This document shows positions 1 through 64,000 of a stretch of DNA of 64,000 nucleotides, piece by piece. The stretch is from the NCBI GenBank assembly GCA_030704615.1, contig CM060734.1, positions 15,190,001 through 15,254,000 of the forward strand. The letters are read 5' to 3'. The stretch's first letter is position 1. Each line of letters opens with the position of its first letter. This stretch comes from Takakia lepidozioides. Its lineage: Eukaryota; Plantae; Bryophyta. A program made the translations under genes and the position numbers. The notes beneath the pieces are model-generated. The model did no database searches, was not told the origin of the DNA, and worked only from the letters and a program-made list of their open reading frames with translations.

Positions 1-46
1 CCACGAGTTCAGGCGAGGACATGAAGCAGAGATTGAGGAGTGGAGG

Positions 47-2254
47 ATGTATTGGTCACCTGACTACGTCTCCATTACTCGAGGCACGACGCGACCAGTA
101 GCTGCATCAGTACCAATAGCTCCCACTGCCAGCACTAGTAGTGGAGCAAGTAGTGCTGGTACTTCTGCAGGTGGTACCAGTTCAAAAGGTGCTACTACTC
201 CTCCTGCCACGACTACAACACATGTGCCTAGATTCAACCCGGTGGTGGAGTTCTTCCAGGAGTTGCGGAGGAACTACCAAGGTGTACGGACAGAGAAGCT
301 GCGAAGTTTGCAAGACTTCCAGCGCAAACCCAGTGAGAGCCTGCGAGAGGCGTACACTCGTATGAGGCGCTTGATAAGTGTGACCCAAGGGGTTACTGAA
401 GCTCAGGCAATCCAGTTTTGGTATGGAATTCTGGACAAGGAGCTCAAGAGAAGGGTGCGAGATGCAACCCTGTTACAAGCAGCCCAACCCACATTAGCAG
501 ATGTGTTTCTGCTGGCTGAGCGGATTGAGCTCAACATGGTGGAGGAGCGAGTTGTTACAATTGGATTTGGCAAGGACATGCCTGCACGAGGCGCAGCTGC
601 CAGCCCACAGGCACAAGGGACTGCCCAACAGCGTGGTCAGGGGGGCAAGGTTGCCCAGCCCAAGTTCCATGGAGCTTACAGGGGACCTCAGGTGCAGAGG
701 CCCGTGGCATCTTTTGCAGGCCAACAGCAACCAGGGGTGATATGTTGGACATGTGGAGGACCCCATGTCAAGAGAGATTGCCCAGAGAGTGGCAAAAGGC
801 CGGCACAAGCACAGCCTGCACAGTTGCAGTGTGGGCATTGTGGCAAGTATGGGCATGGAGATGCCCAGTGTTATGACTTGCATCCTGAGTTGCGCCCAGG
901 CCAGTTCCAAGGGAACAATGGTGGCCGGGGGCGAGGTGGACCAGCCCAAAGAGGACGAGGTGGTCGGGCACGAGGTGCAGGCCAAGGGCAAGCTCCACAT
1001 GGCCAAGGACGCGGAGGTCAGGGTGTTGACCAAGGCATGGCCAATCGGCTTCAGCAGCTAGAGCAGAGGCTCGCTGCCATGGCTATAGCTCAGGCGGTAC
1101 CGGCTCCCAGGCGGGATGGTCCACCTCCTGCTCCTGAGGGAGGAGATATGGGAGGCATGGGATTCATGTGCGGAGCAGCACTACCACTAGAGCAGGTGGA
1201 GTCTGCTGCAGCCGTGACTCGAGGAGCAGCACGAGTTCCTGAGCCACGAGGTGCAGAGGTGGAATTGGATCCACAGCGTGGGGAGGCAAGCCGTCAGGCG
1301 AGGCTTCCTCAGTCATTCACATTGGCGGAGACTGTGTCGACGCCATCCATGGCACCTAGTTCTCGCCCGACTGTTACCGAGGCGGAGGTTACTATGCCAT
1401 TGGGGAGAGCTACACGTGCAGCACTGACACCTGCTACCAAGGCTAGTGCAGCCGGTGTGTTATTGGGGGCAGCCACCTCTGTGTGTCAAGCCCCACTGTT
1501 CTCGGCAACCATGATTGCGACGCCGGGGGTAAGACCAGCTGCAGTGTTCAGACTAGCAGCAACACTCTGTGAGAGTGGGGAGGTCACTTCATCTTCTGCG
1601 GAGTTAGTGGAAGGTGTAGTGGCAGAGGGATCCTCGGATTTGAGGGTCAAGACTGCCACGGCTGCGCCCTGGCAAGCTGCAGCTGCCAGGTTGACGGAGC
1701 TGCCAGCTAGGCCAGCCTTTGAGCGCGCCATGGTGACACCTGGAGTTGTCTTGTTAGACAACCAGGGAGGCATTTTCACTTTGAGTGGACCGGCAGGCAA
1801 GAAGTACCGGCCACTGCGGGTCTTGTTGGACTCGGGAGCTCAGCCACTGATGTTGGGCAGAGCTGCTATTGCAGGTTTGGGCCTCATGGAGGCGGATATG
1901 GAGCCTTGTCCTTTCCAGATACAGACATCTCTGGGAGGATCAGAGCAGGCTCGGGGCATGACACGGCATCAGTTGGCCATTAGACTGCAGCCGGATCATC
2001 CTATCGATGGCTCAGTAATGCGAGCCAAGGCCATTGTGACAGACGCGGTCTCTTACGATGTCCTCGTTGGTGGGGCAGTGTTATACCCCATGGGCTTCAC
2101 CCTGGACTTTTGGGAGGAGTCAGCATCCTACAGGCCTGGATGGCAGTCAGGGGATGGTCGCCGTGCACAGCTCCCTGTGACATTCATTGGGGGTATTAGC
2201 GGCTGCCCAGCGGGGCAAGATGCCAACACTAGCCGCCTTTACAGCTGCAGTTAG
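47..2254 (+). CDS. Gag with zinc knuckles plus aspartic protease of the gypsy element (frameshifts into the DNMT frame near 2190)
   Basis: Gag-like helical region (EKLRSLQDFQRKPSESLREAYTRM), knuckles CWTCGGPHVKRDC and CGHCGKYGHGDAQC, RGG-rich tract, protease active site VLLDSGAQ and flap-side motif YDVLVGG. Confidence 0.85.
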   Translation: MYWSPDYVSITRGTTRPVAASVPIAPTASTSSGASSAGTSAGGTSSKGATTPPATTTTHVPRFNPVVEFFQELRRNYQGVRTEKLRSLQDFQRKPSESLREAYTRMRRLISVTQGVTEAQAIQFWYGILDKELKRRVRDATLLQAAQPTLADVFLLAERIELNMVEERVVTIGFGKDMPARGAAASPQAQGTAQQRGQGGKVAQPKFHGAYRGPQVQRPVASFAGQQQPGVICWTCGGPHVKRDCPESGKRPAQAQPAQLQCGHCGKYGHGDAQCYDLHPELRPGQFQGNNGGRGRGGPAQRGRGGRARGAGQGQAPHGQGRGGQGVDQGMANRLQQLEQRLAAMAIAQAVPAPRRDGPPPAPEGGDMGGMGFMCGAALPLEQVESAAAVTRGAARVPEPRGAEVELDPQRGEASRQARLPQSFTLAETVSTPSMAPSSRPTVTEAEVTMPLGRATRAALTPATKASAAGVLLGAATSVCQAPLFSATMIATPGVRPAAVFRLAATLCESGEVTSSSAELVEGVVAEGSSDLRVKTATAAPWQAAAARLTELPARPAFERAMVTPGVVLLDNQGGIFTLSGPAGKKYRPLRVLLDSGAQPLMLGRAAIAGLGLMEADMEPCPFQIQTSLGGSEQARGMTRHQLAIRLQPDHPIDGSVMRAKAIVTDAVSYDVLVGGAVLYPMGFTLDFWEESASYRPGWQSGDGRRAQLPVTFIGGISGCPAGQDANTSRLYSCS

Positions 2255-3791
2255 TTGGCCTGGAGAGTTGCTGGAAGGCAATGCCCATGCAGAGGATGTG
2301 CCACCTCCAGCAGAGCAGGATGACATGCATGGTATGGCGGAGTTGCCTGCCATGGTTGCTCACACTCCATTGTGGGGTACGAGCAAGGATTTGCAGCAGG
2401 TTGCTGATCGACGGGTGCAACAAGCCTGGGTAGAGGCTTTTGTACCGTCAGGAGAGGAGGAGAGTGCGGGTATTGCACCAGGACCACCTCAGTTGTCACC
2501 ATTGGATACCACACCTATTGTGTGGCAGTATCCGGATGAAGGCATTTGCCTTCTGGACTTGTTTGGCGGGATCAGCACCGGATTGGCTGCTGTGCTACAG
2601 GCAGGTGTGCGGGTAAGGCGTTACCTGTATGTGGAGAGGGATGAGACTGCACGACGCGTCTCACTGCGCCATGTTGCTCAGTTGGTACAGCAGTACCCTG
2701 CTTTGTTGCCAGTGTCTGCAGTTCGTGGATACCAACAAGCCTTGCCAGCAGACATTTCGTTGCTGGGGGCGCCGGATTTGGAGCAGGTTGGCTCCATTGA
2801 TCTGGTAGTGGCAGGTTGGCCCTGCCAAGGGCATTCATCAGCCGGGCATGGCAATGGATTGCGAGACTCGAGGACGGGTCTGTTTTGGGAGATGGTGCGG
2901 ATTTTGCGCCACTTGCAGCTTCATCAAGCTGTATCTCCAGCATACATCTTGGAGAATGTGCCACTGATGGGTGATTCTCGGGCCAGGGTGATGGCCAGTG
3001 TGCATCAAGTCCGGTCGTGGCTTGGGTCAGCAGTGTTGCTGGATGCAGCTGCAGTGGGATCACGGGCTCATCGTCCACGGCTATGGTGGACTAACTTGAT
3101 GCCACCCGCACTGCTCAAGCGTGCATTTGATGGGGTGCAGCGGCCAGCACACCTCACCGTGGATGGCATTTTGGACACAGGGAGGCAGTCTCAACGTGTG
3201 AGACACGATGACCGTTCGCCTTTGGCAGTGGTCAACAGGGTGGGTCAACCACGAGCAGCATTACCTACACTGCTCAGCTTCCCAGGATCCCATGCTTTTC
3301 GGGATGGTGGACCTGGCCTCCTGTGGGATGCTCAGTTGCAGCAGTTAGTGGAGCCTAATGCCGACGAGCGAGAGCGGGCTATGGGGTTTTCCACTGGGAC
3401 CACGGCGGTGCCTTCTCTTTCTGAGGCATCACGTCGTCAGGTGTTGGGGCAAGCAATGGATCTCAATTGCTTGACCTGGATTATCAGCTTGGCTATGGCT
3501 GAGCAACGTAGAGTGCGGAGTGCACTTCCCTTGATGGTCTCTCTGCCTACCGAGACGGTACAGGCAGCGAGTGGGGGCGAGCCGGTGAGGACCACGGGGT
3601 GTAGACATCCATGGCACACGTGGGAGGTGCTCGAGGTTCAGAGGGAGTTGGCAGCCAAGGCAGCTGTGATGGATGAGGTTGGGGATTCTTCTCGGGATGA
3701 GGAGGTTCTCAATGATGAGATGATGGGGCAGGATGAGGCCTTGTCATTGACTGAGCAGGAAGGGAGTACTGCTCAAGAGGTTGCAGCATAG
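2187..3791 (+). CDS. DNMT3-like C5-cytosine DNA methyltransferase domain within the retrotransposon pol
   Basis: Motif I LDLFGGIS (~2553-2576), motif II YVERD, motif IV VAGWPCQG (catalytic Cys codon 2823-2825), motif VI YILENV (Glu 2952), motif VIII AHRPRLWWTN, motif IX ERERAMGF, motif X RRQVLGQAM. Same reading frame as RT, separated by a single TAG at 3789-3791. Confidence 0.93.
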   Translation: MGVLAAAQRGKMPTLAAFTAAVSWPGELLEGNAHAEDVPPPAEQDDMHGMAELPAMVAHTPLWGTSKDLQQVADRRVQQAWVEAFVPSGEEESAGIAPGPPQLSPLDTTPIVWQYPDEGICLLDLFGGISTGLAAVLQAGVRVRRYLYVERDETARRVSLRHVAQLVQQYPALLPVSAVRGYQQALPADISLLGAPDLEQVGSIDLVVAGWPCQGHSSAGHGNGLRDSRTGLFWEMVRILRHLQLHQAVSPAYILENVPLMGDSRARVMASVHQVRSWLGSAVLLDAAAVGSRAHRPRLWWTNLMPPALLKRAFDGVQRPAHLTVDGILDTGRQSQRVRHDDRSPLAVVNRVGQPRAALPTLLSFPGSHAFRDGGPGLLWDAQLQQLVEPNADERERAMGFSTGTTAVPSLSEASRRQVLGQAMDLNCLTWIISLAMAEQRRVRSALPLMVSLPTETVQAASGGEPVRTTGCRHPWHTWEVLEVQRELAAKAAVMDEVGDSSRDEEVLNDEMMGQDEALSLTEQEGSTAQEVAA

Positions 3792-5918
3792 CAACCACGG
3801 GACGCGTCCTCTACCTCTAAGCCCACTGGACTTAAGGTTGCAGTTACGGAGGACAATTGGGAGCCTGACATTGGACCCATTGTCACCGGAGGAGAGAGAC
3901 GACGTATACGGCGGTTCCTGAGGGCTTACAGGAATTGCTTTGCCTTCAGTTTGAAGGACTTGGGAGCACTGAAGGGTCAAGAGATCCGTATTGAGTTGGC
4001 CACTGACACGCCAATCTTTCGGAGACCCTATAGATACAGTGACATGGAGAGGTCTTTGATTCAGATGAGGACTCAAGATCTCTGGGAGGCAGGTTTGGTG
4101 GAGCTCTCTGGTGGAGAGTATGCTTCAGCCACAGTGATGCCAGCCAAGAAGGATGTCTATGGCAATTGGACGGAGAGACGTATGTGCGGTGATTACCGGC
4201 CTGTAAATCGTCAGACCAAGTCCGATAGGTATGCCATGCCGACACCAGAGGAGATCTTTGATGCCATTGGGCATTCCAAGGTCTTTAGCACGTTGGATTT
4301 ACGATCCGGATATCACCAGTTGCCGATCAAGGAGGCGGATAAGCAAAAGACGGCATTCTGGGGGATCAATGAGCACGGGAAGGATTGCCTATACCAGTGG
4401 CGGTTCTTACCATTTGGGCTTAAAAACGCTCCCGCTGAGTTTCAAAGAGTCATGGACAGGATTCTAGCAGGGGTGGAGTTTGCTCGGTGCTACATAGATG
4501 ACATCATCATCTTTAGTGCTACGGTGGAGGAGCATGAGAGACACCTTCAGGGGGTATTTGAGCGCTTGAGGACGCACGGATTGAAGTTACATCCGGGCAA
4601 GTGCAAGTTTTTCCACAACCAGATTGAGTATCTGGGTCACATGATATATCCTGGAGGATTGGGGGTACAGCAGACTAAGGTAGAGTCCATTGCACAGGTT
4701 CCACGCCCCACGGATGTGAGCCGAGTTCGAGCTTTCATGGGGTTAGCAAACTATTACAGACGGTTTGTTAAGGGATTTAGTGCCATTGCAAAGGCTCTAA
4801 CCAAGCTGACCAAGGTGGACCAGGAGTGGCAGTGGGAAGATGAGCAAGAACAAGCTTTTCAAGAGCTCAAGGCGAGGTTGACCTCGGCGCCCATCTTGAG
4901 ACGACCTATCAGGGGGCGTCCTTTTCAGCTGCATACAGATTGGAGCGGCTAGCTTAAGCACTACACTCTCTTGATGATCCACCTATGTGAGCACCGCTCG
5001 AAGCCCAATGCTGCAGAGTCTAAGTATAGCTCATATGAGGGAGAATGCTTAGCTGCAGTGTGGGCCGTGGCACACTTCAGGTGCTATCTATACGGCAATC
5101 TCTTCACCCTTGTCACGGATCACCAACCACTCAAGTGGTTGATGGAGTCAGACAAGCTTACGGGGAAGCTTGCACGGTGGGCACTCATCCTTCAAGAGTA
5201 TGACTTTCAGGTGGTGCATCGACCGGGTTTGGTCAATCGCAATGCAGATGGGTTGAGTCGCAATCCATGCACGAGCCAACAGGATGACACTGGAGCTCGG
5301 TGGCATGGTGAGACGGACGAGGAGATGGTGCCCGGATGGCATGCATCTGCATTTCTGTGTATCTTGGCAGCGGAAGGCCAGGTTGGACCTGCAACAGGGA
5401 TGACTGTAGATCAAGTGTCTGAGGACCCTGAGGCCAGCAATGAGCAAGGTGGCGCCAAAGATATACATGAGGATTCAGTTGTGTTGGACTACCTCCGCAC
5501 TGGAGACACTGCAGCCACTGTGACTGCCAAGGAGAGGGATCGGATCCTACAACGAGCCAAGAGGTTCAAGTGGGAGGGGACACACCTGCTCCGAGTGTGG
5601 GAGGATGGTCGAGTGAGGATTGTGCCTCACCCAACACAGCGGGCACGGTTAGTGCGGCATGCCCATGAGGAGTTGGGGCATTTTGGGGTGCGACGCACTC
5701 ATAGTCTACTGCAGGGGCAGTATTGGTGGCGTGGTATGCACACAGAGGTGCAACAATTTGTGGCTAGGTGCATGGTGTGTGACAGGGTGCGTGCTTCATT
5801 CAACGCCCCTACTCCACAATTGCATCCTCTTCCGATCATGGGATTGGGCTACAGGTGGAGTCTTGACTTCGCAGGGCCATTGCCACTGACCATGCGCCAC
5901 ACAAGTACGTGTTGGTGA
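3792..5918 (+). CDS. Reverse transcriptase, RNase H and integrase zinc finger (interrupted near 4950-5005)
   Basis: [41 protein letters not shown]; RNase H LHTDWS, SYEGECLA, TDHQPL, NADGLSR; HHCC HAHEELGH...CMVC; integrase WSLDFAGP. Confidence 0.93.
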
Positions 5919-6726
5919 TGGTGGACACTTCTCCAAGTGGATTGAATTGGTTCCATTGCCTGATAAGGCTAGTGAGGGAGCTGCGTATGCATTCTTGGAT
6001 TGTGTGCTTAGCCGATTCGGTGCTCCAGCTGAGGTACTCACGGACCAAGGGAGAGAGTTCTTGGGGGAGTTTCAGGCTTTGTGTGACAAGGCCTTGATAG
6101 ACCACCGCACCACTTCTCGGGATCATCCTGAGGCCGATGGCTTGGCAGAGAGAGTTGTTCAGACAGTAAAGAGGGGTTTGCGCAAGTATGGCTTGCAGAA
6201 GGGACACCTAGGAGATTGGGACCTTCAGTTACCCTGGTTAGCCATGGGCTACAGGTTCAGCAAGCAAGCATCACTTGCCTCCTTCTCACCATACTTTCTT
6301 CTCTTTGGCCGAGAGCCGGATTTGCCTACATCCATTCGCAGAGAAGCTGCTACAGTTCTTAACCTTGACGATCCGGACGTGTGGGCACGTGCATGTGAGC
6401 AGCGTGCAGAGTTGTTCAAGAGAGTCATGCCCATGGCTTTCGAGAACCTTGCCATTGCACAACACCGTGATACGTTGAGGTATGCTACCATACGTGGTGG
6501 GGGCTATCGTCCTGGGGTTCGGAGATTCAACCCTGGTGACTATGTCTATCTGCAGCAGACTGCTCCTACGACCCTGGATGTGACTGCAGGACGTGTTATT
6601 TTGAGGGTTCGAGAGGTCTTGCCTTCAGGCGTCTTGGTCTTGGAGGGTCGGGATGGCATAACTTGGAAGGACCATGTGCGTAATTGTGCGCCATGTTCAC
6701 CTTCCGAATGTCGATGGCAGGATTGA
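5909..6726 (+). CDS. Integrase catalytic core and C-terminal region (small frameshifts at ~5900-5930 and ~6697)
   Basis: VLTDQGREF and DGLAERVVQ complete the DDE triad; WDLQLP and SPYFLLFGREP are also present. Confidence 0.9.
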
Positions 6727-6760
6727 CCCAAACCTGGCAGTGGTATCTGCAGGTTTGAGG

Positions 6761-6895
6761 TGCATGTTGTGTGGGTCTGCTAAAGGGGCAGCCACCATGC
6801 TGGTGTGTGATCGATGCTCTAGAGGTTGGCATATGGGATGCTTGACTCCACCTCTTGAGATGGTTCCGGATGGGGATTGGTTATGTCCACATTGC
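6761..6895 (+). CDS. PHD finger at the integrase C-terminus (in ORF 6674..7063)
   Basis: C4HC3 pattern CMLC...MLVCDRC..GWHMGCLTPPLEMVPDGDWLCPHC. Removing one T at ~6697 joins it to the integrase frame (CAPCHLPNVDG). Confidence 0.9.
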
Positions 6896-7164
6896 ATTGG
6901 ACAGTGGGAGTGGATACAACCATGGAAGGCTAACAAGAAACGCAAGGTCCAGCTACTAGGAGACCTTGAACACACGAGGTCCTGGCTCAAGTTCACAGAT
7001 TGCAAGACGGCGACTAACGATGGGGCTACTCTTGTACCCGGCCTCTTGGTCTATAGAGTTTGAGTGCAATAGGGGCAGTGATAGAGGACTTAGTACGGCT
7101 GTGGCTATTACATCTTGTAGCTATCTGGAGGTAGAGGGACCTACCCACCAGCTAGGGGGGCGAT

Positions 7165-7692
7165 TGTGGCAGACTACTTTATTGTGCATATATGTGTGGT
7201 GTGGTTTGGACAGCGATGTAGTTGTGTAGCGATATGTATGCGCACGACAGCTGTCAAGTTAAATAAGCACAATGTGAAAACAACTAGAATAAAACTAATT
7301 ATTTGTATTTAACACTTGGATTTAGATCAAGTGTTAAATCAGGTGTCAAGTTTAGTTTGACACCTGGTCCGTCTTATCTTCACGAGAGCGGCAGTCGCGC
7401 GGCTCATCTCTCTCGAGTTGAGCCTGCGCGACCAAGCTCCTTCATTCTTCAGATCTGAGTGTGCTTATGATGGGAGTGTAGGTCGTTGTGGGGTGGAGTC
7501 CCCATAGCTTGGGGTGCCCCTGGCTCGACTATTATTCAAAGAGTGATGTTGAGGGATTTCATATTTCTGGTGTTGAGAGTGTGTGTCCTTTCAAGCTTTC
7601 TTATCATTGTGGCAGACTACTTTATTGTGCACATATGTGTGGTGTGGTTTGGACAGCGATGTAGTTGTGTAGCGATATGTATGCGCACGACA
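7165..7692 (+). repeat. Probable 3' LTR of the DNMT-gypsy, with an 85-bp direct repeat at both ends (7165-7249 and 7608-7692)
   Basis: Begins TG right after the PPT and ends GACA. The two 85-bp copies differ at one visible position (gcatat vs gcacat). Confidence 0.7.
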
Positions 7693-7738
7693 AGAGCTTA
7701 GAGTTCAGTACGTGATCGTCCTTGGGATTGGCCTCATC

Positions 7739-10700
7739 ATGGGGTCGGGCAAGCCAAAGCGAAAGCGGAACGGCCCAAAAGATGATGATCCTGGTGAGCC
7801 TGATGGGGGCGACGTGTCACCGAAACGGCCGTTTGAGGAAGCGACGCAGGTTTCTGAAAGCGAGGCCGCTCAAGAGCGGGAGGAATCCGAGGAGTTGGAG
7901 CCCGAGGAATCCGTGAGAGCTCTGACCGACCAACAGATGCCTCCCATGCCGGCAGCCTTTTGGGAAGGGTTGTTGGCGCAGTTTGGCGGGACGTTGAAAG
8001 ACGTGTTGAAGGCGGCTAATGCCACTTCCACTAAGGCAAAGTTTAAGGTGAAGCCTAAGGAACCCGGCACCTTCGAGGGCGTCCAAAATCGGAAGGCACT
8101 CAACACCTGGCTCCTGGAGCTAGAGCAGTACTTCCGGGCGGCCAAGTTGAGTGACGAGGATCGGGTGGAAGTGGCTCCAATCTATTTGAGGGGCTATGCT
8201 CAACAATGGTGGCAGAAACGCCTTCACGACCGAGATCCAAGCCCGGAAACCTTGGACTGGAGTGGGTTCAAGGAATTGATGAAGAGACAGTTTGTGCCCC
8301 TCAACGCGTCCTGGCTTGCCCGGGACAAGATGAGGAATTTGAAGCAAACAGATGACATTCGGGGGTATGTCCAAGCTTTCAATGTACTGTTGCTCGAAGT
8401 CGCGGACATGGCAGAACCAAAAATGGTCTTCAACTTTGTGGCGGGACTGGCCCCATGGGCCAGGCGGAAGTTGGAGGAGAGGCCACCCAAGACTTTGAAC
8501 GAGGCAATTGAGAGGGCTGAATGTTTCTCGGATGTCCCTAGGGGTGAGAGACAAGGCCGTACGGAGCTGAACCACAAGAAGACCCGGCGGGAAGGTGACT
8601 CCTCCCGGCCGGAAAAGAAGTGGGATAGGCCACGCGGCGACAATGGCACGTGGAAATTGAAGGGAGGGCCTTCACACGTCAAGGCGGCACCCGGTGCTTC
8701 GAAAGGAAAAGCGGGTGGAGCGGCTTATGGCGGATAGAAGGCGACCTTTGATGGAGTCTGTTTCAATTGCGGGGAGCCCGGGCACATGGCCAAGAAGTGC
8801 ACAAAACCTCGACAATTGAACATGACTCGGGCAACGACGGAGCTGTCGGAAGATACCATCAGTCGCTTGGTGGAAGCGGTGGTTGCCAGGACTTGCAAGG
8901 TAGGCAACTATTCTTGTGAGTTGTATCAGGAAACTGGCGCCCTGCGTAAAGGGAGTCAGTTATTGTTCGTGGATGGGATAATATCCGAAACTAACGTGTC
9001 GTTGTTGGTGGACACAGGAGCGTCGCACTCCTTCATGACGCCGGCGGCGGCGCGAAAGTTGGGACTCCCGACAAGTGACGTGGGGGCCTCTATTGAGGTG
9101 CGTTCTGCCAAAGGAGAACCACAGTTGGCGACAAGGTTGGCGTTTGATGTTCCTCTTCAACTGGGGAGTTGGGAGGGACGTGAGAACTTCACCATCTGCG
9201 AGATCGATGGAGTGGATCTCATTTTGGGGATGACCTTTTTGAGCAAATCCGGAGCGGTCATAGATGGCCGCAAGAGAGTAGTCACGCTGCCATGTGGGAA
9301 TGGTGGCGAGGTTTTACGAGTGTCGGAAACGCCCAAATCCGTGGGAGGGCGAATAAACCTTTTGTCAGCAAAGGAGTGGGCCGTGGAGGAGGCACACGAG
9401 CCCCAATTTTTGCTTTACATTAGAGAAGTGAAAGGAGAAGGCGATGGGGAGCCGAGCCCAGATTGGATCAAGGGGATTTTGGAGAAATACCAGGATCTGA
9501 TGCCGGAGGATTTACCAAGCGGCTTGCCACCACGAAGAGGAGTTGACCACAAGATTGAGGTGATACCGGGATCGGAACCGCCTGCCAAGGCGCCCTACCG
9601 GTTGAGCCACAGAGAGTTGGTCGAGCTGAAGACTCAGCTCAAGGATCTAATGTCAAAGGGGTATATCCGGCCGAATAAGTCACCTTACGGAGCCCCGGTG
9701 TTATTTGCAGACAAGAAGGATGGGACGCTGCAGATGTGTGTCGATTACAGGGCTCTGAATAAGGTGACTATAAAAAACCGGTACCCTTTGCCAAGGATCG
9801 ACGACCTCTTCGATCGGTTGGCAGGAGCGAAGTATTTCAGCCGGATCGACTTACGCTCCGGCTATCATCAAATTCGGGTGGCGGAAGGAGATGAGGAGAA
9901 GACCGCGTGCAGGACAAGGTATGGTTCATATGAGTTCTTGGTGATGCCTTTTGGGCTCACCAATGCACCAGCGACATTTAGCACGCTGATGAACAGCCTT
10001 TTCCAGGAGTGGTTGGATGACTTTGTGATCGTGTACATCGACGACATCTTGGTGTACTCGAAAACAAAGGAGGAGCACCTGGAGCACTTGAAAAGGGTGT
10101 TCCAAAAATTGCGAGAAGGGAAGCTGTATGCCAAAGCTTCAAAGTGCGAATTCAGGGTCACAAAAGTGGAGTTCCTGGGGCATGTGATTACACAGGATGG
10201 GATCAAAATGGATGACAGAAAGGTGAGGGCGATCTTGGACTGGGAGCCTCCGACTTCGGTCCCGGGAGTGCGATCCTTCCTAGGACTCGCCTCCTATTAC
10301 CGTAAGTATGTGAGAAATTTCGCCAAGACCGCTGTCAGACCTTATGTGTAAATCTAAAGTCTGGGCATGGAACACCTTTTGTGGCCAAGCTTTTGCTGAA
10401 TTGAAGCAGCGGATGGCGGAAGCTCCAGTCTTGAAAATCCCGGAGTTCGATCGTCCATTTGAGATTCATACAGATGCGTCGGACTTCGCGATTGGGGGTG
10501 TACTTATGCAAGATGGACGTCCAGTGGCTTACGAAAGTAAGAAACTGAATGAAGTGGAGCGACGGTGGCCGACGCACGAAAAAGAGATGAAGGCGGTGGT
10601 GCATTGCCTCGAGCTTTGGCGCCACTATGTTGGTTCCAACCCAGTGAAGGTGTTCACGGACAATGTCACGGTGAAGTATTTTGCCACGCAGCCCAAGTTG

Positions 10701-12291
10701 TCCCCAAAACAACTTAGGTGGCAAGATACTTTGGCGGTGTTCGACGTGGATATCCAGTACAAACCGGGATGAGACAACGTGGTGGCCGATGCTTTAAGTA
10801 GAAAGCAGCAGCTCTTGTTGGTGTACAAGGGCGAGACGGTGCTCCAAAGGAAGATCCGGAAGGCTTGCCGGAAGGATGAGCTGGCAAAGTCCGCGATGCA
10901 GGACTTGAGGATGGGGGTAAATCGCAGTTCCACTTGCAAAATGGACTGCTCCGGTATAAGCAAAAATGTCTCTACGTGCCGAAGGGAGGGATCAGAGATA
11001 GCCTCTTGAGAGAATGCCATGATAGCCCACTTGCGGGCCACGGCGGAGCCAAGCGCACTGCGTCACTCTTGAAGAAAGAGTATTTCTGGCCCAAACTGAG
11101 GGAGGAGGCAGAGGAGTATGTCAAGACATGCACCACATGCCAACAAAACCGGAGCGAGTACAAAAAGCAAGCGGGGCTGTTACAACCCTTGCCAATTCCA
11201 GAGGGGACTTGGGAAAGCGTCTCGATGGATTTCATGACTGCTATGCCGCTGTCAAAAGGATTCGATGCAATCATGGTGGTGGTGGATAGGTTCAGTAAAA
11301 TGGGCCATTTCATCCCCACCAAGGAGACGGCAACGGCGCAGGAGACAGGGCGACTTTACTTCGCCCACGTCTTAAAACATCATGGAGTCCCGAAGGATAT
11401 TGTCTCGGACCGCGATCCAAAGTTTACGAGTAAATTTGGAGGGCACTTTGGAAGAAGATGGGGACGAGGCTGAAGATGAGCACCGCCTTCCGACCTACAA
11501 CCGACGGCCAAACAGAAAGGGTGAATTCCGTAGTGAAGCAGATCTTGCGGAATTACATGTCGGCAGACCAAACAGACTGGGTGGAACACTTAGACGCGGC
11601 AGAGTTCTGTTATAATAACACTGAACACTCCGCAACGGGAGTTTCCCCTTTCGTATTGGTCTATGGAAAAGCACCTCTGGTGCCGACAAGTTGGGCCGCC
11701 CAGGACGTTGAGGAACCGGCAGTAGCGGCGGTACTGGAAGAACGCGAGCGTTTGTTGAAGCTCACAAAGTACAATATTGCCAAAGCTAGGAAACGGTATG
11801 AAAGGCAGGCGAATCGGAAGCGGAGGGAAGTGAAGTTTGAGGCAGGCACAGAGGTCTGTTTGAACATCAAGAATTTCCGACTATCTCCGGAAGTGAGTCC
11901 GAAGTTCATACCTCCGTATGCAGGACCCTTTCGCATTCGGAAGGTTATGAATGAGGATGTGTATGAATTGGAGCTGCTGGCAAACAGTAAGGTGCACCCA
12001 GTATTCCATGTATCCTTTTTGAAGCCTTACTTCAAAGATGAAGCGCGTCCGAATCGGCATCAAGTGTTGCGTCCACCACCTATGTTGTTGGATCATGAAA
12101 ATGAACCTGAGTACGAGGTGGAGGCAATACTTAAGTCGAGGAGGTTCAGGAACCGAGAAACGGAGTATCTCGTCAAATGGAAGGGCTATCATCATGTGGA
12201 GGCATCTTGGGTGCGTGCCTCAGAAATGGGAAACGCATCCGAGGCGGTTGCAGCTTTCGAAGGGCGACCTCAAAAGCAGAAGAAGCGTTGA
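7739..12291 (+). pseudogene. Chromovirus gag-pol with chromodomain; stops and frameshifts at 8735, ~10340, 10770, ~10930, ~11440
   Basis: Gag (KPKEPGTFEG, LRGYAQQWW), knuckle [14 protein letters not shown] in frame after the TAG at 8735, [40 protein letters not shown] integrase, chromodomain YEVEAILKSR..EYLVKWKGY..EASW (~12110-12230). Confidence 0.92.
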
Positions 12292-12325
12292 TGGGGACAT
12301 CAACCTTGGAGCGTGGGGGAGGAAA

Positions 12326-13910
12326 TGCATGCTTAGCCCGGCTTAGCTAGCTCAGGAATCCAATTGCAAAAACTTGTATTGTACAAAATTTGCTTTAAAT
12401 GAAATGTTGTGCTTCCTATTTTTGTTTGGAATGGCGATGCATGGTATGGTTGGCTAGTGTGTAGAAGGCATGCTAGCTTACAAAAGCGGGAGAGGTAAAT
12501 TCGGTTAATCGTGTGTTTGCGCAGTGCCGAAATCGGGTGACTCCCATCCAAGGGGCAAGGAAACTTGCGCCTTCTTTGGGAGTTCACGTGCTAGTGCACA
12601 CCTGGCGCGTGCGCGTACTATAACTGCGCTACCGAGGGGGTTGCCTTGTAGTGCGGGCTAACGCGGAAGCTACGTGCTTCCGTTCACGTACTATAATCGT
12701 GTAGCCTTGGGACGAAGTCGTAGTGCGGCTTGGCGTGTTCCCGTACCTCAGGCCAGCATTCCAAGGCGGACCCAATTGTAGTGATTGGGGCGCACGGTTG
12801 GTTCAAGGTTATCTTCCTAGTCAAAGAGGGTTCCAGGTGAACCCTTGCTCAAGGTGATGCCAAAAGCGGCATCATGAGCGATCGCAAGCAATGTTGTTGC
12901 AGTAAGGCGATTCGATCCTCGGGGAGGATCGTTCCTTGGCCTTGAAGTAGGCCAAGAAGAGTGCACTGGGAGGAGCTGGAGAGGCTCCGCCCTTGGCCGG
13001 GACTTGGAGGAAGTCGGCCGAACTAGCTAGTGGAGAGTAGAGTCAAGTGTGGGGTTTGGTTCTTTGCCATGGGACGCCATGGTACGGAAACAAACTCCTT
13101 GATGTGGGACGCCACAACTTGGATGTTCGTTTCTACAAAATGGACAAGTCGATGAGGACATCGACTCCCTGTTGGTAGGGGTGTGTGTCGCGGCCCTTTG
13201 CCTTGAGGGCAGGGGGTCGGGACACATGAGGGGCTGCCCTGTGGTGGGGGCAGCGACAGCGATAGGTATGGGGGGCTGAAGCACCCTTGAGTGCCCAAGG
13301 CACTCAAGGAAGCGGAGGCGCTCACTAGGTGGAGCCCCGCACACCGGGTTGCGGTGGGGGTGGCTCCACAAGGGGTGGTGGTAGCTTAGCGGGACTTAGT
13401 GGGGGTGGCATAGGACTCACCATGGGGGCGGAGACCTCGTGGTGGGAGTCGTGGGGAGTCTTGGGACTCATCACGATCCATAGGGGCCGTGGTTAGCGGG
13501 CCAAGACTCACCGCGACTCATCACCGGGAGTCGAGGGTTTTCGTGGTGGTTCGCCATAAAATGGCATGGCTGGTTGTGAAACCCCCGCGGACAGCTACAG
13601 AAGTATATATAAGGAGTAGTAACCCCGAGAACGGTGCAAGCCCGTTGGTGACCAAAAACTAGTGAGTAAGCGAGCGAGCCGGAAAGCGACCAAAGAGTGG
13701 GGAGCTGTTCCGGACTGCCATCTACCAAAGGGAATTCTCCTAGTCCCAAATAGGTGGAGGGTTTAGTGGGAAGCGAAGGGGGACCGTTATGTCCCGGAGA
13801 GCAGCCGAAGCTCCAAGTTGGCCCGGGCAGCCAGGTTGGGAGTCAGGCGCGCGCATCAAAGCGAGTAACTATGACTTGAAGGGGAGCTTACCGAAGTGAG
13901 GTGCGCGACA
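12326..13910 (+). repeat. Probable 3' LTR of the chromovirus
   Basis: Starts TG immediately after the PPT. Ends ...GTGCGCGACA at 13910, where composition changes. The partner LTR is not available for confirmation. Confidence 0.55.
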
Positions 13911-16900
13911 CGCTTCCTACCCCAGTGCCTAAATACTTTGTTTTAGCAAAGGAGTGGCCAAAATGCCTATCATCATCCAATAGGTTCACTCAATTCAATA
14001 AGGTGGTTCTAAGCCCTTGAACTCAACAAGTTCAATCAGTTCAATCAACGCCCTGCAGGCTATAACGAGCACCACGTGCATCTATCCTATTTAAGCAATT
14101 TCGCAAATCAGAAATGTTGGAAAATAAAAGAAATAAAGAAAATCAGAAAAAAATACCTCCCCTATGGGAAATCATGTGAAGAGTCCAAAGATACCCTTGG
14201 TGCCTTAAGATGCCCTTGGGAACCCAATGAGAACCGAGGAACACCCGGGAACCGTTCCTTGCCGCGGGGAACTGTCGCGGCTCTATTGGATGAATGAATC
14301 TCGTTGAGAGCTCATCCCTGCCACTACATTTGTTAGTCCAGATCATGCACGCGTAAATAATAAAATAACCACTGATGGGTCCAAGCCAGATTTCACCCCC
14401 CTTACATTATTTTAAGGTGCTGGTGCGCTTTCCCTCCGTGGAAAAAGTCATCCTCTACCTTGGGCTCTGACACAAAGGCTCACTGTAGCCGAGTTTTTAG
14501 GATAGAGTACTTTCTCTCCTCCCTTGTCTCTCGAGGTCTCCGCCTCTAGCTCACTGCTCCCAGTCCGCTTGGCTCTCTCTTGGAGTCCTAAGAACGCTCC
14601 CCTCCAAGGCTACGTCCTCCCAAAATCCTAGATTTTATCTACCACTGGCGCCTTAGATAATGGCTCCTAACCCTTAGAGGGGTATAAATTGAATCTAATA
14701 GTTAAAGGTAAGAATACCCCCTTTTAAGGGAATTTGCAGACACATTGCCCGCTGGGTAAAACGCCCCCGCCACGTGGCGGGGCGCAGATCCGCGCGTAGC
14801 GGTCCAAACCGTGGACCGTTGCGGTTAACGCCAGCGTCCGCCGGTCCGTCTCAACTTTTGGTTATCCACCGGGTAAAGACCCGCACCCTGCTCGCACGCT
14901 TCAGGGCCTCACGCCTGAGCCACGCGGCTGATGTACTTGATCTCAGTACGACTTAAGGTCAGCGCTGGGGCCCCGCTCCCGTACGTCGTGGCTGGGCCAC
15001 GGCTGCCTCCACGCTTTTAGTAATCGAGTCCCTACTCTCTAGGCGCAGTACCCGGGCTCCTCCCGGGCTGCTCGTGACTTTGGTGCAGCTGCTGTCAAGC
15101 GAAATTAGCCCGCCCAAACCCCAATACAAAAAAATACAACCCACCCTCCCCTAGGCCTCCATGGCTTGCTAGTGGGGGGGGAAATTAGCACATAGTGGCC
15201 TTATAGTGGCCTGATATCATAGATCCAGCCTACTGGCCTGCCTTTGCCAGGGCTGGCTATATTTCAAATTAGTAATCAAACACAAAGAGTCATTCTTCCA
15301 ACAATTCAAATACAAGCCTCTATTGGTGCCCTTCCCAATAAACTATGGGTTTTCCCCTTGTCACTTCTAGACATGAAATAATGGGATTCCACAATGCACT
15401 CTCCTCTTTTGAAGAGTCTAAATCAGATTTTCAACTTCAAGCTTTGCTTGGAAAATAAATGAATCACATACACAAATGGTGAAATGGTAAGATGGGATCA
15501 ACCTTTCTCTGCGAGAGTGCTTGGGATGCTCTATCGACTCAAGTAATGGTACTCTATGCGGCCTCCATTTGGGCTCTCGTCCATAAGTCCATACCAGCCC
15601 CTCCTACTCGTCCTCAAGTCACTTTCCTCCACATGAAATTGCCCTCTTCCTTCACAAATGAAAATGGCTCAAAGGCCCACAAGCTAGGCCACTTGCCTTA
15701 GCTTACAAGAATCTTACCTAACTAGGGAGCTTCAAGCTCCACTCCCTATGATCTAGCCCCTCCTCAAGCCAAAAGCTAACAAACACTACAACAACAAGCA
15801 AGAGGAAACTAAGCAAATGAGCTATATGAAGAATAAGAGAAGCCTTGCCCCCTCTTTTATACTGTTGTTGTGCCTAATAGACTAATGGAAAATATTCATT
15901 AAACTATTGTTTCTTTGGAGGATCTATAATATACTATTCCACATGGATGAAAAGTCTTAGAGGCAAATGAAAGCTGTCTTTTCATCCATCCAATTGGATG
16001 ACCAGTTGGCGCGAGTTGTCATTTCATCCATCCAGCTCCTCAAGGCGAATTCCAGGATTTTTCATCCATCCAAGAAGTAGAAATGCAAATAATAGGCCTT
16101 GTGAGTGCCGTCGACTCAATAATTGGGCCCCGCTGCTAATCAGCTCCATAAATCATTAAACTTGGTGACAAACTACAATTATATACCTTGTATCAGCCTG
16201 TAAATTCTCAACTCCATTGGTGGTAAAAAGTTGCGCTTCTCGCCATTCGACGTATTTTCGCTATACACATGTTTTGTGGTATATTTGGAAATCAAATCCC
16301 TGGTGATGGCTCTGGGGTCTTTGACCCTGCCACTGAGTCATAGGTTGTCTGGAGTCCCCTCTAGTTGTCCCGCACCGCTAACAAGTCCACGCTTTGCCGT
16401 TTGAAGTCGTCCTGACTTGTTGTCATTCCGATGCGGCCAATTGCTTTGTTGCGATATTTCATCGCTATACATGTCGCTTCCACCAATTGCCAAGCTCCTC
16501 GCCATGTGTTCCTACTGGACTTGAAAGGCGGGAGAAAAGAGAGATCGCAATCTGGGACTGGAACAGTCGACCTGTATTGTTCGAACAGGATTAACTCGCC
16601 GTTTCTGGTACCGAATTGGCAGCCTAATTTGCTGTCGATGCAGCTTCCTACAGTCATCTTGACACCAGAGTTCCACTCCATGGTCGTTGCAGACACTGTC
16701 TAATTTCCTACGTGCTTTACCAACGATTTCCAGACAACTAACAAACTAACATGTTTTGGCAGTACAATGCCGAAACCGCTTGTCTTATGATAAAAAACGA
16801 TCTGAAAAGAAAAGTGTACCAATATATGCATCTACATATATGGTGACCAATGGGGAACACTCGTCCCGAGTGTAAGAGAATCCAGGATCTCCGGTTCGTA

Positions 16901-18199
16901 AAAATCCCCCTACTAGGGTATCCCTGATATCGAAATGACTTTTGTTTGCTTTGAAACTTTGCCAGTACGTTTGGTACATCCTTTCACAGGTCTTGGACTA
17001 ATATGAGATCAATCGGAATTCATTCAATGGCTCAATGCATGGTTGCCCACGTGGAGAGGGAGGCCATTGGCTGGGTGGGGGGTATTTTTTGCCGCGATTT
17101 ATATGAAGTCGTTGCAAAATGCTCCCATAGGCCCTCTTCTGGCTTCCAGGATCATTTCATTCTACAAAATTAGCTTATAAGAACTATTCAGGCACTTATT
17201 CAAACTCGTTTCGGGTTTAGGGTTTAGTGTCAATAGTATTGTCTCTTTCCATATCGCCATGTGCTTACATGTTGTTTCGTTCTTAGCCATTTCCACGTTT
17301 GCTTGAGTAGTGTTTAACTGTCCATTACTTCTTAGTAAACCTCATTTAATGTTGCTCCGATTGTTGCAAAATGACAGAGGACCACGACGATGAGCGTCAT
17401 GGAAGAGATGACCCCAATGAACATGGACCGCCCCCTAAGAAAATCAAAGGATCAAGGCAAGACTTGAATTGGGAAATATATGATGACCCTAGCATACTAG
17501 CAGAAAAATGTTGAGAGGATTTTCCGGAAGAGTTCAGGTGGCCGATGGTGAGATGCAAAAAATTCGTGAAATGGTACCACATCAATCAATTGTGGCCTAG
17601 ACATAGGCATGACGTGCAAACCATAAACAATTACGCAGAATCCAGGTCTTGCATGAACTTGCATTTCCAGCATAGGGCAAATGAGGTGCATTGCACATTA
17701 TGGGGTCAACCACTCTTAAGGGCCAAATCCCGTACACCTTGACAGCCATGTTGTACGTGGAGGTGATACTGTTGCGTCCAGTGGATTAGCAAACTGCAAG
17801 TAGGAGGAACGCCACGATGCAATACCATTTGGACGACATCCCGGACACGTTTGGAACACCCTAGGCTATGATACTGGGCGTGCCCGAGGCACCGGTGCAA
17901 CATCCGGCTGGAACGTTAGAAGAACAATTGACAAAAAGATACCACCAAATCAGGACCTTGGATGACCTTGTGGAATGGTAAAGACTGCGCATAGCCGAGT
18001 AACTCGACACATTTGCTAGCCCACATCAAAGAGATTGCATTTTCGGGGCCATTGGTAATGCTACTCAGCATACCTAGGAGGGCCGTGGTCTCGCTCACCC
18101 TCCATCTGGACCCCTCGCCCATGAAGCTCTTCAATGGGCCAAATTTGATGCGCATTCATCTTCTTATGCTTCAACTATCATCATCCTCACACAACAAAA

Positions 18200-19113
18200 C
18201 ACACCTACCACCTCCCACCCATTTCTACGCCTCCCTGCTGGGGTCAAGCTATTAGCCACAATTGACCCAAACCAGCTTAAATATACCCATACCCCTCATT
18301 TTCCCAAATACCTTAGGCAAAAGGAAGCACCCTGACCCTCATCTTGCATGTCCAAAACCCCCACCACGCTGCCATACCCACACCTTTCTATCACAAACTA
18401 GAACATCTACTAACCATTACTCATAAAATAAAGGCCATCATCCACCACCCACCTACCCCCCATTGTACAAATATACCTACCCCTCTCCCCCGAATTAAAA
18501 CAAATAAAGCCTAGATTGAGGCATTGCAGCGCCCTCCACAGGCCACACCAACAAACCCCCTCCCCCCTATTCCCTCATTATACCGGCAATCCTACCCCCT
18601 CAAATACCCTCCCGCGAACTCTCATTACATTGATGGATCCCTTACTCAAACTAATGCAGGCTTCGGTATCTATCACGCAGATACAGGGAGAGGGGTGGCC
18701 CTCAGACTTCCTGGCCCTGCAACCATTCTCAGGGCCGAGCTTATGGCCATATATGACGCTCTCCTCCTACTCGATACCTTCCCCCCCCCCCCCCCCCCCC
18801 ATACTTCATCTTCACTGATAGCCTTACCACTTTCTTCCTCATCCGCAACCACATTGCCCGCCCCTCCTCCCACCACTGGTCATCATCCTGACCGTAACCT
18901 CATCTTAGCCATTGTCAACGCTGCCGTTTCTATAAAGCACCTCGTACACCTACTCAAAGTACGCTCGCACACTGGCATTCAAGGGAATGAGGAGGCCGAC
19001 CTCCTTGCTCAGCTCGGTGCTACCAAACTCAAAGTTAACCCCACGAACGACCCAATCCACATCGCCCACTCCTACCCCTTCTGGTTTATACACCTAGTTC
19101 CGAACCCTACTGA
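18200..19113 (+). mobile_element. Non-LTR retrotransposon fragment with RNase H domain (Dualen/RandI-like LINE)
   Basis: HYIDGS, TILRAELMAI, IFTDS (other frame after the poly-C run) and KVRSHTGIQGNEEAD. C-rich composition like the LINE at the window end. Truncated by the PLE at 19114. Confidence 0.75.
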
Positions 19114-19226
19114 TCAGCCATTGAGGCAGCTCTTAGAATGGCGAACCCAGAAGATGACCAGACTGTCTCCACGCAGAAATCTACAAACACATCTGATATG
19201 TAAGTAATCACCCAATCCTTGGGCAC

Positions 19227-20372
19227 ATGATTTTACCGGATGAAGAAAAAGAGGCAGTGAGAGAATTCTGTGAACAAGTAGAAATCTCACAAGTGGAACA
19301 AGAAAGGGCAACAGGTGCCACTCCTGGAAATCTGCAATTTGTCCCTTGGTTGCCTCCCCGTGCAGTTGAATTAGAGGTTGCCAATAACGATCACATGATG
19401 TGGCACCCACATGCTAATATCAATTTATTGGCACCCATTTCTATTGAAATGTGGGTCAAATGGGGCAACATAACTCCTGCTGAACGGAGTAGGTGTGCAC
19501 AGGATGCTAAGGAGGGTTTTCAGAGAATAAAAAAAGAACCTATTGCTGTGGCATGGCCACTAAGGACCTTCTACTACAAGCTCTGTGACAAAGGTGAGAA
19601 CCTTACCTTGAGGACCAAAAATGACTTGCCGACTGGTTCGGCCAGATCCAAAAATCACAAGAGTCAACTCTTCAACTGGCATCGTCCCTACATAAGATGT
19701 AACTGTGGACAAGGAGGGGCACCCTCTTCTTGCATTGGGAGTGTTGCTTGGTTTGACCATATGGTATGGTATATGCTGAACAATCTGATTGTGTTCTTCC
19801 CTGATGATGCCTATCCTTCGGTGCAAACCAAGTATGACAGCTTTCTGGTATGGATCATGCGGGCTGCCAGATCTGCCGTTCTTGCACAAATTACCTTCCA
19901 GATGACCCGGGGCTTCATAATGGAAGCAGCTTGTGAATTCTCAATTGACCCCCAAGCCAAGTTGCTTGGGAAGTTAGGAGAATCCAAAGGGGCCAGATAC
20001 ATTGAGAAACTTGTGAAACCTGGGTCTTTTTCAGACAGCCTTCCCAGGCCACAATTCAACAGCTACAAACGGCAGCGTATGGAGGGGCAGACGCCTCCTC
20101 AACAAGGCAAGAACAATGCCACTCGAGGCAGAGGTACCCCTGGTCGTGGAAGAGGTCTCTACCAAAGAGGAGGACGCTCTGGCAGGGGGCAATACTCTAC
20201 CAACACCTCTGAGAATTCAAGAGCAACGAATCGGTCATCACTTGGGGGTTCGGGTGCTAATTCCAGTACCACCATCAACATCGCCAGCCAGGAGTCATAC
20301 AAGACTCGTCGTATCACTGACGAGTTCTCCCCAATACGCAAACGAGATTTTGGATCATGGACAGATCTTTAA
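19227..20372 (+). CDS. PLE ORF1 (5'-truncated), unknown protein with RGG-rich C-terminus
   Basis: Open in both copies (381 and 429 aa); contains RGRGTPGRGRGLYQRGGRSGRG. Confidence 0.7.
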   Translation: MILPDEEKEAVREFCEQVEISQVEQERATGATPGNLQFVPWLPPRAVELEVANNDHMMWHPHANINLLAPISIEMWVKWGNITPAERSRCAQDAKEGFQRIKKEPIAVAWPLRTFYYKLCDKGENLTLRTKNDLPTGSARSKNHKSQLFNWHRPYIRCNCGQGGAPSSCIGSVAWFDHMVWYMLNNLIVFFPDDAYPSVQTKYDSFLVWIMRAARSAVLAQITFQMTRGFIMEAACEFSIDPQAKLLGKLGESKGARYIEKLVKPGSFSDSLPRPQFNSYKRQRMEGQTPPQQGKNNATRGRGTPGRGRGLYQRGGRSGRGQYSTNTSENSRATNRSSLGGSGANSSTTINIASQESYKTRRITDEFSPIRKRDFGSWTDL

Positions 20373-22592
20373 AAATCTCATTTTTGGTATGTTCCTCTAC
20401 TTTGCATGTGCAGATGCGTTGTTTGGTCTTGAGGATGGTTGTAGACAAATTGAAACTCATGCCCATGGCAGGAAATTCATAAAACAGGCAGCAAAACCTG
20501 CTCCCTTGGGATTCATTCATATGTTGTACCCAAACCGTGGTATGGAGTGGATAAACCCTAGGAACATGATAAAAGAAGCTTTTTTGGAATTTGGACAAAA
20601 TGACTTGGCTATTCTCATCGATGAGATAGTCTTTGGATGGACATATCATAAACAAAGCAGCTCTGAATATTATCAGCCTGCTGCTGTTTTCCGTGATTTT
20701 TGCTTTATGCAAGACCTGATTCACTCACCAAATTGTCTATGTGACAGTGCCAAGAGGTTTCATGATTTTCGGGATGCGGATACAAAAACAGAATTCCATC
20801 TATCTGGTTCTATACCTACGCAACACGTACGTACCATGGACCTAAATATTATTAGACACGCAAGGCTGAAAGAACTATTCAGCCTAGGTATGAATCACAT
20901 CCCTCTCAAACGTACTTTGCTGAAAGACGTTGTTGAACAAGTGTCTCTAGCTTTCCATAGAACCTGTGAAATTTTGCATATAGACCCATGTGAATCTTGG
21001 GCAGCATCCTGCAGCCAATGGGTAAAAAACACATGCTGGGATAGATTGAAACAAAAAGCCGACAGAGGAAGGTACGACTTCACTCACCATGAGCGCAATC
21101 CTCTTACTGTAAAAGAGGCAAAAGATGAACTTTCATGGCTTCTCAATCACCTGTATTTTTCTGGTCTTGACACGGCTAACAACAATGTATGTTTTATGTG
21201 TGTGAAGCACATAAGAACTCAAGCCTTCCAAAGATTGATGGGTAAAGACTTTACACCATGCAAGCAAGCTGAGGTATGGCTGCCACCTGACCTTGTTCTA
21301 GGAAACATTTCCGTGGAAATACAGAGTCTGATTCCGGAGATACCTGCTCCCTCCTGTAGATTACCTTACATTATGGGAATCTACAAGCTACATAAGAAAA
21401 AATACAGATGGATTACCAATGCCCATAAATGTGTTTTCAGTGAACTTGCTAGCCTTCTTACAAGGGCTACCATGGATCTTCTACCATTGGTAAAAGAATG
21501 GGCCAAGACAAGGCTGGATACTTATGAGCAATTTTTCAAAGTATCTACTGCTATGTATTGGATTATTGATTCCATCACTGACTTTACACTAAACCTGCCT
21601 GAAAAAGTCCATAACATCTTTGTTGCTGGCATTACACAATGCTATGAGAACATACCTTTGACAGGACAGGATAACTTAGGGGACGCCATTGAATACGTGG
21701 TGAAGATTGCATTCCAACAACACCATCGGTCTCACCCCCGAGCACGTCATACTCTATGGATTCCAGCCAAAAACGGTACTTTCGGAAAAAGTAGATGGGG
21801 CACATCTTCCCCAAAATCAGGTACCTGGATTGAACTTTCTGAAGTCAAACTACTTATGCTCCACAAATGGCTTATGTCACACTGTTTTGTCGCCTTAGGG
21901 GACCGTGTATGGCAGCAGATTTCTGGAATACCTATGGGTTTTTCATGCTCACCATTATGGTGCAACATGTACTTCCTTTCTTATGAAATCAAATTCATCT
22001 TAAGGCTTGTAGCTTTAGGACAATTCCAGCTTATGCCTATGTTTAAATCTGCCTTCAGATACATTGATGATATATGCTGGCTAAATGTGGGTGATGCAAT
22101 GCTATTCCTGGACCCACGGGTAGACAGAAGCAGCAACAACCCTTGGTGGATCTACCCACTCAATGTAGTGGAGATCAAACCTGAGCTACTACGCACTAAA
22201 AACGATTCCCAATACGTGGGGTTGGAAGCTTGTTTCATGAATATCCAGATTACAGTCTCAAACTGTAACACAGGTGAGTTCCATTTCCAGAAATATGACA
22301 AGAGAAGACTACTTCCTTTCTCTTACACTCAATATATCCAGTTCTTATCCATAGGCCTGTGAATCAATCTTACAACATTGTGATTTCACAAGCTGTGCCT
22401 ATTCTATACATTTCCAGCAATGCTGATCTGGCTGGGAAGGAGTGTGGCATTCTGATTAACACTCTTGGGAGGAATGGTTTCAAGACCAGAAAACTTGCTC
22501 GTATCTTGACAAAATTCCTTGAACGTGGTTCATTCCCTGGCCCGCTCTTCCCTGTACAAGAGCTTATTGAGAAACTGAAAGGTATTTTCTAA
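20116..22592 (+). pseudogene. PLE reverse transcriptase ORF2, copy A (1-bp deletion at ~22350; DKA>DTA and ADIT>AGIT changes)
   Basis: CLC...HVRTMDLNII..LKELFSLG linker, D(K/T)ANNN, PYIMGIYKLHK, QQISGIPMGFSCSP, FRYIDD, YDKR. Confidence 0.88.
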
Positions 22593-24599
22593 AAACCTAT
22601 ACAGAGCTATGTTATACCATTGAACTCTACATTCTTTTCTAAGTGATACTATACTAGTGTTGCTATGATACATTTTATGCCATCATTTCATTCTTGATCC
22701 GAGGAAGTGAGGATGTAGGATTCTACTCCTTTGGATAAATATTATCTGAGGATAGAACTACATGGAAGAGGGAAAACCTTATGAGAAGAGGTCTGGTATG
22801 CACTCCCTTACGGGGTGAGTGCATACCACATTTACTCCGTAAGGTTCTGCCATGCCAGGGGATTGGCTGGTGGGTCCCTCTCTCTCCCTCTCTCCCTCTC
22901 CCTCTATAAATCTTTGGATTTCATCTGGCCTTAACCTTTTGAGGTTATTTAGTTTTTCATCCCTGCCTTTTTCATCCAAATCTGGATGATTTTATTTTAT
23001 TGGATGATGAAACTTAATATACAGAAAGCTAGAGTTACCATCTATTTTTTTCATCTAAACTGGATGATCTACATAAATAATGGTTACCTATTATAAAATC
23101 CAAGAGAATAATAAAACTACCATCATAAATGATGGCAGTTATTAAACCTAAACCTATACCATAACCCTAAAAGATACATGTCTATGGGATGTCATCTAGT
23201 GACAAAATGCCTATCTTGGTAAAATGTGATATTTCATCCATCCTGGATGAAAAATCGGGAAGTTTTGCCCTAAGCAGGCCGACACACTTCAAGCACTGAA
23301 CTCGTGCTTCAGTGAACCTTGATGATGCGCCGTATAAACCTGCTCCCCTGTTGCTACATGGTACTCGTGATTGCTGGCTCTTGGGATGCGCAGTGGTGGT
23401 TAAGCAGATTCTTCTATGGCAGACGACAAAGCCGTGATTGCTCTGATCAGGAACTCATGGTTCTTTATTTTGCAGCGGCGCTTTTACTCCTTGTTGGGAA
23501 GTACTCTATCCCTATTTATCTATAGATTACTTGTTGCTCTCTCTTCGTGTATGAGCCACTCTCTAGCTGTGAACGCTTCTACTCTGATTGCGTTCTGTTG
23601 GAGACAATCTGTTGGACGCCATGGCGCAGGGCATACCACAAACACTCAAGGTTTTTTGAGTTTACCATTGCTTGAATTGTGATCTGTACTTGCTTTAGAA
23701 TTCAACACTGCCACTTACCTGCTGCATCCTCACTAACACACATCGCTATGTGGTGGTTTTTGGGACGGGCACAGGTGAGGGTCTTCACTTGTCTTGATTT
23801 CTTGAAGCTTGCAGTTCCTGTTCTTGCAAGTGTGGATACTGCTGCTGCCTAAGCTGCTGATGTCATCTGCTGTTTCAAACTGCCACCATGCCGCTTCAGA
23901 CCTGCTCCAAGATTGCTCCAATGAGGATCTGCTTCTCTCCTTACCCCTGTTTACGGTTTTTTACAACCACATTTGCATGTGTAGGAGTTTAGCTATGAAG
24001 GATACAAGGATACAAAATAGCAGTTATTACTTTGACTGCCTTGATACTTGGCTCTGAAATGAGAACTCTTGGTATGACTCTGATGGATCAAAAGGATAGG
24101 CTTTGATAGATAACACACATTCTTCAAGGCCCTCATATCATTTTGGTTTCATGGCTTGATAACAAACTGGGGTTTCTGAGCTGCTCTTTCACCTTGGCAG
24201 AACTACTTTATGTGGCCTTAAAATACCATTCTAGGCCTATACCTGCTTAAGGGGGCTCTACACTGTTGTTTCTTCTTCCTTTTTAAGAATCTTGCTTATA
24301 TCTTGGTTCTAAAACATCATCTTCAAACCAAACCTGCAATCTGGTTTTTGAAATGAGTTTAAAATGGATTCTTGAGATGATGTGTACTATGGTGCTTTTA
24401 TGATATGAATGACCTGGAATCCCACCCTCCCGCCCTGTTTTTTTAGAGACCCTGAAATGTAATTGGGTATTCAAATGAGATTGTAAACATGAAAGAGAAT
24501 GTTAGATGGTGCCCTGTAAAGGGCTGTTTTGTCTTTCAATGACAATGACCTTAGCGGTCTTGTCCATGTCTTGACATGACATGTATATCTTCCCTCTCT

Positions 24600-26395
24600 C
24601 CAACTACTTGTTTGGGATTATCAATTTTTTTCCATAATACTTATTTTGGAAATGCTATATATTTTTAATCCCAATTTTTAATCCATACTGGATGAAATTT
24701 CTGTTATAACCATAAATGGATGATTAATAGGCAGATATGCATTTCAATGCATTTTAGGTTTATGCTCCTTTGATTTAAACCTATTGAATGCCCATTTTTC
24801 ATCCTGGTCTGATACCATCCATACCAGATGGTGGATGAAATCGCGGGTGGTTTTCCTTTAAGTGTCTCTCTGCCCTAGACACAGCACGATATCGTGCGTG
24901 TTTTTTTTCTCTGGAAGAGGGCGATGGCGGACGAATGCTCGATGGCGGCTGAATGCCCGAGCAGCAAGATCCAAATGGGTGTGTTCTTGTTTTTTGAACG
25001 TGCGATGACGGCAGACACTTTCATCTCCCGCGATGGCAAATGACATACTGTTGTGTTTGCCTACGTTTTTTCCTCATTGATGAAGCAGCGGCGGTTATGG
25101 AGGTGGGGAAGCGGCCTGTATTACAAGATACAACTTGTCCTCAACTCTCCTCCTGTTGCATTCTGTTGTGCTCGTTCAAATTCAGATGATGAACACTCCA
25201 GCGTCCTACTCCACAAAAGATTGAGGTTCTTTGTGGTGTCACATCTATGCTTTCTTCTGCTAGTTCTGTGATCTTTGCATGCTTTATGGCTCATACCTGA
25301 CATGGATAGCAACTGTGAAATCCTGTAATTCACCTCGCGCATCCTCACTAACGCACAAAACATTTTTTGTGTTTGTTTTTTGGACGGGCGCAGGTGAGGG
25401 ATTTCACTTGGCATGAACTCTTTGGCTTGCAGATGATCTGGTTACTGCAGGAGGGATAAGATATGATGCAAGCTGCCGTTGTTGCAATTTTCTGCTTCAA
25501 GGGGGATATGTCTTAAACCTTTACTTTGATTTCTGGTTCTTGGTAACCAAATCTGTTAAGTCAGGGAAGTAAATGGGCTGGTCTTCCTAGAAATCAGACC
25601 TTATTGTGAAGGTTCGGGCTGGTTGTGATGACAAGGGTTTGGTGGTGCAAGTGTGACATTGGATGCATTTTTCCAGACCTATTTCTGGCCTTTTGGAGAG
25701 TCAGACAGTGCTGTTTATGCCTCACCAGTTTAGAATGTATTAAGTAAGGCATTGGGTAAGCCTTTTTAAGAACACATACATTCTTTCAGGCTCCCCCACG
25801 GAGATAGCTTACAACATACTTGTTTAAGCTTTTTGAACCCAAGAATTACCAAGCCAGTATTTTTAAAGGGCTTTTTTGATTATGAACTGTATTCTTAAGC
25901 TCCCCCCAGAGATTGGGAATGTGACATGGTAATGACTTACGGGTTTTTGTATGATCATCACAGCATTTGCCCTCTGTTTGGTTGTTGTAAGCCACTGGAA
26001 CACGTACAGCTCTTATTTAAAACTCAGTATGTTTTAAATAAAGTGGTTCAGACTTTGATTGATTGACTGTATGCAAACGTGCATATATTCTTCAGAACCC
26101 TACATGCTCATGATATGTGTTTGTTTTTTTAGAAGACCCCACCCTCCCACCCTATGATTTCAAGAACTTTGAAATCCAGTCTCTTTTATTTAAGATGAAC
26201 TATTTATGGAGGGGAAGTGTTAACATGATGATATAAGGATACCTTGTAATTTAAGGATCTTTTTTCTGGGATTGTACATGTAAGGAGATGTTTGACAATG
26301 CCTTGTAATGAGGCTGCCATGTCATTTTTCTTGACAATGACTTTTACTAAGTCTTGTCTATGTCTTGACATGACATGAATATCTTTCCTCTCTGA
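24600..26395 (+). repeat. Divergent relative of the PLE pseudo-LTR, in tandem behind copy A
   Basis: Shared blocks: ctgacatggatagcaactgtgaa (~25297), catcctcactaac (~25340), gacgggc.caggtgagg (~25383), ccaccctccc.ccc (~26139) and the terminal cttgtc.atgtcttgacatgacatg.atatctt.cctctct (~26353-26392). Confidence 0.7.
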
Positions 26396-27932
26396 TTTTT
26401 GTTTTTTTGTGGGAAGCTACTGCTGCTCAGTCACCCCCCCCCCCCCCCCCCCCCCCACCTTTTTATTTTTATTTTTCTTGCACCCTCTCTGGTGGGGCGG
26501 AGCTGAGAGCAGCAGCAGTTGCTGCTCTCAACCCCCACATGCTTTTCTTTTTTTTTTGGATCTGGAATCAAGAGATTGTTTCCTGGTGAGGCCAAATTTT
26601 GAGTTTGCATGAGAGGTGCCAGGCTTATGGGGAAAGAGAAGAAGTCCCCTGCCCCAAAGAAAGGAGCGGAGAACCCGTTTGCTCTGCCGGCACGTGTGAC
26701 GCGGGCTGGTGTCTCACGATTAACCAGCCTCATCGACAGCTGTAGCCGGAGGGCTCCTCTACCCCCTGAGGCCAGCGCCCCCCCCCCTTGTTGTCCCTGT
26801 CTTGGACTCGCCAGGGGCCGGCTCAGCCACCTCTCCTATTCGGGAGGTTGTTGCTGGGCCGGATGCTCAGCTGAGCACACCCCCGGCCACCAAGACGGGT
26901 GAGATGTACCTTGGCAAGCGCATCACCCGTTCGGGGGCCCGGCTCGGGCAACTTTTGGATGTCACCCCTATACAGACCCCTTCCTCCGTAGCGAAGGCCG
27001 CACTTGCCAAGGCCCAAGGTCAGGTTGAAGGGCCTCGGGAACTGGCGGTTCCTAGCCCAATGTTGATCATTAGGGAGGAGTTGACGAGGAGGCCGAGATA
27101 GCGAAGCACCTCGAATTAGTGAAGCTGGGTGAGGGCTTCTACCCTGCTACGCATTTGGGGGGGGGGGGAGGAGCTACGGGCCGGTTTGGAGCGGCCGAGC
27201 CGATCAGCGATGCCGCCCCCTCAGCCTGAGCGGTCAGCAAAAAAGGGCCTGGACTACGGGGCGCCGCCGCCGGCTATGGTCGACATCTGGAACCTACTTC
27301 CAGCGGCGCTCTGGGAGGGGATAGCGCGGGGACTTCCGGCAGCGGGGACTCCTGCCACATCAGGTGACACCGGGGCTGAGTCGGCAAGCTTGCAAAGGTA
27401 CAACCGTCGCACCTTGCCCATTCCATGTTTTGTCATTTCCTTTGCATGCATGTATTTCTTTCTTGTTTGTTTCTTTTTTTGAATTGGGGGGGGGGGGGGG
27501 GGGGGGGGGGGGTGGGGGGGGGGTATTCGTCTTCAGGAGGCAGAGACATTCTTGGCCGGTTGGGTGCACTCCCGTGGGGTTGCCAATGAGGCAGATCACA
27601 TGGTGTTGATGAAGGACCCGAACACCAAAGGTAAGAAGAAGAGGCCTCGACCTCCCGAGGTCCCTTTTACCATCATTTGCCCCCCCAAGGACGTGTTCAC
27701 CCTATCAACCAGTTTTTAATGTAAAAGAAAATCCTCTCATGCCATTGCACCCATCAAACGGATGTGGCTCAAGCTTCACTTTTTCCCACATGTGCTTAAA
27801 TATGTGTGCAACACATGTGCAAAGATCTAGCCAAAAAAAAAAACATTTGCCTCCCCAACGACGCACTCACCCTTGAACCAATTTTGAATTAAATCGAATT
27901 TTAAAGAATTTTAAAATAAATATTTGCATTTA

Positions 27933-28535
27933 GAAAAGCTTCTCATTTAACAATAATAGGGTCATGAATGCCCGCGCGTGTGGCAGAGGGGGTCGCGAAG
28001 GGTGGGAGCGCCCCTACACGGACCCCGCCAATCCCCACCAGTCTGCTTGCTAGGTCTGCTCGGCAAGCTGGTCTGCTGGGGCCCACAATATGCACATAAA
28101 GCATTAGTTATTGCAAGGGTTTGCAAAAAGTGGCGGGTAGTGTGATGGTTAAGAGCAATGAATGATAAATACGAGGTATGGTGTTCAAATCTCGTTACGT
28201 TGTACCATGGCAGTAATGTGTGTTATTAAATATATATTTTGTCGAAGGGTCTGCCGGTCTGTTGGAGGGTCCAAGCCGGTCTGCTGGAGGGGGGTCTGCT
28301 TGGAGGGTCTGCCGGTCTGCTGGAGGAGCTGCTAGAAGGTTGGAATCGGTCTGTTGGAGGGTCTGCCCAGTCCACTAGAAGGTCCGCCACGGTAGATTAA
28401 CAAGGATTTAGAAAAATTTCAGAATCTCGCCAACCCGGTGAATGGGCGGTGGGCTTATGAGCTCACCCCAAGGGTCGTACTGGCGGGGCCCGCCCATGCA
28501 TTCATGACCCTATTATTAAACAATGAGAGGCTTTA
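27933..28535. mobile_element. MITE/foldback-like element with inverted repeats and internal tandem repeats
   Basis: aataatagggtcatgaatgc (27952-27971) is the exact reverse complement of gcattcatgaccctattatt (28498-28517), with imperfect extension outward. Degenerate (ggtctgccggtctgctggag)n at ~28245-28390. Confidence 0.65.
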
Positions 28536-29204
28536 GAAAATATATGATTGCGGTTTGGAGGGGCGTAATGATTTTATTTTTGGATCTATTTTGTTTTGTG
28601 ACATCGGGGTTTGCACCACTACATCCATGCAAAAAATTGGACAAAAACAAAATGGAAAAAAAATAAGTGTGTTTCTAGGGTCACTTTTGCATAACTCTCT
28701 ATGAAGAGTGCATGAAGTTGAAGATAACTCAACTTTGGAGTACAAATGAGAGAACAAAATATTGTTTTGGGTCCGAATGACTTTTGTTTATTCCCAAATT
28801 TTGCACACACATTGCATATGCTATCATTAAGCATATGGCTTGAAAATGGAAAAAAAATAAAAAAATCATGTGCAGGCGAAACGCAATTTTCCGTCTCTAC
28901 GACACGTAGCTGCGTTCAACACTAGAATGACCCATTGAATGAACTTGGTTCAAGCTTGTATGTGCATAAGTATGTTCAGATCACATATGCAAAGTTGCAA
29001 CCCACACGAGCAACAAGAAAAATATTTACATCAATCGATTAATCGGATGTATACAAAGTACATCATGAGAATATCTACAATGCCCCTCTACGCGATCCCT
29101 GTCTCAAAGGAACCCTATTTCTATCATACACATCCCACTCATGCTGTAATCGGAGGTCCCAATCATCCCGGGAGAACTCGTATGAGGCAAATAGCTTGCT
29201 GCCA

Positions 29205-29580
29205 GCCCTAATAGTCGTACTAGCACATGTCATGACAAACACGTGCATCCCCTCACAATATACCGACGTATGACCACAAAAGCTCTCATGCCCATCGCTT
29301 CGCCCGCCCCATACTACATTGGTTCTCCTAGGATGACCAAAAGAACTGTTGATGAACCCAACAACATTGCCGAAATATCGGGGTCACCATCACAAATCTG
29401 ATCTCAATGGGAGACAACCCCTGTCTACGTACATCCTGTCTGTTGACACCATGCTGTTTCTCCAAGGAGGAACCACAATATCATTGACCGTGAATAAACC
29501 CCAACCCATAGCAGGGTCAGTTCCGGCTCTCACAACATACCGTCTACCCCAATACTCGAACTCCACGTTCTCTCGGATGG
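29205..29580 (-). pseudogene. SET-domain-like remnant, divergent from the CACTA transposase
   Basis: YVVRAGTDPAMGWGLFTVNDI (MGWGLF 29509-29492), then ICDGDP / GNVVGFINSS..TNVVW (~29371-29310) and a terminal YDY (~29210). These match the SET motifs GxGWGL, GNxxRFINHS and ELxxDY, with frameshifts. Confidence 0.55.
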
Positions 29581-30289
29581 GGGTAGGAGGGTCGAGATGA
29601 TTCCCCCAACAACGAGGCTGGACGGTCCTCAGTAACATAGTCCTATGTACTTCCCATCGGGGGCGAGGATCCGGCTCAGGCCGCCCAAGCCGAAGGGGAG
29701 AAAACCTAGGGCGAAGCCGACCTCTCATAGGGGTTCGGGGGGCACATGCACGTGGAGGTGGTACTGGTGGTGGAGGAGATGAAAGTGGAGGTGGTTGAGG
29801 ATGTAATGCCGGAGGGTACAACGTCCGGATCAAAGAAACAGACTGGGGGGGGGGGGGAGTGTGTGTCCCACAATTGGCCTGCAAGCTGCTACTGCATGTA
29901 CGGCGGGGAGAATCATCAGATGAGCACACTGAATCAGGGGGACCGCCTGAGGAAACCGGAGGGGGGGGGGGGGGGGGGGGCCTGCTCGCCGCCGGCCATA
30001 ACGCCTGCGACACCTACGATACCCCTCGACCCTACGCATCTCATCTACGTGGTATTGGGGGAACCATGCATGCACACATTGAAGGTTGTTGTTTGCATTT
30101 CACTTATAATAGGTTGTATGGTTGCAATGACACATTATAATATATGCCCGTATGTTCATTTGTTCGTATCAAGACTTCGTCCATCCCTTCCCGGTGCTTT
30201 CTTGGGGGACCCCATCCAAAAACAACCCAAGTACATTAGGTGGGAGCCGTGGGCAAGACGTCGCCCCGATCGGCGATCAAGTACCGAAC

Positions 30290-33200
30290 GATGATGACGA
30301 TGATAGTGACATTGATAGCAGCAGTGAGGATGGAATTAACCAGGAGGATGTGCAAGCTATGGAGGATCTCTTAATGCATCATATAGGCACTGATGCAACC
30401 CATGGAGAAGAAACCAGGCCAATCGCTGATTCGGAAATGGGCCCCTCAAATGACATGGAGAGGGAGGCGAGAACTCTCTTGTACAAAGGGGCGAAAGTGA
30501 GTCGACTTTCAACAATCTTACTATTGCTCGATCTTCAAGTTCGATTTGGCATAAGTAATGTTGGGATCTGCCATAATGCGAACTATTGCGGACTATATCC
30601 TTGTTCCACACTTGAAACCCAAGATGCCACGGTCGCGGAAAGAGGCGCGCAAAGTGTTGGACTCCGTGGGGATGGGCTATAAGATTTTTCATGCATGTCC
30701 ATGTGATAAAATCCTATACTACGGAGAGGATTCGCGTCTCACCAAGTGCCCAAAGTGCAAGGAAGACCAATATCGGGATGATGTCCAAGGGGAAAAAGTA
30801 CCACGCAAGGTATAAGCGCCATTCCCCCTCGCATGGAAATTTTCTTCTTTAATCTTGTCAATGCATGTCAAGTATATTCCACAAAGTTTGGGGTTTAGAG
30901 AGTAGTACTCATGCAAGATCTGATTGTGGCTTTGGAAGGAGTGAGTAATACTAGCGACGTTCGGTTTTGACCATTCACGCCCAAATGAGGGAGAGGCTGT
31001 ATAAAGGAAAAGACATAAGGGTGTTGTATTATGTGTGCTAATGGGATGATTATATGTGAGGGACGTGGGGTATTTCATCCTAGAAAATGCACTTTCCGTT
31101 CATCCCGCGATTGAAGGCACACTACCGAAGCCCGGAGTTGGCAACACTGATGAGATGGCACGCCTCGCATCGGAGCCCCCCGGGAAAGGTGTGCGGGCCA
31201 CAAGATTCACAAGCATGGAGGCATACTGAAGAGATGTGGCCTTTTCTCTTGGAGGACCCACGACATGTCCGCCTCGGCTTCTCCTCGGATGGGGTCAACC
31301 CATACTCTGTCTAGTCATGTAGTCATTCCACTTGGCCGGTGACCTTGGTGAATTACAACATCCCTCCGTATCTTTCAATAAAAAAAGGCCATATCATGTT
31401 GGCTGCCATTGTACCAGGTGAGTGTTCCCATTTCATGCTTATTATTCCCTTGGACTTTACATTAATCTTATGATCTCTAGCGCAATTCGGATGCAAGATT
31501 GATGACTGACATAATCATGGAGTAAGACGTGTAATTCATTATGTAGTATAATTTGCATATTGGTGGAGCATTGAAACAATGATGTGAATGTCTCATAGGG
31601 AAAAAACAAATAGCAAACATGGACACGTACTTGCGACCTCTAGTTGATGAACTTAAGGAGCTATGGAAGGGGGCTCCCGGCATTGGATGCTTCACTTGAC
31701 CCTATGGCCGGACAATCTTTTCAGATGAGAGGCATATTGCTTTGGACAATGCATGATTATCCAGGTATATTATGTTCCCCATGAAGAACCCGCATACATT
31801 TACTTGTCAAGGCCGGATAGTCTTGTCAAGGCGATAGTCTTGTGCACCGTAGTGGGGTAGATGGCACTATGGGCCATGCACATGAGAACTTCTTGTCTTG
31901 GCTAATGTGGTGGGATGTGTACAAGACTAATTGTTGCTCGGGGCTAGGCACCAAAGGGTACCATGCGTGCTTGCATTGTGGCGATGATCTTGATGCACGT
32001 AGCTCCCGCCATCTTTGCAAGATGGTGTATCCCAACTACCGCAAGTTTCTTCCTATGAGCCATCGATGGAGAAGAAGAGAAAAACACTTGTTTGATGACA
32101 AAGAGGAGGTACGTCCCCCCCCCTGTGACACCATCCGGGCAGTTTTGGGAAGACCGATGGAAGGAGGCCCATGCGGGCACGGTCGGTGAAGTGGACGTGC
32201 CCGGCATGAAGCGACTTTCAATCTTCTACGAGTTGCCATATTGGGCGGTACGTATTCCACAAAAACACCATCAATATTCCTATGCATGCATGTGATATTG
32301 CACATTTGGTATGCGTTGCATTGTCACTTTCACGTCAAAAAATTTGTGTAAGTATTTGTGGGTGGGGATATATGGACCTGAAGATTCGCCATCTTCTAGA
32401 TCTCATGCATATTGAGAAGAATGTCTGCTTGTCCCTTTTTCGGGTTCTTCATGGCACACCGGCAAAGAAGGGAGTGGCTGCAAAAGGATTTCTCAAAGTG
32501 TTAGAAAGGAGCTTGAGGAGCAGGGTCGCATGTGCCATCTATGGGCCGAACAAAATGGTGTGGACCCAAAGGGTGTTGTACGGTGGAAGTATAGGCGCGC
32601 ACCTTGGCAATGGACAAAGGAGGAATACAAGAATGTAATAGCCACCATAGGTGCTGTCCGAACACCAACTGGTTATGGGTCATCCCTCCGTATGAAGTTC
32701 AACGAAGACGGGGTCCATGGTTTGAAGTCTCATGACTACCATAATATTTTGCAAGACATCTTGCCCATTGCAGTACGTGGAACATTGACGCCCGAGGTTT
32801 GCGAGACAATCTATAGATTGGGAGGCTTGTTCTAGTGGATTTGCTCCAAAAAGTTGGAGGAAGCGGATTTTCCACGCATGAAGAAGGAGGCGGCGGAGGT
32901 AATGTGTATGTTGGAGATGAACCTTCCTCCCTCCTTCTTTGACATCCAAGTGCACTTGGTAGTGCACTTAGTGGAAGAGGCTTTGATTGTCGGCCCCGTT
33001 CATTCTCGGTGGATGTACTTCCTTGAGCGTTACATGAAGACTTTGGAAGCATTTGTAAGACAAATGGCACACCCGGAGGGTAGCATGGCGGAGGGGTATA
33101 CATTGCAAGAAGCTATGTTCTATTGCATGGAGTACATGGCAAGGGTGGATGAGGAAGCCCCTCGGATGTGGAAGGAAGAGGAGGATGCACAAACCAAGGA

Positions 33201-34325
33201 CATCGTTTTGCCCAAAAAATCGAAGAGGGTAAAATTGCCGACCTTGGTTATTGAGCAAGCGCATGACTTCATACTGAAGAACACCCCATCCATACATGAG
33301 TGGGAGGCAAGATACAATAACCTTGTTCAACAACGAGAGGAGGAGACGCTTGCATGGAGGCGGAACCATCCATGGCCGGTTACTAGACGTCGTCGTCGAG
33401 GAGCGGGCCGCCGGAATGTTCCTTCACAAGATTTGCCCGTGGAATTGCAGCCTCTAAGTTCATTCCAACAGTGGCTCAAGACTTCAGTTTATGACGCCAT
33501 TTCTCAAGGTGAGGTGGTTTCAGATATGGTGCAAGACCTTGCAAGGGGCCCATCTCAATTCGCGACCTCATACACGGCGGTTTGGGATCACGGTCGTCAT
33601 TTCTGCATTCGTGCTCTTGACATGAAGTGCAAAACAACGTTTGATTCTGGCTTGTGTACCACATATTGGCAAGACTCCGTGTAGGGTAAGGGAGATACAC
33701 GAGCTCCTATGAGCAAACTTGAGTACATTGGAGAGCTTGAGAGCATACTCCAACTTCAGTATACAAGGTACCGGCCTCTTCTCTTCAAGGGAAGGTGGTA
33801 CCAGCCACATCTTGTGGGGCCCTCCGCAACACTAATGCAAGATGATTGTGGTTTCATGCGCGTCAATGCAGATAGGCTCAACCCTACTCATCGTCCCTCC
33901 GATGAGCCTTTTGCATTTCTTTCAGACATGGAGCAAATTTTCTTCTCCGATGACAAAACAAGAGGGGGAAATTGGAAGGTGGTTGTGCATGCTCAGCCAA
34001 GAGGAAGACGTATCTATCATGGTCTCGGATCTCCACGAGGTGAGGCAATTACGGTGGAGGGATGGACTGGTCATAATCTGATGATGGAGGTTGGGTAGAG
34101 GGGGTAGAAGAGGATGATGACGCCCTGAAGAATGCATCCCAGACCCTATATGATGAAGCTCCAGAAGATACGGATGTTGGACAAGCAGATGAAGACACAA
34201 CCATTGACAACGAGGTGGAGGATGATTCGGAGGTGCCTTTTGAGGGTCGGGCCATTTATGACGATGACTCCGATGACCAAGAAGACTTGCAGCTTGATAA
34301 GGATGAAGAAGCTCCGGATGATGAT
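30290..34325 (+). pseudogene. CACTA/En-Spm Tnp2-type transposase, intron-containing, with stops
   Basis: HACPCDKILY..CPKC, RLGFSSDGVNPY, STWPV..NYNIPP, YLRPLVDEL, DYPG, FYELPYW, LDLMHIEKNV, GLKSHDYH, PPSFFDIQVHLVVHL..GPVHSRWMYFLER..EGSMAEGY, and a DUF4216-like DEPF..QIFF..WKVV. Confidence 0.92.
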
Positions 34326-34329
34326 GTTC

Positions 34330-37300
34330 AAGTTGATTAGACACGTAATCAAAGCTACATAATAATTCTCGCACCGAACTGTACCCGCTGAGTTGGATAT
34401 ATAGCACTGGGGCTATGAATTATTTCCAAGACCATGTTCTTCTTTTAAAGTCCCGAAAGCTAGGAAGAAAATAGATTGAAGGTCTATACTCATGAGGGAG
34501 GAATACTTGCACTAATTAAAAAATGGATACCAAGAGATATACTATGGATAAAGCTAATACCTGGCACTAAATTTCAAAGCTGTTTACCAAGAACAAGAGC
34601 TGCGAATAATACACTCAACGAATGGTTACCACAAGAAAGATCTGAAGAACCGTCCACAGTGACAAGCCCAAATCAAGGTTTTGCTGAATTATTGGAAGAG
34701 AAATTTGAGGATCTTTTAAGTGAAGAAGGCGAAAGAATTGAAATCGCTACTCCAGAAAAAGTAACCAGAACAGCATTCAAAGCTTTTAAAGATTCACTAA
34801 GTTCAGTTGGAACAGCAGCCAGTAAGCGGCTATCCTTAGGACAAGGACCTTGCAACTTTGAATCTTTCTTTGGAAGGCAAACACCAGCAACACCACTAGT
34901 ATTGACGATCCCAACACCAACACAGTCAACAACAGCTGGACCATTTCAATTTGGACAACCAGCAGCACCAGTTGCACCAGTTGCACCAGGAGCACCAATG
35001 GCTTTGGCAGCAAGCAAAACTCGACCACCATTTCCCCTGTATGATGGGAAATCTGATCCAGATATTCATCTCAATCAATTTGAGAACATGTGCACCATTT
35101 ACATTAATGAAGCAACAGATCAGGAGAAGATCCAGTTGTTTCCTTGCTCAATGGCCACGAAGGCAATTGAGTGGTTGGCAACATTCCTAGCCAATATTTT
35201 TGCAACCTGGGCTGATATGAAAGCAGCCTTTCAAGAAAGGTATCAATCCAACAAATCCACATCTGAAATCTTCACAGGATTACAGAATCTGAGACAGAAA
35301 AAGAAAGAATTGGTAGTTGACTACCTGGAGAGGATGAAGACTCTGATCATAACTACCTCAAGCACCAGGGGATGACTTATAGAAGTCACAGTTCATTAAT
35401 TGGCTTCGTCCTGAGTATGTAACTATGGTTACAGTCATGCCTGATAACACTTTGGCTGAAGCACTAGGTACTGCAAAGAAATTGGAACTTGGGTTCCACC
35501 AGAGCAGAAGCAAGGATTCCAAGGATAAATTGGAAGAGGAAGACTCTGATGATGACGAAAAACCCAAGCCAAAGAAGAAGGAGGTGATTGATAAAACCAC
35601 CTTGGACCAGAAGATAGCAGAGGCTATCAAGAATTTTAAAGAGGAAGGACCAAGAAAGGCACGAGATGACTATCCACCACGGGATAGAGAACATCAACCC
35701 AGAAACAAAGAAACCATGAGATGCCACTATTGTAAGAAAGAGGGACACTGGAAACACGAATGCCAGTTGCGACTCAAGCATAAGGCATAATTGGGAAATA
35801 TGGAAGCCGGACCAAGGTAGCTGTGAGTGTGGTAACCCCTGTAGTGGATACCCTTGTGGTAACCCGGACTCAGGCCAGGAAACAAAAACCTCCAGATAAG
35901 GAGTCTGAATCCGAAGAAGACTGGAAACAATATCCAGAAAGTGCAGCATGGCAGGAAGAAAAGAGCCTACACCAGGAGGTAAGCAAAGCGATAGTTCAAA
36001 TGCAAGAAGGAACCCATATACCTTCTGGAGATCCAACTCCAGATAATCAGATCAGACCAACCACAAAGACCACGAATGAAACCATGGAGACAACATTGGC
36101 TGACGTAATATGCCAGACCAAGACCCAAATCACCATGGGACAATTACTGAAAATTGCTCCACACCCAAGAAAACCTTATTTCGAGTGATTGAGGCTTTGA
36201 CCACTACACCAAAACATAAGCCAACACCAGAGGTTTACACGATTAAACCCACGATTATACCACGAGTTACAGACTACAATGAAGCAATACCGGTGATGCA
36301 AGTACGTATCGGACAAAAGCTGGTGACGGATGTACTCATCGACGGAGGATCGGGAGTGAATATAATGACAAAAAGAATGAAGAAGTCACTGGGATTGGGG
36401 CATATGGAACCTGCTCCATTCACGGTACGAATGGCAGATCAACAAAAAGTACAGCCATTGGGTATTGACGCCTAGCAATGGAAGTGGCAGGAGTATCAGT
36501 GACCGTTCTTAGAATGGAAGACGTGGCAGAAGGGTATTCATTACTACTTGGAAGACCATGGTCCCCAAGCCCAATCTCACCATCTCACCATGATTGGGGA
36601 AGTCAGACTCTCACGATCAAGAAAGGATCAGAACAAGTCACTATCACCACGAAGCAACGAGGTACGATTCCATAAGAGAAACGACCTTGCCTAGTGGAAG
36701 AGTATGACTGGTCCAGTGGGCTGTCGGATGAAGAAGAAGCTACAGTGTACATGCAGCGCATCCACAACTAGAACCTATTGGTCAACTAGTGGTTAAAAAT
36801 ACCACGACAGTAGAATGCCACATGGTGAACACTCAAGGGGAAACAAGCAATCCACTAACGGATGATCCCGAGGAAGATGCCATGGACACACCTCAACACC
36901 CCGCTCGTTTCTATCAAGAAAGAGAAGAGGATATCAGGATCAGTGAAATACTAGCTACAATTGCTACCATTGGACAAGAGATTGCAGGATGGACAGTGAC
37001 GGAAGAAACTGAACTGATTCAAGTGAATCTGGGTACAGTGGAAGATCCACAGATACTACGAGTAAGTGCAGACCTTGAAGAAACATTCCTTCATGAGGCC
37101 ACTGCACTATTCACTGAATACAAATATGTATTCGCTTGGAATTACAAGAATCTGAAGGGAATACCTCCCAACATCTGCCAGCACTGGATTGAGCTGGAAG
37201 TGGACACTAAACTGGTTCAACAGAACCAATACAGAATGAATCCCAACTATGCAGCTAAGGTTTGGGAAGAAATCAAGAAATTACTAGATGCGGGATTCAT

Positions 37301-37620
37301 ATACCCAGTAGTGACACCACAAAGGTTATCACCCATTGTAATAGTACCCAAGAAGAATGGCAAATTGCGAGTATGTGTGGACTACCGCAAATTGAATGCA
37401 GGAACCAAGAAAGACCCATTTCCACTACCTGTACAGAGATAGTGTTGGACACAGTGGCAGGACATGAAATGTACTCATTCATGGATGGATTCAGTGGGTA
37501 CAATCAGGTACAATGGCAGAAGAAGACCGAGAGAAGATCGCATTCATCACTGAATGGGGAGCTTACGCTTATAGAGTCATGCCATTTGGACTTCGCAACG
37601 CACCTGCCACGTTTCAACGA
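34330..37620 (+). mobile_element. Non-chromovirus Ty3/gypsy fragment (gag-PR-partial RT), truncated at 37620
   Basis: Gag YDGKSDPDIHLNQFE, knuckle CHYCKKEGHWKHEC, protease [61 protein letters not shown] ending abruptly. Confidence 0.88.
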
Positions 37621-37940
37621 CACTAGAAGGAATCATGTCTTTTTCAAATCGACTGGGTGTCCGAAACCACTCCGGGAACAACTTTGCAGTTGGAGTTAGT
37701 ACTGGAGAGTCGCAACGGAAATTTAGGCCCATGGGGGCATTTCAGATGGCAGATACAAGTTGGGTCAATGACTCCGGAGTTGTAGCAATAATCGCGGCTA
37801 TTTAATTCAATTACGTAAATATATAAAATTTTAAAAGCGGCAACTACAAGTGGTTTTAAGCACTGGAGAAACGACTCGAAAACCAAAATCCGTATTCCTA
37901 ATAAATTCAGTTTTATATTTTTTAATTGGGGTGTCTACGT
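37621..37940 (+). mobile_element. CACTA terminus (CACTAGAAG...) inserted into the gypsy RT
   Basis: RT coding sequence stops exactly at cactagaagg. The other end was not found in the window. Confidence 0.55.
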
Positions 37941-38039
37941 GGCTCATGACATGTAATATTTTAATGTATTTTAGCTCCTCATAGACATTAGGGTTCGTGG
38001 GTTGGCAAGTTGATTTCGGCTAAGTGTTAGGAGAGGGAG

Positions 38040-40262
38040 CGCTCGAGATGGAGGCTTTGGAGAGATATGAGCAAGCAATGTGGGAAGGATGAAGACCAAA
38101 TCGTGGCCCATGTCCCCTTGTTGCAAACGTTCCTAGCGTCAGGGTCCAAATACAGAAGTAGAGGTTAGAAGTAAGGCGGGGCAATATGTGCTCAAGCTAA
38201 TAGAGATGTTGGCAGGCTGCATTTGGAGATGCGCACGTGCGAGCCTGGCAGCCCTGAGAAAGGGCAAAGAGGTCCATGGTGACATCATCAAAGCTGGAAT
38301 TGGACCAGATGTCATTGCAAACAATACCCTGGTGGACATGTATGCCAAATGTGGTAGCATCGAAGCTGCGAAGGGAGAGTTTGACAACATGGCTGAATGA
38401 GATGTTCTCTCATGGAACACGCTAATCGCAGGATATGGCCAGCATATGTGCGAGATGATGGCATTGGAGACATATGAGCAAATGTCGCGGGAAGGGGTGC
38501 AGTCTGATCGGGTCACGTTCATTTGTGTTTGCAATGCACGTACAAACCTGGCAGCCCTGAAAACCTGGAGACCTGGAGACCTGGTAAAGGGCAAAGAGAT
38601 CCATCGTGACATCGTCAAAGCTGGAACTGTACAGATGTCATTCTGAACAATACCCTCGTGGACATGTATGCCAAACGTGGGAGCATTGATGAAATGCCTC
38701 TTCTGGCTCTTCTGGGCATGTGAAGATGCTTTGTGAGGCAGACGGACCAGCACGTAGCCCAGTGGTAATGGGCACATACCACGTTGGATGTGGTTGTGGG
38801 TTCAAACCACGGTCTGGTGTGTCATGGTGTCCACCTTTCAACTGGAAGGCAGTAGCCCTTGTGGTGAATAAGTTACACTCCCTTTGGGAGACGTCATAAA
38901 TAAATAAATAAATAATAATGTGAGGCAGGCAGACTAAAAGAGGCTCTACAGACTTTAACCAGGAGCATTTCAACAGATTCAGATTTGTGTGTATGTCTCT
39001 TGCTTAAGTGCATCAAGATGAAAGGTCTGGAAGCTGGAAAGAAGGTGCACACCCACATTATCCAAAGTGGATTCACGCCAAGTGTTTTTCTCCTCAATAC
39101 CCTTGTCAACATATGTGTTAAGTGCGGGAGCATCATGAATGCTCACCAAGTGTTCAACGGAATGCCTCAACGATCTTTGATCACGTGGAATACAATGTTG
39201 ATAGGATTTACCAAGCATGGGTGTGGTAGGAATGCTTTGGAGACATACGAGCGAATGTTGCGCGAAGGGGTGAAGCCCAACCACATCACATTTATTTGTG
39301 TTTGTAATGTGTGTGCAAGCCTGGGAGCCCTAGAAAAAGGGAAAGAGGTCCATGGTGAATCGTCAAAGCTGGAATTGTATCATATGTCATTCTGAAGACT
39401 GCCCTGGTGGACATGTATGCCAAATGTGGGTGCATCAAGGATGCAAAGGCAGTGTTCAACAATATGGCTGAATGAAATCTGGTATCATGGAGTGCAATAA
39501 TTGCAGGATATGCACATCAGGGGTGCGGGGTGGAGGCTTTGGAGACCAGTGAGCAAATGATGGGGGAAGGGGTGAAGCCCGGCCACATCATGTTTGTGTG
39601 CATTTGCAATGCTTGAGCAAGTCTGGCAGCCCTGGAGAAGGGCAAAGAGGTACATGGGGATATCATCAAAGCTGGAATTGTACCAAATGTCATTCTGAAC
39701 ACTGCCCTAGCAGCTCTGGGAAAGGGGAAGGAGGTACATGGCGACATTTTCAGAGCTGGAATTTTACCAAATGTCATTCTGAACAAGACCCTGGTGGACA
39801 GGTTTGCAAAATGTGGGTGCATCGAGGATGCAAAGGGAGTGTTCAACACTATGGCTGAACGAGATGTGGTGTCGTGGAGTGTGATGCTTACAGGGTATGC
39901 ACAGCAGGGACGTGGGATGGAGGCTTTGGAGACCTATGATCAGATGATGGGGGAAGGGGTGAAGCCTGGCCACATCATGTTTGTGTGCATTTGCAATGCT
40001 TGAGCAAGCCTAGCAGCCCTAGAGAAGGGCAAGGAGGTGCATGGGGACATCAGCAAAGCTGGAATTGTACCAAATGTCATTCTGAACACTGCCTTGGCAG
40101 CTCTGGAAAAGGGGAAAGAGGTACATGGCGACATCTTCAGAGCTGGAATTTTATTAAATGTCATTCTGAACAAGACCCTGGTGGACAGGTTTGCAAAATG
40201 TGGGTGCATCGAGGATGCAAAGGGAGTGTTCAACACTATGGCTGAACGAGATGTGGTGTCGT
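38040..40262 (+). pseudogene. PLS-class PPR gene fragments, with a 387-bp tandem unit at the 3' end
   Basis: NTLVDMYAKCGSIE.A..FD.M.ERDVVSW..ML.GYAQQG.G.EALE.Y.QM..EGVKP..I.FVCICNA; stops and frameshifts throughout. Confidence 0.9.
38747..38918 (+). mobile_element. tRNA-derived SINE
   Basis: A box TAGCCCAGTGG (38755-38765), B box GGTTCAAACC (38799-38808), (TAAA)n tail, ~15-bp target duplication tgtgaggcag.c.ga (38732-38746 and 38919-38933). The paralogous site at ~42930-42950 lacks it. Confidence 0.85.
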
Positions 40263-40816
40263 AGGCCACAACAGCTTATCAAAGCAAAGCATCACAGTTT
40301 ATGGGGTACAACTGTCATTGGCCATGTTTGGGCACTTACAATAGCAATTGGTTTGCATTTCTTGAAGTGAAAGGCTCGCCCCTCCATTTTGGGTTGCAGA
40401 TGTTTGGTACTTCTACGCAATTGCTGCCAACTGTGTCACCTACCCACCGCCAAAACGCAAAAATGTATGAAGGGAATCAACATCACAGATTGTTGTTTGC
40501 CAACAATGAAATAACAGCAATATCAGTCCTGAATGCTTCAATCTTGGTGATGGCGAGTGAGAAAGTGGTGGCCTCCAAGTCCTGTGGTCATCATAAGCTA
40601 ACCATCACAGTAGCATATATGGGTGTTGTGATAAGTCCTCTCTACATAATGAGAATGATAGATTCCTGTTTGAGAAAGAGCCCGAAGAGCCTAGTACCCG
40701 TCATGAGTAACATATACATGCTAAAATGTGTCCCTAAGGTATTACAAATTTACTGACTGAGAATTTGAAGAAGCAATACTGCATTGGCCAAACCTGAGAA
40801 TTAAGAATTGATTTCA

Positions 40817-43603
40817 AGCATCACACTCCACGACACCACATCTCGTTCAGCCATAGTGTTGAACACTCCCTTTGCATCCTCGACGCACCCACATTTGCAA
40901 CCATGTCCACCAGGGTATTGTTCAGAATGACATTTGGTACACTTCCAGCTTTGAAGATGTCGCCATGTACCTCTTTCCCCTTTTCCAGAGCTGCCAGGGC
41001 AATGTTCATAATGACATTTGGTACAATTCCAGCTTTGATGATATCCCCATGCACCTCTTTGCCCTTGTCCAGGGCTCGATGCACCCACATTTTGCATACA
41101 TGTCCACCAGGGTATTGTTCATAATGACATTTGGTACAATTCCAGCTCTGAAGATGTCGCCATGGACCTCTTTTCCCTTTTCCAGAGCTGCCAGGGCAAT
41201 GTTCATAATGACATTTGGTACAATTCTAGCTTTGATATTGATATCCCCATGCACCTCTTTGCCGTTCTCCAGGGCTGCCAGGCTTGCACAAGCATTGCAA
41301 ATGCACACAAACATGATGTGGCCGGGCTTCAACCCTTCCCCCATCATTTGCTCATAGGTCTCCAAAGCCTCCATCCCACGGCCCTGTTGTGCATACCCTG
41401 TAAGCATTGCACTCCACGACACCACATCTCGTTGTGCCACAGTGTTGAACACTCCCTTTGCATCCTCGATGCACCCACATTTTGCAAACCTGTCCACCAG
41501 GGTCTTGTTCAGAATGACATTTGGTAAAATTCCAGCTCTGAAGATGTCGCCATGTACCTCCTTCCCCTTTTCCAGAGCTGCTAGGGCAGTGTTCAGAATG
41601 ACATTTGGTACAATTCCAGCTTTGATGATATCCCCATGCACCTCTTTGCCCTTCTCCAGGGCTGCCAGGCTTGCTCAAGCATTGCAAATGCACACAAACA
41701 TGGTGTGGCCGGGTTTCACCCCTTCCCCCATCATTTGGTCATAGGTCTCCAAAGCCTCCATCCCACGTCCCTACTCTGCATACCCTGCAAGCATCGCACT
41801 CCACAACACCACATCTCGTTCAGTTGAACACTCCCTTTGCATCCTCGATGAACCCATACATTTTGCAAACCTGTCCACCAGGGTCTTGTTCAGAATGACA
41901 TTTGGTACAATTCCAGCTTTGAAGATGTCGCCATGTACCTCCTCCCCCTTTTCCAGAGCCGTCAGGGCAGTGTTCAGATTGACATTTGGTACAATTCTAG
42001 CTTTGATGATATCCCCATGCACCTCTTTGCCCTTCTCCAGGGCTCCCAGGCTTGCTCAAGCATTGCAAATGCACACAAACATGATGTGGCCAGGCTTCAC
42101 CCCTTCCCCCATCATTTGCTCACAGGTCTCCAAAGCCTCCATCCCACGTCCCTACTGTGCATACCTTGCAAGCATCGCACTCCACGACACCACATCTCGT
42201 TCAGCCATAGTGTTGAACACTCCCTTTGCATCCTCGTAACACCCACATTTTGAACCTGTCCACCAGGGTCTTGTTCAGAATGACATTTAATAAAATTCCA
42301 GCTCTGAAGATGTCGCCATGTACCTCCTTCCCTTTTCCAGAGCTGCCAGGGCAGTGTTCAGAATGACATTTGGTACAATTCCAACTTTGATGATATCCCC
42401 ACATTGCACCTCTTTGCCCTTCTCCAGGGCTGCCAGGCTTGCTCAAGCATTGCAAATGCATACAAACATGATGTGGCTGGGCTTCACCCCTTACCCCATC
42501 ATATGCTCATAGGTCTCCAAAGCCTCCACCCCGCGCCCCTGCTGTGCATATCCTGGAATTATTGCACTCCACGATACCACATTTCATTCAGCCATATTGT
42601 TGAACACTGCCTTTGCATCCTTGATGCACCCACATTTGGCATACATGTCCACCAGGGCAGTCTTCAGAATGACATATGATACAATTCCAGCTTTGACGAT
42701 TCACCATGGACCTCTTTCCCCTTTTCCAGGGCTCCCAGGCTTGCACACACGTTGCAAACACAAACTAATGTGATGTGGTTGGGCTTCACCCCTTCGCGCA
42801 ACATTCGCTCGTATGTCTCCAAAGCATTCCTACCACACCCATGCTTGGTAAATCCTGCCAACATTGTATTCCACGTGATCAAAGATCGTTGAGGCATTCC
42901 GTTGAACTTAAAGTCTGTAGAGCCTCTTTGAATCTGCCAGCCTCACAAAGCATCTTCACATGCCCAGAAGAGCCAGAAGAGGCATTATGGACTCCCTCTC
43001 TTGATCCTCTTTCAGAAGCCAGCGAGCTAACTTAAAAAATTCAATATGCGGCTCAGGGCCAAGTCTGATGAGAGGGAAAAACAGGCTGAAATAGGTTGAA
43101 GAAGAAGGTGCCCTCACCACATTGTCCTTGACCTTGTGTCATGGCCCATGGAGGATTTGACTGACCATCAACCCAGAAGGACCTCTTGTGTGTGTTGTTT
43201 GTATCTGTAGTTAGGTATTGTCGGATTGGTATGTGAGAACCAACACAGTGCAGCTGAGCAGAGCTCCTCCATCCTTTGCCTTTTTCCAGGGCTGCCAGGT
43301 TTGCACATGCATTGCAAAGACAAATGAACGTGACCCGGTCAGGCTGCACCCCTTCCCGCAACATTTGCTAATATGTCTCCAATGCCTAGCTTTGAGCTTG
43401 GCATACATGTCCACAAGGGTATTGTTCAGAATGACATCTACCACAATTCCAGCTTTGACGATGCAACCAGGGACCTCTTTGCCCTTCTCCAGCAGGCTCG
43501 CACATGCATTGCAAATGCAAACAAATGTAATGTGGTCGGGCTTCACCCCCTCCCACATCATTTGCTTATAGGTCTCCAAAACCTCCAATCCTCGCCCCTG
43601 TTG
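40817..43603 (-). pseudogene. PLS-class PPR fragments, inverted relative to 38690-40262, with 4-5 tandem ~387-bp units
   Basis: Same peptides on the minus strand. The unit marker recurs at ~41282, 41669, 42050 and 42437. Confidence 0.9.
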
Positions 43604-43920
43604 CCACCTAGCAACCATTGAGGGGTACTCCAGAATAATTTCAAGGGAACAATCAAGCCCATCATCTAAGGAATCTGCATTATTCTGGAACAACGTCCAA
43701 TTGGCATCTACTGGTCAACAACCCTTTATGTACATTTTCCCATCCTTGGGATTATACAGACCTTCTGCAAAATACACAAGCGGATTTTCAACAGAAAACC
43801 CAGCTGGTGTAATCTTCAAGTGAGCTCCCACTTTGAAATATTATGGTTGCTTGCTTGGGCAGCATGCACTTGAGCGAGGATTCGCTTTTAACGACATCAT
43901 CCATTGTCCCTCTGGAACCA
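43604..43920 (-). pseudogene. Captured fragment of a plant DUF2921-type gene, fused in frame to a PPR fragment
   Basis: YFAEGLYNPKDGKMYIKGC*PVDANWTLFQNNADSLDDGLDCSLEIILEYPSMVARW resembles the EGLY..GKMYLVGCR..GLDC.IEV...YP...RW segment of DUF2921 proteins (from recall). Confidence 0.6.
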
Positions 43921-43931
43921 TGGTAAAATTA

Positions 43932-44570
43932 CACTACAACAGATTCCGGCTTTTACGTCTGCTATTTTCCAGTTGTATCAGCCTTTTATGACTGCATGAC
44001 TGCCCAGTCAGATAAACCCAGTCAGTTGTGACAAATGAGTCGTAAGTGCCATAGAGTCGTATCTGCCAGTCGTGGAGCTCATTGTTGACGTGGCAACGGG
44101 AACGCCTAATCATAGTCATTGATAAGACCGTAATAAATGATTGCGAATCCATGTCATCTTCACGTGGAACGGAAGGGATATGCCACATGTCACGTCAAAG
44201 GGAAGGCAACAGGGTCTTCACGACTGGCATATACGACTTCCGCGGATTAACCCCAGGACAGCATGTGGATAATACCGGGAACGACACATGGCATGACAGG
44301 GTGACTTCCGCAGATTAACCCCAGGACCACACGTGGATTAGACTGGACATGACACGTGGCATGACAATATGGAGCGGGAGGGTCTTTCGTGACTGGAATA
44401 TATGACTTCGGACGTTTAATCCCAGGTCCACACGTGGAGTCAAATTATGCAGGATGGGGGTGGGGTGGTCGTTATGACTGGAACATATGACTTCCATTGC
44501 ACACTCTGGATACTGCACGTGGCACGAGTATGGGCAAACACGAGGGGTGAAAGTGGCACGTGGCGGAGGC
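43932..44570 (+). mobile_element. CACTA terminus with subterminal repeats, same family as 58138-58992
   Basis: CACTACAACAGATT is identical to the start at 58138. Repeated (a)tgact(tc) and cacgtgg motifs. No right TIR seen nearby. Confidence 0.7.
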
Positions 44571-44574
44571 TCTG

Positions 44575-46660
44575 TCTTGGTGAGCATTCATGATGCTCCC
44601 GCACTTAACATATATGTTGACAAGGGTGTTGAGGAGAAAAACACTTGGCGTGAATCCACTTTGGATAATGTGGGTGTGCACCTGATTTCTAGCTTCCAGA
44701 CCTTTCATCTTGATGCACTTAAGCAAGAGACATATACACATATCTGAATATGCTGAAATGCTCCTTGGAGGTAGTCGTGTACATGACCGTAGTCATGGGC
44801 CTGACTCTAGCAGCATTGAAACATGAAAGCACATTTGAAATTGGAACATCAATTCAAATACAACGTGACTTAATGTTCAGAGATCCGTTCCATAATCTAA
44901 TCCGGTGCTGCTACAAAGTTGCAAAGTCTAAGTAGACTTCCAAATGCTTGAGCAGAAGATGCATACGCTGGCTTGGCCGGACTTGGTCACCCACCTTCAA
45001 CTGCCATCCAGCCCGAAAATGGCAAAAGATACATGAGCAAGCTTTCAAGCAATACCATAGCAACAACAACATTGACATATGTGAAACAAACTAACATCAC
45101 TAAGAATACGTCTAAGCACATTACACAAACTCGATGTGTGCAAAATGGAAAATTAGAGGTAGGGAACCCTTACCCCATTGTGGCAGTCAAGGACTAGAGT
45201 TTGGGAGTTGTCTTGCTAACAGGTAGCGCGGTGGCTGCAAGCATCACACTCCATGACACCACATCTCATTCAGCTATAGTATTGAACACTCCCTTTGCAT
45301 CCTCGATGCACCCACATTTGGCATACATGTCCACCAGGGCAGTGTTCAGAATGACATCTGGTAATTGACAGGCATACACCTTTTTGCCTCTATTGTCCCA
45401 CCATTGACTGGGGTCAGAAAAGTATTCATTCCACAGCTTCTCCTCATCTCTGTAACCTATTTTTGGATACTTTCTTGTTGTCACATTGGCAATATCATAT
45501 CAAAGTCACTCCAAACTAGATTCACTCAACCAGCTAACTTGCAGAATTCAACATGGAAATTTAGGGCCAATTCTGATAAGAGGGAAAAGCAGGGTCTCAT
45601 GTGTTGAAGAAGGTGCCTTCATTAGCACTGCCTGATTTTATCAATTGTGCCGCTGTTGCTGCAACTTCCAGTTGACCATCTACCCATGCAGGTTTCTTGT
45701 AGCTATCCTTCCACAGGGAATCATAGGTAATTTGGAGCTTGAAATCCGGGCCTCTTGGATGAATCTGCACCCACACTCTATCCCTGCTCCTTCAGTCATG
45801 CCCACGAGAGTATTGTTCTGAATCACATCTGGTACAATTTCAGCTTTGGTGATGCAACCATGCACCTCTTTGCATGTGCTAATGTTTCCAGCTTCCAGAC
45901 CTTTGATCTTGATGCACTTAAGCAAGAGACAGACATACGTATCTGAATTTGCTGAAATGCCTTGTTGGTTTAAAGTCTGTAGAGCCTCTGTCGGTCTGCC
46001 TGCCTCACAAAGCATCTTCACACTCTATCCCTGCTCCTTCAGCTATCCAGGCCTCTGCACAAATCATGCACACATCCTTGCCTTGCTGCTAGCAGCTGAC
46101 AATGACAGCCTAGAATTTTTCCATCAAACACCCCAACCCTACTGACTTAGAGGCTATAGTGTCCAAAGCCATGTCTGTTTCCAGAAAATTGTCTGATGAA
46201 AATGAAGTTAGGCAGAAAACTTCCCTGGACTTGTTTCCAGTCTGTGATAGGGGAAGGACATCATGGATGACCTCAAGGGTCTACCCACTCTTGGCACCAG
46301 ACTGAAATTTAAACTCAGGGCAGGAATCCTACCTTTGAATAGCAAACAGAAGCAGAGAGGAAAGAGAGAGTGCAATTGCACCCAACTCAACTAATCACAC
46401 TAGTTCCTATGGTCAATTGCATCTGCTACTCTCTGTAATCTGAAAGGCATTCACCTTTTTGCCTCGGTTGTCCCACCATTTAATGGGGTCAGAAGAGTAT
46501 TCATCCCACAGCTTCTCCTCATATCTGTTACCTGTTTTTGGATACTTTCCTGTTGTCACATTGGCAGTATCATGTCAAAGTCACTCCAAACAAGATTCAC
46601 TCAACCAGCTAACTTGCAGAATTCAACATGGAAATTTAGGGCCAATTCTGATAAGAAGGA
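44575..46660 (-). pseudogene. PPR N-terminal fragments with OSB-type PDF motifs (two copies, ~45380-45600 and ~46455-46660)
   Basis: YPKIGYRDEEKLWNEYFSDPSQWWDNRGKK, MLCEAGRPTEALQTLNQQGISANSDTYVCLLLKCIK, and FWVDGQSNPPW at ~43150-43180. Confidence 0.65.
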
Positions 46661-47369
46661 AAAACACCGGAGGGTAGATCTCAAAATATGCCTCCAAACA
46701 TTGAAGGCACTGTTGTCTACAATGAGGTTGGAACGAACGACGTGGACATGCAAGGGAGGCAATATGGGTTGGGCCTGGATGGTCAGTAGAAGGTCAGATA
46801 GAGAGAGTTTCAGAGAACTTTTTCCTTGAGTTTACAATGCTCGATCGTAGTATTGACTGCATCATTCACGGAATTATTCCCAGGAATTCGCATCCCACGC
46901 ACACATTGCAAACAGGACAACAAGGACACACAACCATCTCATTTCAAAATTGGCCCCGAATAAAAGTAAAAGAAAACTTGATATCAAGTGTCACAGTCAT
47001 CAGAATCACAATCGACCTCCTGTGCTATGTCATCCACAAAGATTCCGGCCCCAACACCACGTCTTCTACCACGGCCGTCGATGGTTGGACTGCGAGTGTC
47101 ATGAACGGACATGCTTGCTGTAAGTGCCTCTGCATAGACGGGCAACATATAAGACTGAGGAGGACTTGAAAGAAGTCCAAAAAGGTGTGATAGCCCTAGA
47201 GGGTCAGTGGAAGCACACGGACTCCTGCACAAGTCGACAAAAACCCATTTTGAATACAATGATGCAATGCACAAGTCCAACGAAGACGATGTCTCCCATG
47301 TGCACTTTGCCTTAAGAACAACAATTATGGGTATTGAAACAACAATGTAGCATCCATAGGTTGAACTTA

Positions 47370-49620
47370 CTCACAGGCAAAGTCGGAGTCTAGCTCCTTG
47401 TCGGACATCTCCCCTGTATCAATAACACCGAGAAGGGGCTCAGGAAGGACTTGAGAAGTTTGTCCACCCAAACCCATCAGGAGGTTCTTGTAAATTTCGG
47501 CATCCCCTTCAATCCCGAAGAGATGTCGCGCACTGGCCTTGCAAGCGTGGTACGAAGCACCTGCAATGGAATAGAATGAAGGAAACAGACATTGAAGACT
47601 CATTTGGAACGGTGGGAAGTGCTGAAAGTGCAAGCTCAAACAAACCCGATCAAATGTGAAGGATGAAGAGACAAACCTGTGCCCATTGACAAATCCAAAA
47701 CTCTGGCGTTGGTGTAGGTGCAGCACTCCACAATCGTTTGAGTGAAAGCCGGACTCCTCTCCCTGGCCCCTCTCCAAGGAACCCCATTCCCCCTTCGCAA
47801 GCACACGTTGTTGTCCACGTAGTTGTGGTGCATGTCATCCGTGGGAGGATCTGTCCTCTCGTCTATGAACTTGCCCCCATGAGTGATGGCGAACTCCCTA
47901 ATAACGGCTGGAGTCGTAGGTGGATGCACTCGGACGAGACAAACAGCTTCAAATAGACGAGTCTGCGAACATGACATCCACAAGGCACTAAGAAGCTTGA
48001 AAACCAAGCCCCTCCATATTCCTTTGAGCGACTTATGCAACTCCATCCGAGAACCACCAAGAAGAGGAATAAGAAGGCAGATTTACCATCTCTCCCGGAC
48101 GATCCCCCTTCGTCAGGTACATGTTGTTCACACAATTCCATGTCTTCACGACCCTCATACTGGAGGCTTTCAAATAGCTGGCAAGTGCACGGCGACAGAG
48201 AAGGCGATGGACTGGATGAGCACCAAAACACCTGCATCGGACAGAAAGAAATTGCAAAAGGAGAAAACCCACCGCCAGTAGCGCTCATCAAAAGCATTCC
48301 AACCTGGACAAGCACCCGCTGGAGGGACATCCGGGACTGGCAACCCATCAGGGATGTCCAAGATGATGAGTTTGGCTGCATATGGCTTCTCCTTCCCGTT
48401 CACCCAGGATTTGGTCATTTTAGCCTGCAAACAAGCATGCAATGGAATGCTCAAGAGGATTGAAACGAGCCATGCCCACAACACACAAGAAGCAAAAGAC
48501 AACACACACCGTGCCGAGGAACTCCACAATCCTCTCCCACACTGGTGATGGATCGCCCTTGTAATCAGATTTCTTGGACTCCATCATGGCAAGGAATTCG
48601 ACGTTGGCCATCTCCAACCTGGTAGGGAAAATGACCCTCGTGGGATGCTCCACTGCATGGTACGGGTCCTTAGGTTCAACCACCCCCTTGTTCTTTCTCC
48701 CAGATCCCCTACCATGCGGTGGAGTCTCTTTGGTCGGCTGGACATCCGCTGCAGGGCTAGTTTCTGCAACACTTCCCTGCCCACCTACCTGCCCCTACGC
48801 TCCCTTCCCCCTACCCCTTGCTTTCCCCCCACCAACAACAACATCCTTTTCCTTTGCCTTTCTACCTTTACCCGGGGTATCCTGAGCTCATTCTCTGCAA
48901 GTGTCCTCAAATTTCTATCATGAATCTCGAGGTCGGCAGCTGCGGCGGTGGCTGCTACATGCTCATTCTCTCTCCTCAAAGACACCTCCTGCGCTGGGGT
49001 CTCAGAAACAGGGCAATCCAAATACCAACCACAGGCAAAAAGATGGTCTGGGCCCCAGTCCTTCAAGATCCCTGTAGTAAACATGGTCTGGTTGCCAGCA
49101 GGAACAAGCCACAGGTCCATGAAATCAGGATGTTTGTCCAAGCAGTTCTCTGCCATGAGAACATACTTTATGGTACCTGCAATGCAACTATTGTCTCCTA
49201 GCTTTTCTACCACATCACGAAGACCCCCAAAAAGAGTATGCGGCACCGCACACAAAATAGCCTGAAGGGCCTAGGGTGTGCACGTTGATGTTACTACACA
49301 CGGATAGAACAAATAAGTGTGCGGCACCGCACACTCATATGAGTCAGCACAAAACAGGTTGGATGGAGGAGAGTGTGTCTTTGCAAAACAAAGAAGCATA
49401 GTCCATTTCGCACCTGTAAAGGCATCGTTAGGCTTCCTCTCCTTTCTCTTGCTGGTCAAGCTCATTTATTCGACTGATGCCACCCTCCTTGTTGAACTCC
49501 CTGAAGAAACAAGATTGCCACACTGTGGCTCTCCATTTCCGCATGTATGCTTGGAAGGTGACCTTCGGTGCTGTCATGGTGATGCCATAGTCAGCCAGCT
49601 GCGTATATAGAACAGACTGG
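47370..49620 (-). pseudogene. Spliced beta-class DNA amino-methyltransferase-like gene (N4-cytosine/N6-adenine family), probably transposon-borne; cut upstream by the PLE
   Basis: Motif IV-like KLIILDIPDG (DIPD 48358-48347), FLSDAGVLVL, motif X RERSPAFTQTIVECCT, motif I VLDLSMGTG^AS split by a GT-AG intron (47676-47561), motif II RHLFGIEGD. Motif IV precedes motif I, which is the beta order. Frameshift near 48200. Confidence 0.68.
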
Positions 49621-50979
49621 GCCCTTTCCTCCAACTGCAAAACAATTCGAATGCAAGAATGAACCAGAAAACAATCACAGCCAATGGAACATGGAAAGAG
49701 AACGACAGAAAGCGAAAAGAAAGTGACACAACAAATGACATCATACCTGGCTCCAGTAAGTGGCCTTGTGAAGCCATGTATATATTACATATACCTTATA
49801 ATTATGTGCTGCGACGGTAAGAGAGACCAATTCATTCACCAAACCACACTAGGCTACGGAGAAGTGATCACTCTTCTGCAGCGGGACACCTGGCGTGGGG
49901 CTCAGCCAGATTCTCTTTGAACACAAACGAGCCATGCCCACTTCCCGTGCTGGTGGCGTCCAACAGATCGTCTCCAACAGAACACAATCAGAGTAGAAGC
50001 GTTCACAGATAGAGAATGGCTCATACACAAAGAGAGAGCAACATGTAATCTGTAGATAAATAGGGATAGAGTACTTCCCAACAAGGAGTAAAAGCGCCGC
50101 TGCAAAATAAAGAACCATGCGTTTCTGATCAAAGCGATCACCGCTTTGTCGTCTGCCAGAGAAGAATCTGTTTAACCACCAATGCGCATCCCAAGAGCCA
50201 GCCATCACGAGTACCATGTAGCAGCAGGGGAGCAGGTTTATACGACGCATCATCAAGGTTCACTGAAGCACGAGTTCAGTGCTGTGAAGTGTGTCGGCCT
50301 GCTTAGGGCAAAACTTCCCGATTTTTCATCCAGGGTGGATGAAAAATCACATTTTACCAAGAGAGGCACCTTGTCAATGGATGACATCCCATAGAAATGT
50401 ATCTTTTAGGGTTATGGTATAGGCTTAGGTTTAATAACTGCCATCATTTATGATGGTAGTTTTATTATTCTCTTGGATTTTATAATAGGTAACCATTATT
50501 TATGTAGATCATCCAGTTTAGATGAAAGAAATAGATGGTAAATCCAGCTTTCTGTACATTAAGTTTCATCACCCTATAATAAAATAATCCAAATTTGGAT
50601 GAAAAAGGCTGGGATGAAAAACTAAATAACCTCAAAAGGTTAAGGTCAGATGAAATCCAAAGAGTTATAGAGGGAGGGGGAGAGAGGGAGAGAGAGGGAC
50701 CCACCAGCCAATCCCCTGGCATGGCAGAACCTTACGGAGTGAGTGTGGTATGCACTCACCCCGTAAGGGAGTGCATACCAGACCTCTTCTCATAAGGTTT
50801 TCCCTCTTCCATATAGTTCTATCCTCAGATTATATTATCCAAAAGAGTAGAATCCTACATCCTCACTTCCTCGGATCAAGAATGAAACGATGGCATAAAA
50901 TGTATCATAGCAAAACTAGTATAGTATCACTAGAAAAGAACGGAGAGTTCAATGGTATAACTTAGCTCTGTATAAGTTT

Positions 50980-53458
50980 TTAGAAAGTACCTTTCAGTTT
51001 CTCAATAAGCTCTTGTACAGGGAAGAGCAGGCCAGGGAATGAACCACGTTCAAGGAATTTTGTCAAGATACGAGCAAGTTTTCTGGTCTTGAAACCATTC
51101 CTCCCAAGAGTGTTAATCAGAATGCTACACTCCTTCCCAGCCAAATCAGCATTGCTGGAAATGTATAGAATAGGCACAGCTTGTGAAATCACAATGTTAT
51201 AAGATTGATTCACAGGCCTATTGGATAAGAACTGGATATATTGAGTGTAAGAGAAAGGAAGTAGTCTTCTCTTGTCATATTTCTGGAAATGGAACTCACC
51301 TGTGTCACTGTTTGAGACTGTAATCTGGATATTCATGAAACAAGCTTCCAACCCCACATATTGGGAATCGGTTTTAGTGCGTAGTAGCTCAGGTTTGATC
51401 TCCACTACATTGAGTGGGTAGATCCACCAAGGGTTGTTGCTGCTTCTGTCTGCCCAGGGGTCCAGGAATAACATTGCATCATCCACATTTAGCCAGCATA
51501 TATCATCAATGTATCTGAAGGCAGATTTAAACATAGGCATAAGCTGGAATTGTCCTAAAGCTGCAAGCCTTAAGATGAATTTGATTTCATAAGAAAGGAA
51601 GTACATGTTGCACCATAATGGTGAGCATGAAAAACCCATAGGTATTCCAGAAATCTGCTGCCACACACGGTCCCCTAAGGCGACAAAACAGTGTGACATA
51701 AGCCATTTGTGGAGCATAAGTAGCTTGACTTCAGAAAGTTCAATACAGGTACCTGATTTTGGGAAAGACGTGCCCCATCTACTTTTTCCGAAAGTACCGT
51801 TTTTGGCTGGAATCCATAGAGTATGACGTGCTCGGGGGTGAGACCGATGGTGTTGCTGGAATGCAATCTTCACCACGTATTCAATGGCGTCCCCTAAGTT
51901 ATCTTGTCCTGTCAAAGGTATGTTCTCGTAGCATTGTGTAATGTCAGCAACAAAGATGTTATGGACTTTTTCAGGCAGGTTTAGTGTAAAGTCAGTGATG
52001 GAGTCAATAATCCAATACATAGCAGTAGATACTTTGAAAAATTGCTCATAAGTATCCAGCCTTGTCTTGGCCCATTCTTTTACCAATGGTAGAAGATCCA
52101 TGGTAGCCCTTGTAAGAAGGCTAGCTAGTTCACTGAAAACACATTTATGGGCATTGGTAATCCATCTGTATTTTTTCTTATGTAGCTTGTAGATTCCCAT
52201 AATGTAAGGTAGTCTATAGGAGGGAGCAGGTATCTCCGGAATCAGACTCTGTATTTCCACGGAAATGTTTCCTAGAACAAGGTCAGGTGGCAGCCATACC
52301 TCAGCTTGCTTGCACGGTGTAAAGTCTTTACCCATCAATCTGTGGAAGGCTTGAGTTCTTATGTGCTTTACACACATAAAACATACGTTGTTGTTAGCCT
52401 TGTCAAGACCAGAAAAATACAGGTGATTGAGAAGCCATGAAAGTTCATCTTTTGCCTCTTTTACAATAAGAGGATTGCGCTCATGGTGAGTGAAGTCGTA
52501 CCTTCCTCTGCCGGCTTTTTGTTTCAATCTATCCCAGCATGTGTTTTTTACCCATTGGCTGCAGGTTGCGGCCCAAGATTCACATGGGTCTACATGTAAA
52601 ATTTCACAGGTTTTGTGGAAAGCCCAAAGACACTTGTTCAACAACGTCTTTCAGCAAAGTACGTTTGAGAGGGATGTGATTCATACCTAGGCTGAATAGT
52701 TCTTTCAGCCTTGCGTGTCTAATAATATTCAGGTCCATGGTACGTACGTGTTGCATAGGTGTAGAACCAGATAGATGGAATTCTGTTTTTGTATCCACAT
52801 CCCGAAAATCATGAAACCTCTTGGCACTGTCACATAGACAATCTGGTGAGTGAATCAGGTCTTGCATAAAGCAAAAATCACGGAAAACAGCAGCAGGCTG
52901 ATAGTATTCAGAGCTGCTTTGTTTATGATATGTCCATCCAAAAACTATCTCATCGATGAGAATAGCCAAGTCATTTTGTCGAAATTCCAAAAAAGCTTCT
53001 TTTATCAAGTTCCTAGGGTTTATCCACTCCATACCACGGTTTGGGTACAACATATGAATGAATCCCAAGGGAGCAGGTTTTGCTGCCTGTTTTATGAATT
53101 TCCTGCCATGGGCATGAGTTTCAATTTTTCTGCAACCATCCTCAAGACCAAACAACGCATCTGCACATACAAAGTAGAGGAACATACCAAAAATGAGATT
53201 TTTAAAGATCTGTCCATGATCCAAAATCTCGTTTGCGTATTGGGGAGAACTCGTCAGTGATACGACGAGTCTTGTATGACTCCTGGCTGGCGATGTTGAT
53301 GGTGGTACTGGAATTAGCACCCGAACCCCCAAGTGATGACCGATTCGTTGCTCTTGAATTCTCAGAGGTGTTGGTAGAGTATTGTCCCCTGCCAAAGCGT
53401 CCTCCTCTTTGGTAGAGACCTCTTCCACGACCAGGGGTGCCTCTGCCTCGAGTGGCAT
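50980..53458 (-). pseudogene. PLE reverse transcriptase ORF2, copy B (frameshift at ~52625; catalytic motifs intact)
   Basis: GLDKANNN, VADITQCYENIP, GIPMGFSCSP, FRYIDD. Ends ELIEKLKGTF* with no endonuclease. Confidence 0.88.
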
Positions 53459-54835
53459 TGTTCTTGCCTTGTTGAGGAGGCGTCGGTCCCTCCATACGCT
53501 GCCGTTTGTAGCTATTGAATTGTGGCCTGGGAAGGCTGTCTGAAAAAGACCCGGGTTTCACAAGTTTCTCAATGTATCTGGCCCCCTTGGATTCTCCTAA
53601 CTTCCCAAGCAACTTGGCTTGTGGGTCAATTGAGAATTCACAAGCTGCTTCCATTATGAAGCCCCGGGTCATCTGGAAGGTAATTTGTGCAAGTACAACA
53701 CATCTGGCAGCCCGCATGATCCACACCAGAAAGCTGTAATACTTGGTTTGCACCAAAGGATAGGCATCATCAGGGAAGAACACAATCAGATTGTTCAGCA
53801 TATACCATACCATATGGTCAAACCAAGCAACACTCCCAATGCAAGAAGAGGGTGCCCCTCCTTGTCCACAGTTACATCTTATGTAGGGACGATGCCAGTT
53901 GAAGAGTCGACTCTTGTGATTTTTGGATCTGGCCGAACCAGTCGGCAAGTCATTTTTGGTCCTCAAGGTAAGGTTCTCACCTTTGTCACAGAGCTTGTAG
54001 TAGAAGGTCCTTAGTGGCCATGCCACAACAATAGGTTCCTTTTTTATTCTCTGAAAACCCTCCTTAGCATCCTGTGCACATCTACTGCGTTCAGCAGGAG
54101 TTATGTTGCCCCATTTGACCCACATTTCAATAGAAATGGGTGCCAATAAATTGATATTAGCATGTGGGTGCCACATCATGTGGTCGTTATTGGCAACCTC
54201 TAATTCAACTGCACGGGGAGGCAACCAAGGGACAAACTGCAGATTTCCAGGAGTGGCACCTGTTGCCCTTTCTTGTTCCACTTGTGAGATTTCTACTTGT
54301 TCACAGAATTCTCTCACTGCCTCTTTTTCTTCATCCGGTAAAATCATGTGCCCAAGGATTGGGTGATTACTTACAGAAGGGATGAAGTCTTTTTCAGATG
54401 TGTTTGTAGATTTCTGCGTGGAGACAGTCTGGTCATCTTCTGGGTTCGCCATTCTAAGAGCTGCCTCAATGGCTGACCCTTCTTTTCCCATTGTATCAGC
54501 TCCTCGGCATCATCTTCCAGTACCTCAATCATTTTAGTATTGAATTCCTGGAGCTTCTCCAGGTACCTGCCATTCTTATTTGCCATGATGCCAAGTGCCA
54601 CCCAATTTTCCAAAGCCAAGGTTTCAAGTAATAACACGGGGTTTTCATCACCTGAATTTTCCATGGCCTCAGTATCCATCTTTTGCAATGCAGCATGGAA
54701 GTCACTTGGTGTGACTTGTGCGAGGGTTGCCTGCACAGCAGGAATTGGAGGAGGTAGTGGGGACTGACACCCCAGGGTCCTCATTCCAGCTAGGACCTCC
54801 TTTGGTGACTTTCTGTCAAAGCCCCCCGAGAACAT
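53202..54835 (-). CDS. PLE ORF1, full length (one frameshift at ~54490)
   Basis: ATG at 54835 shortly after the pLTR end; joins the 429-aa ORF 54491..53202. Confidence 0.68.
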
Positions 54836-56701
54836 TTGTCAATATATCAAAATGAGAAGGTGAAAACGAGAAGGGTAAGGGTAGATGGTGTGTACAAAAA
54901 CCACTAAGTACACTGATCAAATAAAGAGAGGGAAGATATACATGTCATGTCAAGACATGGACAAGACCGCTAAGGTCATTGTCATTGAAAGACAAAACAG
55001 CCCTTTACAAGGCACCATCTAACATTCCCTTTCATGTTTACAATCTCATTTGAATACCCCGTTACATTTCAGGGTCTCTGAAAAAACAGGGCGGGAGGGT
55101 GGGATTCCAGGTCATTCATATCATGAAAGCACCATAGTATGCATCATCATCTCAAAAATTCATTTCAAACTCATTTCAAAAACCAGATTGCAGGTTTGGT
55201 TTGAAGATGATGTTTTAGAACCAAGATATAAGCAAGATTCTTAAAAAAGAAAGAAGAAACAAAAGGGTAGAGCCCCCTTAAGCAGGTATAGGCCTAGAAT
55301 GGTATTTTAAGGCCTCATAAAATAGTTCTGCCAAGGTGAAAGAGCAGCTCAAAAACCCCTGTTTGTTATCAAGCCATGAAACCAAAATGATATGAGGGCC
55401 TTGAAGAATGTGTGTTATCTATCAAAGACTATCCTTTTGATCCATCAGAGTCATACCAAGAAGTTTCATTTCAGAGCCAAGTATCAAGGTAGTTAGAGTA
55501 ATAACTGCTATTTTGTATCATTGTATCCTTCATAGCTTAACTCCTACACATGCAAATGTGGTTGTAAAAAACGAGAAACAGTGGTAAGGAGAGAAGCAGA
55601 TCCTCATTGGAGCCATCTTGGAGCAGGTCAGAAGCGGTATGGTGGCAGTTTGAAACAGTAGATGGCATCAGCAGCATAGGCAACAGCAGAATCCACATTT
55701 GCAAGAACAGGAGCTGCAAGCTTTCAGGAAATCAAGACAAGTGAAGACCCTCACCTGTGCCCGTCCCAAAAACCACCACATAGCGATGTGTGTTAGTGAG
55801 GATGCAGCAGGTAAATGGCAGGTCTTCACAGTTGCTATCCATGTCAGTGTTGAATTCTAAAGCAAGTACAGATCACAATTCAAGCAAGGGTAAACTCAAA
55901 AAACCTTGAGTATTTGTGGTATGCCCTGCGCCATGGCGTCCAACAGATCGTCTCCAACAGAACGAAATCAGAGTAGAAGCGTTCACAGATAGAGAATGGC
56001 TCATACACAAAGAGAGAGCAACATGTAATCTGTAGATAAATAGGGATAGAGTACTTCCCAACAAGGAGTAAAAGCGCCGCTGCAAAATAAAGAACCATGA
56101 GTTTTTGATCAAAGCGATCACCGCTTTGTCGTCTGCCAGAGAAGAATCTGTTTAACCACCAATGCGCATCCCAAGAGCCAGCCATCACGAGTACCATGTA
56201 GCAGCAGGGGAGCAGGTTTATACGGCGCATCATCAAGGTTCACTGAAGCACGAGTTCAGTGCTGTGAAGTGTGTCGGCCTGCTTAGGGCAAAACTTCCCG
56301 ATTTTTCATCCAGGGTGGATGAAAAATCACATTTTACCAAGAGAGGCACCTTGTCAATGGATGACATCCCATAGAAATGTATCTTTTAGGGTTATGGTAT
56401 AGGCTTAGGTTTAATAACTGCCATCATTTATGATGGTAGTTTTATTATTCTCTTGGATTTTATAATAGGTAACCATTATTTATGTAGATCATCCAGTTTA
56501 GATGAAAGAAATAGATGGTAAATCCAGCTTTCTGTACATTAAGTTTCATCACCCTATAATAAAATAATCCAAATTTGGATGAAAAAGGCTGGGATGAAAA
56601 AGGCTGGGATGAAAAACTAAATAACCTCAAAAGGTTAAGGTCAGATGAAATCCAAAGAGTTATAGAGGGAGAGGAGAGAGGGAGAGAGAGGGCAACAAAG
56701 G

Positions 56702-56796
56702 AAAAAAAAAAAAAGGTGGGGGGGGGGGACTGACTGAGCAGCAGCAGCAGCTGCTCAGTCACTCCCCCCCCCCCCACCTTTTTTTTTTTTTTTTTT
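56702..56796. repeat. Near-perfect palindrome: A13-GGT-G11..TGACTGAGCAGC loop GCTGCTCAGTCA..C12-ACC-T18
   Basis: Read directly from the sequence. A half-site also occurs at ~26416-26465 and ~56995-57016. Confidence 0.85.
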
Positions 56797-57159
56797 GGTT
56801 TCCTGATCTCTCGCTCTCTCTCCCTCTCTTTAATGCTGCTCACAAAACAAAACAAACTAGAGAGGGAGAGACGAGGCAAGAAGTTAAAAAGAGAGAGTGG
56901 GAGGGACAGAGACAAAAGAGAGGGATAGAGTGGGAGGGAGAGGGAGAGGGAGAGAGGGAGAGAGGGGGCAACAAAGAAAAATAAATAAATAATGTGGAGG
57001 GGGGAGTGACTGAGCATTTATTTATTTATTATTTTTGGTTTCCTGATCTCTCCCTCTCTGTCCCTCTCTGTCCCTCTCTTTTGTGCTGCTTAAAAAATAA
57101 AATAAAATAAGAGAGAGAGAGAGAGAGGGGGCAAAAAAGTTAAAAAGAGAGAGGGAGAG

Positions 57160-59950
57160 GGAAGACACTGATGTCATGTCAAGACATGGACAAGACCCAC
57201 TAGGGTCATTGTCAATTAAAGACATAAACAGCCCATAAACATGGCACCATCTAACACTTCCATTCCTGTCATGACTTCCCAATTGATTTCACCAATCATT
57301 CATGATAACACAGGGTGGGAGGGCGGGGTTTGTTTATGTATAGGTCATGACAACAAGACAAGCATATAAGCAAGCATCTTGTGTACTGGAAAATCAGATT
57401 GCTGTCGCATGTTCAAATTCCTGTAAGTAACCCAAGACATGCACCATGCAAGGCTCCTTGGGTAGGTAAGAACAGCCTGCCCTGCTACAGATTCAAGGTA
57501 TGTTCATACAAGCACCTTGAAGGACCAGCCTGCAATTTACCAAATTTCAAACATGCAACCAAGTAATCTTTTTGGGTTAGGATGTATGGGGCTTCGAGGC
57601 GTAATGTACGGAACTCCCCGGAGGTGTAGTATGGACCGTAGTAGCATGACAAAATATATTGCAACTTCACTCTTTGCCATTTGTAAGTACCCCAAGACAT
57701 GCATCATGCAAGGCTCCTTGGGTAGGTAAGAACAGCCTGTTCTACTACAGATTCAGGATATGTTCATACAAGTACCTTGAAGGACCAGCCTGCAATTAAT
57801 CAGATTTCAAGCATGCAACCAAGTAAACTTCTTGGGCAAGACAAACCATATTGCAGCTTCACACTTGGCCAATTGTAAGTACCCCAAGACATGCATCGTA
57901 CAAGGCCTCTTGGGTAGGTAAGAACAGCCTGCCATTGTACAGATTCAAGACCTGTGTATACAAGCATCTTGATGGACCAGCCTGCAGTTTATCAGACTCC
58001 AAACATGCATGACAAGACAGACTGCAACTTCATTCTACACCATGTACCGTTGCCCCAAGATATGCATCATGTAAGGCATTTTGGCATGGAAGAAAGGCCT
58101 GCCATGTTACAGCATCAAGATATGGACACACATACATCACTACAACAGATTGCAGTAGTTATGACTGCCAACCCGCGGTAGTCATGGTTTTCCTGACTTT
58201 GACTATGACTGCACCATGTTTTTAATATGAAATTGACCTCCCGCAGTCGTTTGTACGACTATAGTCGTTCATACGACTGTAGTCATATGAACGACTATCT
58301 AAGTAGTCGTCTATATGACTATATCACTCCGGAATGGGCAGAAGGCTGGTCAACGACAATTGACCAGATTTAGCTCACCACTCATAGTCATTTCCATGAC
58401 TACAGTGCACATGGATGAGGTTACATAGTCATGAGGACTACTGGGGATTTTGTAATTTGGTGTGTATAATACAATTAAAACACCATATGATCACATGAAT
58501 GAACAATGGGTGTATTGGTTAGTAGGTAGTGAACTATAAATCTTATATCAAAGAGGTTGTAGGTTCAAACTCCTCTAAGTACAATCAAATAGATATGATG
58601 GCCCTAGGATTAGTAGGCGAGCTAGGGATAGCACGTGACACACTAGATGGGTTGCCACGTGGTTTATTATTATTATTATTATTATAAAATTGCATTATGC
58701 CACGTGGTGCAATGCGGACTGACGTGGCGTCATACATTATTTAAAAATAATAATAATAATAATCAATTGCGCCTCGCCACGTGGCGCGGCAGCGGCGACT
58801 GCAGTATGGTATATATGACTGCAGTGAGAGATATCACTTGGTTCATCTGACTGTAGTCATCTGGACCGTACCATCCTATACTCATTGTATTCACTTGGTT
58901 TGCACGACTTACAGTCATAGAAGTCATATATACCGTTTATGACTGCAGAATAGTTATATATACAGTGATAAATACCGCGATTTGTTGTAGTGCATTTTGA
59001 GTGCCTGAGACCAAGCCCACTTGGCCAAAATAAATCATACAATGCAGGTGGTTGTTCTGATGGCAAAATGAGGCAAATAATCACTGGCAATAGTCCATTA
59101 GAGCTTACCACCATTGTTTTCCAAGAGGCTAATGTCAAGTTTTGCAAGTAGAACCTCACTATACTCCATTCCACATCAGATCCAGGCTTGAAAGAGGCCT
59201 GTCATTGCCTTATTAGGCTGCCATCTTTAAAAAAACCAGGCCTCCTCTTCCTTAGAATCTAACAGCCATTGATGCCTTTACCCTTAAAACATCATTCCTC
59301 TTTGTACCTAGTCTAAGATTCCACAGGCAATGCTGTCAAAGATTCAAGACAGGATAAGATTCAGATGTTGTGCTTCAAGAGACAGGCCTGCCAGGCCGAA
59401 ATGCTCCATCAACGGCAGCAAAACATAAGTCGAAAGTAAGCATCAACATGTCAAACCGGGAGCAAGCGGGCCGAAATCGGGGCTGCAGGCACCAGCCAAG
59501 TCACGACGTCACATAGGGTATGTTCATTTTGCTCACATCCTCATCTGCAAGCTCAAGAGAATTCAAAGCAAGTAGGGATCCTCACTTGGTCCCATCACAA
59601 GCCCCCACAAAAACCAACGGGTTAGTGAGGATTGTGGAACCCCAGGTGAATCACAGACCCCTACACTTGTCATCGATGTCAATTAAGAACCTCAAAAGCA
59701 AGAGAGAAAAACATGAAGTAAAAGGAACCCTAATCACCAAAAGCACCTTGAGCGATTGGGGAAGGTAACTGTGCGCCATCGCCACCAGCAAGCCACCTCC
59801 AGCACAACTAAGGAGAAACGAAGCATACAAGCAACCTTGCTAGGCTTAAGAAGGGAGAGAGAGAGATATACTTCCCCACACAAGCGCCGCTGCGAAACAT
59901 AAAAGCCAGAGGAGGGAAAGAGACGATGTCATCACAACGGGGTCTCCCGC
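57160..59950 (-). repeat. Second divergent pseudo-LTR relative, interrupted by a CACTA and containing a 170-260 bp tandem repeat (57423-58100)
   Basis: atgtcatgtcaagacatggacaagacc (~57171), cctcac...gttagtgaggat (~59580-59632), agcgccgctgc.aaa (~59883). Repeat marker ccaagacatgca.catgcaagg near 57430, 57690, 57885 and 58055. Confidence 0.65.
58138..58992. mobile_element. Complete non-autonomous CACTA element (855 bp)
   Basis: TIRs CACTACAACA.AT.GC.GTA.TTAT.ACTG at both ends, 3-bp TSD CAT (58135-58137 and 58993-58995), subterminal atgact/agtcat repeats. Confidence 0.92.
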
Positions 59951-61020
59951 CTATGAGAAGAGACAAGGCTTCTCTGACTCCAATGCCCTCCCAAATTGCG
60001 GCAAAATTGCTTTCTCTCCCACAATTGGCAATGCCTCCCGCATGTACTGTTATCTCCCAGTCAGATGTGACCCAAAAATATTGGGGTGATTTAACGTATG
60101 TCGGGTTTGCGGCATGTATGCCATGCATTCCTCTGGCTGCATCCCACAACAAATTTTTGCCCCAATGCACACAATTGAGAAATGTAAATGGGTGCCCACC
60201 TAATGGGAGGTTGTGCCAATTGTATTCAAAACCTATTGGCATAATATCCTCCAAGCCCACCAGCTCACAGAAACGGCGATGGATTGGTACACGACATTCT
60301 GGGCAAGCGCCTATCCGCAAGGATGTCTAGATAAGACACGTAGGATGGAACATATGTCCACATGATCTAAGCACATGACATCCCTCTGGGCCGTAAAGAT
60401 TCATGCACATCGAACAAAGTGTGTCATTTGATATCCATGACGGCAAAATGTCTCATGGTATCTCCTCCCTCTCGGCCGCGTCGATATGGCTGCTCATCCT
60501 TGTTGTGGTGTCTCACTCCTTCTCTATCTCTAATTCCCAGTTTATGCTTCTGTTCGATTTCAAAATTATGTGCTCACATTGATCGAACATAGATTCCACA
60601 TCTGCCCAATTGGTATACCCGACAAACATGCTTGATGCGTTTGCATGTTGTCATAAATGCTATCCACGCTACGGTTTGACATACATGCGACACGTTGCAA
60701 AGCTGACAGTGCCCGCTCTACCCGTGCTTCTCTGGAGGCCAGGTGGGTCGCCCATTGTACCCAATTCTCCCAATCGTCATCCAATGGCACCCATGCTCGA
60801 ATCTCCAATGCTTTTGACAAGCGCCATGCAGTTGTCATGGCAATGTCCTGCTCCCTTGTAACACGATCGACATCAGACCTGGTATCGGATTGAATGGCTA
60901 CCCTCAAGCATTCCCCGATTTCCACTACTGGTTCTTTTTCTTTTCTTCTTCTCTCATTCGCAATTCGCTGTTCCTCAACCATGGTTTTATCGGCCGCAAG
61001 GTCAAGGACATCGGGCGCGC
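59950..61020 (-). pseudogene. Coiled-coil plus RING-H2 finger pseudogene
   Basis: Minus strand ~60416-60291 reads CSMCMNLYGPEGCHVLRSCGHMFHPTCLI*TSLRIGACPECR (C3H2C3). Charged helical region upstream. Confidence 0.7.
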
Positions 61021-61024
61021 GGTC

Positions 61025-64000
61025 GATAAGCCAATATATTTTTGTGGAAAAATCTTGTTTTGGTGGGAGTAGCTTCTGTGGGTATGTCTTTGGGGTAGAG
61101 TACTTGCTCCATAGCCATGTTAATCTATCGTTGGGGATAAGCCCTATGTAGCAGCCATTTTGTGCATATATACTAGAAAGGCGGGGGCCCATGCGGATTA
61201 GTGGTTGAGCATGTTGGATATCTTTGTCCGGATAACATTCAGCTATGTATATGTGTACGTTGGGGGCCGAGATCGGCTTATGAATGTACATGTTGTCTGT
61301 ATGCTGGATGGGGGTGGCGTGTTGTTGGTGAATATATGTTAGGTAGTCAATATTAGTGGTTTTGTAGAACATGGTGAGAAGGGTGAGATTGTGGTCTGGG
61401 TCACAATCATCATGTGGGCCGAATATGTGGCCCCGAAGGCGTCAGTTGACATTTGGGTTTTAATACCTAGTATGGCTTCAATGACATAGGCATCAAGGTT
61501 ATCAGAGTTATGCGGGGAGGTAGGGTGGGGCATTATGGGGGATAGTGGGGGGTGGGTGGGAGTGTCTTGTGTATTGGCTGGGGAGGTTAGTGTTAGGGAA
61601 GAGTTGCTGGTTGGCATAATATGTTGCATGGCAGGTATTTGAGGAAGGGGATCAGGTTCCATAGATGCGGGGGGGGTGTTAGCGGTGTTTGATGTGCAAA
61701 GTTTGTGGTAAATGGAGGTGGTTGGATGGTCCTATATTGAGGGAGCAAATCTTGGGCCGTGTGTGGGTAGTAAGGGCAGGGAAGATCACAATCAAGGCTA
61801 GTTTTGGTTGTAGCACGCGAAAATTTAGTAGTGAATTCACTTGGCCTTAAAAGTCGGCAACCTGTTGCTGTGATAAGTTGGGTGAGGGTAGTAATGTGGC
61901 GCTCTTTGAAGTAAGTGAGGATGGGAATTTTTTGTTTTGGGTGAGAGAGTTCGACTCGTGATAGGAAAGGACTTGTGATCCATGCGCGTTCCAATGGTGA
62001 AGAGGTGTTGTGGTAGCCCGGTAGGTCTGTTTGTATTCTTATTTTCATTTGGCGGAGGATGAGTAGTGTACGCGCAGTGGGGGAATGTAGGCAAGCTTGT
62101 GGGTGTAAGGATGACAATGAGTGAAGACCATTGTATTTTTGGGCAAAGAATCTGAGGAGCCCCTGATAGATGATACCAAGGCGCCCATGATCATTTAGTG
62201 CTTCTGTCAACTGTGTGCCTAATGTGCGGGCGTACGAAATAATTAATGGGCTTGAGCCAATCCCATGGCTATCGGTTGGGAGTTGCGGTAGGGCATTGGG
62301 GGTGTTCACTGGTAAACCGCATACTCGTTTGGTAAGATGAATGATTTTTTTGTCGAGTTTTTTGATATCTGGTAGGGAGAAGGGTGCAGCGTGGAATGCA
62401 TATTGAATTTGGGTTTGTAAAATGATTGAATAATTGATAGTTTGGGGCGAATGGCAATTGGGGATTTGAGTAGGGCCAAGCTTTTGTCAGTGAGTTTGGA
62501 TGTTGTAGATTCTTTCTGTATGTGCCAAGTGAGAGAAGGTACTAATTGAATTCCTAGATAAGTGTATGGCTCATCCGACCCTAGGAAGGGGAAATGTTTG
62601 TTTTGGTAATGGACATATAGTTTACAGTGAGAAACGATGGAGGTTTTAGTGAGTCGACTGTGGTGTGTGACGGCTGTGATAGCACATTTGTGTAGGCTTA
62701 GTTCCATGCCTGACCATTGGTTGAATCTAAATAATTTGGTGACTTGTCTGTTTAGATGTTGAGGTTTACGTGCGAGAATAGCGAGGTCATCTGCGTATGC
62801 TGCGGCGGAGATGTTGCTTGAAGAGGTTTTGTATTGATAACCTAGCTTGGCACGGGCCAACCATCTGAGTAGGGGTTCCAAGAATACAATGAAGAGATAA
62901 GGGCTTAAGGTGGCTCTTTGGATAGTGCCTCGTAATATTGGAATAGGTGGGGTGGAGCCATAATATGCTCCAGAGTACTCTGTTGTACTATTTGTGTAGA
63001 TGTTTCCTATGAGTTGGATGGCATCAATGGGGTATCCAAGATCAGTCATAATAGAGAGTAGTCTTGCGTGATCTAGAGAGCCAAAGGCATTTTAAAAATC
63101 GATATATAGGAGATATATGTCTTGCTTAGTAACTTTGGCATCTTCAAGGGCGGATAGTACATATTGTATTTGTCGGGTTGTACTGCGCGTAGCTTGGAAT
63201 CCTTCTCAGGGGTCACTTAGAATGCGGTGTTGTTCGCCATAGTTGGACAGCATGGTGGTTAGCGTGTTGGTAAATAGTTTGTATATGGTATTGGCTAGAG
63301 CTATGGGTCTATAGTTGCTAAGATCCGTTGGGTCACCTTTTTTAAAGAGTAAAATGGTGCGACTATGCTTCCAGGTGTGTGGTATGCGCTGTAGTTTATA
63401 ACATAGTTGGAAAAATTTAAAAATGAGGTGATGGAGTTGAGGGTCGAGTGCTTGAAGTATAGCGCTAGGTATCAGATCGGGGCCTGGGGCTTTAGATTTG
63501 GATAGTTTTTTAAGACAAGATTCATAGAGGTCGGGTGTAAGGAGGTCGAGGATACGATCGGTGGGGGAGCCTCTATTGTCTATTGAGAAGCCGTCTATGT
63601 CATGCCATGGGTAGTGTTTAGCTTTACACATGCAATGAGCAGTGTGGAGATTGGGATGTAGGCAGTTGGTAACTGTGGGTGTGTAGGTGGAGGATGTTTG
63701 TGACCATATTTCTAGGTTGATATCTTTTGGGTCAGTTAGCAGGTGCCCAAGTCGGTATTTGATGCAGTCGATAGGTGGGTTGAGGGCAGGATTGAAGATG
63801 GCTTTGTGGGCTTTTTTGGGGTGGTCATGTAGTAGTTGGTTAAAGGAGGAGACAATTTTTTTGTGGTTGTCGGTAGCTTTTTGTTTAGTGATGTTGTACG
63901 TGGCTTTCTTGGCATCTCTTCCAACTTTAGAGAGTGCAGCTATCCAGTTAGGAATTTCGTGGGGATTGTTAGGTGGAAGGGTAAGTGATTGGTACATTTT
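61025..64000 (-). mobile_element. LINE reverse transcriptase region (Dualen/RandI-like), decayed; continues beyond window
   Basis: KAPGPD, LFKKGDPTDLSNYRPIAL, QEGF, YIDF*NAFGS, GTIQ..TLSPYLF..FLEPLLRWL, AYADDL, YTYLGI. Confidence 0.88.

Follow-up and report, generated by a model that had tools for sequence, protein, structure and literature searches.

A decayed Ty3/gypsy element of Takakia lepidozioides and the land-plant branch of retrotransposons bearing a DNMT3-like methyltransferase

Why retrotransposons should carry an enzyme that silences them has been a question since 2018, and the known hosts of such elements, Symbiodinium and Klebsormidium, are hard to work with. The same question is raised by a stretch of 64,000 nucleotides from Takakia lepidozioides (hereafter the window), in which the feature at 2187..6895 belongs to a degenerate Ty3/gypsy copy from a family with a DNMT3-like methyltransferase domain (Table 1). 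A first-pass annotation, made from the letters alone, had described it as an LTR retrotransposon encoding its own DNMT3-like methyltransferase and a PHD reader in one polyprotein, and had cited precedents in dinoflagellates and a charophyte alga. Comparisons with Pfam, the PDB and known folds bear out the element-borne enzyme, with matches to DNMT3A, and it is a family-wide property; the algal precedent is correct (PMC5890265).

The methyltransferase domain and its family

The C5-methyltransferase motifs lie between the protease and the reverse transcriptase, as annotated, in an uninterrupted domain that the proposed profile search with PF00145 recovers at E=6.7e-13. Sequence matches in the PDB have E-values of 6e-11 for DNMT3A versus 3e-4 for HhaI and 3.5e-5 for a DRM-size chain. 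A Foldseek search with the predicted structure (pLDDT 87) gave DNMT3 in every row among the matches listed, and a feature search of the ESM Atlas returned only general, mostly viral C5-methyltransferase clusters. Judged by motifs, sequence similarity and predicted fold, the domain is of the DNMT3 type. Its catalytic cysteine is present in 74 of the 75 loci covering the site and the asparagine of ENV in 76 of 78. The domain does not evolve neutrally: dN/dS is 0.08-0.19 in six between-subfamily pairs, which indicates purifying selection, with the protease behaving alike (0.11-0.31); values of 0.41-0.55 are seen in close pairs of decayed copies.

The intact catalytic residues had been taken as a sign of recent function. 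This stands for the family only, because the window copy is dead, with three frame breaks and one 60-bp inversion; the breaks from reverse transcriptase to PHD were absent from the first-pass list. The break between the protease and DNMT frames (near 2190-2200, with the frames overlapping at 2181-2254) is private to this copy. It had been explained as a 1-bp slip in a G run at ~2189-2193; a one-base length difference relative to other copies agrees with this, but the site is a few bases further right, near 2198.

Table 1. Features of the element in the window (positions in the window)
Feature	Positions	Strand	Evidence and remarks
Gag, two Cys/His knuckles at ~740-880	2..900	+	5' end outside the window; Retrotrans_gag E=0.0036, below cut-off
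Aspartic protease, D-S-G 1829-1837	1730..2188	+	Sequence; homologous region in L040 is Asp_protease_2
DNMT3-like C5 cytosine methyltransferase domain	2520..3530	+	Motifs in linear order: I 2559, II 2628, IV WPCQG 2817, VI LENV 2949, VIII RAHRPR 3063, IX 3366, X 3441; catalytic Cys 2823-2825; Pfam, PDB and fold matches
Conserved stop and 3' context TAG CAA CCA (UAG-CAR-YYA) closing ORF1; probable site of readthrough	3789..3797	+	Conserved across junctions
Reverse transcriptase, YIDD 4491-4502	4011..4700	+	RVT_1 E=5.4e-33
RNase H, broken by 60-bp inversion 4947-5006	4830..5270	+	Profile match, comparison with copies
Integrase, H2C2 zinc domain and rve core	5571..6700	+	Frame breaks near 5900-5925 and 6696
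PHD finger, integrase C-terminus	6761..6895	+	PHD E=1.6e-11
Polypurine tract	7150..7163	+	Same motif directly 5' of repeat B1 in related loci
Repeat B1, 86 bp, end CGACA	7164..7249	+	98.9% identical to B2
Palindromic joint GACA-GC-TGTC, B1/A2	7246..7255	.	Right and left element ends two bases apart
Repeat A2, 355 bp, TGTCA...TATCA, likely self-primer stretch 7402-7417	7252..7606	+	A1 = A2 in L061, L073, L006
Repeat B2, right end of element	7607..7692	+	Repeat comparison

Profile searches of the window and of locus L040 find the Gag-PR-RT-RH-INT order of Ty3/gypsy, and in both the DNMT3-like domain is intronless and lies inside Gypsy ORFs; L040 is a single open frame from 973 to 8227, interrupted by one TAG alone. 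Named relatives come from Marchantia, Calypogeia, Riccia, Sphagnum, Klebsormidium, Closterium and two chlorophytes; a search of viral contigs yielded one distant locus (36% over 140 residues), which was left out of the analysis. Such Gypsy-DNMT3 elements have been stated to be lost in or absent from land plants (PMC6338049); contrary to this, they occur in liverworts and Sphagnum. The window Gag is 60-76% identical to the N-terminal parts of Marchantia ORF1 proteins, and several uninterrupted ORF1 copies of 1,280 residues are annotated as hypothetical genes in Marchantia polymorpha. These make the function of the DNMT testable in a model plant (by CRISPR; met1 mutants de-repress transposons), and element copies of this kind distort the number of DNMT3 genes counted in bryophyte genomes.

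The family represents, in land plants, the KnitGypsy-Dnmt3 lineage already known from Klebsormidium nitens (de Mendoza et al. 2018, PMC5890265). The K. nitens elements likewise combine Gypsy coding regions with a DNMT3-like domain that is intronless and unrearranged, and they are under purifying selection (below 0.2, comparable to the between-subfamily range given above). GAQ93235 (P0373), a protein of this alga, shares 38.5% identity over 322 residues (E=1.5e-61) and has the protease-DNMT order without a reverse transcriptase. SymbioDIRS-Dnmt3 of Symbiodinium is also a retrotransposon-borne DNMT3, which methylated CG de novo in yeast (PMC5890265), but its element encodes a tyrosine recombinase and has the enzyme in Pol, whereas the window family has a DDE integrase and 4-bp target duplications. 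As here, the EpiLTRs of Cymbomonas and Euglena are LTR elements that unite a methyltransferase with a histone reader; theirs, however, are a DNMT4-related enzyme, an adenine methylase and a chromodomain, and they are stated to be distinct from the streptophyte Gypsy-DNMT3 elements (bioRxiv 10.64898/2026.05.21.726589).

The PHD finger has its best PDB matches in CHD4, PHF12, the KDM5B/5A PHD, ATXR5 and PHF21A. PHDs of the CHD4, KDM5-PHD1, PHF21A, BAZ2 and UHRF1 type generally read H3 unmethylated at K4 and lack a cage tryptophan two residues ahead of the histidine; the PHD of the window may be of this type. A PHD is also found in the Gypsy polyprotein of Gypsy-7a_cRei from Chlamydomonas, where it is proposed to steer insertion; the available part of that description mentions no cytosine methyltransferase. 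Selgy elements were considered as further PHD carriers and dropped, PMC6317226 making no mention of PHD, methyltransferase or Marchantia.

The stop codon at the end of ORF1

The DNMT is in the RT frame with a single TAG between them (3789-3791), as the first-pass annotation had noted. Rather than decay, this TAG is a conserved family signal: TAR-CAR-YYN occurs at 48 of 55 junctions, in loci that are mostly of one (Sphagnum-like) family and in part identical insertions, and three further junctions are one C-to-T change away. ORF1 comprises Gag-PR-DNMT and is followed by TAG-CAR-YY and, in the same frame, by ORF2; DNMT and PHD are hence encoded in different ORFs and not in the single polyprotein first proposed. 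The codons 3' of the stop vary in amino acid (P, L, S) while CAR-YY is kept, with the subfamilies only 49-70% alike. With the threshold set at 2%, no variant is listed for 3787-3797 in the 2009 contigs of sequencing run X1 or in runs X5, X7 and X9, and a search for RNA structure 3' of the stop gave none that was clear (z -0.5 to -2.2). Of the 39 top long homologues, 28 include a complete DNMT but no RT, terminating 17-183 residues past the domain.

The window has the same stop and hexamer as the TMV-type readthrough signal UAG-CARYYA, which gives ~20% readthrough in plants in a reporter (PMC4132726; PMC2754532); the exact form is found in the window and at 8 of the 55 junctions. In this family the putative signal separates Gag-PR-DNMT from RT, and RT-RNaseH-integrase-PHD is likely made by reading through it. 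Since the DNMT shares ORF1 with Gag and protease and the RT part would depend on readthrough, the enzyme would be made at the Gag level; the conserved stop predicts both its amount and its destination. In many relatives the DNMT belongs to Pol instead, either fused to RT or placed between RNase H and integrase, so that Gag-level dosage is not required family-wide. The text of the KnitGypsy-Dnmt3 paper (PMC5890265) places the DNMT in Pol and has nothing on readthrough, PHD or liverworts, whereas the window family has land-plant hosts and its DNMT is outside the Pol ORF with RT, upstream of the conserved stop. Proteins of the K. nitens type likewise terminate once past the DNMT, and the published Pol wording may therefore be loose; their ORF1 ends ~8 residues past the domain as against 59-183 in the window's clade, from which they form a separate clade.

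Split repeats and an internal palindromic joint

The designation as an LTR retrotransposon holds in part. Ty3/gypsy domains, TG...CA ends and 4-bp target duplications (AAGG at L061, CATA at L073; the left end of the window copy lies outside the window) speak for it, but there is no plain LTR pair: the direct repeats are split, with A only at the left end and B-GC-A-B or B at the right, and two identical terminal LTRs are absent. Two other readings, one with B1 and B2 as LTRs belonging to a small nested element and one with A2 as an LTR of the adjacent chromovirus, were abandoned after comparing element ends in related loci. We infer that the A...B-GC-A-B layout represents an ordinary two-LTR cDNA that has been circularly permuted. 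If a two-LTR circle were cut at random, the mirror form should occur as well, but none of 17 left ends showed it.

Ten of 14 A1 ends are self-complementary over 9-16 bases, and the window's family shows the same pairing in different letters; a self-primer searched for at L040, L046 and L003 was not found there. In one contig of run X7 the end of A is followed by the complement of 7402-7417; X7 is RNA by guess only, none of the runs listed with matching contigs being on record as RNA.

With an rve integrase and 4-bp duplications the family departs from DIRS/Ngaro elements, which have a tyrosine recombinase and no target duplication. KnitGypsy-Dnmt3 is described as having "DIRS-like" repeats with Gypsy domains, which the window family fits as far as the wording of the Fig. 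4c legend goes. The foamy-virus integrase, also of the DDE type, cleaves a palindromic joint between two LTRs (PMC1180852); that joint is present in circles only, whereas here the integrated element itself contains one internally as a fixed feature. The split repeats and the internal joint point to an integration route atypical for LTR elements.

What the methyltransferase may do

The reading that we favor, with a probability of roughly 55%, is a readthrough-separated Gag-PR-DNMT whose enzyme is packaged at the Gag level and likely methylates the new cDNA. A minority of ribosomes would read through the stop, leaving the DNMT several-fold in excess over RT and integrase and taking it into the particle within Gag. 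Reverse transcription would be self-primed just behind A1, with the plus strand starting from the polypurine tract before B1, and the resulting cDNA would have B-GC-A as its true terminal repeat. Integrase, perhaps guided by the PHD to H3 tails unmethylated at K4, could then open the palindromic CA-GC-TG joint to give the permuted A...B-GC-A-B copy, for which the 4-bp target duplication is observed. The DNMT freed by the protease would methylate nucleosome-free cDNA before insertion, and new copies would be pre-marked. Methylation of cDNA appears to be the likeliest function. The fusion of the DNMT to Gag, ahead of the conserved stop, puts both this function and packaging on somewhat firmer ground.

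CpG depletion as proof of self-methylation was rejected on mixed controls: synonymous sites retain 29/431 CpG versus 39/221 in the neighboring chromovirus (p=4e-5), but the loss is as strong in another gag fragment in which no DNMT was seen (1/38) and is thus not specific. The C/T differences between copies (CG 0.167, CHG 0.201, CHH 0.045) are explained equally well by host silencing.

Although the window copy is broken in four places, there is next to no chance that the domain is a one-off capture or a neutral passenger inside a dead element: other copies do carry it, homologues at E<=1e-30 fall into 563 clusters at 50% identity, selection on it is purifying, and the same 12 rows form one clade in both the DNMT tree (98/96), which is built of element-borne domains only, and the RT tree (95/90). 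That the domain is retained to bind nucleic acids or modify RNA inside the particle, and not to methylate DNA, would accord with KnitGypsy-Dnmt3, the closest relative assayed, having shown no methylation in yeast, a result its authors call inconclusive, and with the RNA methylation proposed for LINE-borne DNMTs (PMC5890265); it is improbable given that PCQ, ENV, RxR and both SAM motifs are conserved and that motifs IV/VI and the fold fit DNMT3 and not an RNA methyltransferase. The TAG might also be a true stop, with ORF2 reached via splicing or reinitiation and CAR-YY kept for some other reason. Reinitiation is possible in the Sphagnum-like family, which has an ATG two codons after the stop; further, the sixth base is C in 40 of the 48 matching junctions (CAR-YYC, not CAR-YYA), and the early end of Klebsormidium-type ORF1, as seen at the protein level, agrees with termination. 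We nevertheless hold this to be quite unlikely, as no ATG is found there in the window, L003, L040, L044, L046 or L077, ORF2 is exactly in frame, and the nucleotide pattern is constant while amino acids vary and the flanks do not align.

The same two-frame layout could instead serve an enzyme acting in the nucleus on copies already present, on the insertion site or on host DNA, in self-limiting copy control or chromatin conditioning, roles that are discussed in PMC5890265. An ORF1 made in excess, with many Marchantia copies annotated as genes, would suit this, as would the RNaseH-DNMT-integrase-PHD form, which puts the enzyme beside integrase. Set against it are the absence of a reader or targeting domain in ORF1 itself and the fact that Gag fusion directs proteins of LTR elements into particles, leaving a nuclear role conceivable but doubtful.

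Going beyond packaging and cDNA methylation, we tentatively offer a broader picture that is, taken whole, rather unlikely: a green-plant-wide lineage with a replication of its own, combining self-primed cDNA, an internal palindromic joint cut by a DDE integrase and a readthrough-dosed DNMT3 methylating cDNA, in which a kept CpG may tell the integrase which joint to cut or spare. Such a mark steering the choice of joint would explain why the enzyme and the split repeats co-occur. A CpG five bases from the right end is kept in all four subfamilies seen, in an element that is otherwise CpG-poor.

A land-plant branch of the Gypsy-DNMT3 family

The family of the window element is the land-plant branch of Gypsy-DNMT3. 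Sequence searches for relatives found 192 and 60 of these, and a profile search recovered 563 clusters at 50% identity (E<=1e-30); hence a one-off capture, with other copies of the family lacking the domain, can be set aside. The named land-plant members come from Marchantia polymorpha, Marchantia paleacea, Calypogeia, Riccia and three Sphagnum species, and the algal ones from Klebsormidium nitens, Closterium and the chlorophytes Hariotina and Cymbomonas; the nearest named relatives are from Calypogeia (76%) and Marchantia (75%). Together with the PPR genes at 38-46 kb, these nearest relatives suggest a land-plant host, probably a bryophyte. No vascular-plant name occurs in those lists, in which named rows are a minority. 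One Marchantia cluster has 15 listed members, of which four (P0230, P0231, P0232, P0235) map to the male V chromosome; two of these four have the full 1281-residue ORF1. Separately, P0023, whose label assigns it to a bacterial MAG as a cytosine methyltransferase, shares 94% identity with the DNMT of the retroelement locus L040 and is likely eukaryotic contamination of the bin.

Features of the window
Feature	Coordinates	Strand	Remarks
Ty3/gypsy-type element, right-hand part	1-7692	+	order Gag, protease, C5-methyltransferase, RT, RNase H, integrase, PHD
C5-methyltransferase domain	2520-3530	+	no interruption; PF00145 E=6.7e-13
TAG ending ORF1 (Gag-protease-DNMT)	3789-3791		
Palindromic B1/A2 joint	7246-7255	.	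GACA-GC-TGTC
Decayed chromovirus	7693-12300		directly after B2; gag, protease, RT, integrase, Chromo (E=3e-12)
Transposon fragments	18515-19204; 32836-33681; 61596-63100		DUF4218 (CACTA-type) and non-LTR retrotransposons, one with RNase H
5-kb unit, two copies	19190-24600; 49950-56560		inverted orientation, 93-98% identity
PPR-gene repeats	38000-46000		tandemly duplicated, partly broken, two inverted clusters; units ~300-390 bp

Of the earlier accounts, one holds that land plants 'such as tracheophytes' lack these elements (PMC6338049), and two give the host range as 'streptophytes', with land plants not named in the portions available (PMC12344493; bioRxiv 10.64898/2026.05.21.726589, 2026). 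KnitGypsy-Dnmt3 is described as having DIRS-like repeats and a Ka/Ks <0.2 and as inactive in yeast (PMC5890265); 'readthrough', 'PHD', 'Marchantia' and 'liverwort' are absent from the available text of that paper. The presence of a PHD in algal Gypsy elements is already known. Neither bryophyte members of the family nor readthrough in it is the subject of any paper found in the literature searched, which leaves out most subscription journals and Repbase, and the layout with a conserved, probably leaky stop and the permuted ends appear to be undescribed so far. The Marchantia copies make a Gypsy-DNMT3 element testable.

Among 128 proteins of >=900 residues, the commonest layouts are RT-RH-DNMT-INT-PHD (34) and Gag-PR-DNMT (29), with PR-DNMT-RT in a single frame seen in a few. 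In a quick, midpoint-rooted tree, which does not settle the deep branching order, the RH-DNMT-INT form, to which both named chlorophytes belong, is one clade (support 98) and that of the window is another (support 98); the window's 12-row clade is found with the DNMT and also with the RT. The DNMT has moved within the polyprotein at least once in the history of the family. Diversity is greatest in the form where the DNMT follows RNase H and precedes the integrase (P0263-P0401, P0181, P0351; named members Hariotina and Cymbomonas).

The methyltransferase has motifs I, II, IV, VI, VIII, IX and X in linear order. Its best solved-structure match is human DNMT3A (E=6e-11; HhaI 3e-4), and in a Foldseek search with the predicted fold (pLDDT 87) all listed matches are DNMT3 (best E=3.5e-19, TM 0.67/0.81), bearing out the DNMT3-type assignment of the first-pass annotation. 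The domain is under purifying selection rather than neutral: dN/dS for six between-subfamily pairs is 0.13, 0.14, 0.11, 0.08, 0.09 and 0.19, with dS close to saturation in five of the six (0.25 for L040/L044), and 0.41-0.55 for three close pairs of decayed copies. The same annotation had read recent function from the intact catalytic residues. This holds for the family, in which 74 of the 75 loci spanning that site retain the catalytic Cys, but not for the window copy. When compared over 1-7700 with contigs from four sequencing runs, the latter differs in length near 2198, 5900, 5925 and 6696, and has 4947-5006, whose opposite strand encodes RNase H, inverted. These changes are private decay, and this copy is dead. 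In the richest run, X2, the family is present many times over, with 87,536 matching contigs, a figure that is not a copy number.

The stop codon between DNMT and RT

The first-pass annotation had put DNMT and RT in one polyprotein with a single TAG between them, a reading that the conservation of this TAG contradicts. Among the 39 top long homologues, the whole DNMT is present in 28, which end 17-183 residues beyond it without RT; six have a partial domain match only, and the five that include RT or RNase H pieces are all Marchantia gene models. The Klebsormidium nitens protein P0373 (GAQ93235) and five relatives likewise end just after the DNMT. From 81 loci and the window, 55 junctions had both sides within 700 bases (four more were excluded for insertions or deletions); 48 of these show TAR-CAR-YYN in the RT frame (CAR-YYA 8, CAR-YYC 40), three are one C-to-T change from it and four are different. 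CARYY follows only 118 of the 9454 TAGs in these loci, junctions included. Most junction loci belong to one family ~90% like Sphagnum proteins, with some insertions represented more than once, so that the subfamilies lending independent support number about five: TAG CAA CCA (window, L003), TAG CAA CTA (L077), TAG CAG TTA (L040, L044), TAG CAA TCA (L046) and TAR CAA CCC. The second codon after the stop encodes P, L or S depending on the subfamily; therefore, the constraint acts on nucleotides. Among 2009 contigs of the window's family in run X1, no variant is listed at 3787-3797, and 3785, 3786, 3798 and 3799 are variable. Apart from this TAG, locus L040 is open for 7.2 kb, with two ORFs, 1369 and 1047 codons long. 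In available texts, UAG-CARYYA is the TMV-type readthrough signal (PMC4132726, PMC2754532). The conserved context thus points to the stop being a signal, with readthrough probable. One decayed locus, L068, has a sense codon here, probably a chance change given its decay.

Permuted ends and a proposed mechanism

Complete loci have the order A1-ORFs-PPT-B1-NN-A2-B2, A and B being terminal repeats and PPT a polypurine tract, with 4-bp target duplications (AAGG in L061, CATA in L073). The B1/A2 joint, found in eight sequences, brings together the element's right and left ends with two bases between (GC in five; AC, TC and GT in one each). No tRNA-type primer site was found behind A1 in the loci examined; in 10 of 14 loci the bases there are complementary to a stretch of 9-16 bases inside A, and one X7 contig of the window's family has the same 16-base pairing in different letters. 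This pattern resembles self-priming of the Tf1 type. Self-priming has also been noted for Tcn1 (PMC6317226). A primer behind A and the PPT before B would define a normal cDNA with the terminal repeat B-GC-A, and the integrated form would be this cDNA circularly permuted, with A2/B2 resembling its ends after joining. The mirror form of the permutation is seen at none of 17 left ends, which counts against a simple circle model. Cutting of the palindromic joint by the integrase, for which the available text of PMC1180852 offers a DDE precedent, is a tentative step, somewhat less probable than not. At seven loci the right end directly follows B1 (in one, L055, the target duplication matches at three of four bases), as expected either from B1/B2 recombination or from a cut at the inner joint.

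We propose that the DNMT is made and packaged together with Gag and would methylate the new cDNA; for this overall model we estimate a probability of about 0.55. The best matches of the PHD are the CHD4, PHF12, KDM5, ATXR5, PHF21A, BAZ2 and UHRF1 fingers, whose specificity is for H3 unmethylated at K4, and because of this likeness the PHD might steer the element to such H3. DNMT and PHD would be joined in the readthrough product alone, the rarer of the two. Loss of CpG was rejected as unusable evidence for self-methylation.

Elsewhere in the window, the ORFs of 391-781 codons in the inverted 5-kb unit have no Pfam match, and the unit is possibly an undescribed mobile element. The DNMT element appears to have inserted just upstream of the chromovirus gag, and CpG depletion is far weaker in the chromovirus than in the DNMT element.

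What the first reader, a model, noticed from the sequence alone, without database searches (positions are those of the whole stretch)
6674..6895. PHD finger in place of a chromodomain on the integrase, predicted unmethylated-H3K4 type
Seen: a C4HC3 finger at the position where chromoviruses carry a chromodomain (compare ~12110-12230 in the neighbouring element). The residue two before the zinc-binding His is Gly (CSRGWH), not the cage Trp of H3K4me3 readers. Inference: an H3K4me0 reader that steers integration to silent chromatin. Paired with a DNMT3-like domain, this parallels the ADD plus MTase logic of animal DNMT3, assembled inside a transposon.
Basis: partly seen in the sequence, partly recalled or inferred. 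Interest (0 to 1): 0.72.

Follow-up and report, generated by a model that had tools for sequence, protein, structure and literature searches.

The report
PHD-tipped integrase of a methylase-carrying retrotransposon
A broken copy of a plant jumping gene that carries its own DNA methyltransferase ends in a genuine PHD zinc finger, which in related elements is fused to the integrase and likely grips the tip of histone H3 to help choose landing sites, a partly described arrangement rather than a new kind of system.

Summary
The C4HC3 PHD finger is real (6761-6895) and has Gly two residues before the zinc His. In this copy it is out of frame with integrase. Other copies in the species lack the break, and 112 of 120 relatives carry integrase and PHD in one polypeptide. 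The element matches KnitGypsy-Dnmt3 (DNMT3-like domain, B-A-B right end), and a Gypsy polyprotein with a PHD is published for Chlamydomonas. The scan noted this three times before on other DNA. No relative has the cage Trp (0 of 139), and the best structural matches are unmodified-H3 readers. But this subclade lacks the acids that read K4 in KDM5A-PHD1 (14 of 16), so it is better predicted as a weak H3 N-terminus binder than a strict K4me0 reader. The ADD-methyltransferase parallel is poor: the two domains lie about 1,000 residues apart, each can be missing alone, and here a conserved TAG-CAR stop (likely readthrough) separates them. Not found in my literature searches: that stop, and a green-algal sister clade that adds a Tudor-like domain and an adenine-type methyltransferase fold after the PHD. 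Verdict: new variant of a known kind; targeting untested.

The parts
2..2254 (+). Gag (5' end outside the window) with zinc knuckles and aspartic protease (LLDSGA), frame 2
   Evidence: PF03732 weak, E=0.0036; the protease region matches relatives that carry PF13650/PF13975; frame change near 2196-2198 is absent from some other copies
2538..3530 (+). DNMT3-like C5 cytosine methyltransferase; motifs I (2556), IV PC (2814), VI ENV (2952) and VIII (3072) present
   Evidence: PF00145 E=6.7e-13; best PDB match DNMT3A E=7e-11, above DRM and HhaI; motifs
3789..3797 (+). In-frame TAG followed by CAACCA (fits CARYYA) between Gag-PR-DNMT and RT: likely programmed readthrough
   Evidence: TAG-CAR at the homologous site in 15 of 34 loci (15 of the 21 closest); background 2.6%
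3792..4952 (+). Reverse transcriptase and start of RNase H, followed by a lesion near 4946-5006
   Evidence: PF00078 E=5.4e-33; contigs of other copies break alignment at 4946-5006
4953..5918 (+). RNase H remainder, integrase HHCC zinc domain and first catalytic Asp
   Evidence: PF17917, PF17921
5890..6696 (+). Integrase core and C-terminal domain (frame 1; frame change near 5900-5925)
   Evidence: PF00665 E=1.9e-08; indels in other copies
6697..6760 (+). Conserved linker between integrase and PHD, after a one-base frameshift near 6696 in this copy
6761..6895 (+). C4HC3 PHD finger without aromatic cage; H3 A1 pocket and R2-binding Asp kept, K4-contacting acids absent
6896..6904 (+). End of Pol: nearly all other copies stop at 6902-6904; the longer tail to 7063 belongs to this copy
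   Evidence: depth 13,467.6 of 13,492.9 in X1; all depth in X5, X6, X8
7150..7692 (+). Purine-rich tract and right terminus B (7165-7249) - A (7252-7607) - B (7608-7692)
   Evidence: 87-nt repeat at 99%; same layout in complete relatives
7693..12291 (+). Neighbouring chromodomain-bearing Gypsy element (Gag, PR, RT, RH, IN, SH3, Chromo at about 12112-12264); not part of the element, used as comparison

Best explanation
The stretch is the C-terminal PHD finger of the Pol protein of a decayed Gypsy-DNMT3 retrotransposon; in intact copies it is fused to integrase and likely binds the unmodified N-terminus of histone H3 (A1-R2-T3), which would tether the integration complex to nucleosomes and likely bias insertions away from heavily modified promoter chromatin. 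Shown: the finger, the family-wide fusion, purifying selection, the missing cage, the kept A1/R2 residues and the missing K4 acids. Inferred: H3 binding (about 0.75), a role in site choice (about 0.55), strict K4me0 selectivity in this subclade (about 0.35). The DNMT is a separate module. It is likely made with Gag upstream of a leaky stop and likely methylates the element's own cDNA (the role proposed by de Mendoza et al.), without control by the PHD.
For: PF00628 44.4 bits. PHD in the same polypeptide as the integrase core in 112 of 120 best relatives, a median 93.5 residues after the core. Other copies in the species lack the frameshift and end Pol just after the finger. pN 0.15-0.27 against pS 0.53-0.83 over the linker and PHD in 15 loci picked for an intact finger. 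H-2 is Gly in 125, Ala in 12, Tyr in 1, Pro in 1 and Trp in 0 of 139 complete fingers. The D312 equivalent is Asp in 131 of 139 and the W335 equivalent Trp in 132 of 139; both are critical for H3 binding in KDM5A-PHD1. The 60 PDB sequences shown of 82 matched are led by CHD4, PHF12, KDM5B/A PHD1, ATXR5, DPF3, PHF21A, BAZ2A/B and UHRF1; ING and BPTF are not among them. The same slot holds a chromodomain in the neighbour. Chlamydomonas Gypsy-7a_cRei has a PHD in Gag-Pol and 2.6-fold excess intergenic insertions (PMC9940879 passages).
Against: No binding or insertion-site data exist for this family. The closest 16 fingers lack acids at all four K4-side positions in 14 cases, and their mean net charge is +2.1 against -4.5 in the algal clade, so H3 affinity may be low. 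The Gypsy-7a bias may be due to selection (the authors say so), and I did not show that Gypsy-7a belongs to this lineage. Eight of 120 relatives had no PHD hit, most of them truncated. Among 80 genomic loci only 15 kept integrase and PHD in one reading frame, 52 had a broken link, 7 had no PHD and 6 ended too early; these are mostly decayed copies.
Confidence: 0.58

Rival explanations
1. One reading: a strict H3K4me0 reader that works with the DNMT3-like domain as ADD does in animal DNMT3, coupling silent-chromatin recognition to methylation.
For: No cage Trp (0 of 139); DNMT3A is the best PDB match of the methylase; both domains occur together in streptophyte and chlorophyte elements. In the algal clade the DNMT sits directly upstream of integrase, so a DNMT-IN-PHD product is conceivable (45 proteins RT-RH-DNMT-IN-PHD).
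Against: K4-reading acids are absent in the window's subclade. RT, RNase H and integrase lie between DNMT and PHD, and an in-frame stop separates them in the window and 15 loci. A PHD without detectable DNMT occurs (P0084, P0429), as does a DNMT without a PHD hit (P0302, P0304, P0415). The DNMT changed position between clades while the PHD stayed after integrase. In the algal clade motif IV reads PC in 15, EC in 26, AC in 2 and was unmatched in 21 of 64.
Confidence: 0.12
2. The finger is a general tether or protein-interaction module of the integrase (DNA, nucleosome surface, a host factor or integrase assembly), not a reader of H3 marks, at least in the land-plant subclade.
For: The near subclade has turned net basic (+2.1) and lost the D292/E305/D306/D315-type acids. 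PHDs on transposons are common and of undefined function (PMC8557442, PMC6673714 passages).
Against: The H3 A1 pocket (P331, G333, W335 equivalents: 15, 14 and 16 of 16) and the R2 Asp (15 of 16) are kept in that same subclade.
Confidence: 0.22
3. The PHD is a passenger or a decayed chance capture with no role in the element.
For: It is out of frame in this copy, and most genomic loci are broken.
Against: Fixed position in 112 of 120 relatives from volvocine algae to liverworts; pN well below pS; in frame in other copies of the same species.
Confidence: 0.03

Closest known systems
KnitGypsy-Dnmt3 / streptophyte Gypsy-DNMT3 (de Mendoza et al. 2018, PMC5890265; passages and section 9 read, 3 supplementary files searched)
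   Same: Gypsy Pol with an intronless DNMT3-like domain; DIRS-like split repeats (A-coding-B-A-B); K. nitens proteins fall in the same integrase clade.
   Different: The paper's text and searchable supplements do not contain 'PHD' (Fig. 4c itself not visible). It describes a charophyte alga, whereas relatives here include Marchantia, Calypogeia, Sphagnum, Coleochaete and chlorophytes. K. nitens P0052 has DNMT and RT in one frame; the window has an in-frame TAG-CARYYA.
Gypsy-7a_cRei of Chlamydomonas reinhardtii (PMC9940879; passages read) and REM1 (Perez-Alegre 2005; not held, known from citations and recall)
   Same: Gypsy element with a PHD finger in Gag-Pol, LTRs in subparts, a proposed role in avoiding harmful insertions.
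   Different: No DNMT is listed for Gypsy-7a (Pfam also missed it in Pleodorina P0064). The position of its PHD and its lineage were not checked. In REM1 the PHD is in an antisense ORF (recalled).
Chromoviruses (REXdb, PMC6317226; passages read)
   Same: A chromatin-reader domain at the integrase C-terminus.
   Different: A PHD instead of a chromodomain; RT is distant from the neighbouring chromovirus (123 against 439 bits); the RT tree does not resolve the relation.
KDM5A/B PHD1, ATXR5, BAZ2A/B class of PHD fingers (10.1101/715474; passages and section 13 read)
   Same: No aromatic cage; A1 pocket (L309, P331, G333, W335) and D312 conserved.
   Different: D292, E305, D306 are Ala, D315 is Ser, L308 is Met and L310 is Val in the window.
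EpiLTRs / DAM-LTRs (bioRxiv 10.64898/2026.05.21.726589; passages and section 7 read)
   Same: LTR elements with a reader plus methyltransferases; the algal sister clade found here has a DNMT3-like domain, a PHD and an adenine-type methyltransferase fold.
   Different: EpiLTRs have a chromodomain and a DNMT sister to DNMT4; 'PHD' occurs once in that text, as a fellowship. The window's own element has no adenine methyltransferase.

Membership tests
PHD finger | Cys4-His-Cys3 pattern with the Trp before Cys6; Pfam PF00628 above cut-off | tested here: met
H3K4me3-reading PHD | Aromatic cage with Trp two before the His (position recalled from BPTF/ING) | tested here: not met
   Gly at 6824; Trp in 0 of 139 relatives
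Unmodified-H3 PHD (KDM5A-PHD1 class) | H3 A1 pocket and R2-binding Asp | tested here: met
   L309, P331, G333, W335, D312 equivalents present
Unmodified-H3 PHD (KDM5A-PHD1 class) | Acidic K4 pocket (D292, E305/D306 equivalents) | tested here: not met
   Ala at all three in the window; no acid at 292/293/305/306 in 14 of 16 nearest, 0 of 20 other clade-A and 19 of 103 clade-B fingers
Unmodified-H3 PHD (KDM5A-PHD1 class) | Measured preference for H3K4me0 | not testable with these tools
   needs a binding assay
Gypsy-DNMT3 (KnitGypsy-Dnmt3 type) | Gypsy domain order PR-RT-RH-IN | tested here: met
Gypsy-DNMT3 (KnitGypsy-Dnmt3 type) | Intronless, unrearranged DNMT3-related domain with catalytic motifs | tested here: met
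Gypsy-DNMT3 (KnitGypsy-Dnmt3 type) | DIRS-like repeat layout A-coding-B-A-B | tested here: met
   Right end B-A-B in the window (left end outside the window); full layout in 6 of 48 loci of 7 kb or more
Gypsy-DNMT3 (KnitGypsy-Dnmt3 type) | Phylogenetic grouping with K. nitens elements | tested here: met
   52-row integrase clade, SH-aLRT 96, holds the window, P0052, P0040, P0094 (quick tree, midpoint root)
Gypsy-DNMT3 (KnitGypsy-Dnmt3 type) | DNMT in the same open frame as Pol | tested here: inconclusive
   Same frame but separated by TAG in the window; open in P0052, P0152, P0018, L051, L072
Chromovirus | Chromodomain after integrase | tested here: not met
Chromovirus | RT branches within chromoviruses | tested here: inconclusive
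   Only 3 related chromovirus RTs available, tree unrooted
Animal DNMT3 ADD-MTase module | Reader directly N-terminal to the catalytic domain and regulating it in cis (recalled) | tested here: not met
   The PHD is C-terminal, about 1,000 residues downstream, beyond RT, RH, IN and a stop

The most novel reading that the evidence does not exclude
A green-lineage-wide Gypsy clade is a self-contained epigenetic machine. A PHD-tipped integrase docks on unmodified H3 tails to pick silent or intergenic chromatin. A DNMT3, set at Gag-like abundance by a leaky UAG-CARYYA stop in the land-plant branch, pre-methylates the cDNA. The chlorophyte branch has moved the DNMT next to integrase and added a Tudor-like domain and an adenine methyltransferase, making a third EpiLTR lineage that may include the lab-active Gypsy-7a_cRei, where targeting could be tested directly.
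Probability: 0.3. Interest if true: 0.72.

Novelty: new variant of a known kind. Interest (0 to 1): 0.42.

Why it matters
Chromodomains are the established example of a retrotransposon reading histone marks to choose sites. PHD fingers on transposons have been noted for twenty years, and my searches found no binding or targeting test. This family offers many natural variants, with a clean contrast between acidic (algal) and basic (land-plant subclade) fingers, so the question becomes testable with one small domain. It also extends methylase-carrying retrotransposons to named liverwort and moss proteins; a 2019 review stated that such elements are absent from land plants such as tracheophytes (PMC6338049). 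The copy itself is dead.

Tried and rejected
No whole genome is held, so insertion-site context could not be surveyed. No RNA holder was listed on record; X6 is only a guessed RNA run, so nothing is said on expression. The protein atlas gave no answer. A Foldseek search of the three-domain model returned integrases only in the rows shown. The RT tree could not place the lineage against chromoviruses (the careful search did not finish). No 3' hairpin signal after the TAG: z from -0.92 to 0.01 in 8 sequences, mononucleotide shuffles. Reinitiation at a nearby ATG is not conserved (Met at codon 3 in three loci, codon 85 in the window). Whether all copies in this species keep the TAG at 3789 is inconclusive: no variant there among the 40 of 286 rows shown. 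Sanchez and Zhou 2011 and the REM1 paper are not held; a term search of PMC6979384 gave no hits. The Gypsy-7a sequence could not be checked: the supplement was cut when stored. A sequence look-up in earlier scan findings gave nothing. Rejected: chance Cys pattern; host gene next to the element (lies inside the termini and is fused in relatives); H3K4me3 reader.

Full report
OBSERVATION. Frame 2 of the + strand holds a full C4HC3 finger from Cys at 6761 to Cys at 6893-6895, with His at 6830. Pfam PF00628 scores 44.4 bits, E=1.6e-11. The residue two before the His is Gly. The stretch 6674-6760 is linker. The integrase core is read in frame 1 (5890-6726), so in this copy the finger is out of frame by one base near 6696. 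The neighbouring element has integrase, an SH3-like domain and a Chromo domain (PF00385, about 12112-12264), so the positional comparison holds.

THE ELEMENT. Bases 2-7692 are the right-hand part of one decayed Ty3/Gypsy element: Gag with zinc knuckles and protease, a C5 methyltransferase (PF00145 E=6.7e-13), RT, RNase H, integrase and PHD. The methylase keeps motifs I, IV (PC), VI and VIII, and its best solved relative is DNMT3A (E=7e-11). The right end is B-A-B (7165-7249, 7252-7607, 7608-7692). Six of 48 loci of 7 kb or more show the whole A-coding-B-A-B layout, four of the six with a 4-bp target duplication read by eye. De Mendoza et al. describe Gypsy domains, a DNMT3 and DIRS-like repeats for KnitGypsy-Dnmt3 (PMC5890265; passages and section 9). 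The copy is dead, with breaks near 2197, 4950, 5900-5925 and 6696. The host is unknown. The nearest named relatives are Calypogeia (81%), Coleochaete (79%) and Marchantia (73-75%), so a spore-bearing land plant is my inference.

IS THE FUSION REAL? Yes, at family level. The integrase search found 254 longer relatives and listed 120. With my own profile, 112 of these 120 carry the PHD in the same polypeptide, a median 93.5 residues after the core; most of the other 8 are truncated. In four sequencing runs the family is multi-copy, and contigs without the 6696 shift occur in all four: 23 contigs in X1 (depth 3,076 of 11,614), 3 in X5 (394 of 819), 2 in X6 (all depth) and 1 in X8 (all depth). Nearly all copies stop at 6902-6904, so the finger is the C-terminus of Pol. 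X1 may be the window's own source sample. Against this, of 80 metagenome loci only 15 kept the link in one frame; 52 were broken, 7 had no PHD and 6 ended early, as expected of decayed copies. Over linker and finger, pN is 0.15-0.27 and pS 0.53-0.83 in 15 loci chosen for an intact finger.

WHAT WOULD IT BIND? Of 148 PHD hits, 139 have the full pattern. At the cage-Trp position (position recalled) they have Gly 125, Ala 12, Tyr 1, Pro 1 and Trp 0. The PDB search matched 82 sequences; the 60 shown are led by CHD4, PHF12, KDM5B/A PHD1, ATXR5, DPF3, PHF21A, BAZ2A/B and UHRF1, and ING and BPTF are not among them. The gap-free alignment to KDM5A-PHD1 allows residue mapping. Kept: the A1 pocket (L309, P331, G333, W335) and D312, which is essential for binding. 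Lost: D292, E305 and D306 (Ala) and D315 (Ser); L310 is Val. In KDM5A, D292A and E305A each lower affinity for unmodified H3 about 6-fold and affect K4me2/3 binding less, and loss of D315 also hurts binding (10.1101/715474 section 13). The loss is specific to the window's subclade: no acid at 292/293/305/306 in 14 of 16 nearest fingers, 0 of 20 other clade-A and 19 of 103 clade-B fingers, with mean net charge +2.1, -1.1 and -4.5. My inference: not an H3K4me3 reader; probably a weak binder of the free H3 N-terminus; strict K4me0 selectivity doubtful here and more likely in the algal members.

THE ADD-METHYLASE PARALLEL. The integrase tree (158 rows, quick method, midpoint root) separates a 52-row clade A (SH-aLRT 96; window, liverworts, Coleochaete, Klebsormidium) with DNMT between protease and RT from a 100-row clade B (support 86; Volvox, Pleodorina, Tetrabaena, Chromochloris) with DNMT between RNase H and integrase. 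The PHD stays after integrase in both. Some elements have a PHD and no detectable DNMT (P0084, P0429), and some a DNMT and no PHD hit (P0302, P0304, P0415). In the window an in-frame TAG CAACCA separates the DNMT from RT. Of 34 loci with a match to this region, 15 have TAG-CAR at the homologous site: 15 of the 21 at 50% identity or more and none of the 13 more distant; 3 are exact CARYYA. Background is 2.6% for CAR and 0.23% for CARYYA over 10,787 TAG triplets. The loci are related copies, so this is a few independent observations. UAG-CARYYA is the plant-virus readthrough signal (PMC4132726 passages). Against universality, P0018 (near clade), P0052, P0152, L051 and L072 are open there. If readthrough is real, the DNMT is made at Gag level and IN-PHD at a fraction of it, and the protease would likely separate them further. 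This is unlike the one-to-one, adjacent ADD and catalytic domains of animal DNMT3 (recalled). A direct contact could not be modelled.

REPLACEMENT OF A CHROMODOMAIN? Only position is shown. The element's RT scores 123 bits against the neighbour's RT, versus 323-328 for two chromodomain-bearing loci and 439 for self. The RT tree leaves the relation open.

MECHANISM. Most likely: Pol is made (by readthrough in this subclade) and cleaved, and integrase keeps the PHD at its C-terminus. The finger binds H3 A1-R2 on nucleosomes and tethers the integration complex, with at most a modest bias against H3K4me3 chromatin. The DNMT acts separately, probably on the element's own cDNA as de Mendoza et al. 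proposed. The anatomy is shown; binding, targeting and readthrough are inferred. The only in vivo hint is Gypsy-7a_cRei, which has a PHD in Gag-Pol and 2.6-fold excess intergenic insertions that may reflect targeting or selection (PMC9940879 passages); I did not show that it belongs to this lineage. That this copy seems to sit in another retrotransposon is a single case.

WHAT IS KNOWN. Gypsy-DNMT3 is published. PHD fingers are called widespread in retrotransposons (PMC6673714, PMC8557442 and bioRxiv 2021.11.30.470311 passages). The scan's own notes hold three earlier reports of this same PHD-tipped Gypsy-DNMT3 on other genomes; they agree but are not independent evidence. 'PHD' is absent from the de Mendoza text and its 3 searchable supplements (figures not visible) and from the REXdb paper's text. 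Ten literature searches showed no description of the DNMT3 plus PHD pairing, of the TAG-CAR stop in these elements, or of clade B. The library lacks most subscription papers, theses and Repbase, and supplements of the bioRxiv preprints were closed, so these may be recorded elsewhere. PMC12344493 (passages) only restates the 2018 result. PMC6338049 (part 1 of 4 and passages) says transposon methylases are absent from land plants such as tracheophytes; named Marchantia and Sphagnum proteins carry the domain.

SIDE RESULT. Clade B continues after the PHD with about 350 conserved residues (58 tails of 250 residues or more): a weak Tudor-like match and an amino-methyltransferase domain (PF02086 in 9 of 18 below cut-off; phage DNA methyltransferase phrog_799 in 6 of 18; model pLDDT 88.6, METTL5 Z 13.8 and M.TaqI Z 13.6). 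It resembles the EpiLTR idea of the 2026 preprint (passages and section 7) but with a PHD and a DNMT3-like domain. A shared fold does not show the substrate.

VERDICT. Real feature, partly described family, new variant. Interest 0.42.

Noticed in passing
window 3789-3797; L002-L005, L010, L012-L014, L016, L018, L021, L023, L025, L026, L033: Conserved in-frame TAG followed by CAR between Gag-PR-DNMT and RT (exact CARYYA in the window and 3 loci, CAACCY in 12), the plant-virus readthrough context. It lies after protease and methylase, not after Gag. The loci are related copies of a few subfamilies; more distant loci and K. nitens are open there.
   Followed up: yes
proteins P0046, P0057, P0064, P0077, P0279 and others (clade B; named members Volvox, Pleodorina, Tetrabaena, Chromochloris, Cymbomonas): Sister clade with order RT-RH-DNMT-IN-PHD-tail. 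The tail of about 350 aa has a weak PTM/DIR17 Tudor match (2 of 16) and an amino-methyltransferase domain: PF02086 in 9 of 18 below cut-off, SPWF/SPPF motif, model pLDDT 88.6, METTL5 Z 13.8 (rmsd 3.2, 158 aligned) and M.TaqI Z 13.6 (rmsd 3.5, 161 aligned); 1,010 representatives at E<=0.001.
   Followed up: yes
L012, L051, L059, L077 (also L057, L068): Complete elements with A-coding-B-A-B ends; 4-bp target-site duplications read by eye in 4 of 6, so these DIRS-like ends are inserted by integrase.
   Followed up: yes
window 7692-7740: The chromovirus Gag frame begins right after the element's right end, and its downstream non-coding DNA has no repeat in the window, so the DNMT-PHD element probably inserted into the chromovirus 5' region. 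One case; left junction not in the window.
   Followed up: partly
window 19190-24600 and 49954-56564: Two inverted copies (93-98% identical) of a retroelement-like unit with a divergent RT-like ORF (20017-22362; 50980-53557); class not determined.
   Followed up: no
window 38000-46700: Inverted, tandemly amplified and frame-broken repeats that read like plant PPR motifs (label from recall, no family search).
   Followed up: no
window 32200-34100 and 34464-37700: Fragments that read like a CACTA-type transposase and a further Gypsy gag-pol (labels from recall).
   Followed up: no
P0195: A very divergent relative with DNMT before RT and an atypical C-terminal PHD-like finger, suggesting the DNMT plus PHD layout is old.
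   Followed up: partly
P0227, P0185: Members of this eukaryotic retrotransposon family are annotated as bacterial proteins (uncultured Synechococcales; Minisyncoccia MAG), likely bin contamination.
   Followed up: no

Follow-up and report, generated by a model that had tools for sequence, protein, structure and literature searches.

A land-plant PLE-X-type Penelope-like element in Takakia lepidozioides whose reverse transcriptase and ORF1 are predicted to be spliced as separate proteins

How does a retroelement that encodes a reverse transcriptase (RT) and no recognizable endonuclease (EN) insert away from telomeres, and what does the second long reading frame that it carries contribute? These questions are raised by a 64,000-nucleotide stretch of the Takakia lepidozioides genome (the window; CM060734.1, positions 15,190,001 to 15,254,000), in which the original prediction placed a two-ORF Penelope-like element (PLE). 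An EN-less branch of the Chlamys PLEs, present genome-wide in Chara and in 28S rDNA in Selaginella, was named PLE-X by Craig et al. 2021 (PMC8557442); its insertion genome-wide or into rDNA without an endonuclease is reported in that paper, where the relevant section leaves the mechanism open. Our main reading, to which we give a probability of roughly 0.6, is that the Takakia element is a recently active land-plant member of PLE-X, that a pseudo-LTR promoter is predicted to give RT and ORF1 as two separately spliced proteins, and that insertion likely takes place at CT/GA microsatellites by RT priming on existing DNA ends. The group has thus been described already; what is new here is a family member, and most of the additional detail is predicted from six related loci.

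Two damaged copies of a recently active element

The more complete copy (copy B; 49954..56692, minus strand) is a near-full-length PLE-X-type element with an upstream pseudo-LTR and is probably 3'-truncated. Its 1.77-kb pseudo-LTR unit (54925..56692, minus strand) begins at a CT-rich tract and has a terminus in common with units ending at 24599, 26393, and 57155, while its 3' terminal repeat (49954..50698, minus strand) consists of the CT-rich tract and the first 745 bp of the unit. The two direct terminal repeats, each ~750 bp, are identical at 738 of 744 positions and differ in addition by a 15-nt indel. Copy A (19114..24599, plus strand) is 5'-truncated beside an RNase H-bearing ORF and carries a whole pseudo-LTR unit at its 3' end, with a diverged sister unit head-to-tail behind it (24600..26393, plus strand); the 3' end of another sister unit lies upstream of copy B (57155..57269, minus strand), followed by CT/GA low-complexity palindromes. 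Such pseudo-LTRs in partial tandem, combined with 5' truncation, are characteristic of PLEs. The original prediction ended the element at 49954, which is probably not its natural 3' end, since copy A runs ~1 kb beyond the B-equivalent position to the terminus common to four units in the window. In sequencing runs the pseudo-LTR unit is far commoner than the ORFs, with a depth step and loose ends at 54880-54925. Within this interval, a ~45-nt extension past the unit end (54880..54924, minus strand; intermediate depth, loose ends at 54880/54889) appears to resemble the 30-40-bp tail of PLEs described in PMC8557442.

The bodies of copies A and B are 97.6% identical (3670/3760) and, as first proposed, carry differing lesions. 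Copy A has a D-to-G change in RT motif A, DKA altered to DTA, and a frameshift at ~22351; copy B has an ORF1 broken by deletions of 8 nt at 54775 and 1 nt at 54476, and an ORF2 frameshift at ~52623. An intact consensus had been deduced from these two copies, which alone cannot show an intact ORF1 because copy A begins at the position equivalent to 54476. The conclusion itself is recovered from contigs of other runs, which restore ORF1: the extra base at 54476 is present in 4/4 runs and the 8 nt at 54775 in 3 runs, and the copy B lesions are missing from most or all of these contigs. Both ORFs are under purifying selection (dN/dS between A and B of 0.18 for ORF1 and 0.30 for ORF2, p<1e-4). The low dN/dS and the rarity of the lesions bear out a recently active family. 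The copies lie among other repeats, as predicted, and none of five telomere motifs occurs as a tandem pair in the 64-kb window, which also has no rRNA match that would mark an rDNA target. LINE-like ORFs are also present in the window.

The reverse transcriptase and its PLE-X relatives

The ORF2 exon (50980..53160, minus strand; ~725 aa) encodes a linker with a CxC motif (CLC, 52840-52832), GMNH, DKA (52404, within DKANNN), RT motif A (VADIT, 51951), YIDD (51513), and a thumb, with a predicted phase-1 acceptor at 53161 and a predicted donor after 50991. The CxC linker and the DK(A) motif upstream of the RT (52840 and 52404) are traits of the Naiad/Chlamys clade and are kept in relatives, which upholds the clade proposed originally. 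Between motif A and GIPMG lie ~100 aa that include extra strands and may represent the insertion-in-fingers domain that the Naiad/Chlamys clade has between RT3 and RT4. The reading frame stops just past the thumb, as had been noted, but a splice-donor signature lies there and could add one more short exon to the RT; a tblastx comparison with relatives for coding sequence 3' of this donor returned one weak opposite-strand match only. In structural models, the RT fold is closest to telomerase: the 18 best Foldseek matches of the ORF2 model are all telomerases (8 at E<=0.001, best E 6e-6), as are the three best matches in a VIA search (Z 9.3, rmsd 4.9, 337 residues aligned). Sequence identity to telomerase RT is nevertheless 10-17%, and unlike telomerase, ORF2 is part of a mobile element that occurs in many copies and carries terminal repeats of its own.

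The predicted lack of a GIY-YIG endonuclease in the RT ORF, its N-terminus, and ORF1 was confirmed at the sequence level, with no Pfam match at E<=1 and no motif pattern in six frames of copies A and B and six relatives; the fold search barely covers ORF2 residues 1-77. A CxC linker without GIY-YIG is characteristic of PLE-X, as is a CxCX1-8C motif in the upstream domain, which ORF1 contains. The ORF1 pattern RPYxxCxC-x8-C...WFDH agrees with the PLE-X N-termini printed in supplement S4 of PMC8557442, and the ORF2 linker motifs agree by eye with the PLE-X rows of its Fig. S4. A PLE-X-type pattern is present in 51 of 150 ORF1 relatives among the matches listed. A profile of close ORF1 relatives retrieved 10 Chara proteins (E 1e-18 to 5e-43), and in one Chara protein, GBG66519, the ORF1 domain occurs together with the linker of ORF2 (probability 97.5%). 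The original prediction regarded ORF1 as unknown and the arrangement as undescribed. Neither view survives: ORF1 has 179 relatives and the PLE-X domain, and PMC8557442 reports EN-minus PLE-X elements with the same N-terminal domain and linker motifs, the very kind of family that the prediction had named as counting against it.

The families named in the PLE-X sections of that paper are PLE-X1/X2_cBra (Chara braunii), PLE-X1_sMoe, and PLE-X1_sTam (both Selaginella), and our literature search found PLE-X in this sense only there and in PMC13159263. Named relatives of the Takakia element occur in liverworts, and liverwort proteins are part of the land-plant group to which its closest relatives (up to 43% identity) belong; PLE-X is thereby extended to liverworts, where these proteins are annotated as hypothetical or as unnamed host genes. 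The element shares with PLE-X a non-telomeric location, association with microsatellites, and the 5.2-7.4 kb size class. It differs in that its ends are CT-rich rather than at (CA)n or 28S, in that the prediction for its upstream domain is a protein of its own and not an extension fused to the RT, and in having a structured 3' element that the PLE-X sections of PMC8557442 do not show. Nor was a canonical hammerhead ribozyme found here (none in Rfam at E<=1, window and six relatives), whereas one is annotated in 3/4 PLE-X families in PMC8557442 and so is not universal.

Other PLEs are further removed. EN-plus Chlamys/Naiad elements share the CxC linker, DK(A), probably the long RT3-RT4 segment, pseudo-LTRs, and 5' truncation, and Chlamys-3_cRei likewise has a predicted intron across the pseudo-LTR/body boundary, but in these elements one ORF carries GIY-YIG at its N-terminus; an upstream ORF is found in Chlamys-2/5_cBra and Chlamys-1_bBra, which, unlike our element, retain the endonuclease. 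The Athena/Coprina EN-minus PLEs, including the two-ORF Coprina-1_Alen (PMC13159263), lack an endonuclease and often have two ORFs, and their priming has been proposed to occur by annealing of RNA repeats to an exposed DNA end; they are, however, telomere-associated with telomeric repeats and belong to other RT clades without a CxC linker.

ORF1 and its splicing

ORF1 (53202..54812, minus strand) would encode ~540 aa if intact, with a helical domain containing C..CxC-x8-C, an RGG-rich tail, and a conserved C-terminal motif, and has a predicted phase-0 acceptor at 54813. The forecast of a ~545-aa ORF1 with an RGG tail therefore holds for its position and tail, although in copy B it is not one frame. 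A word-index search found no relatives, a blank that reflects low sensitivity, since HMMER then gave 179 at E<=0.001. We modeled P0047, a full-length relative, from an alignment that included both ORF1 frames of the window. The fold check suggested originally yielded a confident model (337/531 residues with pLDDT>=90), mainly helical with few short strands, for which whole-model searches of PDB and BFVD returned nothing at E<=0.001; the best VIA match (Z 4.6) covered 57 residues of helix. By sequence, ORF1 had no match in PDB, and at most 3 of 88 members had any one Pfam family in common. Conserved polar residues (R88, E91, N107, N109, R196, D220, H/Q221) accompany four cysteines that form a putative zinc site; the conserved His is Gln in 12/76 sequences. 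In a quick tree the window sequence fell in no strongly supported group.

ORF1 is likely to be a separate protein, as judged from two sequence features: a conserved end motif and a conserved upstream start exon that is in phase with the RT acceptor and would skip ORF1. The end motif, of the type SP..R..W/F-D/E, occurs in ~26 of 150 ORF1 relatives among the matches listed (29 pattern matches, of which ~3 are spurious). At the start of ORF2 homology, a phase-1 CAG is present in 7/7 families, 4/7 of which have no Met before it. Of the five families with enough sequence past the CT tract, four share an identical donor 12-mer and have an open ATG in phase 1, while L003 lacks the 12-mer; the ORF1 start exon was not found in L001. 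Because the seven families group into roughly three clades, these counts are not independent of one another. In copy B the predicted start exon and donor (55749..55845, minus strand; exon end 55755) has an in-frame upstream ATG at 55842 and ACG at 55764-55762, where relatives have ATG; this ACG in the window family, and the lack of an alternative upstream ATG in copy A, count against the start exon. Runs that we guessed to be RNA contained no splice joints, and a contig from one of them (X8) reads unspliced across the predicted ORF1 acceptor, though it comes from a diverged sister and is possibly DNA or pre-mRNA. The balance of these data favors the two proteins originally proposed. A promoter in the pseudo-LTR would drive both spliced products, and for the RT the tiny phase-1 start exon would splice to the phase-1 RT acceptor, skipping ORF1.

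A single spliced gene encoding a ~1,150-1,250-aa ORF1-RT fusion, as modeled for Selaginella PLE-X, would reduce the two ORFs to an intron. Section 9 of PMC8557442 describes such a fusion, joining the upstream domain to the RT linker; ORF1 domain and linker are also joined in three gene models from Riccia fluitans, R. sorocarpa, and Chara (KAL2652425, KAL3687338, GBG66519), and copy B has phase-1 donor candidates inside ORF1. No such donor is common to families, however, the two Riccia models join at differing points upstream of the conserved acceptor, the last residues of ORF1 are conserved, and none of 1842 candidates was a longer joined ORF1-RT protein (weak evidence). We consider the fusion possible, if unlikely.

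The 3' RNA element and a route of insertion

Directly before the CT-rich tract lies a conserved structured RNA element with nested stems (50699..50790, minus strand), and in 6/6 relatives a structured 3' element precedes (CT)n, with RNA covariation that partly reflects relatedness of the families. Neither the donor nor the 3'-element motifs were found among the PLE-X sequences searched in the PMC8557442 supplement, whose lines break every 70 letters. The 5' junction of copy B and four unit ends are CT-rich, and run contigs contain a (GA)n loose end; flanks were readable for two insertions only, and either 54925 or 50699 may be the 3' end of the RNA. We conclude that insertion is likely EN-independent priming at CT/GA microsatellites, with ORF1 as an RNA chaperone or targeting protein. 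Where the host has made a nick or break, the CU-rich end of the RNA would pair with an AG-rich 3'-OH, in parallel to the proposal for telomeric EN-minus PLEs at telomeres; ORF1, with its putative four-cysteine zinc site and RGG tail, would act as chaperone and targeting factor; and 5' truncation with template jumps would produce the pseudo-LTR and chains of short units. The preference of PLE-X1_cBra for (CA)n (PMC8557442) speaks for a microsatellite target. The exact 28S position used by PLE-X in Selaginella (PMC8557442) is easier to explain with a specific nuclease and counts against EN-independent priming.

ORF1 itself could supply the nuclease or nickase that the element lacks for targeting, through a zinc-binding fold not described before, and could serve the RT either in cis or in trans. 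The confident model, the conserved polar residues and cysteines, the domain in all four PLE-X families of supplement S1 of PMC8557442, and the Selaginella targeting agree with such a role. The mostly helical model and the His-to-Gln exchange argue against it, as do the RGG tail and leading position, which recall nucleic-acid chaperones such as LINE ORF1p, and we regard it as doubtful. Equally tentative is a broader proposal in which PLE-X nests a whole second gene in the first RT intron, that gene encodes a new-fold zinc protein supplying nicking or microsatellite targeting, and a conserved switchable RNA structure by (CU)n positions the template for a telomerase-like RT.

Alternatively, the element might be non-autonomous for cleavage and borrow an endonuclease in trans from a host GIY-YIG PLE or LINE. 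No nuclease is recognizable in cis, the window has LINE-like ORFs, and EN-plus Chlamys families that prefer (CT)n are present in Chara (PMC8557442), but copy B is flanked by no target-site duplication over 6 nt and the architecture is maintained from Chara to liverwort relatives, which makes borrowing improbable. Finally, +1 ribosomal frameshifting into the RT at the CTT-TAA end of ORF1, where the ORF2 frame is open across the stop in A and B and the codon pair resembles shifty stops, was rejected as extremely improbable, since the ORF1 and ORF2 frames do not overlap in 5/6 relatives and stops lie in the spacer.

If priming on existing ends at microsatellites is correct, it would parallel, at interstitial sites, the extension of ends by telomerase-like enzymes, and the nested ORF1 gene and RNA structure, if true, would constitute a new integration route for retroelements. 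A young multicopy family with many relatives offers concrete candidates: a conserved, predicted separate protein without a fold match, a structured 3' RNA beside the CT tract, and defined predicted splice junctions.

Some minor observations concern RNA motifs and assembly. The topology of the 3' element, compared by eye with that of HDV-like ribozymes, did not fit. Other Rfam families gave low-complexity miRNA-like matches only, below threshold, in the window and six relatives, and the window has one CTGAGGA core that lacks matching stems. The assembled units of three relatives (L001, L002, and L006) are circular or permuted.

Relationship to the PLE-X group

ORF1, the ~540-aa upstream ORF with an RGG tail, has RPYxxCxC-x8-C followed by WFDH, matching the N-termini printed for PLE-X, the endonuclease-less (EN-minus) branch of Chlamys Penelope-like elements (PLEs), in Craig et al. 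2021 (PMC8557442); the linker of ORF2, the reverse transcriptase (RT) ORF, agrees by eye with the linkers given for PLE-X in Fig. S4 of that paper. Among 150 listed matches from the HMMER search for ORF1 relatives, 51 have the PLE-X-type pattern, and the 30 relatives looked up by species include 10 from Chara, 6 from Calypogeia, and 4 from Riccia. A close-relative profile matched these 10 Chara proteins (E 1e-18 to 5e-43), and one Chara gene model with the ORF1 domain also contains the ORF2 linker. From the ORF1 domain and linker comparisons, we would place the element in PLE-X with a probability of about 0.9. ORF2 itself shows the motifs CLC, GMNH, DKANNN, VADIT, and YIDD, has 46 relatives at E<=1e-10 (identity 38–49%), and gave a predicted model (pLDDT 75) whose best structural matches are telomerases. 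In a quick tree of ORF1 sequences, that of the window forms a long branch among land-plant-type sequences, with no strong support and at most 43% identity to any other sequence.

In agreement with the original prediction, we found no GIY-YIG by Pfam, nor by pattern in copies A and B and six relatives (L001–L006), and no tandem telomere motifs in the window; an rRNA match in the window was also lacking. The same prediction took the architecture to be undescribed, which must be withdrawn: the sections of PMC8557442 on this group already contain EN-minus PLE-X with the same ORF1 N-terminal motif, and report them genome-wide in Chara braunii, with one family preferring (CA)n, and in 28S rDNA of Selaginella. 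The element is very probably a further member of the described group, not an undescribed kind, and as such sharpens a question already stated as open for PLE-X. Our literature search, which covered few subscription papers, found no PLE-X follow-up beyond use as a reference set.

ORF1 had been called unknown, but it belongs to a family with 179 relatives and the PLE-X N-terminal motif. The confident model of a full-length relative (mean pLDDT 81) is mostly helical, and the conserved residues are four cysteines plus R, E, N, D, and H/Q; fold searches with the whole model gave no significant match. We regard a nuclease function for ORF1 as unlikely. In Riccia, Calypogeia, and Chara, pieces of PLE-X ORF1 have entered the annotation as host proteins, hypothetical or unnamed (relatives P0061, P0069, P0070, P0072, P0077, and P0122, plus Chara GBG proteins), and some of these pieces are fused to unrelated genes.

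Predicted expression of ORF1 and ORF2

The ORF1–ORF2 order is the same in all six metagenome loci, and ribosomal frameshifting into ORF2 was rejected because the two frames do not overlap in five of them. A CAG in phase 1 stands at the start of ORF2 homology in 7/7 families, four of which have no Met ahead of it; a crude matrix found no phase-1 donor inside ORF1 common to the families. Copies B and A share the same donor 12-mer with L001, L002, and L006, in each case within the pseudo-LTR (a 1.77-kb unit, lying upstream at 54925..56692, minus, in copy B); it is missing in L003, while L004 and L005 end before that region. In L001, L002, and L006, an ATG two codons ahead of the 12-mer, in phase 1, gives an open frame when joined to the ORF2 acceptor. 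The conserved start is ATG in these three relatives and in a unit at ~59570, and ACG in the window family (55764–55762, minus; likewise in copy A and a unit at ~25390). In copy B, an in-frame ATG stands 29 codons ahead of the donor and is possibly a compensating gain; copy A has lost it. A diverged pseudo-LTR-like unit at 59520–59900 (minus), aligned though missed by blastn, carries the start-exon motif with ATG.

Because the acceptor, the pseudo-LTR donor and start, and a C-terminal motif of ORF1 (common to ~26 relatives among 150 listed) are conserved, we predict that RT is made from a tiny start exon skipping ORF1, and that ORF1 is made separately. We think it probable that the two are separate proteins. 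Against this, gene models of two Riccia species and Chara fuse both parts (the Riccia models at different points), and one possibly-RNA contig runs unspliced across the ORF1 acceptor; no spliced reads were seen in run contigs, including possibly-RNA ones. A donor signature also marks the thumb end in 32/33 of the RT relatives listed; no coding exon was found downstream of it.

Copies, lesions, and coding constraint

Copy B runs from 56692 to 49954 (minus) and copy A from 19114 to 24599 (plus), and their bodies are identical at 3670/3760 positions. The terminal repeats of copy B match each other at 738/744 positions and those of copy A at ~95%. Copy B has lost 8 nt at 54775 and 1 nt at 54476 and gained 1 nt near 52623. 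Copy A is truncated at its 5' end; its motif A shows a D-to-G change, its DKA has become DTA, and its frame shifts near 22351. The lesions thus differ, as claimed, but they do not by themselves yield the intact consensus drawn from them, since 54775 and 54476 lie outside copy A's extent; contigs of other sequencing runs supply it. The 54476 base has full depth in 4/4 runs, and the 8 nt at 54775 are found in 3 runs; in 3 runs, some or all of the depth lacks the 52623 insertion. Between the copies, ORF1 has a dN/dS of 0.18 and ORF2 one of 0.30 (p<1e-4 in each case), so both ORFs are real. In run X4, body contigs reach depths of ~500–2050, against ~60–80 for individual deletion variants; this points to tens of body copies, a rough figure as depth is not copy number. 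Depth of the pseudo-LTR unit far exceeds body depth in the runs.

Element ends, insertion, and surroundings

Four window units share a CT-rich endpoint (54925, 24599, 26393, 57155) with differing sequence beyond, and at 54880–54925 depth rises stepwise and loose ends cluster. This fits an RNA 3' end near 54925 with a short tail; copy B would then be 3'-truncated, its upstream repeat fitting a 5'-truncated copy. An intron spanning the pseudo-LTR/body boundary also fits, like that described for Chlamys-3_cRei in the PMC8557442 account. The other candidate 3' end, likewise CT-rich, lies at a structured element that, with (CT)n behind it, forms the end of the 3' UTR in copies A and B and 6/6 relatives. 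The named structure of this element has 87% of cells paired and double changes at 11/19 pairs (figures inflated by relatedness); folding z-scores are −0.7 to −4.5, and single-sequence folds show alternative pairings. In every family, the element has several short G runs at its end, directly ahead of the CT tract (50719–50700, minus, in copy B), compatible with a putative weak G-quadruplex. No hammerhead ribozyme was found in the window or six relatives.

Copy B's 5' junction is also CT-rich, and no target-site duplication over 6 nt was found around this copy. By analogy with the annealing model outlined for telomeric EN-minus PLEs in PMC13159263, the most likely mechanism would be microsatellite priming: where the host has broken a microsatellite, the CU-rich RNA end would let RT prime from the AG-rich 3'-OH, with ORF1 as a possible chaperone or targeting factor. 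We lean somewhat toward such nuclease-free priming.

Assembly of L001, L002, and L006 yields a single unit each (5.4–6.7 kb), circular or permuted, which would fit terminal redundancy or arrays in head-to-tail order. Immediately upstream of copy B (56660–57162) lie CT/GA palindromes of low complexity, which form two imperfect inverted repeats, and similar sequence occurs at 26416–26559 behind the sister unit that ends at 26393; a degenerate ~192-bp tandem repeat (57384–58120), multicopy in sequencing runs, lies upstream of another sister unit's end. The repeat adjoining copy B's truncated end (47000–49953) has high depth (49000–49953 compared with runs) and ORFs without a Pfam match at E<=0.01; one (47636–48079, minus) has a DLSMGTG motif, which we take to be reminiscent of DNA methyltransferases. 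The remaining content comprises LTR elements, a presumably CACTA-type DUF4218 ORF, LINE-like ORFs, and PPR repeats. Two LTR-retrotransposon-like gag-pol sets occupy 1–12300 in the same orientation, and broken PPR repeats cluster in two inverted blocks at 38000–46700 (tandem periodicity 387 bp and 84 bp). LINE-like fragments lie at 17900–19113 and 60400–64000, the first carrying an RNase H domain and stopping where copy A begins.
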